Position numbers and translations under genes: made by a program
Shown here: positions 1 through 60,477 of the stretch, in pieces
Position numbering within the stretch: the stretch's first letter is position 1
Layout: every line of letters starts with the position of its first letter
IMG/VR virus record: IMGVR_UViG_3300049830_000172
Origin: an uncultured virus (IMG/VR IMGVR_UViG_3300049830_000172)
Lineage: Duplodnaviria; Heunggongvirae; Uroviricota; Caudoviricetes
Reading direction: 5' to 3' (one strand)
Length of the DNA: 60,477 nucleotides
The notes under the pieces: model-generated
What the model was told of the DNA's origin: nothing
Seen by the model: only the letters and a program-made list of their open reading frames with translations
Database searches by the model: none

Positions 1-202
1 GAACCACAAGTCCAGCCAAACCTTCAACTGCGTAGATTCCATAGACGAACAATCGACCGATGATTGTTGGGGTTCCAGATGAGTCGTTGGATAGGAACGG
101 GTCTACCCATTTGATGGTCGATGCAACGATAGCCGTGAGGATTGTTGCGAGTCCGATGATTGCGAGGCTTCCAACTGTTCTGTTGATTGCTTGATTGTTC
201 AC
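1..202 (-). CDS. Partial membrane protein (runs off the window)
   Basis: GTG directly after the promoter motif at 203-240; hydrophobic frame MNNQAINRTVGSLAIIGLATILTAIVAS... open to position 1. Confidence 0.6.
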   Translation of the reverse strand, partial: MNNQAINRTVGSLAIIGLATILTAIVASTIKWVDPFLSNDSSGTPTIIGRLFVYGIYAVEGLAGLVV

Positions 203-1053
203 TCTTATATACTCCTATGGGTGAAAATGTTGAGGAATTTTATGAGAAGTAAGCGTATTCTACGCGGGCGGTGGTTACAGTGTGCCAGCCCATAGTAATG
301 AAAATTGGGTAATCGTATCCAATGACTTCCTCATTGATTTTACCATCATGTCCGCAGTACATACCATCGAGGGCAGTGGCAACGTACTTACTTATTTTAG
401 CAGCTTCATCTAACCATTGTTGCAACGGGACATTAGTTCCGATTGCGTTTAATTGTTTGTTCAGACTGTTGAGCAGACTTTTCTTTGTCTGTTTTTTCGG
501 TGCGTCCATGATTATATACTCAGAAGAACACATTATTTGAGGAAATTCTCTTGGTGAAGTCAAAGTCTTTATGAGAATGAACTAATTCAATTTCAGATGT
601 CAGTAAAGGGCAAACTTTGTGACAACCATATATTGCTTTATATTCTCCATCTATTGCAAGTACAAAAAGCGAAGCATAATTTTCCTCGTTTTTGTAATAG
701 AATCCATTGGCAAGTAGGAATTCTCCGTAGGTTTTATCTTTTGTCCAAGTTTTATCTTTTGCGGAATTGTTAAACTCTTCCAAGTCAATGAATGGAGGAT
801 TGTGATGATTTATGAAATCTGATTCAAAGATTTCTCTGAGATTTTTTCTCCATCCAGCGGTTAAATTGTCGCTTGGTGAAATGTTAAATGCTTTGAGTCT
901 TTCAACCATTTCCGAAGTATTGTCTTCGCCAATACTATTCATGATGGATGTAATTTCTTGAGAATCTGTGATTAAGGCAAACTCATCACTCAATTCATTA
1001 ACTTGCATGATTATATACTCACATGAATAAAGAAGTTGAGGAATTTCCTGGCG

Positions 1054-1080
1054 CGTGCCCCCTTATTTCACCAAGCACTA
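1054..1080 (+). repeat. 29-bp dispersed element, copy 1
   Basis: CGTGCCCCCTTATTTCACCAAGCACTA. Confidence 0.85.
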
Positions 1081-1088
1081 AAAAAATT

Positions 1089-1163
1089 TGGTCGGGGATA
1101 GAAGATTCGAACTTCTGATTTCTTGCTCCCAAAGCAAGCGCCATACCGCTTGGCTAATCCCCG
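1089..1163 (-). tRNA. tRNA-Pro(UGG)
   Basis: CGGGGAT...ATCCCCG-A-CCA cloverleaf; anticodon arm CTTGC-TTTGGGA-GCAAG; TTCGAAT T-loop. Confidence 0.95.
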
Positions 1164-1325
1164 GTAAGAACTTTTCCATTTCAACCCTGGGCTCTATCAG
1201 GAGCTTAGTCTTGCTACTTTGCTGATACTTTCACTGCATCGGTCACTCCAGGGCATCCCTGACAACTTTTGCACTGGATTCGTTCTATGAATATATACGC
1301 GATTGGGAATTTGCTTTGAGGATTT

Positions 1326-1703
1326 TTAGCTGGGCATTTCTGGGATTGTAAGTTTGTAACTTTTTGCGAAGACGCGCAAGCATCCTTCCCATTCTTCGGG
1401 GTCTTCAGAATCATGGATTTCTTGAAGTTCTTCGGCAAATTCTGAATCCAATTGAAGTCTTTCAAGAATTGGTCTCAGAGTTGTACCACCGACGCGCTCG
1501 CCTTCCATTTCCGGGCTATATTCTTCGTCAGTGATTAATGCGCCAATTGCGCATTTTGTGCCGTCTGGTGCGCGATACAGGCAACCTTCATTTTTATGAC
1601 CAGCGCGAGGTGGGCTAACTTCTCCCCAGGCTCTTTTCTTCTGAGTGAGAAGATGGACGTAAACGATATTAAAGGCATTTTGTTCTGGAGTTGGTTCGCT
1701 CAT
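1326..1703 (-). CDS. Phage hypothetical protein, paralog of 1706-2095
   Basis: Shared motifs FNxVYVHLLTQKK, CxYRxxxGTKCAxGA, LQxIHD. Confidence 0.85.
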   Translation of the reverse strand: MSEPTPEQNAFNIVYVHLLTQKKRAWGEVSPPRAGHKNEGCLYRAPDGTKCAIGALITDEEYSPEMEGERVGGTTLRPILERLQLDSEFAEELQEIHDSEDPEEWEGCLRVFAKSYKLTIPEMPS

Positions 1704-1705
1704 GA

Positions 1706-2095
1706 TTATCTCTTTGCTGGCATTTCTGGAATTTCAAGCTGATATTTTTGTGCGAATTCAGCTAATTCTCTTTTCCATCCAAGAGGGTGAGTGTTGTCAT
1801 GAATTGCTTGCAGTAAAATCATAAAAGATGCGCCGACTCCAAGTTTGGTTAGAACATTTGCAAAAATGTCTCGCTCTGCGTATTGACCTTCCATTTCTGG
1901 TAAATAATCTTCGTCGGGGATAACAGCACCAAAAGCGCACTTTGTGCCATTTTGTCCACGATAAGCGCAAACATTGATTTTCTTATCGTAGGTGACGCCG
2001 TTGACTTCATTGACCTTGGTTTTTGCTTTCTTCTTTTGCGTCAACAAATGAACATAAACCTTATTGAAAACTGCTTGTGTTGGACTAAGTTCCAT
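1706..2095 (-). CDS. Phage hypothetical protein, paralog of 1326-1703
   Basis: Start moved to ATG 2095 (MELSPTQ), directly after the promoter motif. Confidence 0.85.
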   Translation of the reverse strand: MELSPTQAVFNKVYVHLLTQKKKAKTKVNEVNGVTYDKKINVCAYRGQNGTKCAFGAVIPDEDYLPEMEGQYAERDIFANVLTKLGVGASFMILLQAIHDNTHPLGWKRELAEFAQKYQLEIPEMPAKR

Positions 2096-3261
2096 AATTT
2101 TATACCTATGCCAGCGCGAGATTTGAGGAAAAGTGTTCGAAGCCACAGAAACCATTTGCCCCAACGACTGCGGTTTCTGTATTAATGACTGTATTGAGAC
2201 ACGAGCCACATTCATCGCCAAACATTGAATCCCAACATCCAGTTCCGCAAGCGAAAAGGTAGCCAGCATATTCGTGGGTTGTTCCGCGAACACCAATGGA
2301 TGGAACTTCAATTCCTGTAATAGTCATCAAGTCTTCGATGTCGCACCAAGGAATGTTATGCACTCCGCAGATTGGACATTTTGATTCTGGAGTGAGGATT
2401 GCTTCAACTGTTGAAACCATGATTTTATACTCAGATGGATTATTAATTTGAGGAATTAATCGTTTGGATTTGGTCGCGCATAAGTGACAAAAACCATCGA
2501 GTGATTACCTTGACGATGCTCTAAAGAAACAACCTTCCATTGACATCTATCGCGAAACACATGAAATGAAACAATTTCATCACCTGGTTGTGGACAATTA
2601 TCAAATTTTGCGTGAAACATATGACTTGCTCCGCCGCCTTTTTCAAGAAACCACACATTGTATGTCTTTCCGAATAGCCAAGTTAGATTCATGTTTTAAT
2701 ACTCGGATGGATTATTAATTTGAGGAAAAACGTTGTTTAAGTAAACAAGTCGAGTCAACATTAAACCAAGTAATGGTATTACATGGTTCACAGACACCTT
2801 GGTAATTTCCGCCACAACCATCATACGCTGACTTTTTGGTTTTGGTTAGAACATTACCGCACTTGTAGCAAAGTGCGCTTTCTGGTTTATCATAGACAGG
2901 CCAACGTGAATGACGCTCTAATTCATTTCTTGAGGCAATCGTTCTAAGTGGTGTTCCGTCACCGTATGTGTCTTTCATAATTTTATACTCACCTGAGTTA
3001 ATTCTTTGAGGAAACTTTCTTGACCTTAGACACTGTAATATGTCCCTTAAACTTTGATTCGTTGATAATTTTGCGAATCTGAGTAAAAGTTTTACCAGCC
3101 AGCGAAGCCTTGACTTGATTGTGAAATGTTTTCGTCGGTTTGAATCCTTCTTTCACATTGATGACGGTAATGAACATATCGTTGTGGATTGGCAGCAATA
3201 AGCTTTTGTGTTCCATGATTATTTACGCTGACACCACTAGATTTTGAGGAATTTGTCGCCG

Positions 3262-3290
3262 CGTGCCGCCTTATTTTACCAAGTGCTATT
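3262..3290 (+). repeat. 29-bp dispersed element, copy 2
   Basis: CGTGCCGCCTTATTTTACCAAGTGCTATT. Confidence 0.9.
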
Positions 3291-3305
3291 TGGAGTTTCG
3301 GACAC

Positions 3306-3339
3306 AAAAAAGGCAGACTTTTCAGTCTGCCTTTTTTTT
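3306..3339. terminator. Bidirectional intrinsic terminator
   Basis: aaaaaa-GGCAGAC-ttttca-GTCTGCC-tttttttt. Confidence 0.9.
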
Positions 3340-4301
3340 CTTATTCCGATATTTACCGATTCGACGTATTTTTGCCCCCGTTGAACATAATATCTGTAAT
3401 GTTCTGATAACCGCTGAGTTGTGCGAGTTGTCGCTTACCTCTCAGGTTATTGGTCTTTTCACGTCGAGGAGAGTCTTGCTCTCTATTGTTTCGGATGGAC
3501 TTGTCTCGTGCCATGATTATATACTCTTTTGGTTTTGTCGTTTGAGGAATTTTGCTTAGATGTTTAACATTCTTCGCTTTCTGCTTTGCAGGATATATTC
3601 CTCAATTATCCCGTACCAGTCGCAGGCTTGCCGTCTCTCTTCTTCTTCCATAGCCTCAAATTTAGCCCATTCCTTATAATAGGCTTCGCGCTCACGGTTG
3701 AGCCATTCTTCTTCGAGGTGTCCGAATTCTTCATCGACAGTCAATTCCTTTGGTGCGCGAGGTGTAATACCAGTGTCAGGCAACCCAGCAGATTGAGCGA
3801 AAAGAGTGCCGATGGCAAAAATTTCGCCTGTTACTGCGTTCGTGATAGGAATATCTTCGCAACGTCCGCAGAATTCAGCCCAAAGCTCTCCACCATTCAG
3901 AACTAGAATCTTAGTTCCGCCCAGAGGTCTTCGAGTGTCGCAAAAACTACAATGGTCAGCCATGATTTTATATCCGTGTGATTCGAAAATTTGAGGAATT
4001 TACAACGACTGAATAATCATGTTCGCATCTAACTGCATTTCGTGCAGTTCATGTTGAAATGAAATTCGCATTGCTCCAAGTTTGTCAGTTTCGCGAACTC
4101 GAATTATTTCGAGGTCAGCATCATTTGCTCCATCGCAAGCCAAGGTAGCAGATGCTACTTTTTCGATTTGAGTGTTGAGTTTGATTTCTTTATCATTTAT
4201 TTCGTTTTCGAAAATGGAATCAAAGAACTCGGCTAGATAGTTGGCGTTAACCATAGTAATTTACGTTCACACTATTAGATTTTGAGGAATTTTGGGTCGC
4301 G

Positions 4302-4330
4302 GGTGCCGCCTTATTTTACCAAGTCTTATT
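4302..4330 (+). repeat. 29-bp dispersed element, copy 3 (between divergent promoters)
   Basis: GGTGCCGCCTTATTTTACCAAGTCTTATT. Confidence 0.9.
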
Positions 4331-4378
4331 CATACAGGTAAAATTCCTCAAACTACTTATATAAGGTAGTATATATTC

Positions 4379-5293
4379 ATGTCCACTACGGCATCGAACT
4401 ACGAAAGAATCACCGACTCAATCATTGAAGCAATGGAAAAAGGCGAAGTTGTATGGCAGAAGCCATGGAAATCCATCAAGCCATGTAATGCTATCACTGG
4501 TAAGGCGTATCGCGGTATCAATCCTTGGCTCCTCGCGCTCAATGGTGAAAAATACACTGACCATCGTTGGCTAACCTACAATCAGGCGAAGGAACTCGGC
4601 GGTAACGTCAAAAAAGGCGAGAAATCTACCATGATTGTATTCTTTTCACCTGTCCCTAAGAAAAACAAGGATACAGGCGAAGTAAACGGTACTTTTTGGC
4701 TCTTGAAGTCTTACATCGTTTTCAACGTCGAACAATGCGAAAATTTGGTCAAGTTGGCTCCGCTGGATACTTTGGTTAATGTCAATCAAGAAAAAGACCC
4801 TAACATTGTTGCAGAGGAAATTTGGAATAACTATCTCGGAAAGCCAAGTTTAGAAACAGGCGACGTTGCTTGCTACCTCCCTTCACAGGATAAAATCCTT
4901 ATGCCACGACGCGAAACTTTCAAAAGTAACGCTTTTTTCTACGCGATATTGTTTCATGAATCAGGACATAGTACAGGCGCAAAAAATCGTTTGAATCGCC
5001 CAGGTGTTGCAGAGTTTGATAACTATGGTAGCGAAAAGTATTCAAAAGAGGAACTTATTGCGGAATTTACCTCAGCTTTTCTTTGCGCTGAGGCTGGTTT
5101 AGAGGCTCCGACGCGAGATAACTCAGTGGCTTATCTTCAAAACTGGATTCAAGCGTTAAAAGACGATAAAACGCTCATTGTAAAAGCGGCAACAGCGGCC
5201 CAAAAAGCGGCTGAACATATTCTGGGTACGTCGGCAAAAAATGATGAACCTGAGCCAAGTACCAGCGACGAGAAAGAGTTGGTAAACGCTTAA
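4379..5293 (+). CDS. ardC: ArdC-family ssDNA-binding antirestriction protein (DUF1738 plus zincin-like domain)
   Basis: YERITDSIIEAMEKG-W-KPW, YRGIN, RWLTYNQAKELGG-VKKGEK, VFNVEQ, HESGHSTG, YSKEELIAE motifs. Confidence 0.92.
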   Translation: MSTTASNYERITDSIIEAMEKGEVVWQKPWKSIKPCNAITGKAYRGINPWLLALNGEKYTDHRWLTYNQAKELGGNVKKGEKSTMIVFFSPVPKKNKDTGEVNGTFWLLKSYIVFNVEQCENLVKLAPLDTLVNVNQEKDPNIVAEEIWNNYLGKPSLETGDVACYLPSQDKILMPRRETFKSNAFFYAILFHESGHSTGAKNRLNRPGVAEFDNYGSEKYSKEELIAEFTSAFLCAEAGLEAPTRDNSVAYLQNWIQALKDDKTLIVKAATAAQKAAEHILGTSAKNDEPEPSTSDEKELVNA

Positions 5294-5314
5294 ACAGAAT
5301 ACACAGGTCAAGAG

Positions 5315-5345
5315 AAAAGGCAGACTTTCGGGTCTGTCTTTTTTT
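5315..5345 (+). terminator. Intrinsic terminator after ardC
   Basis: aaaaGGCAGAC-tttcgg-GTCTGTCtttttt; near-copy of 3306-3339. Confidence 0.88.
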
Positions 5346-5354
5346 GTCTATGTA

Positions 5355-5383
5355 AATAAGACTTGGGAAATTAAGGCTGCACG
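5355..5383 (-). repeat. 29-bp dispersed element, copy 4 (inverted)
   Basis: Reverse complement CGTGCAGCCTTAATTTCCCAAGTCTTATT. Confidence 0.85.
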
Positions 5384-5428
5384 AGCTGAGATTTTCCTCA
5401 TATAATTATTTAGGCTGTATAGATAGAG

Positions 5429-5686
5429 ATGGTCTATTTCACAATGAAATTGTCGGGCGCTGACCTTGAGCCTAAAGAAATCCAATTACATATTGGTGAT
5501 GAATTCAACTTCAATCCTTTGCGGGTCGATGAGGTTCAAGCTGATGGTGATGAGCTGGAATACATTCGTAATGAGTTCTCAAATCTGCGTATGTCACGCG
5601 GACGAGTTGTAACATGGTTCGGTGATGATGCAAGATTCATTGCCCAAAACTGGCACTGGCGCAAAAAGTACGAAGACGGACAATAA
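5429..5686 (+). CDS. Hypothetical protein
   Basis: 85-aa ORF after a + strand promoter motif at 5394. Confidence 0.8.
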   Translation: MVYFTMKLSGADLEPKEIQLHIGDEFNFNPLRVDEVQADGDELEYIRNEFSNLRMSRGRVVTWFGDDARFIAQNWHWRKKYEDGQ

Positions 5687-5733
5687 TTTCCTCATGGCAT
5701 AATTGCTGTGTAGTATTGTTGTATAAGGGGATT

Positions 5734-6084
5734 ATGAGTACAAAACTCTATCACATGGACGTGGGTTTTCCTGACAACGCACAGACAAAATACGGTCAGA
5801 TTTTCTTAGATTATTCAAATCATGCCAAGCGTGCATCAAAAAACGATAGGTATGATAATGAAATCAATCTACCAAACGTTCTTGATACAAATATGGCGGT
5901 AGCTATTGAAATTGAAATGTTTGAGTACGAGACAACTAAAGTAGTGTACCGAACATCATACGATGATAAACATGATTTGGTTTTAGTTGTGAATCCAAAG
6001 AAACAATTCGTTAGAACTGTGTGGCTAAATCGCAAGGATGATATTCACAATACGTTAGACGCGAGCAAATACGATATACCTTAA
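5734..6084 (+). CDS. Hypothetical protein
   Basis: ATG 5734 (MSTKLYH) preceded by AAGGGG; promoter motif at 5687. Confidence 0.8.
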   Translation: MSTKLYHMDVGFPDNAQTKYGQIFLDYSNHAKRASKNDRYDNEINLPNVLDTNMAVAIEIEMFEYETTKVVYRTSYDDKHDLVLVVNPKKQFVRTVWLNRKDDIHNTLDASKYDIP

Positions 6085-7056
6085 TCTTCGTATCGCCCAC
6101 GCCTAGCGTTTCGCTCTTCGCTTCGCGTATCAGCTCTATTATAGTCTACACTTCTCTTATGCGCTTGACTACCAAGGAATTGCTGCTGCTTACCAGTCCC
6201 GCCCGTGAAAAGGGTTGGGTTGGATTCCTTGAGTTTTCTTCCTGTTTTCGACCATTTCGTTTTTCGCATGATAGATATTATATCCAAAAAGTTCAGCGAT
6301 GTGAGGAAAATTATTCATTATCCGTCATTAAGACGGATAATGTTTGGTAATGTTGAGGCTTGCACCAGGCTCGCGCATATGCAATAGGACTTCACCAGTG
6401 AGGGCGTCTACCATTTCATGCGGGATTCTGAATGGTGCTTCTTCGTGAGCGTTAATATATCGCTCAACGGCGTTAACAGCTTCCCCTATACCTGCGACAC
6501 TATGAGTGGCGATGGGAAAATTCATCCAAGAATCGAAATTTGGAGCACAGTCGTCTTCTGCACCTTTTGGCATCTTATTAACAAAAATCTGAGCAAAAAC
6601 GTGGGAAAGAGGTCGGTCTACTCCAAGACAAATGTTAAAGTTCTTGGTTCGCATTGTATGTCGTGACATGATTTTATACTCACACCAGAAGAAACTTTGA
6701 GGAATTTATGATTTCAACAAAAGCTTTTGGATTCGCTCTAGTTGTTCAAGTTCGTCTGTTTTTTCAATCATAAGTGATGTGATTCTATACCAAGCCGCGT
6801 CTAACGCTTCTTTTTTGGTTGCGTGCCAGTCATGATTGAGATGACGCGCAAGTGCCCAATGATGGCAGTTTGTACCAAAATCACGACAGCCAAAATGCAA
6901 AGTCACCGATGAACCTATTTCACCAACACGTTGTAATTGACATTCATGAACACCTTGCGGAGTATGGTTGATGTCTTCAACAACGAGCCAAACAGTCGGC
7001 GCGTCTTTAACATCGCCACTAGCAATTTGCGTGGCGTAGTATTTGCTTAAATCCAT
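6081..7056 (-). other. Three small hypothetical CDSs
   Basis: 6081-6269 (basic), 6328-6669, 6706-7056, each with the promoter motif. Confidence 0.75.
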
Positions 7057-7101
7057 ATTTATATACTCACACACTTGCAAATCTTGAGGATAATCCTGGG
7101 G

Positions 7102-7130
7102 CGTGCCGCCTTATTTTACCAAGCGCTATT
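7102..7130 (+). repeat. 29-bp dispersed element, copy 5
   Basis: CGTGCCGCCTTATTTTACCAAGCGCTATT. Confidence 0.9.
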
Positions 7131-7151
7131 TTTTCCTCAAATTTGAAACGC

Positions 7152-7181
7152 AAAAAAACGGGAAGGATTTCCTTCCCGTTT
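7152..7181 (-). terminator. Intrinsic terminator
   Basis: On +: aaaaaaaCGGGAAGG-attt-CCTTCCCGttt; U-tract on the minus strand. Confidence 0.85.
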
Positions 7182-7201
7182 CCTATTTTTGAATCCGTTC
7201 G

Positions 7202-8587
7202 TTACTTTGCGGTAACGTAGGCTTTGACTTGTTCGTCAGTGAGAGATTCGGCGCGGGTTGCGAACTTACTCCACATTCCTGCGATTGCGTCAATATCAGC
7301 GGTAAGAGAAGGGGCAAGAATCAAACCTGCGGTTTCTTCCATTACTTGACGGGCATCCCCTGTAAAATCCTGTGCCGACTTTGTTAGTCCCTGAATCACA
7401 TGGAATACAGTGTCACCAGGTTCAGATTCCATACCCTTAATCCAAGCTCTGCCTTGCGGAATAGTGAGTTTGTATTCCTTCGCCAAAGAAGCGATAAGTT
7501 GATTTTGGTTTACTACCGTGATTTCCTTAACAGTGTCGAACAACTCAAGAACTTGTTCGCCCTCACTTAAAGCGATTCGGATAGCTTCCCGAACTTCATC
7601 ACCGATTTTGACCAAATCAATCGTTCCGAGGTGCTTTTTATCAACCGTGATAACTGCATTTGAACGTCCCCAGATACAACCATTTAGACAGATTGCGCGG
7701 AACAAGAACGGGCAGATTTCAAATCTGAACCGACCGATTTCTGAGTTTTTGAAGCTAAATCCGATTCCATAATCTGAATCAGGACGTGCCTTGATATAAT
7801 CAGGAACCAAAACGTTTCCAATCATAGAATCACCGTCATTCCAAGCGTGAGAAGCGAGTGAATCACCCCAACCACCAGGTAAGGCTTTGCCGATAATGTT
7901 CATCACATCAGCATTATCAATCTTGCCATATCGTTCCGATGCAATATATCGGACAACATTCCCGCCCTTATCATCTTGACGAGTCCGAACAAAGAACTTT
8001 TGTGATTCCTGGATTCGGGTTTCAAGCTCTGAGATTTCGGAGTTTAGTCGCTTTGCAACTGACGGAACTGGATTATCATTTTGAAGCTGACTTCGCTTTT
8101 TGTCCAATCGTGATTGTAGGGTATTGTCACGCTGATTCCCCAAATGGTCAAGCTCAAGATTGAGGTAGAAAGCCAAATCGGATTTTGCGCGAGTGTTGAC
8201 GGATTCGGAAACATTTTCGTATTCGCCCAAATCTTCGCCCAGGTATTCGACTACACCTTGTTTCATCTTGTTTCGTGGCATGGATTTTAACCCGCTCATA
8301 GTGAATCCAGTACCGTCAGATAGTTTAAGGTCATCGGTGAGGCGAAGCTCATCGGCACCCATTGTGCGGTCAACCTTATTAAGCTGTTGGTCATGAATGT
8401 CGGCCGAGAACTCAGAAAGTGGAATACACTTATCTTGCCAAATCTTTGAGACGTGGCGCATAGTTTCGGTTGATTCGAGTCCGATTGCGTTACGGTATGT
8501 ACCGTCAGCGTCTCGGTGTGCTTTGCCTCGCACTTGTAAGGATTGAACTGGTTTGAAGTTGGTCGGTGATTGTGTGTCAGTGGACAT
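7202..8587 (-). CDS. DUF932-like domain protein
   Basis: Start corrected to 8587 (MSTDTQS); C-terminal SERYGKIDN...FKNSEIG...LFRAICLNG typical of DUF932. Confidence 0.7.
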   Translation of the reverse strand: MSTDTQSPTNFKPVQSLQVRGKAHRDADGTYRNAIGLESTETMRHVSKIWQDKCIPLSEFSADIHDQQLNKVDRTMGADELRLTDDLKLSDGTGFTMSGLKSMPRNKMKQGVVEYLGEDLGEYENVSESVNTRAKSDLAFYLNLELDHLGNQRDNTLQSRLDKKRSQLQNDNPVPSVAKRLNSEISELETRIQESQKFFVRTRQDDKGGNVVRYIASERYGKIDNADVMNIIGKALPGGWGDSLASHAWNDGDSMIGNVLVPDYIKARPDSDYGIGFSFKNSEIGRFRFEICPFLFRAICLNGCIWGRSNAVITVDKKHLGTIDLVKIGDEVREAIRIALSEGEQVLELFDTVKEITVVNQNQLIASLAKEYKLTIPQGRAWIKGMESEPGDTVFHVIQGLTKSAQDFTGDARQVMEETAGLILAPSLTADIDAIAGMWSKFATRAESLTDEQVKAYVTAK

Positions 8588-8640
8588 GATTATATATCGT
8601 GACACCAATAAGTTTTGAGGAAAATCTGAGACAGGTAAAA

Positions 8641-8669
8641 AATAACGCTTGGGAGAATAAGGCGGCACG
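8641..8669 (-). repeat. 29-bp dispersed element, copy 6 (inverted)
   Basis: Reverse complement CGTGCCGCCTTATTCTCCCAAGCGTTATT. Confidence 0.88.
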
Positions 8670-8695
8670 ATTTTAATTTGCCGAAACACATAATT

Positions 8696-8720
8696 AAAAA
8701 TAGCCCCGTTTCCAGGGCTA
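8696..8720 (-). terminator. Intrinsic terminator
   Basis: TAGCCCTG-GAAA-CGGGGCTA-TTTTT. Confidence 0.8.
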
Positions 8721-8876
8721 AACATCAAGTGCGAGTTCATACGCACAGTTTGAGCACAATGCTCTCTCAACTATATCGTCATAAACCTCATACGCATATG
8801 GGTCAAGTTGTATCTCAACCGAGGGGTCAACGGTGTTATTCACACCACACATTTCGCATTCTAAAGTTTCTTTCAT
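8718..8876 (-). CDS. 52-aa CxxC..CxxC zinc-binding microprotein
   Basis: MKETLECEMCGVNN...ALCSNCAYELALDV; upstream promoter motif and own terminator. Confidence 0.7.
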   Translation of the reverse strand: MKETLECEMCGVNNTVDPSVEIQLDPYAYEVYDDIVERALCSNCAYELALDV

Positions 8877-8940
8877 ATTAGATGAAGTAACTTCGTGCTA
8901 TCTTTATATCTGTATCACTACAGATATTGAGGAAAAATTA

Positions 8941-9075
8941 CTACGCGCCGTAAATCATTACGCAAGCAATCTTCTTGTCTTTGCTTGCCAATTCATTCTG
9001 ACCAAATGAAATGCCATTGACTGGGTAGATGTAGTTGCTGCTGCTGCCGTCTCTAAAGTATATTACTGCGAACAT
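8941..9075 (-). CDS. 44-aa microprotein
   Basis: MFAVIYFRDGSSSNYIYPVNG..., ATG directly after the promoter motif. Confidence 0.65.
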   Translation of the reverse strand: MFAVIYFRDGSSSNYIYPVNGISFGQNELASKDKKIACVMIYGA

Positions 9076-9120
9076 GTTTATATATCCATCTATGCAAAAT
9101 TCTTGAGGAAACATTGTCAC

Positions 9121-9145
9121 AAAAAAGACCGCATTTCTGCGGTCT
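9121..9145 (-). terminator. Intrinsic terminator after the tRNA-like RNA
   Basis: AGACCGCA-GAAA-TGCGGTCT-TTTTT. Confidence 0.85.
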
Positions 9146-9151
9146 AATTCT

Positions 9152-9275
9152 CACTAATGTACAGGACTCGAACCCGATGTATCCCCACAAGCACCAAGCC
9201 AGCTCCATTTACTAGATAGAACTTTCTGAATCGAACGAGATTCGGGGACACGCTTTACCATTAAGCTATACAATG
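9152..9275 (-). ncRNA. tRNA-like RNA with a 57-nt insert replacing the anticodon loop
   Basis: D-arm TAGCTTAATGGTAAAGC, stem TGTCCCC/GGGGATA, T-arm CGGG-TTCGAGT-CCTG; own promoter (9305-9340) and terminator. Confidence 0.6.
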
Positions 9276-9338
9276 TTTATTGAAAGGGTAGTAATCCTCT
9301 CACACTTATATATCGTTTGGATAAGAAAGATTGAGGAA

Positions 9339-10654
9339 TTAATGAACTGCGACTCTGCTAGAAGCTTCAACCTCTAAGAGTCGAAGAGTGTAACGCCATC
9401 TATCAACCTCGATTTGTGCAACTGCCAATTCGCCCTGAGCTTTAGTCAACTGAAGTTCAAAGGTTTCCACCGCTGCGCGTTCTGCTACTGTCATAGAGTC
9501 GATGGCTGCCGAACGAGAAGCCTCGTTACCACCAAGTTCTTTTTGACCATCGGGGTGCTTTGAGGTATCGTTGTATTCGTTTAGAATACTGTTTTTAGCT
9601 TCAACTAGATTCTTCTTCGATTCTGCAAGTTTCTGGTTAAGCACGTTGAGGGAAGTGACGTTTGCCGCTTTTTGGTTAAGCGCTCCGTTGATACCATTAA
9701 GAGTATCTACCGATGATGGAAGTTGATTCATGGTAAAAGTAGTGTACCACGTTTTTTCGCAGTACACTACTTTTTTTCAATTAGACACCGACAGTGGTTC
9801 GGAGACACATTTTTACCATACTCGCACTAGCTTTATATCGCTTGCCGTCTTTGACTCTTTCGAGTTCCATTGGGTTGGCGGGTCGGTTGGTATTGATGCC
9901 AACAATTTTCAAAGTGTCGCGACTAGACACGAATTCCTTACCAAAATCGCTTGGCTCAAGCCCGTATGAACTAGCGAATCGCTCGAAATTGAGTTTTGCA
10001 CTTGAAGTTGCTTCCTCGTCGCTTACTGTGCTAGCTAGCTTTAGTTCGACTTTGAAAGAATGGTTATGACTCGAAAAACTTCCGAGAGCCGATGATACGG
10101 TGATGCCATGTTTAGCGCAAACATCTTTGATAGCTGTGTCGATTTCTCCACGAATGATTCTTAAACTGGATGCAGTGAACTTGTCCATATTTATATACGA
10201 AACAAGTTCACCCTTGTGAGGAAAATTACATTTCCTCTAAATCCAACTTGAATCTGTGTTTGGGTTTCAGACTCATAAAGTAGTCATAAGGTGTCATGTC
10301 CTCAACAATGATGATGCCACTTTTTCCGTCTAGGAAGTTTATAACTTCATATGGAATCTCTTGCAACTTGAAAACAATCTTTCGATTCTTAATCAAGTTG
10401 GGTGCTATTTTTCCGATTTGATATTCCATATCCCTTAAGTCCATCATCGCAAGGAGTGACGATGGGAACACGCAAAGAGCTTTAAAACCCTTTGCATTGA
10501 TGAAATAGCCGAGGTAGTGAGTGTCTGAGTTGTATTTGTTTGTGTTCATTTTGATTTGTTGTAGTGTTTTTTCACTTACAAAACATCTATCGTGCAACAT
10601 CGTGAGATTTCGCATGATGATTTTGAAAATACTTTCCTCAAGAAAATTGCTCAC
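9339..10654 (-). other. Three hypothetical CDSs
   Basis: 9339-9731 (coiled-coil), 9781-10188, 10226-10654 (start uncertain). Confidence 0.7.
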
Positions 10655-10668
10655 ATCAGTATATATTC

Positions 10669-11070
10669 ATGTCTACACTCGTAAACGTAATCACAAATTA
10701 TGTTCCAATGAAATTCGGCGCACCGAGGGAAATTTACACTGGAACCATTCTCTACAAATTGCACACCAATATTGACGGACAAGCCGTTGGTATCGAAAAA
10801 TGTGTCGTGCTTGGCGAAAGTGGGCCAGGTATTGAAGATGGTAAGCGAATTTCAGGTCGCTGGACAACGTGGGATATTTCTGGCGAAAAAGGAAATATGT
10901 ATCATCCGTATACTCATCATTGCATGGACGGATTTTTCTTTGAATATGACAAAGCGGTTGCTGAGGGATTGGAGAAAAGTAAGGCGACTCTTGACTACTT
11001 CACCAAACAAAAATCAAAAGCTAGCAAAGCCTATAACCATTTCAAGCAATTAGCTAAAGACTTGAAATAA
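10669..11070 (+). CDS. Hypothetical protein
   Basis: 133-aa ORF; ATG directly after the + strand promoter motif at 10634-10668. Confidence 0.85.
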   Translation: MSTLVNVITNYVPMKFGAPREIYTGTILYKLHTNIDGQAVGIEKCVVLGESGPGIEDGKRISGRWTTWDISGEKGNMYHPYTHHCMDGFFFEYDKAVAEGLEKSKATLDYFTKQKSKASKAYNHFKQLAKDLK

Positions 11071-11118
11071 CCAAGAATTAAAGAATCAGTAGGCGATTCT
11101 TTAATTGCAATGTCCGGG

Positions 11119-11146
11119 CGTGCCCCCTTAAATGTCCAAGCCTTAA
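11119..11146 (+). repeat. 29-bp dispersed element, copy 7 (between convergent terminators)
   Basis: CGTGCCCCCTTAAATGTCCAAGCCTTAA; hairpins at ~11075-11106 and ~11166-11200. Confidence 0.75.
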
Positions 11147-11218
11147 ATTAACCATCTAGACACACAAAAAAAGAACGCTAAAGGATTTTCAGCGTTCTTT
11201 CGTCTTTCGGGTCGCTGG

Positions 11219-14214
11219 TTAAAGTTTTACAATCCCAGGCGTTCTATCTTCCATTGCGTTATGTGGTTCGCGTCGTTGGTCGTACACACAAGCCACCGCC
11301 CAAACTCTTATCCAATCTCGTCCGATAACAGCGACTTTTTGCGCTTCTTTGAGAGTCTTGAATTTCCTTTCTCTCTCATATGCGTAAATAGTTTTTCCTC
11401 TATTGTCATGGTCAACAACTTGCATTGAGCTGTGAAATCTGCCATTTTTATTTAGGCAGCAATCGTGAGACCATCCTTGATACATTTCGCTTTGAACGAT
11501 TGAATATCCCTCAATGCGATACACTTCCTGGATTGACTTCCACGGTGAACCTTTTTCCACATAGTTATTGACACAAAGGAACTCACTCCCTACCATGTCA
11601 TCAATCATTTCGATTGTTACATAAGGTAGTAAAGAAGGTACGATACCGACAACGTGACATTCGTTTTGCTTCACAGCGTCGATTACTGCTTCTCGGTTAT
11701 AGTCTGGGAGGTAAATCACTCCTATCTACACGTTTAAGAATTTGCTTTGAGGATTTTTGTCATTTCCTCTACGCGGGTAGCGGGAGCCCAGTACAAATCC
11801 ATCATTTCGATTTGTACGATTCTTTCGTAAAAGAGCCATCCTAACTTATTGCGCTTTGCTTGTTGGTAGTGGAGTTTACAGAATTCGTCGCTTGCTTTTT
11901 CCAAACATGGGTCAGAGGCTTTCATGATTTTGACAATCATTTCTAGTCTCGTGTCAGTATATCCGTACTCTGGTACTCGCTTCCATTCTTTAATGGGTTT
12001 TGCTGTTAGCTTTTCCTTGATTTCACCAAAGACGGCTTTTTCGACTATCCAAACTTTAGCCATGGTCTTCTTGACCTGGCAGACTAAAGTAAACACTTCC
12101 AGTTCCTGGGCCTGGGTTTATGTTCTGAGGTCTTACGTTCCATCCATTATCCTTATACTTATCTAGCACACCCCAGATGATGCTTTCGGTAAAAGTATTG
12201 ACAGAAACACATAATTCTCCACCTCGAAAGTTTTCATAAAGAAATTCATCTAGGTATTTTTCAAACTTGAAAGTTTCTGAGTTAATCTTTTCTCTGGCTT
12301 CTGTGGCTGTGTACATGATTATTTACGCGCTCGATTTTGTCGTTTGAGGAATTAAATCCAAAATATCAGGGAAGAGTTCGTTTTCTCGGTCTCGAATTCC
12401 AGCTTGAACGCCCGCGAATTTTGCGGCAGTGACAATAACAACTGTGCGATTTTCGTCAAGTGCAAAGATACACATATCCCCAGTTAGTCGGCGGTTTAGA
12501 GAGTGCGCTCGATACCAGTTTGTACTGTTACCTTGTTTGACACCCACTGAGATTCCAATTTCGTTATCCATGATTATATACACGCTTGATTTCTTTGGTT
12601 GAGGAATTAAGTTAAATCACATTTCCTGGTGACGATTGAAACGGATATATCTCTGAGGATTTGTTGTCCACTTTTTTGATGTGGCTGTGTTTCAATTAGG
12701 CGCTTTGATAGTCGTTTACCGATGAGTTTAGGTAAGTCGGCAGCTTTGACATTTCGTCTCGTGATTACTGCATTCACTCCTTGTCCGCCATAGAAGTCAC
12801 CCGTGACTTCGTTCCATTCTACTACATTGCATTTCGCTGTCATGTTTGTATACAGATTCCTAAATTTGCTTTGAGGATTTTATGCGCACGAATAGATTTT
12901 TCCATCGTCTCCGAGGTACACCCATATCTCTCCAAACGATTTTGATAATGTTGTGAGAGCTGTTTCTGCGGGTTGGTTCCAATCTCCGTCCCAGAACCCG
13001 CAACCATGTCCGCCCCTTGTTAGCCAAAAATCATGCCCTGCGTATTTCTCTGGTGAACAACCTTTATAGTTGCAATATTCGTCAGTGAAATAGATTGAAC
13101 CCAGGCGTTGAAACTCTGCGCAATCTTTTTCGATTTGTGTCATCAGTTCTTTACTGATATGTGAAATATCTGTATCTTTGAGATTATCTTCACCTGACTC
13201 AGTGAAAAAGATTGCCTCGATATAAGCGGTTGTAAAAGCGTCCATGATTATTTACTTATGTGAGTGAAGATTGTGAGGAATTTCTTTCTCGGTCGGCTTC
13301 TCTTTGAAGTCTCTTTCTTTCTCTTTTGAGTGCGCCTTGTTCGGCAGCAAGGAGGTTAATTCGTTCCTTTTGTTTCTTTCTTTCTTTCGTCCAAACAGAA
13401 AGACAATGAGAACTCGCGATGATTCCATTGCGGTTTGTCTTAATTTGCTGTGCGATTTCTGATTGATTCATAATTTTCTACTTTCCCGAGGGCACCATTT
13501 GAGGAATATGCTCAATAAGGATTTCCTTATCAAAACAACGACTCATAGATGAGCTGACTCCATCTACAATAACATAGGTGAGTTTTGGCTCAAACTCTGA
13601 GTATTCTTTGAGAAACTGGGTTGCTGACTCCATATCTCCATGATGGTCTTGTATCCAGTTTCCATTGACTCGATTTCCCTTTCTTTCGGAAACTACGATT
13701 AAACTAAATCTCATAACTATCTACCCATGTAGCTAGGAAGTTTGAGGAATTAAATTTCGCTCGATATATCCCGCTTTCTTGAGTTCTTTCAGTTTGGCGT
13801 TATGCTTCCTCTTATTCTTGAAAAGGTGCATACCATAGAAAGGGCTCCCGTCTTTGTGAGTTGATACTCCATCATGGTCGCTAATGGAGTATTTAGAACT
13901 ACCCACATTATCCATGGTGTAGTAGTTCTTTATCATGCCGTCACGCCCCAGACTTCTTCAATCACGGCGTCAATGATATGTTTTGGTGCTTCTGGCATTT
14001 TCTCAGGGATTTCGAATCCTAATGAGGTGAAGTCATATTCTTGTTCGCCTTCATCGAATTGAACAGTAACATCTTCACCTCTTTGTTTGAGGTTCAGGGA
14101 GTTTGCGCACGCTTTGTACGCGGTTCCATCTTGCGCGAGTAGTACCATTTGCTTCAAACCGAATGAGTTGGTATTGGAGCTTACTGAAGCTACTCGAAAA
14201 GTTTTTGTTTCCAT
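11219..14214 (-). other. Block of small hypothetical CDSs
   Basis: 11219-11719, 11734-12063, 12056-12316, 12323-12571, 12607-12843, 12880-13245, 13256-13471, 13478-13714, 13733-13936, 13933-14214. Confidence 0.75.
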
Positions 14215-14233
14215 ATTTAATTACACAGCTACG

Positions 14234-14698
14234 TCAGTTGTTTGAGGAATTTCCAAACAAATCTGGCGGAAGTTCCATTGGCCAAGTTCCTTCTTGAAAG
14301 TATGTTGCCATTGCCCAAAGAATATGTCCTACCCTTCCATTTCCGTCATTGAAAGGATGAATTTCCTCGAACTCTTTATAAAGCTCAATCGGTGTGAGCC
14401 TATTTTCATTGTAAGCATCACACCAAGTTTCCAAAGCTCTATAGATATTATTTGGATTCATTGCAAAAGTCATATTAGCAAAATGAGCTGGTGTTGTGCG
14501 AAATCCTAAGTTTAGTGTTGGTTCAACTACACCACCAAGTGCCAGAATATCGTAAATGTCTATGTGCTTATATGCGCCTTTTTGCACAGCTTCAAGCATC
14601 ATTGTATAAGCCATGGCGAAGTTAACAAAATCTTCAGGGCTAACAGCATTTTGAATCTGACATTGCTTAACAATTAGTTCTGTGTGAGTCACTGACAT
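14234..14698 (-). CDS. Fic/Doc domain protein
   Basis: FEEIHPFNDGNGRVGH matches the Fic motif; start moved to MSVTHTE. Confidence 0.88.
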   Translation of the reverse strand: MSVTHTELIVKQCQIQNAVSPEDFVNFAMAYTMMLEAVQKGAYKHIDIYDILALGGVVEPTLNLGFRTTPAHFANMTFAMNPNNIYRALETWCDAYNENRLTPIELYKEFEEIHPFNDGNGRVGHILWAMATYFQEGTWPMELPPDLFGNSSNN

Positions 14699-14702
14699 AA
14701 TA

Positions 14703-17700
14703 TCACTCGATTTCTTTCGTTGAGGAATTCGCAATAAGTTCGAGGGCTTTTGCGCGAAGTTTGTCAGGCATATAGTCATTTGGATTTTCAGCGCAACAAA
14801 TATTCATCCACATAGATGATTGTCCAAAGAGTCGCCCATCGAGTGAATACCTTGAACGCGGGTCGGTGATATGTTCGCCAGCATCCATGATATACCATCT
14901 GAGACAATCAATTTCCGGGTCGCCTTTACAAACGTAAGTGCTTTTGATTTTCTTACGTTCTTCGGCAGCTTTTTTCCGTAGCTCGGCGGATTCTTTTTCG
15001 CGTTTACTTAACATAGCAATCCACCTTTGGAGCGACGATTGTAGTCCCACCCTCGAAATTTGGTAGATAGATAAGCAAGTTATTTTTCCAAACTCTCTTT
15101 ACTTCTCCATCTTCACAGATGCGAACTTCCCACTCTTCATTGTCTGTGTCTACATGTACTTTGCTTCCTACTTCAAACTTGTCCATGTTTAATTACACGC
15201 TCGATTTTCTTCGTTGAGGAATTTTAGAATCTGTGTATTGGAAAGTTTGGAAATTCTTTTCTTCCTTGTGTGAATGTTTCCATAAGTTTCTTCATGACTG
15301 CATCTGGTTCATATCCTTCTACATATTCTTCATCGTAGTAAGAACCTGGATTAGCGTGAAAACGGTGAAGATGTTTTCGCGCTTCTTCGTTAGTTTTGAA
15401 TGGGCCGGTGGCTTGGGCGTGTTCTCTCCAATCCCATGAATTCTGTGGTGCGTGTATATCTTCCAACACATACCACCATTCATTTGGTTTGACTTCGATG
15501 AATGCGCATTCGCTGTTTGTACTCATGATTATCTACGCGGATTTAATTTCACGTTGAGGATTATTTGATTTCCCATTCTGTGATTTCAGTCGATAGAATC
15601 TTCGCTGGTGATTCAGATTCACTGGCTTTAAATTCATAATCCATGTTTTCGAGAACTTCGGTCACGTCTTGTCCGTCTTGAACTTCAATTTTCAAGCGAG
15701 TGACTACATCAACGTTAATGATTTGTACCATTAAAATCCATACCACTCGATAAATTCTTCGAGTGTAGTTTCTCCGTTCCATGGTTCTGGAATAAGTCCG
15801 ACACTTCTTAGTATCCTATCTTGCGACGTGTGAATCTTTGCTGATTCAATCAATCGAGCAGCTCCAGCTTTTTGTTCTTCTGCTGAATCGTATTGAAATG
15901 GCTCAGTAGAGATAAGGGAAGAAAGGACGACTATGTATTGTACCATGAATACTTACACAGAGAGGAATTTGATTTGAGGAATTAATACCAAGCTAATGCC
16001 AGTTCTTCCCAGAATGCGTCAATTCGATAATCGAAGTAATAGCAGTCGCCTCGTTCGCCCGAGAATGAGTGATAGATTGCTGGATTAGCTTGGTGAAGTT
16101 CATTCATCAACCATTGACCATAACGAATCATTGGCCAGGTGCGTCGGTATTCCTCGTAGTTGTGAGGTTGGTGTGTCGATTGAAAGTCTTGAAAGTTCAT
16201 AGTTTTTCCTGTGCTTCAAGCCACTCAGCGCATTTCTTGGCGCAAGCTTCTGCGCTTCGAATCCTATCTCTCATTTCCTTGATTGGAAGTGTGTCAGCTC
16301 CTTTGAGCGTATCCACAACTTGAAGTCTGATACAAGCCGCGATTTCTTTTGAAGTGGCTTTTCGATATTGGTTCATTGAGTATCTACGCGCTCCTAATTT
16401 AGCCTTGAGGATTATCCCAGGACATTTCTTGTTCACCAGAATGTCCGATACATCGGAACTTATATCCTTTTTCTTCAAGAAAAGCTTTAATATCATCTGG
16501 AACGGCTGTAAACTGTGCATAAAACTTACCGTCTTTTTCTGCATCTCGTATGGCATTATATGCCACTGTAAGAAGTCTATCAAAACGTTGTTGTTCTTTT
16601 GTTCGCTTAGCTCGAATGACAGCTTTAGTTGCCTTTCTAGCAGTTGATGCATCTGGGAAATGTTGTTCGTTCATATTAAACCACCTCATGTTTGAGTGTA
16701 TCTCTTGCGATTCGGTCAATGAAGCATCGCATCCACCACGATTTCTTTTGTGCTTTTTCGACAGCTTGTTTGGTTTCACTTGGAAAACCATATCCAAGTG
16801 ACTGGATTAAATTAGGGATTGATTCGTTTGGGACTTCGACATGAGTGGTAACGTCTCTTCCCATGAAATCCTTTCCACGAACGCATATTCTCAATCCGCA
16901 TCCACCTAGAGCGCCAAAACGCTCCAGCTCTACTTCGCTGTTATCTCGATTGGTACGTTTGAACAATGATGTTGACATGATTATATACGCTTTCTTAATT
17001 TGAACTTGAGGAAAGTAGCCAAATGAACTCGAACCCTGCATATTGAATGAAGTAACATGGCTCATTATTGAACATGCTTTTGAACACTCCAGCTTCAGGG
17101 TCTGACGAAAGAAAGTCCTTTAGACTCTCTTCATCTTCAAGAACTGGTGAGGTGTCACAAGTGGCAAGAAACTCCTTATGGCTAATTGGCGATTTGGCAG
17201 CAATCATATCTTTCAACATGAATCCGCCTTTATCGCCAAAGTTTTTCCACACTGTATTACATTGAGCGTAGAATTTAACCATGATTACTTACCCCCTGAT
17301 AAGTTCGCCTTGAGGAATGTTGACGATGTTGTCTTCTTGCTTTCGTTCACAGAAGTTATTCATCAATCCCGTGAAGAGTTCTTCGAGTACACCATTGGGA
17401 AGAATAGCAGTCATATCGACATGCTGTCCAGTTCGTCGGTCTCCGCCTTCGATTCGGATTGCAAGGGCTTTTCCTTCACGAGTGTCAACGACACTGAATC
17501 CGATTATATCACCCTCTGGATATTCCACGCCGAAAAAGTTTTGAGTAGCCATGATTACTTATCATGGCATAGAAAATTCTTGAGGATTATTTGCCATTAT
17601 GATTTACCTGGTTGAGTTGGTTTATCGTAGTTTGTCCATGGGCCTGTTCCTCCATTTTTCTTCCAGATAACTGCGCCTTCTTCAGCGGGAATAATTGAGT

Positions 17701-20577
17701 GATAGCCTTGAACGCCTGAACTTTCTCGTCCCTTTTGATAGTTTTCACATTTATGTCTAAGGTCAGTCATGATAGGTTTCATGTTCTTCTTTCCTTTGCC
17801 AAACATCAATGTTACTAATTTTGGTTTTGCCATAAGATAATACTCGAAATTGTCAGTGGTTGAGGAATTACTTATTTGCTGGATTGTGCTTACTGTAGTC
17901 AAAAAAGTTTGGCTCAGTAATCAGCGTGAATCCCTTTCCGCAATTGTGACCCTCTCGATGCCATTTCTGAATAACTCGTGCGCCTTTCTCGGTCAATCGC
18001 CACCATTGGCGGAATCCTGGATGTGGCTTGTGGACATAGGTAATGAATCCACTTTCGATAGCGGACTTGTATTCAGTCGCGCTTCCGTGTCCCGTCCAAG
18101 CTTTTTGAATATCTTTCAGCACCCACTTTCCCTCGCTTCTTCGTACTGTGAAGCATTCATATCTTCGTAGAGCTTCCGTGAGACAGTAGAAAGTTTGTCG
18201 AGACATTAAGAATTTTTTGTTCATGATGTTATATCTGTCTTTAATTTCTGTTGAGGAATTACTCTTGAAGACTCAATGTTAGCAAAGCTTTCCTGTAAGA
18301 GAACAGTTGAAAGCAACTCCATATCTCTTAATGGATACCAAAATGCCTCTCCACCAAAGAAAGCTAATCCATGTTGGAAGAATAATTCACAGTTTGGACA
18401 TTGATGAACATTTGAATGTTTTGCTCCAATCTCAGACTCAGCTATATTGAAAGGATGTTTACAGTTGAAGCAAGGAAGTTTCTCTTCCTCTATTTTCTTA
18501 ACAAAGTCGCGCTGTTTTTGCAGTTCTGTTTTCAACTTAATCTCCCTCTTCGATTTCCTCGATTCCATTGATAGTGATAGTTAGATGTTCAGTCCAGCTT
18601 CTCCCACACGTACTACATTCGACTTGACAAGTCCTTGCTTCTTGGTCGATACCATCTGCGTTGATTTCATTACTTTGACAGAATGGACACTTGTTCGGGT
18701 CAGCTATATAAGCGTTTTGGATTTCTTTCGTGAATGCCATGACTATCTACGCGGATTTGGTTAGTCGTTGAGGAATTTTATCGCGAAGTTATAATCACTA
18801 CAGGCTGTTCTGTTAGTTCGGTCATCTTTGCTTTCGCAAGGTCAAAAACCGGATACTTATGTGGAACTTGTGTACCCGTTCGATGAGTTCCGTATGGAGT
18901 TTCAATGTCTTCATAAGTCCACTCATAACTATCTATCCAAAGGCCTATAGGGAAAAGACCAAATAATTTTACTTCTCTCTCTATATAGTATTCATTCTTA
19001 AAATGAACTATTCGATATCTCATATCTTCTTATCGAATAGTTCATTTTTTTGAGGAATTATCTTCCCCAGAGTTCTGCGTCTGTTGGTTCGCGACCAAGT
19101 TCCTTTACGAGTGCTTTTCGCATCTTATTAAGTACGCGCTCTTTTCGTCTTGCCTCAGTTAATGAAATTTCTCCATCACAGTGAAGATTCTCAGGTGAGA
19201 GGTTGCATTCAACTCTTTGTAGGTCTTTGATGATTTCCTGGGTTGTTCGTGCCATGCTGTTATACCATGGCACTGAATCTGTTTGAGGAATTTTATGGAG
19301 TGTGCTGGGCAAGAATCGCTTTTTGCTTCGCCACTGGAAGTTTCAAAAACTCTCGCGCTCTTGCTTCGCCTTCTTCTCGGTTCTTCTTGTCCCTTACGTC
19401 CTTGTCTCGCTGTCGGTCATGTGCTTGATGGTCTTCCCACCATGATGCTAATGCCCTTGAACGTGCATTTCTTGCATCGTAAACGATTTTATCGGTGTCA
19501 GCCTTACTCAGCCCCTTCAAGGTAGAACAAAGCAGCGCAGTGTCTTGATTTAGGTTCTTGATATTTCCGTAATAATCTTTCGCTGCCGCCTTGATTTCTG
19601 GAGTAATGCTCTTTAACTGTTTCAAAGCTGTAAAAACATAGACGAGGTGTAATGCTACTAATCGAGATTCCATCTCTTGAGCATTGGCTTGTAAATAACT
19701 GCTATCGCATCCCATAATTTTGTATCTCCTTTAGAAATGAGGTTGAGGAATTAATCCTCCTCCACCTCGAAATGGTAGGAACCTGTATCGTTTGAATCCA
19801 TACCACTCACATATCCATCTTCGACTTTTGGTGTTAGTTCTTTGAGGGCTAACACTAAATCATCTTCCGTTTCGCCCTCAACTTTTATAGTGAGAGTGTA
19901 CTTCATGCACTCACCTTATAGACATAAACGTCAGCTTCGGCTGGATTTTGGTCAGCTCGAACGTTGCCACCAAAACCATATTTTGCCTTACTATCTCGCC
20001 TATTGTCTTGGCGGACTTTTTCTGGTCGGCGGTTAGAGACTTTCACGCGCTTGATTGTTTGTTGATTCCAGTAGTTCTTAATGTGCAATGACTCTGATTT
20101 TCGCCCTTCTCTCACGTTTTGATTGTGTTCTGCGATTACTTTGCGCAAACTTTGCAACGCGGTGAGGTCAGAGTCGTTCATCGGCTTAATCGTGAATCTG
20201 TAACTTGTACTTCTATCAGTTCGGTATTCCATGATTAGATACGCGCTCGGATATTTAAGTTGAGGAATTTTCTTTCGTCTTGACGAACTCATTCAAAGCG
20301 TTCAACTCATGAATGCCAATGTAGACAACGTTATCAGCTTCTTCAAGAATATGGCTTCCACTTGTTATCATGAAACTGCTATTTCCGATATTCGTCGCGT
20401 AGAGTCCGTCTCCAAGGTAGGTGCTTTCCATCAAAATTCTCCATCCTCGACTGTGTAACTTACACACCCGCAGTCACATGCAAATGACATTGTTTGGTCA
20501 TGCCAGTGCTTTTTTTCACAGTTCAAGCATAATACTTGTGCGATATTCTTTTGATTTGATTTAGGACTTCGCGCCAT
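14703..20577 (-). other. Block of small hypothetical CDSs
   Basis: 14703-15014, 15004-15186, 15224-15526, 15561-15731, 15731-15946, 15982-16200, 16197-16376, 16399-16674, 16676-16978, 16995-17282, 17289-17552, 17597-17833, 17868-18224, 18221-18568, 18537-18740 (Zn ribbon), 18778-19023, 19058-19255, 19293-19715, 19751-19906, 19903-20232, 20255-20431, 20431-20577 (Zn ribbon). Confidence 0.72.
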
Positions 20578-20583
20578 GATTCT

Positions 20584-21126
20584 TTACTCACCGAGTGAAG
20601 CTAATTGAGGAATTTTACTCCACTTGGCTCGATATCTAAAGATACGAGTTTTAACAGTACCAAGAGGAATATCTAACTCAGTTGCGATTTCTTCATAAGT
20701 ATAGTCAAGCATTAACATCTCCACTAACTTTCTTTCATCATCACTCAGCGTTTTGTCGAATTCTTCAAACATGACATATATATTTGTATTATCATGTGGA
20801 TTCCCCCAACGTAGATTTGAGTTTAGAAACCCTTCTGCCATTTCACAAAAAAGAACTTCTTTACTTCTGCGCTGCAATGTTCTTAAATAATCAATGCACG
20901 TGTTTCTAAACATGACACTGACGTAATTGTAAAATGTCCTTGTGTCAACAGATTTATCAACAAGCTTTAGGTAATATGCTTCAAGGCATACAGTGAATAA
21001 TTCTTCACGCTGTTGTTTTGTTTTTCCCCATTTCCTCACGCTTCCAAGTAACATTTGAAGCGTTTCAACATCCATGTTAGGGTATTTCATATTAAAATGT
21101 TGGGCTTTGGCACCACATGAACACAC
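20584..21126 (-). CDS. ECF/sigma-70-family sigma factor (divergent)
   Basis: Region 2-like FYNYVSVMFRNTCIDYLR; region 4 LSDDERKLVEM...YTYEEIATELDIPLGTVKTRIFR; start may be 21090. Confidence 0.82.
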   Translation of the reverse strand: MCSCGAKAQHFNMKYPNMDVETLQMLLGSVRKWGKTKQQREELFTVCLEAYYLKLVDKSVDTRTFYNYVSVMFRNTCIDYLRTLQRRSKEVLFCEMAEGFLNSNLRWGNPHDNTNIYVMFEEFDKTLSDDERKLVEMLMLDYTYEEIATELDIPLGTVKTRIFRYRAKWSKIPQLASLGE

Positions 21127-21180
21127 TTGCTATTAGAAGCGCAATGAAGATAAGAAAGAGGATGTAGTTTAAAAATGCTC

Positions 21181-24100
21181 TCATAGTTCTCTGTAAGGAT
21201 AATCTTTCGGATTACCAACTGTATAACTAGAAACTTCTGAGTTGAGGAATTTCCTATTGTCAATCTTCATTATTGGAGCCTCACTTGCGTCAAGAATTCC
21301 TGACATAGATGAAAAATTCCTGTTTAAAATATCCGCGTCAGTTTTCAATGTGACGCGGAGATACTTGCCGTGATAAGATGACAGGTCAACCATTTTTATT
21401 AAAAATCCCTGAGATTGTTTTCTTCCATTCGGTGATGGTGCCTTTCCAACCTGGATAGCGGTCTGTTATGTATCCGCTTTGACTGCGCTTGAGATTGCAT
21501 ATTGGACACCAATGAGCGCCAAGATAGTATCCTACCTGAAGATAATCGCCCAATTGCGGTATCTGTTTGATTTTCTTGGTGACGATTTTGTGAGTCATGA
21601 TTCTTTACTTATCCTCCTGAATAATTTGAGAATGATTTAACCAAGCCCATCATTCCATTCATCGAACTCAGATTCTTCTTCATCTGTGCCTTCGACAAAA
21701 ATATTATCACTGTACCATCTACCAAACAGCTCAGTCATTTCAGCTTCAAAGTTAGTCCATTTAGCTTTCAGCTCTTCAATTGTTGAAACAGTGACCTCGG
21801 CAGAATCACCTGCGCTACTTCGCTTATCACATGCTACGAATTTTATTACCATGATAATATACGCAATTGCAAATCATGTTTGAGGAATTAAAGACTAATG
21901 CGCCCAACCTTATTGCCCTTGGCATCCAGTAAGCATTTACCGCTTATGTATTGTCCGTCTTGCCATCCACAATCATCACCCACCTTTAAATCAAACTTTT
22001 CTTTCAGCAATGCTGATACATTTTGATGCATCAAACGGCTAAAAAACCGATTATCAATACTTCCTGGTGAGACCTGACGTAATTCTGTATCAACTTCAAT
22101 GATGAGTTTCATTATTCATAATACATTGTGAGTAAACCTAATGAGGAATTTACTATCTCACCCAATGGATATTAACAGCCGTGGCAGCTTGCATCAGGGC
22201 TAAACCGTGAATGTTTTCCTTACTTACTGCGATATCTCGCGCTTCTTGGAATTGCTTCGTTACTTTGTCGCCAGTAAAGTGCGCAGCTTCCCAGAGTGAA
22301 GCTTCGTCTTCAGTAGCAAAGCAAACAAGGAAATTTACTGTCATCGGGTCAACTGGGTCGGAAGTAGTGAGATTGATGGCAGCGTATTTCCCACCACCTA
22401 AGTTAATCATGACTACGGCAGCAGGAAAGGAATTGTCATCCCCAATTTCTTCAGTGTCATCAGTGAAAAACTTTGGCGCAGCGTCGATGACAGATGGTCT
22501 GTCGATTACTTGTTGATTACTCATATGCTCCATCCTTTCGACATATCAAGAGACGCTTGACTATCGTAAAAATAAATAGTACCGCCCTCGGAAATTCGAA
22601 AAACATTATCTACGCGCCATCTTTCGCATTCTTCACAATCGGCATCTCGTCCCATTGTCGCAACAACAAGCATCAATCCTTCTACATCAAAAACTTTGCA
22701 GACGTTTTGAAATGCACCGTTAATGCTCGAATAAGTCGTAGCCCATTGTTTGTACCAATATTCTTCAAACTTTTCAAGAGCTTCTCTTTGGTTTCGATTT
22801 GCCATGACAAAGATTAGTATACCTCGGATTATCTATGTTGAGGAAACGTCTCGATAATCAAACATTTCATAGGCTCCATCTCTTTCTGCGCTGATTAAGA
22901 TTCCATCATCGCCCTCACATGTGTCTATCACTGTCCATGCTTCGCCATTGAATGTAATTACGTCGCTCTCTTTGACCTTGGTTGCTTCTTCTTGAGTCAT
23001 AATACTATCGTAGTATTATTTCTCTTATGTCAGCACACTTTATTTTCTGTCTTTAAGAGATTTCAGATATTTTCTGTCTTGTTGCCACAGAATAATGGTT
23101 GATGCCGTTAGACCAATGATTATCACGAGTTTGATATACATAATCCACATATAGGATTCTCGGGTCATCAAACCACCCGCTACTGGGCTGAGAGGAATAG
23201 TGAAAATATTAAGGATGATGAATGCCATCCAAGCCCCTTGCATTTTAGTGTAGTTAACTGGTTTCATTTGCTTTTTCTCTTTGCGCCTTATAATAGGAAC
23301 AATGTCGGTCGCCTTTTACTTGTCGTGCTTTTAGAATATATGGTACCCGCTCGAAGTCCCAATTGTCTTGATAGACTTCGACATTCATGTGTTTTGCAGC
23401 GGGGTGTAATTCCATTGGAACGACTGCGTTTCGTTTCACCATAGCATCAGCTTGAGCTAGAGTGATATAGATTTCATTTGCTCGATATCCTTCAACGGGT
23501 CGTAAAACACCCAGTCGTGCGCCTCGATTGATATGCAATGTGTACTCGCTACGTTGGAGAAATCCAATGAGATACATTTGCGACATGGAAAGTTTTGCCA
23601 TGAATCTTTACGCGCTTGATTCATGGCATTGAGGAATTTACGACGTAACGAGCTTTCTTAGTCGTAGCCAATCCTTCTGAGTTATCTTGGGGTGTCTCGC
23701 GCATCCTTTACCATCACCAAACCAAGTGTTTGTATGTTCGCCTTCAAGTAATGGAAGGTTTTTGGTTTTGAGATACGTTTCGTCCATCTCCCATGATGGA
23801 TTGAAACTTTGTGGAATACATACATCGACATACTTTCGATGACTTCTACCGCGCCAATCGGAAGAGAATACATTGTCGCCAACTTTGCAATAGAGTCCAG
23901 TCAGAACAACACTACCATCATTATCAACATGAACATAACCACGTTCTACAAGAGTATCAAGAATAGCCTTGCGCCACCCTTCATCACCAGTCCATCGTTT
24001 ATTCCAAAGAATATAGCGAATCAAAAGATTATTGTCTGTATCAGCGAGGTTTCGCTTCGTCCATACTTGCATCTTCTTTCCAAGTGCCATTTCTACTCGG

Positions 24101-25378
24101 CAGATTTGCTCGAATTCTGGCATACTGTTGTTGAACGCATAGCAGTAAATGTGAGAAATCTTACCTTTAAGGTTGCAAGCCCTGTCGAACATTTCTTGAG
24201 AGTCGATGACGATATTTTCAAGTGCGCGTTCGATTCTGTCAATCATACTGATTGAATATTCCATCTCATCACGATAGTTTTCTGGAGTAATGTTTTTGGA
24301 CATTCCAGTAACAAACTTAACTGCAAAATCAAAAGCGGGTAGAGTAGCCATGTTTAACTACTCTACCCGCTGGTTGTGTTGAGGAATTTTGTTACTTGCC
24401 TTGTGCGCCGAAAATCTTTTGCTTACATCCGCTATTGAAACTACCCACCTTAGCGCAGTCGAGATTCAGCATCTTCTCTTCGCCAGTCGTTGGATTCTTA
24501 ATACGAACGTCAGTAGAGACGTATCCATCTTGGTCAGTGTCGAAATCCTTGGCGACGATGCCCTCAATCGTCCAACCAGGATAGAGCTTGGACACGTATT
24601 CATTGGCACCCTCAGTGGCTTTACCGGAACTGGAACACCCAACTGCGAGGAAAGCGATAAGGGAAATCATGACGAGAGTTGCGAGTGAAAGGATTCTGTT
24701 TTTCATTGTGTTTGTTACTTGTTCGTTTGAAAGATTTGAGGAAATTATTCGGCGGTGGTGATGTCGTCGGGATGAATGTCTAATACATCATCGTCCATAT
24801 CTCGCATTTGCACCCACGGACACTTAAATCCAATAGCAGTGCCACGGAATTCAATGTTCAAGCCGTCGTAGTTGCCGTCAACATCAACTCTATCGCCAAT
24901 GCTGACACCCCAAGTAAAATCTTGAAGTGATTCATCTTTGTTTTCTTCAATCCAAAGACTGAGACGTTGTGCTTGTTCGTCAGTAACAAACATCTTGACA
25001 TAAATCATGGACGCGCCATCATCTTCAAGATGTTCTGCTTTTTCGACGTTTTGGACACCTGCGTCATGAAGTTCAATAAGAATATCTTCCGCAGAGTAGT
25101 CTCGATATTTAGTGTTGACAGTTCCGCTAAGTTCAACAACTTCATTACCAAGAATGAGTTCTCGAATTTCTTGTGAACTGGTTTCACAACCAACGATGGA
25201 TAGAGTTAGGTATTGAGTAGCCATGAATCTATACGACTCATAGCTACATCATTGAGGAATTTTACTTTGACTTCCACCGCATTGACTTAGAACGAGCCAT
25301 CTTGTCAGCGTAATACTTATCGCGTCGATTCTTATTGCGCAACAAACGTTTTTGCTCTTCAAGTTCCTTTTTGGTCAT
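21181..25378 (-). other. Block of hypothetical CDSs
   Basis: 21181-21393, 21386-21598, 21637-21852, 21888-22112, 22153-22533, 22521-22805, 23040-23267 (2 TM), 23254-23601, 23638-24351, 24745-25224, 25262-25378 (38 aa, basic). Confidence 0.72.
24392..24706 (-). CDS. Putative lipoprotein
   Basis: Signal peptide with lipobox LAVG-C. Confidence 0.7.
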   Translation of the reverse strand: MKNRILSLATLVMISLIAFLAVGCSSSGKATEGANEYVSKLYPGWTIEGIVAKDFDTDQDGYVSTDVRIKNPTTGEEKMLNLDCAKVGSFNSGCKQKIFGAQGK

Positions 25379-25414
25379 GTCTAAATATCAGCGCCACACA
25401 TTTGGTTGAGGAAT

Positions 25415-25672
25415 TTAAAGATATCCCTTAGCCCTTGCATTATTAATCGCTTGAACTCGATTGTTTGCATCGAGCTTAGTATAAATATTTGCCAAGTGGA
25501 AATCTACTGTGCGTTTGGAAATCTTCATTCGTGCTGCCACAGTTTTAGAATCCAATCCACGAGCTACTAAAGATAGAGCTTGCAATTCGCGTGGTGTTGG
25601 CTTACGTCGAGAAATTGTTTCGTGTGATTCAGTTGTTTCAACTGAAGTCTGTGTTTGAGTAGTGGTGTTCAT
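25415..25672 (-). CDS. LuxR-family HTH regulator (stand-alone)
   Basis: PTPRELQALSLVARGLDSKTVAARMKISKRTVDFHLANIYTKL. Confidence 0.92.
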   Translation of the reverse strand: MNTTTQTQTSVETTESHETISRRKPTPRELQALSLVARGLDSKTVAARMKISKRTVDFHLANIYTKLDANNRVQAINNARAKGYL

Positions 25673-25704
25673 TTGACTCCACTACTCTTATACAGCAAAT
25701 TAGC

Positions 25705-26001
25705 TTATGTGTTATTACTTGCTTTTGCTTTGTTATAGATGGACTCGATTTCCTCCCATTCATAATAACAGTCACGGATATGGATTCCTTTTTCACTCTC
25801 ACAAGCGAATTCCATCATTTCTTTGAACTCTTGTGGGCATCCCCACTCAGAGGTGAGTATGAGATATAGCCATTCGAGATTGTCTTCAGGAAGTTCTTCC
25901 CAATTAAATGCGCAACAACTTGCGTAGTCGTCATAGGCATGAAAGCCCCAGAGGTGAGATTTAGGTTTAGAAACTGCGTCGATGTAAATGCGATTAGCCA
26001 T
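25705..26001 (-). CDS. Hypothetical protein
   Basis: 98-aa ORF after the promoter motif. Confidence 0.75.
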   Translation of the reverse strand: MANRIYIDAVSKPKSHLWGFHAYDDYASCCAFNWEELPEDNLEWLYLILTSEWGCPQEFKEMMEFACESEKGIHIRDCYYEWEEIESIYNKAKASNNT

Positions 26002-26098
26002 GGTCTATATACGACCACGGCTTTGCGCATTGAGGATTTAGTATGGCTACCGCATCCCTCATTTAGATGTCATTCGATTAATCGAACATGTTTAATAA

Positions 26099-26257
26099 CT
26101 AGTGGTACCTTAAGGTTGAGGATTTTTCGTCCCTAGAGTCCAGCCCTGATTGTCCATTATTGCACGCTGGACAATACCCGTCGCGTATCCTATCCGTGAT
26201 GCAACTCGTTGAAAAGTTGCATCTAGGACAGTAGAATGTTTCACTTTGTGTTATCAT
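26099..26257 (-). CDS. 52-aa zinc-ribbon protein
   Basis: MITQSETFYCPRCNFS...GYCPACNNG...; start overlaps the vWA gene end. Confidence 0.65.
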   Translation of the reverse strand: MITQSETFYCPRCNFSTSCITDRIRDGYCPACNNGQSGLDSRDEKSSTLRYH

Positions 26258-27140
26258 CTTTCTTCTCAAGAACTTCCTTGGTTTTATTCAATAAGCCCAT
26301 GTACATCGGATTGACAGGTGTAGATGGCAGCCATTGCGCAGGTTGACTGTTTCCAGCTAACAAGCCATTAAGATTAATGCTATTAGGCTGAATATTTGGT
26401 GAACTTGCTTGAGATGAGTCAAGAGTTTCACGCAGCATAACGGCTTCTTTGTCATTAGCTAAGTCATCTGCATCGAGAGTCATAAGGCTGCTCATAGAGG
26501 CAGCGTAACAATCATCACTCATTAAGCCCTGACTATTTGAGGAATACATCATGGCAGCTTTACGGGTTCGATTTCCTAAGTAAGCAGCAGAGGCTCCAAT
26601 TACTTGTTTACCAAATCCGACTGTATTAGTTTGACTGATACCATAAGAGCTAGCTCCTGACCAAGCGTCCATATCTGCGCCCATGAAGATGAAAGCCCAG
26701 CCTTCAGTTTCTTTATCAGCACGTCGCTGCTTGATTAAGTCTTTGTTTCTGTGAAGTGTGCTCGCATTTTCCTCTCCATCAGTGAAAACAATAATCATCA
26801 CCTGTGGTTTGTTTTTAGCTTTCGATTTACTCAAACGAGTTTCTACATCCTCGATTCCTGCCATAACAGCATCGTTTAGAGCCGTGCTGCCAGATGGACA
26901 GTATGTCTGAGTGCAAAGTGCTCCCACTGATTTCATATCCTTTCCGCTGTATAGTTTATGTACCGAGGTGTCGAACATGATAAGTGTAAGCTTCGCGTCG
27001 ATTGATTCATCTTTCTGAAGGTCTGCGATATAAGTATTGAATCCGCCGATGACATCATCTCGGCTGCCAGCCATCGAGCCAGATTTGTCGATAATGATTA
27101 CGATTTCTTGCTTAACGCGCTGTGTGTTTTTTGTTGGCAT
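26241..27140 (-). CDS. von Willebrand factor A domain protein
   Basis: MIDAS DKSGSM, T of GSTALND, FTDGEENAS; SD-like AGGAG upstream. Confidence 0.9.
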   Translation of the reverse strand: MPTKNTQRVKQEIVIIIDKSGSMAGSRDDVIGGFNTYIADLQKDESIDAKLTLIMFDTSVHKLYSGKDMKSVGALCTQTYCPSGSTALNDAVMAGIEDVETRLSKSKAKNKPQVMIIVFTDGEENASTLHRNKDLIKQRRADKETEGWAFIFMGADMDAWSGASSYGISQTNTVGFGKQVIGASAAYLGNRTRKAAMMYSSNSQGLMSDDCYAASMSSLMTLDADDLANDKEAVMLRETLDSSQASSPNIQPNSINLNGLLAGNSQPAQWLPSTPVNPMYMGLLNKTKEVLEKKDDNTK

Positions 27141-27264
27141 TTTAGTTGTCTCCTATTCGTGTTTTGGTCACGTATAATCTAAGACGTTAAAAATGGCATT
27201 TTTTGGAAAAGAAAATAAAAAAAAGCTCAACGTCAATGTTGAGCGATTTCGTCACGTCGAGTTG

Positions 27265-28463
27265 TTATGCAACAACATCGAACTTTTTGTACAACGCAAA
27301 GTCAGCGATGTTTCGTGGTTCTTTAGTTTCTCGGCATACCAAAGAATAAATTCCATGACCAGCCCAGTTGGTTGGAAGAATGTCTACGACATCATATAAA
27401 TGTCCAGTCTTCTTTCCTCTAAGAACATCTCCGACTTTGACTCTTTCTGTGTTACCATAAGTGGTCATCATCTTATTCTCCTTTATCACCTTTTGGTGAA
27501 TTACATTATATCCAATTTGCTATGCTTTGTCAACCACATGGTAGGTGAGCATAGCTAGAGTGATTCCAGCAAGGCTGCCTGAAATGATAGCAGCAATCTG
27601 AACTATCATATCTGTAGCATTAAGATTTTTCACAATCACCACCATTCCAATTGCACAAATAGTAAAGACAATGAAGCTCACTAAAGCTACAACAAGTTTA
27701 AGGGTGTAAAGAGCAATAGCATCCTTGATTGGCATTTGTTCACTCATTGACAGAGTTTACCTTATTTCTTGATGGTGATAACGTAAGATTCGAAATTACC
27801 ATTCGCGCTTTGTTTGAACCAATCACTTGTGGTGTGATGTTCTTGCTCAACGTGTTCTCGGATTGTGAACTTCTCGTCTTCGAGTTGTTTCAGCAAGTTG
27901 TTCAAATCTTTTAAGCTAATGTCATATGCTGTGTGCATACCGCTTGGGATAATGTACACAACACGATTTACTTCAAATCGAGCGCGGTTTTGTGTGAGAA
28001 TCTCATCGTGAGTAATCATGATTGTCTACTCCTTAAACTTATAGCCTTGAGGAAGATGCACAGTATAGTAAGGCATTCCACCAGGAAGTAATAACCAAGC
28101 AGCTCTAGGAAGAACTTCAGTCACCGAGCTAGCAGCCATCCCGAGCATAAAAAGCATTTCCACATGTTCTTGCTCACCCCATTGATGACATTCTTTAGAC
28201 ATACAACCTTGAAGAAACGATGTTCCACCACTTTGACTGTCGTGCATAAATTCTCCAGGCAACTGAGCAAGCATTGAAGTAATATCTTCTCGATGTTGTT
28301 CAATTCTTGATAGATTGAATGATGCTATCGCTGTAACACCTCGTACAACTTCTTTATTTGTTGCGCTCCAAATTCCATTGCGTATAAACTGGCCTGGTTC
28401 TTCTAAGTGTGCAAAAATACACTTATCGAAGGTCTTTTGCACATTGTCTGCTGTGAGCTTCAT
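27265..28463 (-). other. Hypothetical CDSs
   Basis: 27265-27489, 27520-27747 (2 TM), 27762-28019, 28026-28463. Confidence 0.72.
27505..27533 (-). promoter_or_regulatory. Consensus sigma70 promoter
   Basis: TTGACA-N17-TATAAT, exact consensus. Confidence 0.8.
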
Positions 28464-28469
28464 GGTTGT

Positions 28470-29150
28470 CTACTCCCGAACAATATCTCTATGAGGAATT
28501 TCGTAAATACGATTCCGCACAACATAGTCAAAAATATCAGGTCGCATCAATGACTTAGCGTGTTCAATTTTGAAGTTCTCAAAGTGGGAGCGAATATCAG
28601 TCGAAGACATATCAGGCATAGGCGGTCGGTCAAAGATAGTAACGTTGCTTCGATGCTCTTCTTTGACTGGTGATATGGTAGCTGTCAAACTATATGGCGG
28701 ACGAATAGCAATGCCAATCTTGAACTCTTCAATCAGATGGTCAGCTTGGTGCCATTGATAGAAGTTCTTTAGAATATCGCTTCCACCTAAGAAGATAAAT
28801 TCAGTATGTGGTTCCATTAACTCGAAAGCCTTAAGAGTATTGTAGGCATACGAGGGAACTGGTTCACGACAGTTAACTAGCTTACCTTCAAGTCCATAAA
28901 TCTGTTCGTCTTGGATTTCGATATTGCTTGCAGAAAACTTCTCATGTCCGTCAATCATCATCATCAACATTTTCCAGCGATGATATGTTGAGCCAACGGC
29001 ATCATGAGTCTTGAGTGGATTTTGACGCGCAAGAACGTAGCGAACTTCGTCAAGGTTCAGTGCTTCGAGAAACACTTTCCCTAACTGTTCATGTGCTAAT
29101 GTTGGCGGGTCGAATGAGCCACCAAGAATTCCTACGCGCTTATTTTCCAT
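28470..29150 (-). CDS. nadD: Nicotinate/nicotinamide-nucleotide adenylyltransferase
   Basis: GILGGSFDPPTLAH, NPLK, FLGGSD...WHQ, DMSSTDIR motifs. Confidence 0.9.
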   Translation of the reverse strand: MENKRVGILGGSFDPPTLAHEQLGKVFLEALNLDEVRYVLARQNPLKTHDAVGSTYHRWKMLMMMIDGHEKFSASNIEIQDEQIYGLEGKLVNCREPVPSYAYNTLKAFELMEPHTEFIFLGGSDILKNFYQWHQADHLIEEFKIGIAIRPPYSLTATISPVKEEHRSNVTIFDRPPMPDMSSTDIRSHFENFKIEHAKSLMRPDIFDYVVRNRIYEIPHRDIVRE

Positions 29151-31400
29151 TATCGTTCTCGTTCTAAAACTACAACTCGTCCTAGTTTTGTGAGTTCCAA
29201 TAGTTTATCCTTATTTTCTGGTGTTTGGTTCCAATTCTCTTGATATTCCCACTCTTGTTCAAACTTTGCAACTGTGAGAATGAAAGTATCGCAATGTCGC
29301 CCAGCGTAGTCTTCGTCTTCGTTCATCTTCTCTTTTGTCGAATCGTAAAGAGCGCGAGAAAATTCCCGAGCGTCTTCGCCTTCTGGAACTATTTTAAGGT
29401 ATGTGCCTAATGCCATGATTATATACTAATCATGGCATTGTTGTTGAGGAATTAATCTTCGTCCAATACCCAAACAAAGTGAGAATCAGGATACACGTTC
29501 AGCATTGCTTTCTCGCGCATATTTCTCCTTGATTCATCACAGTATGAGAATAAACTCAACCCACCAAGATTAGGATTCTTTGCAAAATCCTTAAATTCGT
29601 CTGGTGGAATATATCTCATGTGATAACGGACAAATATTCCGCCATTGAGTCTGAGCTTAAAATCAAAGCCATCTTCCTTGTGTGCGTTGCAATGAGCAAT
29701 CAATGCCGATGTATTCATCAAAGTTGGTTTCTTAGTCATGCTATATTACATGGCTAAGAAATTTATTTGAGGAATTACTCTGGATAGAGAGTGCCACCGT
29801 CTCTGCTGTATGAATAAAAATGTTCACCAGTTTCAGTATCAGTCCAATGGTACTTTACATTCCACCCGGAATTCTCAATGCTTTCTTGCTTGAGGTTGCG
29901 ACCGTAAGACGACGCAGCACCATTACAGCTTCCACCAAGGGTGGCGATAACGCTAGCCACAACGACAATCACAATGACGACAGAGATAATCAGCTCGATA
30001 AGAGTAAATCCTTTCTTCATGCTTATTTACTCTCTGTGTCAGTCGATTGAGGAATTTTCTTTTTGAATACCATACGGCAAAGGATGATGATTGCGATGAC
30101 ACCCAGCACAACAACGATAGTGCTTAGTGCGATGCCAGTGAAAGCCACGACATATTTCAACAGCCAGCCAAGTAATAGCCATGCGACGGCTAAGATGCCA
30201 AAATAGATAAGAAATCTCTTCATAGCTCTATTATACCGCCATTAAAGGCTCGTAGTCACAAGCATATAGTCTTAGGGCTTCATCGAATGGCATAAGGTTA
30301 AGAACTTTGAACGTCGGATTATCTTTTTGGAATCGCTCGATTGTAGCCGTAGTGAGAGCAATACCTCGTTTTGTCTTCGTGGTGTATGTTTCTCCATCTG
30401 GCTTTTTCAGAACAATCTTTGATTTAAGCATGGACTTGAGTTCTTTTTCAGATACTTTGAGTCCAGCCAAAAGGTCAACGAATAGTTCTAAGTCCATTGG
30501 CATCTTAATCCCAAATGCTTCTGTCGGGGGGAGACTTGCACACCAAACTCTCGCATCTTCCAGGGCTTGATTTGACGCGCTTGTTACTCCGCGTATAAAC
30601 GTCATTCCACCATGCCCCTCATTGTATGCTTCTCCAGATTTTACTCCGTCGATGTACATGGTTGCTTCGAAACATAATGTCTCTTTTGAAGACATAGCAG
30701 ATGTTTTAAAGTTACGTAGTTCAATTTTCATTGATTTACTACGCAACTTTTCGGGGAGTTTGAGGATTTTCTATCCAAAGTCTTCTATACCAGCTTCGTG
30801 CATTTCTCTTTCAGTCAAGTCGGGAATTGTGCTGAGGATTTGATATAGCTCATGATGTTTTGGCAAGAACTTACTACCGCAAAATGTTTGATACACTCGT
30901 TTGCCATTATAACACCGAACTGCGTGTTGATGGGTTCCGTCGTCTAGCATCTTATCTTGCCAGTTCGCCATACCAACGATAAAAAAGCCACCTGGGAACA
31001 CATGAACTCCATCGTAGTTACGCATTACTTTGTGAGCTATATTAGACTTAGAGTGAAGAATCCAATCTCTATCACAGTCAGAAATTCTGATACCAGATTT
31101 TTTCAGCCATACTAGATAATCTTCAACAGTCTCGAATGATTCAGGGACATCAATGATTTCTGCGCCTTTTAGTTTAGCTAGAGGGATATGCTCACGATGA
31201 TAGTTGCCTTCTTCAAATCCGAATGAGACATAGTGTTCATCGACTGGGTATTTGGTGTCTAGCCATTTTGCATTCGATGGCTGAAACTCAATCAACGCCC
31301 AGTTTCCTTGATGGAAATAACCACTTCCAAAAAAAGCATCAGGATGTACAGCGATTTTATTCGTGTACATCCTTGAATAATCTGAGTTGGAATTTTCCAT
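29150..31400 (-). other. Hypothetical CDSs
   Basis: 29150-29416, 29452-29739, 30023-30223 (2 TM), 30231-30731, 30771-31400. Confidence 0.72.
29775..30020 (-). CDS. Small prepilin-like protein
   Basis: MKKG/FTLIELIISVVIV class III signal followed by a hydrophobic helix. Confidence 0.85.
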   Translation of the reverse strand: MKKGFTLIELIISVVIVIVVVASVIATLGGSCNGAASSYGRNLKQESIENSGWNVKYHWTDTETGEHFYSYSRDGGTLYPE

Positions 31401-31436
31401 GTTTATGTATATTCCAACTCATTCGGTTTGAGGATT

Positions 31437-33110
31437 TTAGGCTATTTGCAGTTCTTGTGCCATTTCAAGTTCCGCGCCTTCGAGTTCCATTGTCGAATCA
31501 TCCTCTGCTTCAAAGTCGCCAGTGATTTTCTTGTAGACAGCGGGGGTCATGTACTTCATGACATTGTAGACAGCCCTGCCGAGGTCAAGGCTTCTATCAT
31601 GGAAGTCACGGTAGAAGTCAGGCGAGTGAATATTCTCTCGACTATCCGTATCATGGCACATTTCATGAAGCAATACGTTTGAAAACTTCATGAACGCTTC
31701 AACGTTTGGTGCGCCGTCTTTGAACATCTTGAGTGATGAAAGGAACTCTCTGGCAAAAGTCACAAACGTTTCGCCGTCAGTCCAAGCTAATGAAACTTGC
31801 GACGTACCGATGGAAATTTTCCGCGTTTTATATTGCTGAACATAGTTTCCTTGTTCATTAAGAATCCATCGTCCAGCAATCTCTCCCATGATTCGTTGAC
31901 CGACTCGAATCCACGCTAGTTCTGATTTCTTCCAATCCTTTTTTGGAAGTTGTTCGCCAGCAGGGTTAATGTCCATCGACAGCTTATCCATTTCGACAAA
32001 TTTTGGCATACCGCGCCAAGCGTACTTTTTGAACAAGTCTTTAGCTTCGCACTCGAATCTAGCAAGACATTCTGAACTGATGATAAACGCCTTACCAGAC
32101 TGCATAAGCGTATCAGCGTATACGTCGCCAGCCTTAGCCACTGAAAAGGCTTCAAAGTTTTTATTGCGAATCAATCGAGGCGACCATGCCTTACCAGTTG
32201 TATCCGTGATAAACTTAATATCATCAGCCATATATGTATTCATGGAACCAGATACCAAACGATTGATAACGTTTGATTGTTCTGCGTCAGTTAATACATG
32301 ACGCTTAGTGACTTCCTGCTTACCTTTAGCATCCACTAATGGACGAATACGTTTCCAGACAGGACACTTATCCAAGACTTGATTTCGCGCAAAGTTGACG
32401 CTGAGTTTAAGACGAGATACAATGGTGCCAGCTACACCGTACTTCCATTGTGGCAGAGTACAAACATACACGCCTAGATTGTAAATATCCAATCCATCTT
32501 GATTTCCGTCAGTAGTAATGTAAGCATCCTCGTTCGTGAGATTAAACTTTTTCAAGTCAATATCAATATTGATTTTCTCGCCGTTTAAGAATACAGGTGT
32601 TGGTGCATACTTCACCATTTTCTTGATACTTCGCTCGATGCCAAAAACCTCTTGTTGAGAAAGATGGTCATACAGTTTGATTTCTATATGACAACCTGGT
32701 GAATCTGGTAAGTATTCTGTCAGGTCGTAGTCAAGCGTCGTATCCACGTCCACAACCATCTGATAGGTTCCTGTGCGCCACGTATTCAAGCCAAATGCGA
32801 ACATTTGTCCACGTCCCATTCGGAACTTACCATAGACTGCATCGCCCTCGGTGTGTGGAGTGCCAAAAGTTTCAAAGAACTCTTCGACTTCCTGAGCATC
32901 TTTGAATCCTTTACCATCGTCAGAAATGATGATTTTTGTTGGAGATAGTGTGATATTGACTTGTGTACTTCCAGCGTCGATTGAGTTCATTACGCCTTCG
33001 AGTACAGCTTTATCCAATGTACCAGCTTGCGACTTAATCACCGAAATGAGAAGTGCTTCGTGTTGTTTGAGTCGCCTTCGTGTTGTTGATGGGATTGTTT
33101 CCGTTGCCAT
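31437..33110 (-). CDS. GHKL (HATPase_c) ATPase with C-terminal HExxH motif
   Basis: EGVMNSIDAG, ISDDGKG, GKFRMGRG; LLHEMCH...HSPDFY; start moved to MATETIP. Confidence 0.8.
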   Translation of the reverse strand: MATETIPSTTRRRLKQHEALLISVIKSQAGTLDKAVLEGVMNSIDAGSTQVNITLSPTKIIISDDGKGFKDAQEVEEFFETFGTPHTEGDAVYGKFRMGRGQMFAFGLNTWRTGTYQMVVDVDTTLDYDLTEYLPDSPGCHIEIKLYDHLSQQEVFGIERSIKKMVKYAPTPVFLNGEKINIDIDLKKFNLTNEDAYITTDGNQDGLDIYNLGVYVCTLPQWKYGVAGTIVSRLKLSVNFARNQVLDKCPVWKRIRPLVDAKGKQEVTKRHVLTDAEQSNVINRLVSGSMNTYMADDIKFITDTTGKAWSPRLIRNKNFEAFSVAKAGDVYADTLMQSGKAFIISSECLARFECEAKDLFKKYAWRGMPKFVEMDKLSMDINPAGEQLPKKDWKKSELAWIRVGQRIMGEIAGRWILNEQGNYVQQYKTRKISIGTSQVSLAWTDGETFVTFAREFLSSLKMFKDGAPNVEAFMKFSNVLLHEMCHDTDSRENIHSPDFYRDFHDRSLDLGRAVYNVMKYMTPAVYKKITGDFEAEDDSTMELEGAELEMAQELQIA

Positions 33111-33149
33111 GACCATATATATCAGCAACGCATTCTGTTTGAGGAATTT

Positions 33150-34510
33150 TCAATCGTTCTCTTTCTCAGAAGTAATTCGCCAATGCTCTCCATATAAAGA
33201 GGTGAAGATTTCACCAGCTACTTCAGCAGCGAGCACAGAATTTCGATGAGTTACGGTCTCAGAGTCTTCCACCCATGTTCCGTTGTGTAAAACGGTAGCA
33301 GTAAAAATGTATGTGTTCATATCTAACTACCGTTATACATTGCATCATTGAGGAATTAATCCCACCAAACTCGGAACGTTCTGAAGTGGTCAAATGATTT
33401 TTCTTCATAACCAAGCACCTTTTTAGGATTTTCTTTATCCCAAATCGGGCCCCAGGCTTTAACTTCTTTCATGCCCTTGCGAGGATTGAAGTCATCCTTG
33501 GCATTCTTACCAAACATACACCAATGAAGTTCGTCACATCCTGCGCTTCGCTTTAAATCTTTACCAAGTTCAATAGCTTTTTCCATGAACAGATGACTAC
33601 CGCCATCGCTCATGTAGTATTGCTTCAATGAAAGATAAAGAACTGGACTAGATTCGCGTCCGAAATAACATCCTGAGTGGACATCAATAAAGTCTTTGTG
33701 CTTTTCCAGCACTTTGACGACCTTTGTTGCTTCATATTCGTTGTAGCTATCGACCATGCAAAGCATGTCTAACAGCTCTTCGAAATTCTGAGTGGAAACC
33801 AAGCCCTTCAAATCACGAGTTTCCAAGTGTCGCAATGTACCTCGAACTTCAAAGTCGTAGCAACTACCAAACGGTAATGCCACATTAAGGAGTTTTAGCT
33901 CTCGTGGAGTGAGTTGGGATGCTGGGGTTGTGAGGAGCCTTTGAATGCCCCCTTGTACTTTCTTAAGTCGTTCTTGGGGAGTTAATGTCGCCATGTTTGA
34001 TTACGCTAACTCCACAAAGGTTTGAGGAATTTTATTCCATGTTAGGAATGTTGATTCCAAGAATCAAATGCCCTTCATCTAATACGTCGTTATCATCAGT
34101 GGCTCGAAGAATGATTTGTACAGGATAGTATTCATCCATTTCACCATCGTAGATGGAAATATTGCATCCCTTGTCATCTTTTGTAGCAGCTTGAATCAAT
34201 TCTTTGAGAGTTGGATTCTTCCTGCCGTTTTTTGTCGATTTGCCGTTGCTTACTGTTATTACGCCGTCCATAACAGTTTACGCTTCCGCCACTGGAGCGT
34301 GAGGAATTAAATCCCCAAGCGCTTTTTGATTTCTTGTTGTAGTCCTGGGTTGGAGTTGAGCATCTTCATCACCATGTCCGCCGCTTGAGCAGAAGTCTTA
34401 GCGACTCCCACAAGTTGACCGAACTTGCGATATTTAAACCAGACAAAAAGCCCGATTCCGACAACAGTGAGAACACCGCACACCCATCCAGTAATAAAAG
34501 TTCCTATCAT
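33150..34510 (-). other. Hypothetical CDSs
   Basis: 33150-33320 (56 aa), 33356-33994, 34032-34271, 34307-34510 (1 TM). Confidence 0.72.
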
Positions 34511-34546
34511 AGTTCTTTACTCTCCAGCGTTTGGTCGTTGAGGAAT

Positions 34547-35617
34547 TTAATCATCGGAATCCTCGGACTTGAACTTAAGGGCTGTGATTTGGTCACAATC
34601 ATGGTCGTCTCGAATTCCACGATATTTAGGTTGGTAAAGACTTCCGCCCTTGTAAGCGTAGAGATAGGTTACATCGACGCAATCACCAACGTTTGGAGTT
34701 GCATGACCATTGATAGTAACGTTGCCTACTGGAATCATTTTTGTTCCATCAAGAATTCCAACTTGGATGCTTGCCTTGTCGTTAATCTTGAGAACTTGAA
34801 CAGTAACGTCACTCCAAAATTTACACTTCAATTGCGAACCCAATTTTGTCGGCCGGCCTGGTGTATAGACAGAATCCTTGAGCTTGAAGACTACGCCCTC
34901 TTTGTGAGCCAGTTCCTTAACAAGTCTGCGCTTTCCAGCTTCGTCTACTTCACATCGGACAAGCACAAGATTGTTTGGACTGCATTTAGCCATGATTCTC
35001 TTTAAGATATTAAACCTATCCAAACAAGTATCATTTCGCAAGTCATCTCCACCGAGTCGAAGAATATCAAAGACGTGGTAGTTGTTACCAATCATTTCAC
35101 CGTCGATGATAGTCCCTCGAAATACTGAGACACCTTGTTCGATTTCTGAAGGAACTCCGCACTTCAAGCCCTTTCGGTTGGAAGTAGTAACTCCGCCGAC
35201 TTCGCTTTCTGCCATGATTCGCTTACCATCGAGCTTTTCTTGTGCAAGATAGCGGTTGTCGGTGATATAGCGTTCCATTTCGCTTTCTTCAATCGGATTG
35301 AGAAGTTGGGGGAAGAGTCCAGTCGAAACTTTGTCGTTTGGTGACACTGAGCTGATACCAGTAGAAACTGCTACGTTTCCATCAGGCTTATAGCCTTTCG
35401 CTTGTTTCTCGTTTATTAATTTTGAATAAATTAATTTAGCTTTATCCAAATCAACAGGAGAGTTTGTCTTAGTGCCAGTTGAAGTTGCATTTCCTCTTTT
35501 TCCATAACTAAAATTCACAACATACAAAGAATCAGATTGTTCCAGAGTAATATTATACTCTTTGTCAGAATTTGAATCTTTGCAAAATAACGAAATACTT
35601 GCAATAATGGATGCCAT
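34547..35617 (-). CDS. WGR-domain ATP-dependent DNA ligase (minimal)
   Basis: N-terminal SDKEY...YGKRG...KQAKGY (WGR-like); EKLDGKR motif I, IDGE, FDIL, EGVVFK, OB-fold YQPKYRGIRDD. Confidence 0.88.
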   Translation of the reverse strand: MASIIASISLFCKDSNSDKEYNITLEQSDSLYVVNFSYGKRGNATSTGTKTNSPVDLDKAKLIYSKLINEKQAKGYKPDGNVAVSTGISSVSPNDKVSTGLFPQLLNPIEESEMERYITDNRYLAQEKLDGKRIMAESEVGGVTTSNRKGLKCGVPSEIEQGVSVFRGTIIDGEMIGNNYHVFDILRLGGDDLRNDTCLDRFNILKRIMAKCSPNNLVLVRCEVDEAGKRRLVKELAHKEGVVFKLKDSVYTPGRPTKLGSQLKCKFWSDVTVQVLKINDKASIQVGILDGTKMIPVGNVTINGHATPNVGDCVDVTYLYAYKGGSLYQPKYRGIRDDHDCDQITALKFKSEDSDD

Positions 35618-35653
35618 ATGACAATATGTTTCGACAATCTGCAATTGAGGAAA

Positions 35654-36361
35654 TTATTTTGACTGCATATAAGTAGCAGCTTGAATAACCCAAGTTTTAA
35701 AATCATTAACAGCTCTATGTCGTTTCGCGATATTACACCATTTGCAGCAAGGCACACTGTTTTTTACAGAATAACCAAGTTTATTATCAATTCTATCTAC
35801 GCCGTTGTATAAAAAACCACCATTTAAATATCGACCACGAGATGTGTTTGATGGTTTTTCTCCACAATAATAACAATCTTGATTGATTAAAGTAAAAAAC
35901 TGTTTTTCTGTCAATTCAAAAGATAATTTTCTTTGTTTGGCTTGAGTTTTATATGATGTTAACACAGCTCTTTTTGCAGCTTCGAAATGCGTTAATTTAT
36001 TCTTACAACCACAATGCGTTGAACGACCATGAATCAAATCATATTGGGGACGAACAACATCCAAGCCACATTTACATTTACACAACCAAGTAGCAGAACC
36101 TTGGTTGTTTGTACCGTGTCGTTTGATAACTGTTAATAACCCATAGACAGAATTTGATTCTATCTTTTTAACTCTACCGCAACCACAACTTTTCGTTGCA
36201 CCGCTGCGCAAACTTTGACCTGGAATAACAGCATATTCCCCACAATCACACAAACAACTCCAAAAAGCTTGACCATTGCCAGTAAGTTTTGGAGCTATTG
36301 CTCTTTCAATAACAGTAAGCTTTCCAAACCTACTACCTATTAAATCTATTATTGAACTCAT
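35654..36361 (-). mobile_element. Free-standing HNH-type homing endonuclease
   Basis: Two DLIGxRFGKLTV..WxCxCDCG-type repeats; CYYCG; GVDRIDNKLGYSVKNSVPCCKWCN; visibly AT-rich. Confidence 0.8.
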
Positions 36362-36401
36362 AACATCGTATTATTGGATACGAGTTTATTATAGACCTGC
36401 A

Positions 36402-38734
36402 TTAAATTTGAGAAAATGAATTGTCCATTGGTTTAATTTCAATCATGTCATCCTTGGCACACAACCATCCTGCGTAAAACCATGTAAGTGAATCATCTTG
36501 ATTACTTTTAAATAAGTAATGCATCATTGTGGCAGCACGATGCTCTGCATCCAAGTCTTTTAATTTCGAAATTAAAATAGCTATTGGTTCTTGCTGATAG
36601 TTTTTTAAAGCAACCGTATCTGGTCGAGGGTCTAAATGTTTTGCATCATCTTCATTTAACATGATGCCTATTATACCATAATCAGTTAGTGATAGTTACG
36701 CTGCCGCTGATACTTGGTGCTTCGCCTACAGAGAGTCCAGAGACGCTGCCAACAAGTTCATCGAGGTAGTTAGCATCTGTTTGTTCTTGAGCTAGACGAA
36801 CACGTTTTGCAAAAGCTTGGAAATATGGAACAGCAAAGTTCTCGAAATTCGCTTTTACTTTACCTATCTTAGTGCTGCCGTCATCGGTCGAGGTAATAAT
36901 GTTAGAAGTGAGGTCTGAAGTTTTAAACTTGTCCCCTGGGCGACTTTCTGTCAATGATGTCCCAGAATGAGACATCGACCAGACAATTGTCGAAAGCCCA
37001 TCGGCGGAGTTCGTGATGGACGTGATAGTGTAGGCGATTGTAAGTGATGAATCAGGCATAGAGAATGTTTCTATGCCTGATTGTTATGTCCCTACTGTGC
37101 TTAGACAGCAGTGATGTAGATTCGACTGCCGTTTGGCTCAACCTTGAACTTATCGGCGGGGAATTTACCCTTGAGGTGGACTCGAATGTTGTTATATTCG
37201 TCAACAACATACTTCTTGCCGTTGTTCGCGCCGTAAACGTCGCTACCAGAAGTAACGATAATCACGTTAGGGTCAATGACAACTCGAACAGAATCCTTTG
37301 GCTTAAAGCCCGTAGCTCGCATGATGGACGCAGGTACTCGAATTCTTCCAAACTTGTCTTTTGGAACTGCATCGCTTGCATATCGCGCTCGTTTTGCCTT
37401 TTTAGTGCTAGAAATCGAGGTCGTCTTCGTCGTCGTCTGGAACGGCTGATTTGCCACCAGAGGGGTAGTTTGGCCCGACAAGTTGGGGATTGACAGATAT
37501 TGCGGGGTTGAAGTTTCGAAAAAATTTCCGTCGTAATCACCTTCGTCTGTCCCTTGCTCATGATAAACAAGAGCGTTGTTGCCTGAAACAAGCGTGTTGC
37601 TTCGTGTGTAAGAGCCGAACTTGCCATTTTGGTACAGGACGTGTACATGGTCTCGGACTTCTGGGTGTCGAATGTTGGTAGTTGGATTTGCTCGGCGCAA
37701 TAACATCGTAATGTCATAAGCCGTGAACATCAACCCATTTCCCGTTAGCTGTGTTGTTAGTTGTTCTATCTGCGTTTGCATGTTTATTTATCCTTCGATT
37801 GTTGTTGTTTGAGGAAAATTGTTAAGCTCGATGAGGTTAAAGCGAAAATCATTGAACTTGGAATTCAACATTCTGATAAGTGATTCTAAGCCTGTTTCTT
37901 CGATTCTGCCACAAGCGTAGACACCGCCATCAACATCTGTGACTTTCCAGATACTATACCATTCATCAATGTCTAAGTTCTTGATAATGTAGCCTGTGAT
38001 TTTCACAGGTACTGGTGCGTTGCAATAGTCGCCTAAGCAGACAAAGCTTTTGTAAGTCGCGAAATCGTTGAGCGTGTTGTCCATACGGAAACCATACATA
38101 TCCAACTGTTCGTGTTCATCAAGTGTCACACACGTACCGAAAGATTCTTTGCCTTCCATTTTGTATGTGTATCTCGTGGCGTTCTCATCCAACTGTGACA
38201 TCGAACCACCGTTGATTTGACCTCTAACAGTAGACAATCCGTTCATGATGTCTTTGATTGTCGCGCCTTTAATTTTAACTGTGATTTCCATAATATTCTA
38301 TGCGATAGAGGTGTTTTCTTGAGGAATTTTTCCTTCTTTTTTGATGTTTAAATTTGCTTTGAGGAATATCTGAGAGGCTTGTCGTTGTTGAGTCCATTCA
38401 CACCAGATGATTCTTCAAACACATGCAGCAATAAGGCCTTCAGGTTGTGGTCGTAACATCTTTGAGCCGTTCTACTACCGCCCATCCAAGTCCCATATCT
38501 TGCACCATCGACATTACCTTTGAAAATTGGTTTCATGTGAAATATCCAACCACTGATGCAACTGTATGTCATCTTCATTTCCAACTGCTCAATGTTCCAT
38601 GGTTTGTTCGGAACATTCTCGCGCCAAGTCCAGGACTTTGAAAAGAGTGACTTTTTAGCTTGATTTGCTAAGAGGTAGTTAATGTCCATTCTACCATTGG
38701 CAAGACGCATAGTCGAAGTGACTGTTGGTATCAT
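36402..38734 (-). other. Hypothetical CDSs
   Basis: 36402-36662, 36682-37059, 37788-38291, 38348-38734. Confidence 0.7.
37101..37781 (-). CDS. Protein with C-terminal AbrB/MazE-like DNA-binding motif
   Basis: DKFGRIRVPASIMRATGFKPKDSVRV. Confidence 0.55.
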   Translation of the reverse strand: MQTQIEQLTTQLTGNGLMFTAYDITMLLRRANPTTNIRHPEVRDHVHVLYQNGKFGSYTRSNTLVSGNNALVYHEQGTDEGDYDGNFFETSTPQYLSIPNLSGQTTPLVANQPFQTTTKTTSISSTKKAKRARYASDAVPKDKFGRIRVPASIMRATGFKPKDSVRVVIDPNVIIVTSGSDVYGANNGKKYVVDEYNNIRVHLKGKFPADKFKVEPNGSRIYITAV

Positions 38735-38768
38735 AATGACATACATCAGCTAAAATTTAGCTTGAGGA

Positions 38769-40073
38769 TTATTTGAACTCCACCAAGTAGCGAGGGTTGA
38801 TTTGGGCAGTGTTATAAACCACCATCTCATTGTTGCGAAGCGTCGTATAACCGCCACCACGAGCAAACACTGAATCATATCCAGAAACAGGCAATCGCTC
38901 ATTCAATGATTTTGGTTCATACATCTTGCCCATAGCTACGTCATTCCAAAACATGAACGCGAACTGTTCATAGCCACCACGTTGGCCTGGTGCCGTTCCA
39001 GTAGCGTAGTTTAGAGACTTCGTACTTTGGTCAGAGAAATAAGTGCCGTTGCCCAACAATCTACCAGTACAGTGACCAGCATTCGTTGGAGGAATCATAA
39101 ATCCGCTCTTGAGAAGTGAAAGCAAGTTGCCAATTCGAGTTCCATGCCAAAGTTCCATAACATTACCAATCTTTGCACCATGATTTGCATAAGCATTTGC
39201 CATTTTTGTGATTTCGACAGAATAAATCTTATGAATGTTCAAACTTGACGAACTGTGAATACTTTGTCGAGTAGCATTGAAAGCCTTATTCAATTTGTCA
39301 AACACTTTACCATCGTCACAAAGATGTAACGTGGTCTCAAAGAGTTTCGGAGCCACAGGCGCAGGCGAACTGTCCGTAGGCGCACTCAATACCATCTGCA
39401 AACTACCATCAAGCGAATCCAAGAGGTCATTTTGCTTTTGAACTGAATCAAGCGCAGGGAACAAGTCTCGTGGCTTGACGCGCTGTCTGCCAAAGTCTGA
39501 CGGGATAAGTCGCATATACTGATTGATAGCACTTGCAAAACCATGATTACTCCAATCATTAGTAACAACAAAGTTACCAATCTTACTAAGCCAATCTCGC
39601 GCTTCAAGAATCGCATCGGCTGTCACAATACCTAAAGGAGTCTCAAACAGTCCAGTCACCTTATTAAAGGTCATAGTCGTTTGAGAAGTAATATTGTGAA
39701 TGTTCGCGGCCGCTAGTCGCTCAATGAGAGTAATCGTATCCTTAGAGTTGGAGTTGATTTCGCGCTTTGCGATTTCGACAAGGTTCTGCGATTGAACAAT
39801 TCTGCCTTGACCGCTACCAGGAGCCGAATCAAGAGTACGGATTTCGGTGTATCGTTCGTCGGGGTTGGACTTGTTCTTCTTTTCGCTAATCTTCTTATTG
39901 AAAAAAGATTCACCCATACCAGGGAAAGTTTTTGACTGTGCCTTGCCTTCTTCCGCGACACGTCCCCATTTGGTAATACAATCTGAGTTATCGTGAAGTT
40001 CGATTTCCCAAAACTTGTTGTTGTTTCCAGCGATGTTAGCACAAATTCCGCGCCATTTCTTGATTATTGCCAT
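38769..40073 (-). CDS. Poly(ADP-ribose) polymerase-like (WGR + helical + catalytic)
   Basis: NNKFW...KWGRV (WGR); LWHGT, LGNGTYFSD-STKSLNY, NEMVVYN (H-Y-E triad). Confidence 0.92.
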   Translation of the reverse strand: MAIIKKWRGICANIAGNNNKFWEIELHDNSDCITKWGRVAEEGKAQSKTFPGMGESFFNKKISEKKNKSNPDERYTEIRTLDSAPGSGQGRIVQSQNLVEIAKREINSNSKDTITLIERLAAANIHNITSQTTMTFNKVTGLFETPLGIVTADAILEARDWLSKIGNFVVTNDWSNHGFASAINQYMRLIPSDFGRQRVKPRDLFPALDSVQKQNDLLDSLDGSLQMVLSAPTDSSPAPVAPKLFETTLHLCDDGKVFDKLNKAFNATRQSIHSSSSLNIHKIYSVEITKMANAYANHGAKIGNVMELWHGTRIGNLLSLLKSGFMIPPTNAGHCTGRLLGNGTYFSDQSTKSLNYATGTAPGQRGGYEQFAFMFWNDVAMGKMYEPKSLNERLPVSGYDSVFARGGGYTTLRNNEMVVYNTAQINPRYLVEFK

Positions 40074-40177
40074 AGTTTTTCCTTTCGTCTTGAGTCCGCG
40101 CTTTAGGCGGTGATAGACATTGTTAACTATAAGTGTTATACAACATTTATCGCGTTTTCTTACCTATTTACCCGGCA

Positions 40178-42020
40178 TTACGAATCTTTTGAGGATTTTT
40201 CAATTCTACCAAACCAATCTCTCAGGGGTATCATGAATAGATACCAGATGCAGCCAGCGGCAGCACAAATCAGCACCATGCCAAGTACCATAACAGAACA
40301 GAATGCTAATCCGTATACAGCCGACATGAAAATATTCAATGCTGGTATTGGACTTGCCCAGATGAAATAAGTGAATGTAGCCCATAGCATCATCCAACTA
40401 CCAATAAAGCTAATAAATTCTTCTGAAGGGTTCCATTTGGAAAGTTGAGAGAAGAGTAGTTTATAATTCGGAATCATTGTACTATATTACCATTTTTACT
40501 GATACCGATGTCTTGTCTTTCAACATGTTGCATTGTCCGCCCCAACTTGGCGTTTAATAATGCTTGGTCTGGGTCGAGTCCCTCGGCTCCAGCGACACCC
40601 TGAGCATCACCTCGCGTAAAGCCATCGTTTTCAAGTTCTCGGCAACGTCTTTCGTATTCAAGATACTTAATATCAGTGTTATCGCGAGCAAAATCTGCGA
40701 GAAGGCTTTCGTCATCTGTTGGAAGCATATCGTCTGGGTGAATAATAAATACAGTGCTGAGCTGTTCTTGATTCATGATGACATTTGGTTCAGAAAGCTT
40801 AAAAATGTCCCCTTCAGCGGGATGTAGGTCAGTATCAACAAGCATCACACCAAGCTGTTCCTTAATCCATTCAGCAATCTGTTCATCAGTTACATCACCA
40901 AAGACAGGACTGTTCTGGAGATGTTCACATGTAAGGATGACTGCAATTTTGCGCTTAATGAGTGGGATTGACATATTTCTTTACCTATGTATGAACCTGA
41001 GTTGAGGAATTTTACTTAGAGAGTTCTCCAAGAGCTTGCATGGCTTCTGTCATGATTTGTTGATTAGCTCCCATGACTTTTGCAATGTTATTGATTGCGC
41101 GACATTTTGCCTTAACTGATTCGTGTGCATAGTAAGCTTCGAGAGCTTTACCGATAGCTTCAGCACGTGGGCTGCCTGCATGTGCTTCGGGAACTGTGTT
41201 CTTGATAACATTGAGCAGTCTTTGCTCAGGAGATATCTTACGTCGTGCTTTTGGTGCAGTTGCCATGCCAATTTAACATGGCAACTTTATGTTTTGAGGA
41301 ATTACTTCATGAGAGAAGCGAAGTCGTCATATTTGAGAGCAACTTCTGAGAAGCCATTTGAATGACCGTACTCCCATGCCATATCCCAAAGCTTTGGCTC
41401 ATTCTTGTGGTCAGACAACTCATAGAGTTCGGCAAGCATCTTGCGCAAATCAGCACGCGATTTTGCATCGTTTTCCCTATTGCGTTGGCGAGCTTCGTTC
41501 GCTTTCTGTCGCTCAAGCACATTCATATCACGCAAAAGTTTGTTGCCAGTGCTTTCGTAGACGTATTCGAACTCGCCACTTTTGATGCGTTCGAGAGCTA
41601 TTGAGTTAGGAGATTGTTTTGACATTAAAGCTCCTTAGCTAACGGCCATTTATCAGTCAACGTTTCCGTCAATCCTTCGCCAAACCAATCCATAGCCGTC
41701 TTTTCGACACGTTTCTGGGAATCATTTTGACTTGCTTGTTGCAAGAGGTACATTTCCCAGATATTTTTCTTATCCTGGTTAAGAAATACTTCCACACCAA
41801 TTAACATTACGATAGGGTTGAGGATTGAGTCCAGTTGTTGTTCAACTTGCTTTTTATCGTTTTTGTCGAAATCTTTCTCTACAACAAATGAAAGGAGAAA
41901 TTCGGTATATCGCTTGCCAAATGCTTTCCAGTCTTTTCCTTGTTGTTTGTGATTGATAGCGAATGATAAGAAATCGCCTGAACGAAGTATACGGTCTGCA
42001 CCGATGATTGGTAGTTCCAT
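40178..42020 (-). other. Hypothetical CDSs
   Basis: 40178-40477 (TM), 40474-40974, 41012-41266, 41302-41625, 41625-42020. Confidence 0.72.
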
Positions 42021-42022
42021 GT

Positions 42023-42655
42023 CTATATATTCAAAGCAAACATTGCGTTTGAGGAATTTCCTACAAGTCGTTTGTAGTCTGAATCATCTCGATTAGCATA
42101 AATTTTCCATACAGCTAAATCAAGTTCTGCTGGATTGACACCCACCTTATCGACGTACTTCAACCACTCTTCTTCCAACCTTGAATATTCTTTCTTGCTG
42201 CCAGGAGTTGTTGTCGGGACTGTTAAGTTTAAGTATTGACTCATGAACTTTAACAAATGTGTGTCGATGACTGCATGGCGGACATTGCTGCGGTTACAGG
42301 TCATGAAGAATCGCGCAGTTTTTGGCCCGATGCCATGAATGTTCTCTAAATCTTCAACAGTGCAGCTTAATAAATCTATATTGCTGCGAACTAACTCACG
42401 GAAGCAGCACATTAAACGAGTGTATTGTCCGAGTCGAGCATCGCGCAGCTTATCTGCCAATTCTCCAGCAGCATCCATATTGCTAATGATTTCAAAAGGG
42501 GAATCACCGCTGCCAGATTCTAAAAAGTTTTGTAGCAGCTTGATTTGAATGCTGGCTTTCTTTCCAGCCACAACGATACAGAAGAGCAAGCAGTGTTCGA
42601 GTTCGGCAGCAGTTCTATCGAAAAGAATTGGCGCTTGTGGGTTGGTGATTCGCAT
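42023..42655 (-). CDS. HhH-GPD-like DNA glycosylase (Ogg/EndoIII-like)
   Basis: LENIHGIGPKTARFF (HhH with Lys), AVIDTHLL, LDLAVW. Confidence 0.8.
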   Translation of the reverse strand: MRITNPQAPILFDRTAAELEHCLLFCIVVAGKKASIQIKLLQNFLESGSGDSPFEIISNMDAAGELADKLRDARLGQYTRLMCCFRELVRSNIDLLSCTVEDLENIHGIGPKTARFFMTCNRSNVRHAVIDTHLLKFMSQYLNLTVPTTTPGSKKEYSRLEEEWLKYVDKVGVNPAELDLAVWKIYANRDDSDYKRLVGNSSNAMFALNI

Positions 42656-42693
42656 ACTTATATTATCGTGCGAATCACTGACGTTTCGCACAG

Positions 42694-43056
42694 TTAAAAC
42701 GTAATCACCACATTATTCCATTTGCAAGCTCGCTGCATTTGAATAATGATTTCGTCCATTTCTCCCTTGATATCTTCACTGTCGCGCCATCCATCCATCC
42801 AACCTTGGTCAGCTCGAATAGTTTGAAGTCGGTCGTGCAGCCTTGATAAGTGGTCATCGCGTCGAAAAGTATCGTAAACAAAGTTTCTGCCAATCTTAAT
42901 CAAAAGCCAAGCAGCAGCTCGATATTCGTCATAGTGACTTTCGTCCACTGGTCGGTTAAGCAGCTCTTCAATACTGTCTGATACTGGCTGCAACACATTA
43001 CCAAACCAGTCGGCAGCAGTGTCGTTATCGTAAGGTCGTGTTCCCCAGGCACCCAT
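42694..43056 (-). CDS. DUF4259-like protein
   Basis: MGAWGTRPYDNDTAADW N-terminus. Confidence 0.7.
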   Translation of the reverse strand: MGAWGTRPYDNDTAADWFGNVLQPVSDSIEELLNRPVDESHYDEYRAAAWLLIKIGRNFVYDTFRRDDHLSRLHDRLQTIRADQGWMDGWRDSEDIKGEMDEIIIQMQRACKWNNVVITF

Positions 43057-44493
43057 TAGTTCCTCTCGTGGACAACAATATCCATTGAATTGGAATCATA
43101 CAGACCATTGTATTTCCATACATGGTTACCATAGTAAGTGTCATGTTCGTCACTTAACACTTTCTCTTCTGCTTCTTCCTTGCTCGAAGCTTTGACTTGA
43201 ATGCTTTGACTAACATTAGCTAAAGCATTAATAGTTACGATGAATGTTTTGTCCATGTGATTTATACAACATGGACAAATATCGTTGAGGAATTTTAATC
43301 AATCACTTCAACTATTACCCTGAGGCGTTTTCCGCTCAGCTTGCGTAAATCTGTGTGCGCTCGCGATTCATCCCAGCTTTGAATTCGCACGAACATTTCT
43401 GTGCTATCATTTTCTGGGTCGCCATTGTCAACGATGAGTGCCATTCCACCATCTTCCGATGTGAATGTGATTGGTTCTTTGGATTCGAATACTATTCGTT
43501 TGTGTTTGCTCATTTGTCTGGTTCCACGACAACAGTCTTATTGTCTGTTGAAGTAAATAGTTTGCTGTTCTTCATTTCATCGAGATTGACTTTGAAACTT
43601 TCAAGATATACAGTTCCATTTTCATCAATCAAGGCCTCCTTGTCGCCATATTTCCCGCGCAAGTATGAGTAGCGCTGCGGGCGTGACATGGTGATGTCAG
43701 TGAGAAGGAATGCGTTATCAAATCCCTTTGACCCTCGGAACATGAAATTGTGAGTGATGTCACCAATTTGCATATCGAATGTAAACCAGTTGGAGTCATT
43801 AGACATGGCTTGAATGTTTTTTGAACCAGGTGGGAAAGCGTATGCCATATCATTCACTTTATCCCCAGGTGCAGATGGCTCACATCCACATAACACCAAA
43901 ACAGAAAACAGTGGCAATGTTAGCTTTTTCATTACTCCCATGAAAACTTTTTCTCCTTAGTTGTAATGACGCCAGATTTCATCAGTTGGTTCTCGATGTT
44001 ATCGAACGCGCACATTGTTTGTGAATCGCTCATTGTGTATTCTAACACATTGTCTTCGATTTCGTCAAAATCCAATTCATCGTGGATTTCGCTAAGTCTC
44101 TCTTCCGAGACTTTAATGTTATGTTTGTCAAGAACGACTTTTACATCGTCAACTGTTGTTTCCCATGCCATGCTCATGATTCTATACAGTTGCGCACATC
44201 TTGCTTGAGGAATTAGCGATGATATTTTCCACCGTGTACCATCTGTTTCCATCACTGATAACTCGATGATTGTGAAGCACATAAGCATCTCCATCATGAA
44301 TAATCACACCAACGAGTTCAAGTGGTGAAACTTTAAACGCTGGAGCAATTAGCTCGAAATATTCCCACGCTGGCTTTTCAGTCGTTGTTTCGAAATCCAT
44401 TGTATCACCAAAAAATTTGAATGCTTCGAACACTTGTGCCGCTTGCATTAGTTTTGTCTTGGCTACATCTTTCAGGATGATTGTTATTTTCAT
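43056..44493 (-). other. Hypothetical CDSs
   Basis: 43056-43256, 43295-43513, 43510-43932 (lipobox LCG-C), 43932-44177, 44182-44493. Confidence 0.72.
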
Positions 44494-44530
44494 TAGCTTA
44501 ATACTGTATTGATTTGCGCGTTGAGGAATT

Positions 44531-44620
44531 TGGAGCCCCTGACAGGATTCGAACCTGCGATACTCTTTCGAATTCCAATTTACGAAATTGGCGCAATAGA
44601 CCAGGCTATGCGACAGGGGC
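44531..44620 (-). tRNA. tRNA-Thr(CGU) with long variable arm
   Basis: GCCCCTG/CAGGGGC-T-CCA; CCAAT-TTCGTAA-ATTGG; V-arm AATTCGAAAGAGTATC. Confidence 0.9.
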
Positions 44621-45048
44621 ATTGTTTTTAGCGAACCATTCTTCATTAGCTTTCTTTATTCGAGCAGCCTTAGCAATTATATTCTTCTCCATAGTTAAAA
44701 TCATTTTCATTCTTCGTTTAACTTTTGGATTAAGCAGTGCAAGAAGAATTGACATATCAGATTTTAAACTGTTGCACCTTCGACACATAGGAGTGAGATT
44801 GTGAATATCATTCGTGCCGCCTTTGCTGCGAGGTTGAATATGGTCAATTGATTGAGCTAATGCGCCGCAGAATACACAAGGGTCACGGTCGCTGCCACCA
44901 CCTTTTTATGATACTTCTTTTTAATGTGGGCATTAGCACGAGGCATGGAAATCACGACGCACTTGAGGGCTTTTACCCCAATTGTAAAGTGAACATTGCG
45001 TCTTATCCACATTGCGTTCTCTCGCTTTGCCCTTCCGGTAAGCTCCAC
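44606..45048 (-). pseudogene. HNH endonuclease split by a frameshift near 44905
   Basis: Upstream frame ...KKKYHK; the -1 frame continues GGSDRDPCVFCG...IDHIQPRSKGGTNDIHNLTPMCRRCNSLK with no own start. Confidence 0.65.
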
Positions 45049-45126
45049 GAGATAATTCGACAGGGTTTAGAAGTCCGAAGACGGCCCCGTCAAAAGCTAT
45101 ATATCCTCAAGCGATTAACTTGAGGA

Positions 45127-46289
45127 TTAATGTACACCAGCGAGATGTCGTTTTGTAATTTCATCTCGCAGCGCACAAACGATTGGTGGTGTTCCAATGA
45201 CACTCTGTAGGACAATGCACTCACGATGAGCAATATCTGTTTGCCCATTATCTAGACAAACATTGATGAAGTTTATCTTCATCTTGATTGATTTCATCGC
45301 AATATCGTTGTCTTCGGAGTCACTCCATTCGAACATAATGCTATCTTACCACACTTTAGACAGAAACTGTACTTTCCGCCAAAATAGCCCTAGTAATCAT
45401 AGGGCCAACTTCAACTTGAATGAGATTTTCACTCACCATGTAGTTGATGATGTCTTGAGAGACGGGCAATCCCTCTTCGTAGAGTCCGCATAAGCCATCG
45501 TCTTGCAGGCTCCATTGTTTACGTTTGGCAACGCCGTAGTACATGTACAGTACGCCGCCAGATTTCATCTTATTGATGATGTTGTCGATTCTTTCACTTA
45601 CTTTCATAATTCTTTATCCTTCTCAAATAATTATTTGAGGAATTTACGAGGCTTATCAATTTGTCACTTTCCAGCAACATTGCTCGAATTTGTAGATACT
45701 ACATCTATTATACACTATTCTTCATCTGCATCGAGAATCATTGAAGCGTCACCAGATACAAGAAGAATAGTCATTCCATCCTTTTCTCCGACGACAGTGT
45801 AATTAACATCCATAAGAAGAATGTTATCAACAAACTCTGTTGCGATGTGGTCAAGGAACTCTTCTAAATCTCTATTGATAGCGTCAGATAAATCAAGAAG
45901 AATATGACCAGAGACGTAACAATTGTCGTCAGCCTGCTCTTTGATTTCAGCAATGGTGAGTGGGGAAGTTAAGATTTTGATGTCCATGATGATATACTGA
46001 CATCAAAATCACTGTTGAGGAATTAACAGCGTATTGTTGGTTCCATTGCATAGAAGTCTTCATAACCAACCACGAAATACTCAATTGGCTTTACGAACAT
46101 TGTTTTCAAATCTTCGGTTGCATCTTGAAGTGAACCTGATGAACACTTGGTGGTGAGTTTCCAAAGAGCAAAATTCAATCCTTCTTTCTTTTCACGAGTA
46201 TAAATCCCATAGTATGGAGATAACTTCACTGTGTGATTATATATTGAAATCGGCAGTTCTGGTTTGCGCACGACGGTGATTGTAGTCAT
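45127..46289 (-). other. Hypothetical CDSs
   Basis: 45127-45336, 45356-45607, 45715-45987, 46023-46289. Confidence 0.72.
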
Positions 46290-46327
46290 TGTCTATGTAG
46301 TTAACTTTTGCGCAACTTTGAGGAAAA

Positions 46328-46414
46328 TGGAGGATAGTAGAGAGCACGATTCCCATGTCTTTCAACACCCAACGATTAGCAATCGCGGCTGCACACCTGT
46401 ACAGTTCACTATCC
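46328..46414 (-). tRNA. tRNA-Ser(GCU), non-canonical 8/4 fold
   Basis: GGATAGTG/TACTATCC-T-CCA; 6-bp D-stem CTGTAC-AGGT-GTGCAG; loop TTGCTAA; T-arm GGGA-ATCGTGC-TCTC. Confidence 0.75.
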
Positions 46415-46543
46415 ATTAAAAATCTTCCTCATATCAGCAGAAAGATTTGGTACAATACTTATGATGAAATCAAATTCGTTTAGCGAGTCCAGAATTATGG
46501 CATAGCACTAAGTCAAGGTGCTGTGCCTAATCAATGGACAGTT

Positions 46544-46912
46544 ATGAACAAATTCAATCGCGAACATCGACGCGCTCAACGAGAGCGAAAAATTCAACAC
46601 GCCTTCAACATCTATTGGAATACAATCTGCGATAATACTTGCGGACATGGATATAGAGATGATGTTTACGATTTCTGGAAATCACAACACGATTTAGTTC
46701 TTCTTGAAACAGAAGAAGCTCGGCGGCAACATCAAGACAATTATCGACAAGAAGTTTTAATTCTTGCTAAACGAGTCGCTAAACATTTATGCGTTTGTTC
46801 TTGCTGGGCATGTGGTAATAACGGATATAAGAAATACGAGAAGACTCGAAATAACCAAAGAGCAGCCGAACAAGATAAGTGGACTTGGACTCACCTCGAT
46901 TCCTTTGAATAA
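46544..46912 (+). CDS. Hypothetical protein, antisense within the tRNA array
   Basis: MNKFNREHRR...CSCWACGN; fills the gap between two tRNA-Ser genes. Confidence 0.7.
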   Translation: MNKFNREHRRAQRERKIQHAFNIYWNTICDNTCGHGYRDDVYDFWKSQHDLVLLETEEARRQHQDNYRQEVLILAKRVAKHLCVCSCWACGNNGYKKYEKTRNNQRAAEQDKWTWTHLDSFE

Positions 46913-46914
46913 AT

Positions 46915-47003
46915 TGGAGGAGAGGATGGGATTTGAACCCACAGGGCCTTTTACAACCGTGTCATCTTTCCAAGATGGTGCAATACCGTTATGCGACCTC
47001 TCC
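46915..47003 (-). tRNA. tRNA-Ser(GGA)
   Basis: GGAGAGG/CCTCTCC-T-CCA; loop TTGGAAA; long V-arm. Confidence 0.92.
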
Positions 47004-47765
47004 AATTGTGATAGGCTTATACCGTACCTCGATTTCATTGTCTTGCCTATCTCTGAAGACAGTGAATATTTTCTTATTTGGCCAAGGCATTTCAAATAAG
47101 GGGGAGCCATGCTGCTTTGTCAATTCTTTACAAAAAGCAACATACTCTTGTTCATTTCTAAATTCATGACTTGTTTTCTTTCCTTTAGGTAAGTAGATAG
47201 TCATAAATTCATTATACAATTCTGAGGAGAATACGGGAGTCGAACCCGAAGCCTTTCAGCCCGCGCTTGTTTTCGAAACAAGATGAGACACCAATCTCAC
47301 TATTCTCCAATTTTATAATTGCAATTGAATTACATTACAATTATGTATAGCCTAATTATAGGGGGTCAAATATCGGAATAAATTTCAGTTTTTTGAAAAT
47401 GATTAACAGGACGTTTCTAAGCCCTTTTCATTGAAGAGTAGTCTCAAACTCCGATGACGCACTAAATTCTTTTTAGGAGTGGTATATGTGGCGTAAACTA
47501 GGACGTAGCGACCAGAGACACCATACATATAATGAGTGTCTTTGTAGAAAACTTCTGGGGTGCCTGGTTCTTGTTCATAGCCAAGGTAATCAAACACGTC
47601 GTCGGCTGAAACGATGATATACTTTGTTCCTCGATGACGGTAGTCATATCGAGTAATTGGAGTGCCCACAATTAGCGGTTCGAGTTCTGTGAGTAACGAC
47701 GTGCGGATTTCTGCGTTCCGCACATCTAAGTCTTTGTATTTCTCGAAGATTTGTGCTGGCGACAT
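46989..47765 (-). other. Two hypothetical CDSs within the tRNA array
   Basis: 46989-47204 and 47403-47765. Confidence 0.65.
47225..47308 (-). tRNA. tRNA-Ser(CGA), non-canonical 8/4 fold
   Basis: GGAGAATA/TATTCTCC; CTTGT-TTCGAAA-ACAAG; T-arm CGGG-TTCGACT-CCCG; CCA not encoded. Confidence 0.8.
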
Positions 47766-47804
47766 AATGCCTTATCGAACCCCTCAGCATCAATTGAGGA
47801 AAAT

Positions 47805-47895
47805 TGGTACCCGCGAAGGGAATCGAACCCTAATAAGCCTCTAATCTGGAGGTAGTGAGTTATAAGCCCACCTATGTTCCATACATCACACGGGC
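47805..47895 (-). tRNA. tRNA-Ile(UAU) with long variable arm
   Basis: GCCCGTG/CGCGGGT-A-CCA; GTGGG-CTTATAA-CTCAC; V-arm CCTC-CAGATTA-GAGG. Confidence 0.8.
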
Positions 47896-47919
47896 GCGTT
47901 TAGCACCCGTTTCAGGATA

Positions 47920-48438
47920 CTACTTGTTTTGCTCTAGTCTGAGCAATTCTCGAACTCTATCGAGTTCATCGGTGGTGTGCATAACACCGCCAGCGTTTAA
48001 GTGCAAATACCATTCAAGCACTTCAGCTCTTGTTTGAAGATTATTGACGTGGACAATGAAGTCTGTCTCAGTGAGACGAAGATTATCGGTGAACTCTGAG
48101 AAAACGCTGCCGAAGACTTCAACTTCATCACGGAGGAAAGCTCTTGCTGCTTCGATTCGCTGTTTGCCATCGACAATCTCGAACTTACCTTTAAAGTCTG
48201 TCATCCACCCAGGGTGGTTAAAGTAGATAGCTCTACTGGATTTTCCACCCTTAAGAATGAACTCTACATAAGCTTGCTGCTTCTCTTTTGTCCAAACATG
48301 TCCGCGTTGAAAATCCGGGTCAAGGTCGCACTCAGGAATTCCTTCGAGGTGTCGCTCCAAATGGCTCCACGGTACATTAACAACATAGTTGCCGCCATGA
48401 ACAAATCGAGGGATGTCTTTGAACTTCGTGATTTTCAT
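47920..48438 (-). CDS. DUF262 (ParB/GmrS-like) domain protein
   Basis: LDPDFQRGHVW and IVDGKQR motifs. Confidence 0.85.
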   Translation of the reverse strand: MKITKFKDIPRFVHGGNYVVNVPWSHLERHLEGIPECDLDPDFQRGHVWTKEKQQAYVEFILKGGKSSRAIYFNHPGWMTDFKGKFEIVDGKQRIEAARAFLRDEVEVFGSVFSEFTDNLRLTETDFIVHVNNLQTRAEVLEWYLHLNAGGVMHTTDELDRVRELLRLEQNK

Positions 48439-48488
48439 ATCTCTATAGTATACCTGAGCAAATTGTTGAGGAAACTATGGGCCAGCAT

Positions 48489-48509
48489 GGAATCGAACCC
48501 TAATAAGCC
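48489..48509. repeat. 21-bp direct repeat of the tRNA-Ile 3' segment (47819-47839)
   Basis: ggaatcgaaccctaataagcc in both places. Confidence 0.85.
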
Positions 48510-48518
48510 GCTAAAATT

Positions 48519-48614
48519 TGGTACCCGTACTCAGACTCGAACTGAGAACCGCTCCCTAATCTGGGGAATATCTATGTTATAAGCATAGCGCTCTGCCAAT
48601 TGAGCTATACGGGC
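48519..48614 (-). tRNA. tRNA-Ile(UAU) with long variable arm
   Basis: GCCCGTA/TACGGGT-A-CCA; CTATG-CTTATAA-CATAG; V-arm TCCC-CAGATTA-GGGA. Confidence 0.88.
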
Positions 48615-48657
48615 ATTTATTAAAGGACTGTTAGGATTCGATGTATAAGATAATAGC

Positions 48658-49332
48658 ATGACAGAAAAACAAATTCAAATCATTAAAGACCTACAGACTT
48701 TTTCAGTAACTTATAACCGAACACCAACGAAATCAGATTTTTCAACCAAGACGACCATAGTGCGTCATTTTGGGACTTGGAATAATGCTTTACTTGCTGC
48801 GGGTCTATCGCCAAACATTACATTTGGTGAGACGCAAATATTTAATTGTAACAAATGTGGTATTACTATTCGAAGACAAGCCTCACAAATTAAAGGAGAA
48901 GTTTATTGTTCCCGTGCTTGTGCAGTTTCAATAAATAATCAAAAACGAACAACAATCAAATATAGAAGTCGTAAACCAAATAGTTTTTGTTCTTCTTGTA
49001 ATATCCAAATTAAAAGAGACCGCAAATGGTGTCCCGATTGTTCTCCTTTACGGAATGAAAGTATGCCAATATCGGATTTGTTTGATGATAAACGAGCTGC
49101 AAGTAAATATGCTAAAATTCGCCAGCGTGCTCGTTCAAAATATTTAGCAAATAGACCATATGAATGCATTATTTGCAAATACACATTGCATATTGAAGTT
49201 GCGCATATTCATTCAATAGCAAGCTTTCCCAAAGAAACGTTAGTCTCTGTTGTAAATGATTTATCCAATTTAGCTGGTTTATGTAAACGTTGCCATTGGG
49301 AATATGACAACGGATATATTCAACTTCAATAA
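48658..49332 (+). mobile_element. HNH homing endonuclease between tRNA genes
   Basis: N-terminal RTPT...RHFGTWNNALLAAGL repeat; CIIC...EVAHI...NDLSNLAGLCKRCH; stop abuts the tRNA CCA end. Confidence 0.85.
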
Positions 49333-49409
49333 TGGTGGTGCGTCTGGGTTTCGAACCCAGGCTCTCAACCTTATGAGGGTTTTGCTTTAGGCCTCTAAGC
49401 TAACGCACC
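49333..49409 (-). tRNA. tRNA with CAU anticodon (Ile2 or elongator Met)
   Basis: GGTGCGT/ACGCACC-A-CCA; loop CTCATAA; lacks initiator features. Confidence 0.9.
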
Positions 49410-49455
49410 ATGAGAGCCGAACCCAGGCCTGCCAAACTCCCTGGAGGTATGCCCA

Positions 49456-50401
49456 TTAAATATCTGTCACATTCTCGAAAGTTTGAATCGGCATATCATC
49501 GCTCATTCCATAATAGTGGAAATTGAACTGCTTTGATTCAGGATGCCATTCGAGAAAGCCGATGCATTGTCCGCCAACAAAGATTGAAGCGTCTGGATAA
49601 GCAGGGTCGCCACATGACCTAACTACGATATCTCCGCCTGGTGTACCAACTATCAGTTCGGGTGACTTTGAACGAGGGTTACGAATTGAAATCTTTCTAT
49701 CTGTTGCCATAAGACTATACTATTTCTGGTTCATCAGTTGAGGAATTAAACATATCCTCAACCCCAAAATGCTCTGACATCATTTTAATGACTTTTGGCG
49801 GAATGCTTTGTGAATCATGTACTTCAGCGGGCATAATGATTTTCAATAAGCCAGTGGAGTCAACGAGGATGTCACGGTGACTTCTTGTACCAGCTAAACT
49901 GCGTTTAGATGCTTCTTCTGTGCGACCAAATCCGAGCATAAGGGTTCGACCATCTTCAATCAAGAGATTACTCCAATATTCTTTTGCATCTGTTGGAGTT
50001 TCTTCTTCAACAAAGAATATATGCCAGAGTTGTTCAAGTATTTCAAACATGATGTTTAGTATACATCAAGCGTGAATATGAATGACTGGTTTCACCAAAC
50101 CTTCAATAGAGCCAAAGTCATCTTGTGTATATCGTTCAACTTTACCAAACTTATCAAAGAAAATCGTTCCACCTTGAACTTCCCAAATCCAAGCATTATC
50201 AAATAACGACCGCTTCATTGATTTTGGCGCAGTGCCCAAGAACTTCATTACTTCGTCAGTTGAACTTCCGATACTCCAACCAGTTGGCTCTGCTTGTCGA
50301 GTGCCAATCAATCGTTTTGGTTCTGATTGTAAATCAGGAGTGTCTTGATGAGGTTTGTCGGAGAGAAAATTCATCCATTGTATTAAAGATGCGAATACCA
50401 T
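49456..50401 (-). other. Three hypothetical CDSs
   Basis: 49456-49710, 49715-50050, 50066-50401. Confidence 0.7.
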
Positions 50402-50457
50402 GGTTTAATACTCGAATCTCAATTTACTTTGAGGAATTGCTGGCGAAGCATTTAAAC

Positions 50458-50531
50458 TGGAGCCCTATAAGAGACTTGAACTCTTCTCTGTAGTTTACAA
50501 AACTACTGCATCGCCTCAATGCTTAAAGGGC
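50458..50531 (-). tRNA. tRNA-Thr(UGU)
   Basis: GCCCT...AGGGC-T-CCA; GTAGT-TTTGTAA-ACTAC. Confidence 0.88.
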
Positions 50532-50688
50532 TTAAATATAAATGTAAATAGGGGAAGATTCAACAGCTATAGGGGCAATATGATGTCTTTCCATCAGTCA
50601 ATGTCTTTACACATCCCGTTTCCCAGATGCATCAGCCAGCACTTTTTAAGGTTACTGGACTAGTCGAAGAGACATTCCTTCCACAATG

Positions 50689-50886
50689 TTATTTGTCGCC
50701 GTTCAATTCTTTTTGCTGTTCTTTCGCGCCACCAGCAGTTCCAAGAACTGCTCGGTTTTCAGTAGCTTGAACTTTCACATGACTATCACGAGTCATGAAG
50801 TAACCACCGCCACCGCAAATTAAAATTATTACGATAATAGCGCCGATGATGAAGTAGTCATATTTTTTGATTTCGTTTGCTGACAT
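50689..50886 (-). CDS. Small single-TM protein
   Basis: FIIGAIIVIILICGGGGYF. Confidence 0.7.
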   Translation of the reverse strand: MSANEIKKYDYFIIGAIIVIILICGGGGYFMTRDSHVKVQATENRAVLGTAGGAKEQQKELNGDK

Positions 50887-50919
50887 AGTTCTATTATACC
50901 ATTTGATAAAGACTTGAGG

Positions 50920-50954
50920 AAAAAGCGCAAGCAGTTTTCTTCCTACTTGCGCTT
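50920..50954 (-). terminator. Putative intrinsic terminator
   Basis: AAGCGCAAGTAG...CTGCTTGCGCTTTTT. Confidence 0.65.
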
Positions 50955-50974
50955 ATATTTATGAGAGTTGAAGC

Positions 50975-51544
50975 TTACGCTGTAACAGTCTTACCAGCTT
51001 GCTTGTTGCCAGTGCCGAGGAACTCACCCCAGCCGTTCCAACCGCTGTTCAAGAACATGGTCTCGGGCTTTCGAGGAACTCCTGCTGGAAGCATATCCTT
51101 TCGCTTGAGGTCATAGAACTCTTCTCGATTCTTCAAGCCACATTCCTGGATTGCATTCTTTGCAATCTGATAAGGAGTGAGAATTTCAGTCTTTGGAGCT
51201 GATTTTGCTTTTGGAGCCTTGGGAATCTTTGGAGCATCCTTGACTGCATCAGTTTTTGGAGCCTTATCAACCTTAGGAGCCACTGCCTTCGGATTTCGCG
51301 CCTTTCGAGTCAACTTGCAACCAATAAAGAGATTGATGTTGAACTTCTCAGGAGGTGTCATCGCCTTCAATTCGTCTGCATAGACAGTCCACGGATTTGA
51401 CGGGATGTCTGCTGGGCGAACTCGGCCTTGAGCGTCTTTACCTTTTGCATATGCAATCCAATCCTGCATGGATGTGAGTGCGAGAGTGATGACGAATGCT
51501 TGTGCTTGCGCATAGTTGAGGAAGTTTTTTCGTTTGCCTGCCAT
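50975..51544 (-). CDS. Protein with two integrase-repeat-like units and a Lys/Ala/Pro linker
   Basis: YAQAQAFV..L.LTS..DW..RPADIPSNP and PAGVPRKPE...GWNGWGEFLG. Confidence 0.6.
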   Translation of the reverse strand: MAGKRKNFLNYAQAQAFVITLALTSMQDWIAYAKGKDAQGRVRPADIPSNPWTVYADELKAMTPPEKFNINLFIGCKLTRKARNPKAVAPKVDKAPKTDAVKDAPKIPKAPKAKSAPKTEILTPYQIAKNAIQECGLKNREEFYDLKRKDMLPAGVPRKPETMFLNSGWNGWGEFLGTGNKQAGKTVTA

Positions 51545-51670
51545 AATTTTCTATCTTTGTACTGAACATATTTGAGGAAATTCTACGTTAGTAGCTTTTC
51601 TTCGCTCAGTCATTGACTTCATACATGGTGGAATTTGCATCTTGAGGAATTTCTTAAATTCTATACTTAA

Positions 51671-51742
51671 AGCGAGGTACGAGATTCGAACTCGTCTCTT
51701 TAGTTTGGAAAACTAAGGCCCAATCCCCTAGACCAACCTCGC
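51671..51742 (-). tRNA. tRNA-Gly(UCC)
   Basis: GCGAGGT/ACCTCGC-T; TTAGT-TTTCCAA-ACTAA; CCA not encoded. Confidence 0.9.
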
Positions 51743-51800
51743 TTTAAATATCACTACACTAATCCCGCTCTGAATTATTTGTAAATAGGGAATATCAACG

Positions 51801-52148
51801 TTACATGAACCATCGTTGATATAGCCAACCGAAGAAAAGCATAAGAGCTGGGACAAGATATACTTTTCCAATGATTGTGAAGAGTATAGTAGTCCATGGC
51901 TTGCTTTCTGAGTTAGTCTCCCATTTCATGAGATACATTGTACAGTATTGAATAATCAACATCACGCCGAGCATGTTTCCGATTGTAACTACTGGTGCGC
52001 CCTGGATTGGCAGCAAGAACCAGTTGTATAGGTGAAGCAATACATATCCTGCCCACCAAGCTGAGAAAGGGATGGTAAGGAAGTATACAAGAAACACCAG
52101 ACATCCGCCGAGTGCATTATTTTTCTGTTCATCAGTAAGTTCTGACAT
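51801..52148 (-). CDS. Membrane protein, paralog of 52433-52768
   Basis: YNWFLLPIQGAP..IGNMLGV shared motif. Confidence 0.8.
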   Translation of the reverse strand: MSELTDEQKNNALGGCLVFLVYFLTIPFSAWWAGYVLLHLYNWFLLPIQGAPVVTIGNMLGVMLIIQYCTMYLMKWETNSESKPWTTILFTIIGKVYLVPALMLFFGWLYQRWFM

Positions 52149-52169
52149 ATAATCAGTATACCATGAAAT

Positions 52170-52245
52170 TGGAGCACCAGACGGGAATCGAACCCGTTAC
52201 CTATTCATTACCAATGAATTGTTCAACCGAATGAACTTCAGGTGC
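52170..52245 (-). tRNA. tRNA-Thr(GGU)
   Basis: GCACC.G/C.GGTGC-T-CCA; ATTCA-TTGGTAA-TGAAT. Confidence 0.9.
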
Positions 52246-52288
52246 TTACATTTGGGATTATTCCATCCCAATAGGCGAAGGTAGCATG

Positions 52289-52370
52289 TGGAGCGGGTGA
52301 GGAGAATCGAACTCCATACTACATGTTTGGAAAACACGCGATAAAACCATCTACCATAAGTTTCACCCGC
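52289..52370 (-). tRNA. tRNA-Gly(UCC), 8/4 fold with expanded D region
   Basis: GCGGGTGA/TCACCCGC-T-CCA; CGTGT-TTTCCAA-ACATG; T-arm GGAG-TTCGATT-CTCC. Confidence 0.75.
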
Positions 52371-52432
52371 AAATTGAAATAGGCTAGTGGATTCAGTCCA
52401 CTAGCCATGCCGTTGTCGATAATATTGAGTCT

Positions 52433-52768
52433 TTATCGCATGAAAATCATTTGGAAAATCCAACCGAAGAACAAACTTCCAAGTGGAACGATTATGATTT
52501 CACAGATTCCAAACAGGAAAATAGCCGCCCAGTTGTCTTTATATTTCTCCGAAGCGTCTTTTCGTTTCAATCCTGCCGTGAGAAGTGCGCAAATCAGTGC
52601 TACGCCAATCATGTTCCCAAGAACGAGATGCGGTGCGCCTTGCACTGGAAGTAAGAAGCGATTGTAGTTGACGAGAAGTGCGTAGGCATTAAGCCATACT
52701 GCTGGAAGCATTAGGATAACAAATATCCAACCTGCTAATGATGCTGCTTTGTCGTTTGTCGTAGACAT
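52433..52768 (-). CDS. Membrane protein, paralog of 51801-52148
   Basis: YNRFLLPVQGAP..LGNMIGV. Confidence 0.8.
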   Translation of the reverse strand: MSTTNDKAASLAGWIFVILMLPAVWLNAYALLVNYNRFLLPVQGAPHLVLGNMIGVALICALLTAGLKRKDASEKYKDNWAAIFLFGICEIIIVPLGSLFFGWIFQMIFMR

Positions 52769-52805
52769 GATTATATATTCATGACTTTTCTTATCTTGAG
52801 GAAAT

Positions 52806-52881
52806 TGGTCAGCACGACGGGATTTGAACCCGCAAACTCCGCATAGACAGTGCGGTGAGATAACCGTTACTCTACGTGCCG
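52806..52881 (-). tRNA. tRNA-Asp(GUC) with atypical C1-G72/A73 and U37
   Basis: CGGCACG/CGTGCTG-A-CCA; CCGCA-CTGTCTA-TGCGG. Confidence 0.82.
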
Positions 52882-52884
52882 ATG

Positions 52885-53139
52885 TTAGCCATGAAGAGGA
52901 AAATATTGTGACAATATCTTTCGTGCTTCTTTAGGTAGTTTCTTTGAAGCACCCATCATTGTTCTGGGTGACTTGGTGCCAAGTACATATGCATCGACTG
53001 GACACATATATCCATATGTAGCGATTTCATTTTCAGCAGTACAAACAAGAAATGTCATCATAGTGGCTTGTTTAATTTCTCGTCCGACTTCGTGCCAAAA
53101 CTCAGGTGTCTGAGCTTTTATTGCTTTTGCAACGTTCAT
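52885..53139 (-). CDS. Hypothetical protein
   Basis: 84-aa ORF after the promoter motif. Confidence 0.7.
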   Translation of the reverse strand: MNVAKAIKAQTPEFWHEVGREIKQATMMTFLVCTAENEIATYGYMCPVDAYVLGTKSPRTMMGASKKLPKEARKILSQYFPLHG

Positions 53140-53176
53140 ATGTATATAGAAGTTTTATTTACACACATGAGGAAAA

Positions 53177-53248
53177 TGGAGCCACCTGAATCGCTTTCAC
53201 ATTCCCTTTCGCCTTCAACGGCGACGTGCGATATTACACTAAGGTAGC
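53177..53248 (-). ncRNA. tRNA-like RNA, 6-nt loop GTTGAA
   Basis: GCTACCT/AGGTGGC-T-CCA; TCGCC-GTTGAA-GGCGA; non-TTC T-loop. Confidence 0.65.
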
Positions 53249-53263
53249 ATTTGTCTGTAAAAA

Positions 53264-53347
53264 TGGAGCCAGCTAGGGGAATCGAACCCCTGTTCTCTTT
53301 CGAGTCCGCATTACAAGTGCGGCGCAATTCCATTATGCGAAACTGGC
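53264..53347 (-). tRNA. tRNA-Thr(UGU) with long variable arm
   Basis: GCCAGTT/AGCTGGC-T-CCA; CCGCA-CTTGTAA-TGCGG; V-arm CTC-GAAA-GAG. Confidence 0.9.
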
Positions 53348-53364
53348 ATAAGAAGAAGAATCAG

Positions 53365-53449
53365 AGGAGAGCATGGGATTCGAACCCACAGAGCCTTTCA
53401 CAACCCAGTCGTTTTCAAAACGGTTTACCCCACCAATGGCGGACTCTCC
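53365..53449 (-). tRNA. tRNA-Ser(UGA), weak D/anticodon stems
   Basis: GGAGAGT/GCTCTCC-T; loop TTTGAAA; long V-arm; canonical T-arm. Confidence 0.72.
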
Positions 53450-53488
53450 ATTCATTCTTCTTTCTTCATATTAAAATTTGGCGACCTG

Positions 53489-53734
53489 TTATTCTAAATT
53501 TTCTTTAGAATATTTGATGATTTCTGTAGCAATGGACACTACTAAGTTAATAAAATCATCATAACTCAAAGTAATAACCTCAGTCTCGGGATAATGTGTT
53601 TTGGTATTAGCAAGTAAACCAATTCTAAACTCATTTTCAGAAGCCATAAGTCGTTCAATATTAGCTAATGTTCCAATTTAATATTGATTTTCCCCAGTGA
53701 TATATTTGATTGTTGATGTGATTAAACTATCCAT
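53489..53734 (-). pseudogene. AT-rich ORF interrupted by an in-frame TAA at codon 19
   Basis: MDSLITSTIKYITGENQY*IGTLANIERLMASENEF... in one frame; could instead be a short gene from the internal ATG. Confidence 0.4.
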
Positions 53735-53743
53735 AGAACATAT

Positions 53744-54181
53744 TTATACAACACTTAACAAGCCATCTTCTACTTCTCGATGGCAATTTGCACAAAGCAA
53801 TGTGCATTTGTCTAATTCTTCTTGAACCTCTTCCCAAGGTCGATAAGTTCCATCATGACTAATACCGAATTTCTTGGTAGATGGGTCGTTGTGATGAAAT
53901 TCTAAAGCACGAGCACAACGATTGTAATTGCATATTTGGCATTTACCGCCCTTATACTCAAGTGCTTTTTCCATAACACCTTTACGACGTTTTTTATGAT
54001 ATTCTCTCCATCGCTTTCTGTCACTTTCTTTTTGACTATCAACAGTTTCAAATTTAGATTTTCTTTCTTGTCTTGGAACACATTCAAAACAGTTCTTACG
54101 TGTTCTTCTAACTGTAAAAGTCGATTCGTCTGATTTGATTCGATAAGGAATCATTTTGCCGCATGTTATACAAGTGCTCAT
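53744..54181 (-). mobile_element. HNH endonuclease within the tRNA array
   Basis: KGGKCQIC...LEFHH...ELDKCTLLCANCH. Confidence 0.82.
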
Positions 54182-54243
54182 ATAAATATGTTATACATCT
54201 TCTCGCCGTAGACCTTTGAATAACACAACGAGATGAATAGATT

Positions 54244-54319
54244 TGGCGCGAATGACGGGTACCGACCCCGCTATCTCTTGCGTGACAGGCAAGAGGATTA
54301 ACCTTCTTCCTCCACTCGC
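54244..54319 (-). tRNA. tRNA-Asp(GUC)
   Basis: GCGAGTG/CATTCGC-G-CCA; CTTGC-CTGTCAC-GCAAG; atypical T-loop GTCGGTA. Confidence 0.85.
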
Positions 54320-54340
54320 GACAAATCATCTTGAAAAACT

Positions 54341-54417
54341 TGGCGGGCATGAAGGGATTCGAACCCTCATTCTTCTCGCAGACAACGAGTTGCTGTAAAC
54401 CGTTTAGCTACATGCCC
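54341..54417 (-). tRNA. tRNA-Asp(GUC) with U37/G38
   Basis: GGGCATG/CATGCCC-G-CCA; CTCG-TTGTCTG-CGAG. Confidence 0.88.
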
Positions 54418-54418
54418 A

Positions 54419-54487
54419 TGGAGCCGTCTCAAGGATTCTCACCTTATCTTCCCAGTCTCACTGGTTGTGCTCTTACACTAAGACGAC
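54419..54487 (-). ncRNA. tRNA-like RNA lacking a 7-nt anticodon loop
   Basis: GTCGTCT/AGACGGC-T-CCA; CCAGT-GAG-ACTGG; T-arm AAGG-TGAGAAT-CCTT. Confidence 0.65.
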
Positions 54488-54493
54488 AAATTT

Positions 54494-54575
54494 TGGAGCG
54501 GATGACGAGACTCGAACTCGCAATACTTTCGTACCTCGTTGGCAACGAGGCTCCATACCATTAGGATACATCCGC
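54494..54575 (-). tRNA. tRNA-Gly(GCC) with long variable arm
   Basis: GCGGATG/CATCCGC-T-CCA; CCTCG-TTGCCAA-CGAGG; V-arm TAC-GAAA-GTA. Confidence 0.92.
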
Positions 54576-54635
54576 AAATAATCGTTAACATGGGAGAGAA
54601 GGTGCTAAAGCTTCTCTCCCGTAACGCGCATACAA

Positions 54636-54669
54636 TATTAAGTTTTCAAAGTGCAATGCCAAAAGTGGC
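54636..54669 (-). promoter_or_regulatory. rrn-like boxB-boxA antitermination signal
   Basis: GCCA-CTTT-TGGC hairpin followed by TGCACTTTGAAAACTTAATA. Confidence 0.6.
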
Positions 54670-54682
54670 GAGGGATAAATTC

Positions 54683-54715
54683 AAAAAGGCTCGGGGAGTT
54701 TCCTCCGCCGAGCCC
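54683..54715 (-). terminator. Attenuator terminator (3:4)
   Basis: GGCTCGG-c-GGAG-GAAA-CTCC-CCGAGCC-TTTTT. Confidence 0.88.
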
Positions 54716-54740
54716 GTAAATCTTGTCTTCTTATGACAGG

Positions 54741-54860
54741 TTAGGGTGTGAGCGGAGTTCCTCCGGTGGTATCACTATCCGAGCCTGTCCCTGAAACGAC
54801 AACAAGCGCGGGAGTGAATCCCGTGGATGTTGATATTGTTGAGTTGTTCCAGTTTAACAT
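54741..54860 (-). CDS. 39-aa Thr/Ser/Gly/Asp-rich attenuator leader peptide
   Basis: MLNWNNSTISTSTGFTPALVVVSGTGSDSDTTGGTPLTP*; lies between the sigma70 promoter and the terminator. Confidence 0.8.
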   Translation of the reverse strand: MLNWNNSTISTSTGFTPALVVVSGTGSDSDTTGGTPLTP

Positions 54861-54877
54861 TGTATGTCTCTTCCTTT

Positions 54878-54912
54878 ATTATAGGATATATGCCTAGTGT
54901 TTGTCAACACTA
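54878..54912 (-). promoter_or_regulatory. Sigma70 promoter with a palindromic operator over the -35
   Basis: TTGACA-N18-TATAAT; TAGTGTT-GACA-AACACTA inverted repeat at 54895-54912. Confidence 0.8.
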
Positions 54913-56255
54913 TTTTGAGGATTTTTCGAATTTCTTATTATCCGAGTCCATGTGCAGTAGTATTTCTTCCATGAATGCCTTGCGATATTCCGCGTTTGCT
55001 AATAAGTTCTTAGCGATTCTTTTCTCTGTGTAAGTTTGTGGGTCGTGGTTCAGAGTGCCAGTCATGGTTTTAAACGCATGATTGAACGTCCATTCATTCA
55101 ACGCAAGATGGTCACATAAATGATTTCGAGTGCAATCAACTTCTTTCTTTAGAATGTTTGACCAGACTGTAAAAACTTCTTCTTCTAACTCATTTATATA
55201 AGAGCCCCTCACCGTGCCATAGTTATGTGAACCGCTGAACTGAACTTTATCGCCAACTTGCCACGCGGTTCGCCATTTAAGTCTTGGAACCAAAATAGCC
55301 CAGCCATTATCGCAAACCACTAAACCTTTCTTGGCTAACGAACGCCCACAACTGTGTGGAATTGTGTTCTCGTATAGATTATTTTTGTTAGACAACTTCG
55401 ATGCTTGCATAGGTGAGTCTTTCAATATCAAAAGCGCTTTATTTTCTGCTTGTGTTAAAAACATTAGTTTGGCTCCGCGTGAAGAATTAAAGTCTTTTCA
55501 CTGACGAGGGTGATAAATACAGCTTCTTGCTTATAGTGAATGAGAGTCATTGCGCCAATCTCTCGAATCTGTTCCTCGCTGCAAGCAATTCGCACGGGAA
55601 TCATGAGTTCTTTGTGAGTCTTCTCATTCACTGGGGACATCCAAACACCCTTGACAAGCTTCATGATTGTCATTCCACCAGAGATAGCCATGACTTTGGC
55701 ATCCCATTCTTGGTGATAAGGGACTTGGACATTCTTGCGTCCCATCTTATATGGAACCAAGATTTCCCAGAGCTGTTTGATTTCTGTCATTTAACCCGTA
55801 TTAAATCCTCGGTGGTGTATTGACTGCCGCGAACATGTGCAAAGAAATATTTTTCAGCAGCGTCCATTGCGCCTTCAAGAGATTCGGTTTGAAGAACGCC
55901 TTTGTTTTGTTCCCAATGACCGTTGACTAGCACATTCGATGTAAAATGGTTCTTTTCTCCGTCTGAACTCACAAGTACAATCATCTTGTTGCGGTCATCT
56001 ATCTTGCACACCCAACATTTTGCGAATGTGCCTTCTTCGTTGTCATACTGCCATCGAGCTGTGTTTTGATACTTGACTTTTCTTAGCTTCATAATTTTCC
56101 TAGTATGGTAACTTCATCTTACGCTTCTCGAATTCTTCGATGATTTGTTCAGCTTCCCAGTAAGCTGGAGTATTTCCTGAAGCAAAACTTCCACCAGCTC
56201 CACCGCTGATAAGCCGTTCTCTCATATATTCGATTTGGTTTTCAGTGTATTCCAT
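54910..56255 (-). other. Hypothetical CDSs
   Basis: 54910-55464, 55464-55790, 55787-56092, ~56100-56255 (51 aa). Confidence 0.72.
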
Positions 56256-56294
56256 GTTTAATTCTCAATGATGCCTATGTTAACCATTCTATTT

Positions 56295-56551
56295 ACGAGG
56301 TAGTAGTTCTACCACACCAGAGACAAACCCTTTCGGGTAGATGATTCACTCGGTATGAGTGATGACTTCGGCCCAGCTCAGCACTTAAGCATGAAAGCAT
56401 TACCCGTATACATCTATTACTGCCTCACAGGATTCTAACCCGTTTCTTGCATCGACTTTGTTGCACCGTCCAAGGGAGTTGATTTTAAAGTCTCTCCTTA
56501 TCCTTGATTTGCGGTGGTTGACTTATTCCCACCCTTCACTCTACGGTACAT
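56295..56551 (-). ncRNA. Candidate structured ncRNA or 5' leader
   Basis: Promoter motif at 56552-56587, only a 17-codon ORF, multiple stems including a T-loop-like hairpin. Confidence 0.45.
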
Positions 56552-56585
56552 CTATATACTGCGCTGATTTCAGTGTTTGAGGAAT

Positions 56586-58397
56586 TTATGAAAAGTCCAG
56601 GACAATATAGTTCACCATAAACACTCCGACACCAGCTTGTCTGTCAACTGTACTTATCTTATGTCGATAGATATTCCAACCAGCTTTCATATATTGGCGC
56701 ATGACTTTGACAATTGTTGGTTCTGAGAAAGCATTGTTAACAAATCGTACACTAACAACGTATCCGGGTGTAGAGAGTAACGCAGCATCTTTTAACAAAA
56801 GTCCCTCGATGAAGAGACAGAGCTTCCTTTCCTCTAATTGAAGATGAGCTTGTTTACGAGACGTGCGAATCACAAACTCAGTTTACCCGATTTTGCTTAT
56901 ACTCCATCATGAGTTGTCGAACTCCATCCTTGAATGGTGCATAAGCATGAACTCTGGGCCCAAGCGGAAGCCTCGCATCATCCCAGAGTATGAATAATGG
57001 AAGATGGTCGTAGGTTCCATCTTCTTCTTCAATCCATTTGGCGAGGTTGTCAGCATTACAAGCGACAGAATTCATAACAATGAAAATCGCATCATGTAAA
57101 CCATCAGGGGCTAGGGTGATGTTTTGTTGCATCACTGTGAACCATGTTTCCAACCACCCTTCTGTGCAATTTCTTGCGTGAATCTCTAAAAGACGAAAAG
57201 CGTGTTTAATCATAAGTTCATACACGCTTTTCATCTTACGTTGAGGAAATTCTTAGCCGTTAAGAATGCTGTTCAGAACTTCCTTCGCATGCTTTACACG
57301 CGCACCGTGAATAGCGAACGTAATCACCATTTTATTCTTATGAAGGGTAGAATCCTTAGTGCATAGCTTACACTCTGAACAATTTTTCTTAGTGCCGACT
57401 TGCTGAGGGCAAGGAACTAAAGTAAAGTCACCGTGCTTAGTAGCTTTTCCAGATTCGTGACTGTCCACTACCATAGCCGAAGCAAAACCGTCTTTATGAG
57501 CTTGCTCCACTTGAGTCATTGTTTCACATGAGCGAAGAACACTAATGTCACCCCAATTTTCGCGCTTAGTTTCGTGACCATGAGTGTAGGTGAACACTGG
57601 CATACCTTTTTTATCAGTATGTTCTTTGGCCGCTTGAGCTAATACTTTAACACCCTCGTCAATATAGCAATCGCCTACAACATGTAATCGAAGCATACGA
57701 CGCCCTGATAACTTACGAATAGCGTCAGCTTCTAACTGAGCTATTTCTAAAGGGCTCGTGACAGGTGAAAGATTCAACCGCGAGGTAACAAGATTTGCGC
57801 GACCATTCTCCGCATAGCAACCATGACCACGTAGTGGACATGAGAGCGGACATGAATTTTGACTCGCTGCTGTAAGAGAAATCTTGCCAAGTTTGACGTT
57901 ATCTGAAATCTCTACTGCTGTAACTGGGGATGTTTGCATGCTTATATACACCCCCGTTCACAACGCTTGAGGAAAATTATTCAGCTCTTATCTGGGAACA
58001 TTGATTCGATAGTGTCGCGTAAGCCATCAGTGATATGACCGTAAACGTCTTCTTCAATCTCGCGCCATGGGTGAAGGTCTAATCCGAGTTCCTCGATGAG
58101 TGCTTCAGTTATCTCTGGGACTTCCTTCAGCTCTTCGCCATCAGCTTGAGTATACCCTCGCGCACTAAACCAGTGTACGCCGAGTTCTTGCATCACAATC
58201 TTCAGGTCATCTGTCGATGTAGTGATACACCAAAAGCCGAATTTCTGTTCAAGAATGCTGATGAGAGCATAAGCACTTGCCCTCGTGTCGATGGAATCTG
58301 CGATTTTGCTGATTCGCTTATATTCGACTTCTGCTGCTTTGTGTGCTTTTTCGTAGGGAGTTTCGTTGATTTCTGGAGTGGTGGGATGTTCTGCCAT
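56586..58397 (-). other. Hypothetical CDSs
   Basis: 56586-56873, 56878-57234, 57981-58397. Confidence 0.7.
57253..57939 (-). CDS. Cys-rich phage protein (gp88-like, possible Fe-S)
   Basis: SCPLSCP..GCYA, LRLHVVGD, FTYTH, CPQQ..CSECKLC. Confidence 0.55.
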   Translation of the reverse strand: MQTSPVTAVEISDNVKLGKISLTAASQNSCPLSCPLRGHGCYAENGRANLVTSRLNLSPVTSPLEIAQLEADAIRKLSGRRMLRLHVVGDCYIDEGVKVLAQAAKEHTDKKGMPVFTYTHGHETKRENWGDISVLRSCETMTQVEQAHKDGFASAMVVDSHESGKATKHGDFTLVPCPQQVGTKKNCSECKLCTKDSTLHKNKMVITFAIHGARVKHAKEVLNSILNG

Positions 58398-58578
58398 ATT
58401 TTACTACAGCTTCTCATCCCATCTTTGAGGAATTAGGACATAACATCCCCGAGATATCCCTCTCCTCATCTCCGCAACAATCTGACTTACGCCAGTATCT
58501 TCATATGCATATGCCATCAGCGCTTGAGGAAAAGTATCAGCGCTGGAGCAAAAATCCCGCACCTTATTTTCCCAAGTC

Positions 58579-59187
58579 TTATTCTGACTTGAAATCAGCT
58601 TGTTGTGCAACGGCAGCAAGTGCCGCACGAGCACGGAACAAACGAACTTTGACAGTATTAATGTTCGTTTTCGTTTGTAGAGCGATGTCATCGTAACTCA
58701 TAGGAATTGAAATTGTTTCATCCAGAGGATTAGAATTTCCATAAGTATTCATAGAGAGAGCAGATGAGTACGTCGGAGATATGTTGGATATCATCCCTCT
58801 GACTTGTCGAGAATTCATCGCCTGCACTTCCTTCAATAAAAATTCAGATTCAATATCAACCTTAGGGTCTGCGAATTCTACTTCGCTGCCGCCATATAAC
58901 CACTCAAGCTCATCGAATGAAGTTGTCTTCGGACGGCGGGCATCAAAGCGCTTCTTATCGAGGAATAAATTCTGCATGATTCTTTTTGCCCACGCACAGA
59001 ATTTATTCTCATCTTGACACTTATCGAGATTCATATAAATTTTAATTGATGTCTCTTGGAATAAATCATCAGCACTATCTTGATTTCGTGTCAGTCGATA
59101 TGCATGCACGCGCAGATTTTTGGTATGAATCCGCATCAAGCGTTCATATGAAGAATCATTAAGCTCGAATTTCTCTGTTGATGTCAT
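58579..59187 (-). CDS. ECF (RpoE-like) sigma factor
   Basis: AYRLTRNQDSADDLFQET, FCAWAKRIMQNLFLD (region 2); MSYDDIA...INTVKVRLFRAR (region 4). Confidence 0.92.
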   Translation of the reverse strand: MTSTEKFELNDSSYERLMRIHTKNLRVHAYRLTRNQDSADDLFQETSIKIYMNLDKCQDENKFCAWAKRIMQNLFLDKKRFDARRPKTTSFDELEWLYGGSEVEFADPKVDIESEFLLKEVQAMNSRQVRGMISNISPTYSSALSMNTYGNSNPLDETISIPMSYDDIALQTKTNINTVKVRLFRARAALAAVAQQADFKSE

Positions 59188-59196
59188 TGGGTTCCT

Positions 59197-59802
59197 TTAA
59201 GCGCCAGCGATGAGACGCTCGAAAATTTGATTACTAATTGTATCGACGTTAAATTCATCACTTTCCCCGCACCAATCTAATAATTTTTCATAACTAGTAT
59301 CTGAAGGAAATGAAGAATACATCACTGCGCAGTTATTGAGCTTAACAATTGCACGGCTGCCATCATATGTTCCGAAAGATTTATCCACCTCGATGCCCAA
59401 CGGTAACATCCAAATATTGTGTTCGGGACGATTGGCTTGATTTAAAGTTGGGTCAACAAGCCAAGTGACATCTCCTCTTTTAACGAGCAGCACAAGATGA
59501 CCTTTCCACCCAGCGCCTGGAGCTTCTTCCATTCCAACTGCAATCGAGTGCCCGCGATGATGGTCGAGCAAAGCATTTAACCTTTTCTTCGAAGGGCTCT
59601 TTCCGGGTTTGAATTCCTTCGTTACATATGGATTGAAAATTAACACCTGTACAGATAAAGGTGTTACGTGCTCAGGGCCAAATTGTTCAAGGGCGGCTTT
59701 GAGAGCACGAGCTGTAAAGACGCTGCCAAGAATTTCTTGCTTGGCACAAGTGTCACGAGCTACAACAGCAGCATCAGCTAAAGAGAATTCAATTGCTTGC
59801 AT
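59197..59802 (-). CDS. Hypothetical protein
   Basis: 201-aa ORF, translationally coupled to the HD gene; GHLV...LVDPT motif. Confidence 0.75.
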   Translation of the reverse strand: MQAIEFSLADAAVVARDTCAKQEILGSVFTARALKAALEQFGPEHVTPLSVQVLIFNPYVTKEFKPGKSPSKKRLNALLDHHRGHSIAVGMEEAPGAGWKGHLVLLVKRGDVTWLVDPTLNQANRPEHNIWMLPLGIEVDKSFGTYDGSRAIVKLNNCAVMYSSFPSDTSYEKLLDWCGESDEFNVDTISNQIFERLIAGA

Positions 59803-60476
59803 TAATTCATTCCGTTATCCATGAGAAATCCCCATTTACATTCTTGTACAGTATACTCTTTAATGAGATATAACTGCTTCATAACTTCTGGGTTTTGCAT
59901 ATTCTTCAAAATGTTATATGCTTCTAGCAATTCTGGAAGTAACGGATTGGGATTATCACGAAGAGCGAAATTGAGACACTCATACTTGTGCCCAATATAC
60001 CACAGAGCAGAAGCAGCACCGATTTCTGGAGTTCGCTGTCTATCAGTATAAACAGTGGCTCTAAAATTATTCCACCAATCCATGTCATTCGCTCGAAATC
60101 CTCGAATGTGGTCGCGAGTGTTATGAAGAGTATCTGCTGCGAGCACGCAACAACTATCGGATTTCATTCCGCTTTGAATATGCTGGAGGTGTGCAACTTT
60201 TCTATCCACCCAAGGTTCTTTTTGAGTGTAGTCTGATGGAATAGTATCTGAACAATCGCGCACGATTCGCTCAACACGTCCATTAAAACAACCTCGAATT
60301 TCAAGAAGAATTTTTTCGCCGCCTTTATCTTCGGCTAAATCATGGAACAAAGCCCCAATTGCATTATCTTCATCTCCGCCAGCTCCAATCACCAAATCAC
60401 AAACACCCATGGGGTGATGAATCGCGGGAACTCCAGATGACTTTCGAACATCATCTCGATAGAGTTCACACAGCCA
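59802..60476 (-). CDS. HD-domain protein, RelA/SpoT-hydrolase (Mesh1/SAH)-like; 5' end outside the window
   Basis: Frame open to the window end; RKSSGVPAIHHP, ALFHDLAED, IVRDCSD, LAADTLHN. Confidence 0.8.
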   Translation of the reverse strand, partial: WLCELYRDDVRKSSGVPAIHHPMGVCDLVIGAGGDEDNAIGALFHDLAEDKGGEKILLEIRGCFNGRVERIVRDCSDTIPSDYTQKEPWVDRKVAHLQHIQSGMKSDSCCVLAADTLHNTRDHIRGFRANDMDWWNNFRATVYTDRQRTPEIGAASALWYIGHKYECLNFALRDNPNPLLPELLEAYNILKNMQNPEVMKQLYLIKEYTVQECKWGFLMDNGMN

Positions 60477-60477
60477 A

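Follow-up and report, generated by a model that had tools for sequence, protein, structure and literature searches.

The locus and its neighbors

The window, which is the whole stretch of 60,477 nucleotides analysed here, is part of an uncultured phage with phage-typical PHROG and Pfam matches. The stretch is found, identical, in contigs from four freshwater DNA runs of three studies, a contig of 109,815 nt among them. A comparison of the four runs across it shows zero variants and hence provides no population signal. A small module with tRNA-like parts is located between the stop codon of orf142 and the conserved terminator of this gene. All parts of the module are on the minus strand, with the tRNA-like body reading from 9275 down to 9154. 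The features of the locus are as follows.

9339..9767, minus strand: orf142, the upstream gene, coiled-coil-like and without a match to any family; the first bases of the cassette overlap with its TAA stop (9341-9339)
9304..9340, minus strand: one copy of the gene-start cassette found across the genome, made up of AATTCCTCAA, a 17-nt spacer and (A)TATATAAGT
9277..9303, minus strand: GTG mini-ORF of 8 codons plus TAA, equal to a leader of ~28 nt if transcription starts at the start-codon position of the cassette
9154..9275, minus strand: tRNA-derived body, 122 nt, supported by Rfam tRNA, ARAGORN -i and shuffles
9252..9266, minus strand: D arm as drawn within the body
9180..9250, minus strand: 7-bp stem UGUCCCC/GGGGAUA around the insert, with a pair probability of 1.0 and, for stem and insert together, z -2.55
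9187..9243, minus strand: 57-nt insert with hairpin 1, hairpin 2 and a single-stranded 3' tail
9120..9153, minus strand: 8-nt trailer followed by the intrinsic terminator, with its hairpin at 9145-9126 and its T run at 9125-9120
8941..9112, minus strand: next cassette (TCCTCA at 9109) and the 44-aa orf44 from its ATG at 9075, the conserved right flank of the indel described below

The region around the module contains small cassette-driven accessory genes, with Pfam matches to ArdC-N and Fic/DOC. A MazE-like domain is also found there, below the cut-off of Pfam itself. Accessory regions with such Pfam matches are the kind of place where counter-defence genes occur.

The tRNA-like body

A search with the Rfam tRNA model (RF00005) aligns the element from end to end with 24.5 bits, placing 60 nt in the anticodon loop. 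This score is below the gathering score of 29 bits, and the E-value is 0.011 in 701 nt and 0.97 across the whole window. The D arm UAGCUUAAUGGUAAAGC at 9268-9252 is canonical, with AAUGGUA as D loop, and the T loop UUCGAGU at 9172-9166 is canonical as well (T arm 9176-9162). The nucleotides that build the elbow of a tRNA, G18 and G19 in the D loop and the UUCRANY consensus in the T loop, are all present, and both UAGCUUAAUGGUAAAGC and GGUUCGAGUCC are aligned at posterior '*'. Between the two arms, UGUCCCC (9250-9244) and GGGGAUA (9186-9180) form a stem of 7 bp around exactly 57 nt (9243-9187), where an anticodon arm would have a 5-bp stem and a 7-nt loop with U33 and a purine at position 37. 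With no usable anticodon loop, the element does not decode.

The outer helices deviate from a canonical tRNA. The acceptor strands CAUUGUA and UACAUUA (9275-9269/9161-9155) are paired at five of seven positions, with the mismatches C1.A72 and U3.U70. The T stem has just 4 bp including one G.U pair, and the variable loop has 3 nt. The stack of acceptor and T stems is 11 bp long instead of 12, that is, a 7/4 geometry and not the 7/5 geometry of canonical tRNAs. No CCA is present: the body ends with ...CAUUAG and is followed by UGAGAAUU; the window has 16 other tRNA-type genes, and 13 of them encode CCA. The canonical D arm, the 7-bp stem around 57 nt with its hairpin GAATC-TCGTTC-GATTC, the T loop TTCGAGT and the imperfect acceptor stem lacking CCA had all been described in the initial annotation and are recovered here on the minus strand. 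A comparison with tRNA, tmRNA and YrlA models had been proposed there too; it yields the sub-threshold tRNA alignment and neither a tmRNA nor a Y RNA.

ARAGORN does not call the element at default settings. With introns allowed and default stringency, it reports a tRNA-Thr(UGU) interrupted by a 54-nt intron (9245-9192) at position 31/32. The program with introns allowed makes 0 calls in 1.2 Mb of dinucleotide-shuffled sequence, made from 20 copies of the window, thus the tRNA ancestry is real. The element is tRNA-derived, and its likeness to tRNA is beyond chance. A 9-nt inverted repeat flanking the unit and a 14-nt T-arm-like direct repeat are also seen, both at about chance level by our own estimate.

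The insert and the predicted folding

Energy minimization folds the stem and the insert into a three-way junction consisting of two hairpins and a single-stranded tail. Hairpin 1, GAAUC-UCGUUC-GAUUC, is located at 9243-9228. Hairpin 2 at 9223-9201 has an 8-bp stem and an anticodon-loop-like loop, CUAGUAA. We considered hairpin 2 as a true anticodon arm and ruled this out, as it sits on the 7-bp stalk past the normal stem. The tandem UAG UAA in its loop also prompted a tmRNA-like reading, which was rejected since G3.U70 and CCA are both missing and neither ARAGORN nor Rfam makes such a call.

The closing stem together with the insert is the only part of the element that stands out from shuffled sequences (z -2.55; 2 of 200 shuffles fold as well). 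The value for the whole body is z -1.46, and for the insert alone z -1.18, with 24 of 200 shuffles folding equally well, which is not beyond chance. The 57-nt domain originally suggested thus stands out from shuffles together with its closing stem and not by itself. The insert was further proposed to be a guide or an antisense sequence, and no complementary or similar stretch of at least 13 nt is found in the masked window or in the 26 related loci (L001-L026), and the proposal gains no support. The suggestion of an aptamer loses weight, as the insert is no more stable than its shuffles. The sole tRNA-like feature inside the insert is a T-loop-like 9-mer, GTTCGATTC, at 9236-9228. This 9-mer is also the only match found when the insert is considered as a chimera of the phage's own tRNAs; the whole-insert score is not significant, being reached by 106 of 300 shuffles, and the candidate was rejected.

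Over the full predicted transcript, the cloverleaf at -57.3 kcal/mol is less stable than an alternative fold at -61.0 kcal/mol. In the latter the leader is paired to the T-arm region, and the pair probability of the acceptor and T stems is ~0. The pairing of leader and cassette with the body is at chance level, being matched by 127 of 500 and 118 of 500 shuffles.

The gene-start cassette

The sequence ahead of the body is a copy of a cassette that precedes many genes of this phage, with the consensus aAATTCCTCAAa-N14-g.GTAtAtAAtc-ATG. The minus strand of the 60-kb window has 108 copies of its TCCTCA core, the plus strand 13. Among the 108 minus-strand copies, 88 have a start codon at +30..39 that opens an ORF of at least 30 codons, and in 67 an ATG is found at exactly +34. 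An ORF of at least 30 codons is missing at the other 20, and several full cassettes are present with no gene behind them, e.g. at 26122 and 38365. The copy of the element (9340-9304) matches the consensus well, with GTG instead of ATG at +34. This GTG and seven more codons are closed by a TAA that ends one base ahead of the body, so the 8-codon GTG ORF of the initial annotation is indeed there. With a GTG and seven codons after a protein-gene signal, the arrangement resembles a small gene that has been disrupted. The true tRNAs of the phage do not have the cassette ahead of them; the element is therefore wired like a protein gene.

A sigma-70 scan of the minus strand at the element finds no promoter. 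Two proteins of the sigma-70 family are encoded in the window, at 20584-21126 and 58579-59187, one of them ECF-like. The spacing TCCTCAA-17 nt-GTA-7 nt-ATG would suit a promoter of a phage sigma factor with the RNA starting at or near the start codon. We infer on this basis that the cassette acts as a promoter, and transcription would then start at its start-codon position. The promoter motif of its own that had been ascribed to the element thus exists as a cassette copy, but it is the general gene-start signal of this genome, its role as a promoter is putative, and the sigma-70 scan does not detect it. The cassette is missing from five more distant IMG/VR relatives, and a search of all IMG/VR with the cassette pattern gives a single match, probably by chance.

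Close relatives with an empty site

A metagenome scan using the downstream 461-aa protein as query identified relatives of this locus. The two closest available, L020 and L021, have 71% and 65% identity in this protein, and they share the gene order orf135-orf142-orf44-orf461-orf124 and use the same cassette. The identities are 70% and 68% for orf142 (by tblastn) and 72% and 65% for orf44. Both relatives continue from the stop codon of orf142 with 25-26 nt, the terminator and then the orf44 cassette. The terminator, the orf44 cassette and even the 8-nt trailer can be aligned between the window and the two relatives. No tRNA or tRNA-like sequence is found in either relative, at the site or elsewhere in the 6-9 kb examined.

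Based on this alignment, the cassette, leader and body form one clean indel of ~170 nt, and the element appears from sequence comparison to be specific to this lineage among the available relatives. The terminator is conserved in relatives that lack the element, hence it belongs to orf142 and not to the element. A terminator had been assigned to the element originally; its hairpin (9145-9126) and T run are present, but they are those of orf142. The module is accordingly stand-alone in having a cassette copy of its own, and not in its terminator, which is shared with the upstream gene. As the relatives have no tRNA at the site, the element did not decay in place. A decaying tRNA had been one of the early proposals: the degenerate stems, the missing CCA and the absence from relatives fit with it, and decay in place is excluded. 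Homologues that keep the scaffold and vary the insert were not found, nor ordinary tRNAs of which this copy would be a disrupted version; the homologous loci are empty. More distant relatives, at 40% identity, lack orf142 and orf44 and provide no outgroup, hence gain and loss are indistinguishable.

Homologue searches and a class of scaffolds in IMG/VR

Megablast and blastn against INPHARED phages return no homologue, with one chance match of 34 nt (E 0.8). Exact and gapped patterns in IMG/VR give neither a homologue nor an uninterrupted counterpart. Pattern searches of GTDB genomes likewise give no uninterrupted ancestor and no match to the 3' half as a possible attachment-site tRNA. A covariance model built from the single sequence of the element, R1, finds no homologue in five related IMG/VR records (a 378-kb phage included), in the one cassette-pattern match or in 7 metagenome loci.

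A loose scaffold pattern for IMG/VR, consisting of a D arm, 62-92 nt and a T arm, matched at least 115 loci. Among the matches listed, at least 74 of 115 lack a nested T loop and form at least 6 of the 7 acceptor pairs, and they fall into at least 38 clusters. The acceptor is fully paired (7/7) in 73 of the 74 good matches listed, and several of these form conserved families. In the listed scaffolds 60-81 nt replace the anticodon arm. Phages in IMG/VR thus commonly encode tRNA bodies whose anticodon arm carries a large insert. The element fits this class in insert size and in its arms; its acceptor, paired at 5/7, is below the 6/7 or more of the 74 listed. R1 scores the listed scaffolds at 12-31 bits, and the four alignments shown match the tRNA body and not the insert. 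None of these scores exceeds what the tRNA body by itself yields. Judged by these scores, the element appears not to be a sequence homologue of any IMG/VR scaffold among the matches listed, and it appears more degenerate than they are. One of the scaffold families was analysed for covariation and is near-invariant, hence uninformative. Plain debris of tRNA 3' halves is found elsewhere in the window, near 48498 and 52312.

Comparison with known systems

Phage T4 produces the stable RNAs C and D (species 1 and 2), which are small, have tRNA-like parts and do not decode. They are co-transcribed and processed with the tRNA cluster, unlike the element, which is 35 kb away from the tRNA cluster of its phage and lies behind a protein-gene cassette. 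Y RNAs of the YrlA type and tmRNA resemble the element in that a tRNA-like module is joined to another domain. The ends of YrlA lie in the Ro-binding stem and not in an acceptor stem. In tmRNA a tRNA-Ala-like end with a G3.U70 pair and a CCA is combined with a tag reading frame, whereas the element has U3.U70 and no CCA. Rfam at E-values up to 10 on 8900-9600 detects no Y RNA, tmRNA or intron family. ARAGORN at default settings reports no tmRNA, and its sole call at lowered stringency, 324 nt long and running across coding sequence, is spurious. The early statement that the element is too short for a tmRNA or a group I intron agrees with the absence of both families at this cut-off. A group I intron would need ~200 nt or more with P1-P9; the insert has 54-57 nt, and by inspection the predicted stem shows no bulge-helix-bulge, which would consist of two 3-nt bulges around a 4-bp helix at the junctions.

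The scaffolds from IMG/VR resemble the element in having an acceptor stem, a D arm, a T arm and a large insert between the D and T arms. They differ in the acceptor, which is 7/7 in 73 of 74 listed and 5/7 in the element, and the element has a 4-bp T stem. In the literature searched, as far as its text was available, the sole description of such genes is a paper on Lak megaphages, which reports tRNA genes with 'enigmatic introns' (Devoto et al. 2019, PMC6784885), and no published definition of a class is found. In the available portion of the paper, the Lak genes are similar to the element in that a tRNA-type gene is detected only with introns allowed, the anticodon region has an insertion of tens of nucleotides and the splicing mechanism is not known. 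One Lak case described there is also a Thr(TGT), with an insert that is itself tRNA-like; the insert of the element has the T-loop-like 9-mer. The Lak inserts of this portion reside in otherwise normal tRNAs, are identical across cohorts and have intron-less alleles. The element differs in its degenerate body, its missing CCA, the lack of an allele in the relatives and the protein-gene cassette ahead of it. It thus shows no normal tRNA and, in the relatives and collections searched, no conserved insert or insert-less allele, and it is set apart from the Lak inserts by their description in that portion.

Fragments and pseudogenes of tRNA genes in prokaryotes are partial or non-canonical and can be mistaken for tRNAs by gene finders, according to the available sections of PMC9897764. 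The window has plain 3'-half fragments of this kind, but the element differs from them in having both halves in order, a 7-bp stem around the extra sequence and the shape of a unit bounded by the cassette.

A transcribed remnant as the favored explanation

The element is a real tRNA-derived unit that does not decode, with probable transcription. The explanation that we tentatively favor is a transcribed tRNA-derived remnant or chimera, to which we give a probability of about 0.45. A piece of a tRNA gene with extra sequence in its anticodon loop would have landed behind a protein-gene cassette. The cassette would drive the element, and read-through from orf142 may contribute. The probable product would be an RNA of ~185 nt ending at the shared orf142 terminator, and this RNA would have no dedicated function. 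Such a remnant, or else a look-alike of tRNA, is more likely than a designed RNA scaffold. We favor this explanation because the features needed for tRNA function are degraded, the insert has no signal of its own, and the genome contains tRNA debris and cassettes without genes. The degradation includes the Rfam score of 24.5 bits (<29), the acceptor paired at 5/7, the 4-bp T stem, the 3-nt variable loop and the absent CCA. In addition, the cloverleaf loses in the predicted full transcript, and the insert is no more structured than its shuffles and has no second copy, antisense target or homologue in the collections searched. The site is empty in L020 and L021 despite the shared gene order. Unlike the true tRNAs, the body is preceded by a protein-gene signal and a short GTG frame.

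Several observations speak against a remnant. The indel comprises exactly the cassette, leader and body, and the cassette is near consensus, which looks like a discrete gene module. The elbow-forming nucleotides of the D and T loops are all canonical, and a 7-bp stem without mismatches encloses the insert (z -2.55 for both together). The element is not the decayed form of a resident tRNA, as the relatives have none at the site. Furthermore, the paired acceptors in at least 74 of the 115 listed IMG/VR matches, from at least 38 clusters, suggest that the architecture is maintained. Gain and loss are not separable with 40%-identity relatives that lack orf142 and orf44, and the identical sequence in four runs of three studies is uninformative on selection.

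Alternative explanations

A functional tRNA mimic is possible but has a smaller chance than the remnant. The cassette would then make an L-shaped RNA that binds a factor recognizing the tRNA body, such as RNase P, a defence nuclease directed at tRNAs, or an enzyme of modification or repair. Since it lacks an anticodon loop, such an RNA would not be consumed and could act as a decoy, which had been one of the early proposals, as a sponge or as a carrier for the insert. We keep this explanation because the module boundaries are clean, the elbow (AAUGGUA, UUCGAGU) is intact, the 7-bp closing stem is perfect and the architecture is frequent in phages, with many of those in IMG/VR having tRNA bodies in which 60-81 nt replace the anticodon arm. 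The cassette is complete and correctly spaced, and the indel forms a discrete unit. The locus lies among small cassette-driven accessory genes (ArdC-N, Fic/DOC and the sub-cut-off MazE-like domain). Phage tRNAs are reported, in the available parts of PMC10264068 and PMC11555353, to counter tRNA-targeting defences, which would also be in line with a mimic. Opposed to this are the singleton status of the element, which both close relatives lack, and its weak acceptor and T stems, with a predicted pairing of ~0 in the full transcript and a 7/4 instead of a 7/5 stack. Neither the structure nor the sequence of the insert gives a signal beyond chance, and no sequence homology is seen to the listed IMG/VR scaffold families (R1 12-31 bits). 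We consider it unlikely that the element is, as the fuller version of this explanation would have it, a working, promoter-driven, anticodon-less mimic, acquired by this lineage as an accessory module within a widespread, uncatalogued habit of phages.

It is improbable that the element is a cis-acting signal for RNA ends or processing, that is, a tRNA-like fold at the 3' side of orf142 that is cut by RNase P or RNase Z or stabilizes the 3' end. Its position between the orf142 stop and the terminator means that read-through transcripts must include it, but the relatives do with a stop codon, 25-26 nt and the terminator. The element also carries its own cassette, and the acceptor/T stack that RNase P measures is imperfect.

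Still less probable is a true tRNA-Thr(UGU) from which an unconventional intervening sequence of 54 nt (9245-9192) would be removed to give a tRNA of 68 nt. ARAGORN with introns allowed gives exactly this, with the loop CUUGUGG after removal, and the available text on the Lak megaphages reports tRNAs with unexplained introns, one of them Thr(TGT) (PMC6784885). The ARAGORN call carries little weight, since ARAGORN -i also reads an intron in 71 of the 74 unrelated scaffolds listed, mostly at positions 31-33. The position 31/32 is non-canonical, and the loop after removal has G37 G38. All four ordinary Thr tRNAs of the phage have A37 A38 and a terminal CCA and begin with GC (GCC in three, GCA in one), unlike the element with its C1.A72 and U3.U70 mismatches. 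The length of 54 nt is far too short for a group I intron, and no such family appears at E up to 10. By inspection the predicted stem is continuous, with no bulge-helix-bulge, and Pfam finds no tRNA-splicing enzyme among the 71 proteins scanned. Four Thr tRNAs, with UGU twice and CGU and GGU once each as anticodons, are already encoded in the window.

A chance resemblance or an assembly artefact, which the sub-threshold Rfam score with E 0.97 on the whole window might suggest, has practically no probability in view of 0 ARAGORN calls in 1.2 Mb of shuffles, exact D-arm and T-loop consensus strings, and the same sequence in independent contigs from four runs of three studies, the 109,815-nt contig included.

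Implications

Taken alone, the element makes a weak case, being a single degenerate copy without conservation. Synteny served as a test of the claim of a tRNA scaffold, and the empty site of the relatives indicates that the element neither decayed in place nor was conserved. If the element is a mimic, it would be one case of widespread, uncatalogued phage tRNA bodies in which the anticodon arm is replaced by other RNA, with at least 74 such genes in at least 38 sequence clusters from a single restrictive pattern scan of IMG/VR. If the IMG/VR class with intact acceptors consists of tRNA mimics against tRNA-targeting immunity, it would be a better place to look than the element. The cassette is an unusually clean expression signal in its own right, with a fixed 34-nt spacing from TCCTCAA to ATG at 67 genes in 60 kb, and it may be a hint of leaderless mRNAs whose synthesis uses a phage sigma factor.

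The gene-start cassette

Across the whole window, the minus-strand consensus of the repeated gene-start cassette is aAATTCCTCAAa-N14-g.GTAtAtAAtc-ATG. Three examples are:

3548-3508, minus strand, cassette
12605-12565, minus strand, cassette
9337-9301, minus strand, cassette

The minus strand has 108 copies of the TCCTCA motif and the plus strand 13, and in 67 genes of the window an ATG lies exactly at +34 from the motif. The cassette is often directly abutted by TAA stop codons or by the CCA ends of tRNAs. It is common to the window and its two closest relatives (metagenome loci L020 and L021); five IMG/VR relatives that are more distant lack it. The cassette may act as a phage-sigma promoter yielding leaderless mRNAs, and it may also be a substrate for the shuffling of modules.

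At 45126-44900 (minus strand), a complete cassette without a start codon is followed by a GC-rich structured stretch with GACGGGG...CCCUGUC around a UUCG hairpin. No Rfam match is found for this stretch at E values up to 1, and it may be a further non-coding RNA driven by the cassette.

Cassettes are adjoined by a second intergenic repeat of about 45 nt, of which four copies carry the core GCGTGCCGCCTTATTTTACCAAG (plus-strand coordinates):

1004-1083, second intergenic repeat
3212-3291, second intergenic repeat
4250-4329, second intergenic repeat
7052-7131, second intergenic repeat

A fifth listed copy (33990-34069) is without this core. A similar core is present in L020 at 3870-3920, with its orientation relative to the genes reversed. 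This repeat is possibly a terminator that works in both directions, or else a small mobile element.

tRNA bodies with large inserts in IMG/VR

IMG/VR was searched with a single, restrictive pattern consisting of a D arm, 62-92 nt and a T arm, which is matched by at least 115 phage loci (L027-L141). Among the 115 matches listed, the acceptor stem is well paired in 74, in which 60-81 nt replace the anticodon arm; these 74 fall into 38 clusters, the biggest with 24 members. Ten distinct aligned sequences from the group of this largest cluster are nearly invariant. In 21 other loci among the matches listed, a nested T-loop motif is observed, that is, tRNA pieces inside tRNA-like genes.

tRNA genes and tRNA debris of the window

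Debris of tRNA 3' halves sits among the intact tRNA genes, and the opposite strand has an ORF nearby that resembles HNH homing endonucleases:

about 48470-48518, minus strand, tRNA 3'-half debris
about 52285-52340, minus strand, tRNA 3'-half debris
about 49410-49440, minus strand, tRNA 3'-half debris
48658-49332, strand opposite to the debris, HNH homing-endonuclease-like ORF

Each piece consists of a T arm and a partial acceptor strand, one with the terminal CCA.

Two of the tRNA genes share sequence in the regions upstream of them:

50532-50560, minus strand, upstream of tRNA-Thr UGU
51744-51800, minus strand, upstream of tRNA-Gly UCC

Both regions contain CCCTATTTACA and finish with ATATTTAA, which together may form an expression signal of the tRNA genes' own, separate from the protein-gene cassette.

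The variable loops of Thr, Gly and Ile tRNAs are normally short. Five tRNAs of the window (Thr CGU, Thr UGU, Gly GCC and two Ile UAU; 82-96 nt) carry added variable-arm hairpins:

44531-44620, minus strand
47805-47895, minus strand
48519-48614, minus strand
53264-53347, minus strand
54494-54575, minus strand

The extra arms of the Thr and Gly tRNAs contain a CGAAAG loop motif, those of the Ile UAU tRNAs CCAGAUUAGRG, and the Rfam scores are still 50-59 bits.

Accessory genes

The window also encodes the following accessory proteins:

38769-40073, PARP-like protein with WGR and PARP regulatory domains
34547-35644, ATP-dependent ligase with a WGR domain
20584-21126 and 58579-59187, two sigma-70-family proteins, one ECF-like
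4379-5293, opposite strand, ArdC-like anti-restriction protein
14234-14779, Fic/DOC protein

What the first reader, a model, noticed from the sequence alone, without database searches (positions are those of the whole stretch)
54494..54912. Leader-peptide attenuator that appears to sense tRNA depletion and control a phage tRNA array
Seen (minus strand): a TTGACA/TATAAT promoter, then a 39-codon ORF (54860-54741; below the ORF-track cutoff), then a GC-rich terminator with U5 (54715-54683), then the tRNA array. The peptide has 9 Thr, 6 Ser, 5 Gly, 2 Asp and 1 Ile(ATA). Codons 7-14 (STISTSTG) and 23-35 (SGTGSDSDTTGGT) use only these residues. Every array anticodon has a cognate leader codon: Thr ACA/ACG/ACC-ACT for UGU/CGU/GGU; Ser TCA/TCC/TCG/AGT for UGA/GGA/CGA/GCU; Gly GGA-GGG/GGC for UCC/GCC; Asp GAT for GUC; ATA for UAU; ATA or ATG for CAU. 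Mutually exclusive pairings are visible: CGGAG:CTCCG closed by GACAGG:CCTGTC (1:2), CTCCGCT (54757-54751) with GGCGGAG in the terminator 5' arm (2:3), and the terminator (3:4). Known: this is trp/thr/his attenuator geometry, and some anti-phage systems and toxins destroy or block specific tRNAs. Inference: ribosome stalling when these host tRNAs are lost switches on replacement tRNAs. I know of no described attenuator whose output is tRNAs, but cannot check the literature. Caveats: Asn, Val, Leu, Pro, Trp, Phe and Ala codons in the leader have no array tRNA; stalls at codons 7-14 are far from the switch; hairpins at 52382-52406 and 50920-50954 plus internal promoters may limit the controlled transcript to the first ~8 RNA genes.
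Basis: partly seen in the sequence, partly recalled or inferred. Interest (0 to 1): 0.96.

Follow-up and report, generated by a model that had tools for sequence, protein, structure and literature searches.

The report
Leader-peptide switch before phage tRNA genes
A short translated leader and a two-state RNA switch sit in front of this phage's tRNA genes and probably raise their transcription when the matching tRNAs run short; look-alike switches, unrelated in sequence, stand before tRNA clusters in other phages, including the phiCbK group of Caulobacter.

Summary
On the minus strand a perfect sigma-70 consensus promoter (54907-54878), a 39-codon ORF (54860-54741) and a strong intrinsic terminator (54715-54683) precede a 15-tRNA array that serves only Gly, Asp, Ser, Thr, Ile and Met. 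One detail fails: no tRNA-Ser(GCU) was found.

Three results argue against chance. The ORF's 3' half and the terminator form two near-isoenergetic, mutually exclusive folds (-44.4 vs -43.7 kcal/mol; 0 of 300 shuffles match the ORF-terminator pairing). Codons read by the array make up 23 of 39, only in the ORF's frame (4 of 20000 shuffles reach this). All 11 anticodon classes have a leader codon.

The same architecture, with unrelated sequences, occurs before three tRNA clusters of a 416-kb IMG/VR phage. It also occurs in 9 of 9 sampled phiCbK-like phages, where the four pairing regions co-vary and the leader residues are permuted but keep the cluster's amino acids.

Best reading (0.7): a ribosome-mediated attenuator that reads decoding speed at array-cognate codons. 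It probably gates only the first five tRNAs, because phage-type promoters interrupt the array. Sensing of defence-inflicted tRNA loss is untested. Ten literature searches found no attenuator with tRNAs as its output.

The parts
54878..54907 (-). Promoter P1: perfect sigma-70 consensus -35 (54907-54902) and -10 (54883-54878) with an 18-nt spacer. The expected start is near 54871.
   Evidence: One search gives 12 of 12 matches. One search finds 2 perfect matches in the window against 0.06 expected. In run X5's contig only one spacer base differs (54888), while the upstream gene's end is scrambled.
54868..54877 (-). Purine-rich Shine-Dalgarno-like stretch directly after the -10 hexamer.
   Evidence: It would lie mostly upstream of a P1 start site, but inside transcripts that read in from the upstream operon. 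This is inference.
54741..54860 (-). Leader ORF: 39 codons plus stop. Codons 7-14 and 23-35 are entirely Ser, Thr, Gly, Asp or Ile.
   Evidence: Triplet periodicity gives chi-square 13.6, reached by 158 of 5000 shuffles. A natural variant has an in-frame 3-nt deletion at 54748 and no substitution across the ORF.
54791..54852 (-). Hairpin A, within codons 3-23 (-19.3 kcal/mol). Role unknown; possibly a pause or spacer element.
54761..54789 (-). Region 1: the 5' strand of hairpin B (codons 24-33). It also carries an 8-nt copy of the terminator's 5' arm (54786-54779) that can pair with region 4.
   Evidence: Hairpin B folds at -17.9 kcal/mol.
54735..54757 (-). Region 2: the 3' strand of hairpin B. 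It covers codons 35-39, the stop codon and 6 nt beyond. It pairs alternatively with region 3.
   Evidence: The 2:3 fold is -18.7 kcal/mol. Region 3 is kept free only when a ribosome A site is at about codon 31 or later.
54703..54727 (-). Region 3: the terminator's 5' arm plus the bases upstream of it. It pairs with region 2 (antiterminator) or with region 4.
   Evidence: It is 100% conserved in run X9's contig, while the flanks carry substitutions.
54683..54698 (-). Region 4: the terminator's 3' arm and the U5 tract.
   Evidence: terminator -23.3 kcal/mol.
54634..54662 (-). Candidate second promoter P2 (9 of 12 matches). It could drive the tRNAs independently of the leader.
   Evidence: such matches are common (43 found against 32.6 expected). 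Its hexamers are unchanged in the variants, while 54656 and 54665 vary.
54592..54620 (-). 10-bp hairpin 16 nt before tRNA-Gly (-16.8 kcal/mol). It may be a processing or stabilising element.
   Evidence: All variant bases fall in the loop (54602, 54608-54610) and the stem is unchanged.
54494..54575 (-). tRNA-Gly(GCC), 82 nt with an extra structured variable arm. It is the first gene behind the switch.
54244..54417 (-). Two tRNA-Asp(GUC) genes (54417-54341 and 54319-54244).
53744..54181 (-). HNH endonuclease ORF inside the first cluster.
   Evidence: phrog_2255, E = 5.6e-26.
53264..53449 (-). tRNA-Ser(UGA) and tRNA-Thr(UGU). These are the last tRNAs before the first internal phage-type promoter-like motif, at 53173.

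Best explanation
This is a ribosome-mediated (leader-peptide) transcription attenuator whose output is tRNA.

Proposed mechanism:
- Host RNA polymerase starts at P1. Transcripts reading in from the upstream operon may also enter the leader.
- The 39-codon leader is translated while the polymerase moves on.
- If the ribosome decodes quickly and reaches the last codons or the stop, it covers region 2. Region 3 then pairs with region 4, and transcription ends at 54683.
- If decoding lags at the Gly, Thr, Ser and Asp codons of about codons 21-31, the ribosome sits on region 1. Region 2 is then free and pairs with region 3, the terminator cannot form, and the polymerase runs on into tRNA-Gly, Asp, Asp, Ser and Thr.
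- Those are the tRNAs that read these same codons, so the loop is a negative feedback on the supply of the phage's own tRNA species.

Shown: the anatomy, the two competing folds, the frame-specific codon bias, nucleotide-level conservation, and recurrence in other phages.

Inferred: translation of the ORF, the kinetic order of folding, and the physiological trigger.
For: 1. Two-state switch.
- The terminator state is -44.4 kcal/mol and the antiterminator state -43.7 kcal/mol over 54800-54680.
- The ORF-terminator duplex is -42.9 kcal/mol, against -27.2 +/- 3.7 in shuffles (0 of 300 reach it).
- The energy gap between the two states is 1.2 kcal/mol, against 11.1 +/- 3.5 (2 of 300).
- Among 9 minus-strand terminators of the window, only this one has such a duplex (z = -3.4).
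- The energies rank 1:2 (-17.9), 2:3 (-18.7), 3:4 (-23.3).

2. Geometry.
- In a transcript ending before region 4, region 3 is paired upstream with P = 0.99 unless a ribosome A site lies at about codon 31 to the stop; then P is 0.24-0.6.

3. Codons.
- 23 of 39 are cognate, against a background of 26.4% (binomial 1.9e-5; rank 1 of 847).
- By frame the counts are 23, 11 and 6, and 4 of 20000 shuffles reach 23.
- 11 of 11 anticodon classes are represented.
- In codons 21-31, 6 of 11 are read by the five first-cluster tRNAs (P = 0.003; the window of codons was chosen after the fact).
- Periodicity has p = 0.03.

3b. Natural variants (single low-depth contigs).
- The X5 contig keeps promoter and ORF, with one spacer change and one in-frame 3-nt deletion, while the upstream gene's end is scrambled.
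- The X9 contig keeps the terminator unchanged while the flanks vary.
- The deletion variant still has both folds and an intact ORF.

4. Independent analogues.
- Contig G001 has three leaders with antiterminators. Duplex tests give 1 of 200, 0 of 300 and 0 of 300. Cognate codons are 26 of 46 (P = 0.006), 10 of 21 (P = 2e-6; 6 of 6 anticodons) and 9 of 25 (P = 0.006).
- All 9 sampled phiCbK-like phages keep a 31-32-codon leader. Codons 5-18 are cognate in 105 of 126 cases, 77 of 80 tRNA genes have a leader codon, and regions 1-4 co-vary.
Against: - There are no expression data and no experiment.
- A start at P1 leaves a 5' leader of only about 11 nt, and most of the Shine-Dalgarno-like stretch would lie upstream of it.
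- With a ribosome masked at codons 23-31, the full-length equilibrium fold still has the terminator at P of 0.98 or more. Read-through therefore rests on a kinetic argument that I could not compute.
- Without a ribosome, the truncated transcript also prefers 2:3, so the default state is uncertain.
- 16 of 39 codons have no array tRNA, including AGT and three Val codons in or beside the critical stretch.
- The first Ser/Thr-rich block (codons 7-14) is too far from the switch to act in the classical way.
- Candidate promoter P2 lies behind the terminator.
- A second promoter, small ORF and terminator cassette at 27533-27215 shows no switch. Such cassettes therefore exist here as plain small genes.
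- No relatives of this leader beyond near-identical variants were found.
- Most tRNA clusters surveyed lack such a leader: 64 of 70 cluster starts and 12 of 12 scattered loci.
Confidence: 0.7

Rival explanations
1. The RNA switch is real but is flipped by something other than the ribosome. Candidates are a phage or host RNA-binding antiterminator protein, a modified polymerase (as at lambda pR'-tR'), or a bound tRNA or small molecule. The ORF would be incidental.
For: - The two-state fold itself does not need translation.
- The distance from the expected start to the end of the terminator is about 189 nt. By recall, this is close to lambda's short pR' transcript.
- The 5' leader from P1 is short.
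- Equilibrium folds with a masked ribosome do not abolish the terminator.
Against: - Codon enrichment is frame-specific (23, 11 and 6; 4 of 20000 shuffles).
- All 11 anticodon classes are represented.
- There is triplet periodicity.
- The natural deletion is in frame.
- The stop codon lies inside region 2.
- In the phiCbK family the leader's residues are permuted while their composition is kept. This is hard to explain without translation.
- No Rfam family, T-box included, matches 54570-54930 (the best hit scores 14.8 bits against a cut-off of 41).
Confidence: 0.12
2. This is an independent early small-gene cassette: promoter, 39-aa protein, terminator. The terminator merely insulates it from a tRNA unit driven by P2, and the codon match is coincidence.
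For: - The window's only other perfect sigma-70 promoter (27533-27505) drives a 68-aa ORF with a good Shine-Dalgarno sequence and its own terminator.
- Candidate P2 lies at 54662-54634.
- A 10-bp hairpin near the expected 5' end of a P2 transcript could stabilise it.
Against: - The 27533 cassette shows no antiterminator signal (duplex z = +0.7), whereas this one does (z = -3.4).
- The variant contig has no synonymous change in 39 codons although the neighbouring spacer is about 10% diverged. This points to constraint beyond the peptide.
- No homologue of the peptide was found among proteins of 22-72 aa.
- The same ORF, antiterminator, terminator and tRNA order recurs in unrelated phages.
Confidence: 0.1
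3. The roughly 190-nt terminated transcript is itself the product: a structured small RNA that acts in trans.
For: - The region is highly structured (z = -4.0 for 54670-54872).
- It is conserved at nucleotide level.
- Attenuator-derived small RNAs are known, for example rnTrpL (PMC6614838; search listing and abstract only).
Against: - This does not explain the frame-specific match to the array's anticodons.
- It does not explain the near-isoenergetic fold that destroys the terminator.
- No target was sought.
- It is compatible with, and not exclusive of, the attenuator reading.
Confidence: 0.05

Closest known systems
Leader-peptide attenuators of amino-acid biosynthesis operons in enterobacteria (trp, his, thr, leu, ilv, pheA); recalled textbook knowledge
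   Same: Both have a promoter-proximal short ORF, regulatory codons inside region 1, four regions with 1:2, 2:3 and 3:4 pairings, a stop codon placed so that a terminating ribosome covers region 2, and an intrinsic terminator before the regulated genes. Multivalent leaders (thr, ilv) likewise mix several amino acids.
   Different: - The output here is tRNA genes, not enzymes.
- The element lies in a phage.
- The sensed set is four to six amino acids and mirrors the isoacceptors of the downstream cluster.
- There is no sequence relationship: the Rfam leader families do not match.
pheST attenuator of E. coli (a leader peptide controlling an aminoacyl-tRNA synthetase); recalled
   Same: A leader-peptide attenuator whose output belongs to the translation apparatus for the same amino acid that it senses.
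   Different: The output there is a protein (the synthetase) for a single amino acid in a chromosomal operon. Here the output is the tRNAs themselves.
T-box riboswitches; recalled
   Same: They also use a terminator/antiterminator choice that reads the state of a specific tRNA and feeds back on the supply of that tRNA's function.
   Different: A T-box binds uncharged tRNA directly through a specifier codon and a conserved bulge, with no translation. No T-box match was found here, and the ORF's frame-specific signals point to the ribosome.
Lambda pR'-tR' unit with Q antitermination; recalled
   Same: Both have a strong constitutive phage promoter, a leader of about 190 nt, and a strong terminator that must be overcome to express downstream genes.
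   Different: Lambda uses a protein that modifies the polymerase. It has no alternative RNA fold and no codon logic. No Q-like gene was sought or seen here.
Upstream-ORF attenuation that responds to toxin-inflicted loss of one tRNA (M. abscessus VapC5 cleaving tRNA-Ser(CGA); PMC10287673, search listing and abstract only)
   Same: The loss of a specific tRNA is read out through ribosome behaviour and switches on a response.
   Different: That is a host stress response whose outputs are resistance pathways, not replacement tRNAs. I did not read its mechanism in detail.

Membership tests
Ribosome-mediated (leader-peptide) transcription attenuator | A short ORF with a start codon and a usable ribosome-binding site close to the promoter | tested here: inconclusive
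   An ATG ORF of 39 codons starts 17 nt after the -10 hexamer. A purine-rich stretch is present, but a P1 start would leave a leader of only about 11 nt. Read-in transcripts would carry all of it.
Ribosome-mediated (leader-peptide) transcription attenuator | An intrinsic terminator between the leader ORF and the regulated genes | tested here: met
   A 12-pair hairpin (-23.3 kcal/mol) plus U5 lies at 54715-54683, 107 nt before tRNA-Gly.
Ribosome-mediated (leader-peptide) transcription antiterminator logic | An antiterminator (2:3) that excludes the terminator and is more than chance | tested here: met
   One search shows the fold. In one search the duplex is matched by 0 of 300 shuffles and the energy gap by 2 of 300. 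It is the only one of 9 terminators in the window with this property.
Ribosome-mediated (leader-peptide) transcription attenuator | An anti-antiterminator (1:2) lying within the translated region, and a stop codon placed so that a terminating ribosome covers region 2 | tested here: met
   Hairpin B spans 54789-54735 (-17.9 kcal/mol) and the stop codon lies at 54743-54741, inside its 3' strand.
Ribosome-mediated (leader-peptide) transcription attenuator | Regulatory codons related to the product of the regulated genes, in the ORF's frame | tested here: met
   (23 of 39 codons; 11 of 11 classes; frames 23, 11 and 6).
Ribosome-mediated (leader-peptide) transcription attenuator | Conservation of the ORF and co-variation of the pairings among relatives | tested here: inconclusive
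   For this leader only near-identical variants exist. They show an in-frame deletion, no substitutions, and no compensatory pair. Co-variation is met in the sequence-unrelated phiCbK-family analogue: 8 of 9 were scored and one was mis-scored by the script.
Ribosome-mediated (leader-peptide) transcription attenuator | Translation of the leader, and a change in read-through when cognate charged tRNA is limited | not testable with these tools
   This needs a bench test or Ribo-seq and Term-seq.
Rfam leader families (Thr_leader, His_leader, Leu_leader, Trp_leader and others) | A match to the family covariance model | tested here: not met
   Searches found no leader family at E up to 10. The element is not a homologue of the enterobacterial leaders.
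T-box riboswitch | A match to the T-box model (specifier loop and conserved antiterminator bulge) | tested here: not met
   One search found no T-box match in 54570-54930 at E up to 10.
Lambda-type Q antitermination unit | A Q-binding element or promoter-proximal pause signal, and a Q gene | not tested
   Only the promoter, leader and terminator layout resembles it. No Q homologue was looked for.

The most novel reading that the evidence does not exclude
Large phages of several unrelated lineages place leader-peptide attenuators before their tRNA clusters. Each leader is written in the codons of the cluster it controls. Each cluster is therefore a self-regulating module that detects a shortfall of exactly those tRNAs and switches on replacements. 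The shortfall could come from host shut-off, from codon-usage mismatch, or from tRNA-cleaving immune systems.
Probability: 0.3. Interest if true: 0.95.

Novelty: new variant of a known kind. Interest (0 to 1): 0.85.

Why it matters
Phage tRNAs are now discussed as codon-usage helpers and as replacements for host tRNAs destroyed by immune nucleases (PMC10264068, PMC11464382; listings and abstracts only). How their expression is controlled is hardly known.

An attenuator whose sensor is written in the codons of the tRNAs it releases would be a direct feedback between decoding and tRNA supply. In ten full-text searches I found no described attenuator with tRNAs as its output.

The same design occurs in phiCbK and its relatives, which grow on the model bacterium Caulobacter crescentus, so the idea is directly testable at the bench. 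It also gives annotators a rule for finding small functional ORFs before tRNA clusters. In GenBank these are either left unannotated or called hypothetical proteins.

Tried and rejected
Relatives of this leader:
- GenBank phages gave nothing by megablast, blastn or tblastn. The only hits were 31-nt tRNA matches.
- IMG/VR gave nothing by protein or by three exact DNA patterns.
- JGI metagenome contigs gave nothing by protein alignment or by a tRNA-Gly pattern.
- GTDB genomes gave nothing by pattern.
- The upstream 184-aa protein has one homologue, P0001 (89% identity, on a 1719-bp contig), whose DNA I could not fetch.
- The leader peptide has no homologue among proteins of 22-72 aa.

Other blanks:
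- No whole genome is held for the window.
- No RNA holder is listed among the sequencing runs, so nothing can be said on expression.
- Runs with small shares that I did not lay (X6-X8, X11-X13) were not used.

Leads dropped:
- Loci L001-L008, reached through a 41-49% identical homologue of ORF 47920-48438, are not tRNA arrays. They served only as handles to whole contigs.
- I considered the Thr/Ile-rich enterobacterial thr leader as a possible source. No Rfam match supports it.
- I considered a degenerate tRNA pseudogene inside the ORF. The tRNA model gives no hit there.
- I considered the long-range 13-bp pairing of 54866-54853 with 54640-54628 as a processing stalk. It is only modestly above chance (26 and 11 of 1000 shuffles) and has no co-variation, so it is left as a side note.

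Survey negatives:
- 12 of 12 scattered tRNA loci in contigs G001, G002, G004 and G005 have no leader.
- 64 of 70 cluster starts show no ORF-plus-terminator with p below 0.01. This includes every start examined in Xanthomonas phage XacN1, Klebsiella phage 05F01, Stenotrophomonas phage CM1 and LR756508.1, and 2 of the 3 CcrColossus arrays.
- One further hit, a 64-aa hydrophobic ORF before tRNA-Leu(UAA), looks like a membrane protein. I do not count it.
Full report
What is there. The window is part of an uncultured large phage.
- GenBank phages hold nothing close to it.
- Its proteins hit phage families, including an ECF-type sigma factor at 58579-59187.
- Near-identical DNA stands in runs labelled freshwater and sediment metagenomes, two of which may be its source.
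- On the minus strand, directly after the stop of a 184-aa ORF, lie in order:
  - a perfect sigma-70 consensus promoter (54907-54878; 12 of 12 matches; one of only two in 60 kb, against 0.06 expected);
  - a purine-rich stretch;
  - a 39-codon ORF (54860-54741);
  - after 25 nt, a 12-pair terminator hairpin with five U (54715-54683; -23.3 kcal/mol);
  - 107 nt further on, the first tRNA.
- The array holds 15 tRNA genes between 54575 and 44531. ARAGORN finds 13 by default and 15 at a relaxed threshold, and Rfam also sees the two extra ones.
- The tRNAs serve only six amino acids, with complete isoacceptor sets for Thr, for Ser (UCN) and for Gly.

Is the codon match more than chance?
- Codons readable by the array make up 23 of 39, against 26.4% in the phage's long ORFs (binomial 1.9e-5).
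- This is the highest share among 847 six-frame ORFs of 25 aa or more, though the next two reach 0.556 and 0.552.
- The signal is frame-specific: 23, 11 and 6 of 38 codons in the three frames.
- It survives control for composition: 4 of 20000 dinucleotide shuffles of the ORF reach 23.
- All 11 anticodon classes have a codon in the leader. This has P = 0.0015 for random ORFs and holds for 2 of 340 real six-frame ORFs of 30-50 codons.
- The ORF shows triplet periodicity typical of coding windows (chi-square 13.6, reached by 158 of 5000 shuffles).
- Several of the cognate codons are rare in the phage's own genes. The array is therefore not simply matched to phage codon usage.

Is there a switch?
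- The region is far more structured than shuffles (z = -4.0 and -6.9).
- Over 54800-54680 two exclusive folds are nearly equal in energy.
  - The first is hairpin B plus the terminator (-44.4 kcal/mol).
- The second is an extended helix in which the ORF's 3' half pairs with both arms of the terminator (-43.7 kcal/mol).
- With the terminator held fixed and the ORF shuffled:
  - the ORF-terminator duplex (-42.9 kcal/mol) is matched by 0 of 300 shuffles;
  - the small energy gap is matched by 2 of 300.
- Of nine strong minus-strand terminators in the window, only this one shows such a duplex. This includes the terminator of the other sigma-70 cassette at 27533-27215.
- The separate energies (1:2 -17.9, 2:3 -18.7, 3:4 -23.3) have the ranking that I recall for the trp attenuator. 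I did not check that recollection.

How the ribosome could flip it.
- In a transcript that ends before region 4, region 3 is paired with upstream sequence at P = 0.99. The exception is a ribosome footprint whose A site lies at about codon 31 or later, where P is 0.24-0.6 (three footprint sizes tried).
- So only a ribosome that has reached the end of the ORF keeps region 3 free for the terminator.
- A ribosome held at about codons 21-31 covers region 1 and leaves region 2 free.
- Six of those eleven codons are read by the five tRNAs that follow the terminator before any other promoter-like site, and all four of their anticodons are represented (P = 0.003; the window of codons was chosen after the fact).
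- Weak points:
  - Full-length equilibrium folds keep the terminator even with the ribosome at codons 23-31, so read-through rests on folding order, as in classical models.
  - The untranslated default state is unclear.
  - The first Ser/Thr block (codons 7-14) lies too far upstream to act directly.
  - A P1 start leaves a 5' leader of only about 11 nt.
- The last point weighs less if, as the window-wide motif suggests, this phage routinely uses very short leaders (see side notes), or if upstream transcripts read in.

Natural variation (single contigs at depth 2.5-4.6, so each difference could be an error).
- A contig of run X5 covers 54733-55038. Promoter and ORF are unchanged except for one spacer base and a 3-nt in-frame deletion near the ORF's end, while the adjoining end of the upstream gene is full of substitutions and gaps.
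- A contig of run X9 covers 54497-54754. The terminator and tRNA-Gly are unchanged, and substitutions cluster in the spacer 54656-54682 and in the loop of the 54620-54592 hairpin.
- The deletion variant keeps an open ORF and both folds.
- This shows constraint at nucleotide level on ORF and terminator. It gives no compensatory pair.

Scope of control.
- A motif occurs 108 times on the gene strand and 13 times on the other. It is usually followed about 30 nt later by an ATG at a fixed distance with no Shine-Dalgarno sequence.
- It looks like the phage's own promoter type, perhaps for its ECF-type sigma factor.
- At least 14 copies lie inside the array, the first at 53173, and several directly follow a tRNA's 3' end.
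- The leader can therefore gate at most tRNA-Gly, Asp, Asp, an HNH gene, tRNA-Ser and tRNA-Thr.
- A 9-of-12 sigma-70-like site (54662-54634) behind the terminator could bypass even that.

Independent analogues. I inspected whole contigs reached through an unrelated gene and five GenBank records. An automated screen looked for a terminator-like hairpin of -10 kcal/mol or stronger with a U-run, and for an ORF of 10-80 codons ending within -15 to 70 nt of it. It examined 70 cluster starts and gave 6 with codon-match p below 0.01. One of the six is this window and one is a doubtful membrane protein. The other four all show the antiterminator signature.
- The IMG/VR contig behind G001 (416 kb, about 31% G+C, lacking the window's motif) has three.
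  - A 21-codon leader rich in Gln, Pro and Arg stands before a Pro/Gln/Pro/Gln/Arg/Arg cluster. It has 10 of 21 cognate codons against 8.3% background (P = 2e-6), 6 of 6 anticodons, frames 10, 1 and 1, and a duplex matched by 0 of 300 shuffles.
  - A 46-codon leader stands before a 12-tRNA cluster. It has 26 of 46 cognate codons (P = 0.006), 11 of 12 classes, an energy gap matched by 0 of 200 shuffles and a duplex matched by 1 of 200.
  - A 26-codon leader stands before a Met/Thr/Ala/Ile/Val cluster. It has 9 of 25 cognate codons (P = 0.006) and a duplex matched by 0 of 300 shuffles.
- Caulobacter phage CcrColossus has a 31-codon leader. Codons 5-17 are 13 of 13 cognate to the Phe/Val/Ile/Gln/Asn/Arg cluster behind a terminator that GenBank already annotates.
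- That CcrColossus region has blastn matches in 51 phage records. I fetched nine representatives, from Caulobacter and Brevundimonas phages.
  - All nine keep the ORF 26-31 nt before a terminator of -27 to -34 kcal/mol and 51-243 nt before the cluster.
  - Codons 5-18 are cognate in 105 of 126 cases.
  - Frame 0 beats both other frames in 9 of 9.
  - 77 of 80 tRNA genes have a leader codon.
  - The regulatory residues are permuted between phages while their composition stays.
  - Three different versions of the terminator arms are each matched by changes in regions 1 and 2 inside the ORF. In one search, 8 of 9 were scored; the ninth was mis-scored because the script took the wrong hairpin, and its terminator is -31.0 kcal/mol.
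  - This is the pattern expected of a true leader-peptide attenuator.
- Negatives:
  - 12 of 12 scattered tRNA loci have no leader.
  - 64 of 70 cluster starts gave no hit. Among them are all those of XacN1, Klebsiella 05F01, Stenotrophomonas CM1 and LR756508.1, and two of the three CcrColossus arrays.
  - The design is recurrent, not universal.

Comparison with what is known.
- The mechanism is that of the classical amino-acid operon attenuators.
- The nearest in logic are the pheST leader and T-boxes. All three comparisons rest on recall.
- It is not a homologue of any Rfam leader family or T-box.
- What differs is the output (tRNAs), the carrier (phages) and the sensor (a mixed codon set mirroring the cluster).
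- Ten full-text searches found no such case.
- The phiCbK genome paper contains neither 'leader' nor 'attenuat', and states that Rfam found no RNA elements other than tRNAs (PMC3556154; passages read; supplements not opened).
- The library covers only open-access papers and bioRxiv, so an older description in a subscription journal cannot be excluded.

Verdict.
- The attenuator reading is well supported in silico (0.7 for this locus).
- Control is probably limited to the first five tRNAs.
- A link to anti-phage tRNA nucleases remains a hypothesis.
- It is a new variant of a known kind, and it is directly testable in Caulobacter phages.

Noticed in passing
Whole window, minus strand. Examples: 543-509, 1042-1006, 3548-3512, 12605-12570, 52802-52768: About 100 copies of an intergenic motif: a conserved 7-10-nt box, about 18 nt of spacer, a second A/T-rich box starting with GTA, and then directly the ATG of the next gene, with no Shine-Dalgarno sequence. 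The core 6-mer occurs 108 times on the gene strand and 13 times on the other. It looks like a phage-specific promoter giving leaderless or very short-leader mRNAs, perhaps read by the phage's ECF-type sigma factor (58579-59187; Pfam Sigma70_r2 and r4_2)..
   Followed up: partly
44531-54575, minus strand: The 15 tRNAs serve only Gly, Asp, Ser, Thr, Ile and Met, with full isoacceptor sets for Thr, Ser (UCN) and Gly. Several of their codons are rare in the phage's own genes: TCG 7.6, ACG 9.2, ATA 6.3, TCC 5.8 and GGG 5.2 per 1000. That does not fit plain codon-usage compensation..
   Followed up: partly
54494-54575, 53264-53347, 48519-48614, 47805-47895, 44531-44620: tRNA-Gly(GCC), one tRNA-Thr(UGU), both tRNA-Ile(UAU) and tRNA-Thr(CGU) are 82-96 nt long. 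They carry an extra structured variable arm, which these tRNA types normally lack. A search listing mentions a defence system that cuts the variable loop of a tRNA (PMC13096335; listing only)..
   Followed up: no
27215-27533, minus strand: The window's second perfect sigma-70 promoter is followed by a good Shine-Dalgarno sequence, a 68-aa ORF of no known family and its own terminator, and then a 299-aa gene. No antiterminator signal was seen..
   Followed up: partly
54853-54866 with 54628-54640, minus strand: A 13-bp long-range pairing would close the whole leader and sequester its start codon in read-through transcripts (-14.8 kcal/mol; matched by 26 and 11 of 1000 shuffles). Both strands are unchanged in the variants, so there is no co-variation test..
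   Followed up: partly
About 11172-11350, minus strand: Another terminator whose upstream 133 nt offers a near-isoenergetic alternative fold. The energy gap is 0.7 kcal/mol against 8.9 +/- 3.0 in 60 shuffles, but the duplex alone is not unusual. It may be a second switch..
   Followed up: no
53744-54181 (-), 48658-49332 (+), 35654-36361 (-): HNH endonuclease genes lie in and near the tRNA array, two of them inside it..
   Followed up: no
4379-5293 (+), 38769-40073 (-): One protein matches an anti-restriction family (phrog_7245, E = 7e-75). A PARP-like protein is 30-36% identical to proteins of Xanthomonas, Stenotrophomonas and Klebsiella jumbo phages..
   Followed up: no
L044 1263-1397 (Brevundimonas phage Bambus, ON529853.1): In this record the homologous leader ORF is annotated as a 44-aa hypothetical protein. 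In CcrColossus, Karma and phiCbK only the terminator is annotated, and in the other records neither is..
   Followed up: yes
L045 and L048 (phages Gurke and CcrSC): In these two phages a tRNA-Tyr stands between the terminator and the cluster, only 51 nt after the hairpin. All nine leaders keep a Tyr codon at position 4-5, and Gurke has a second one..
   Followed up: no
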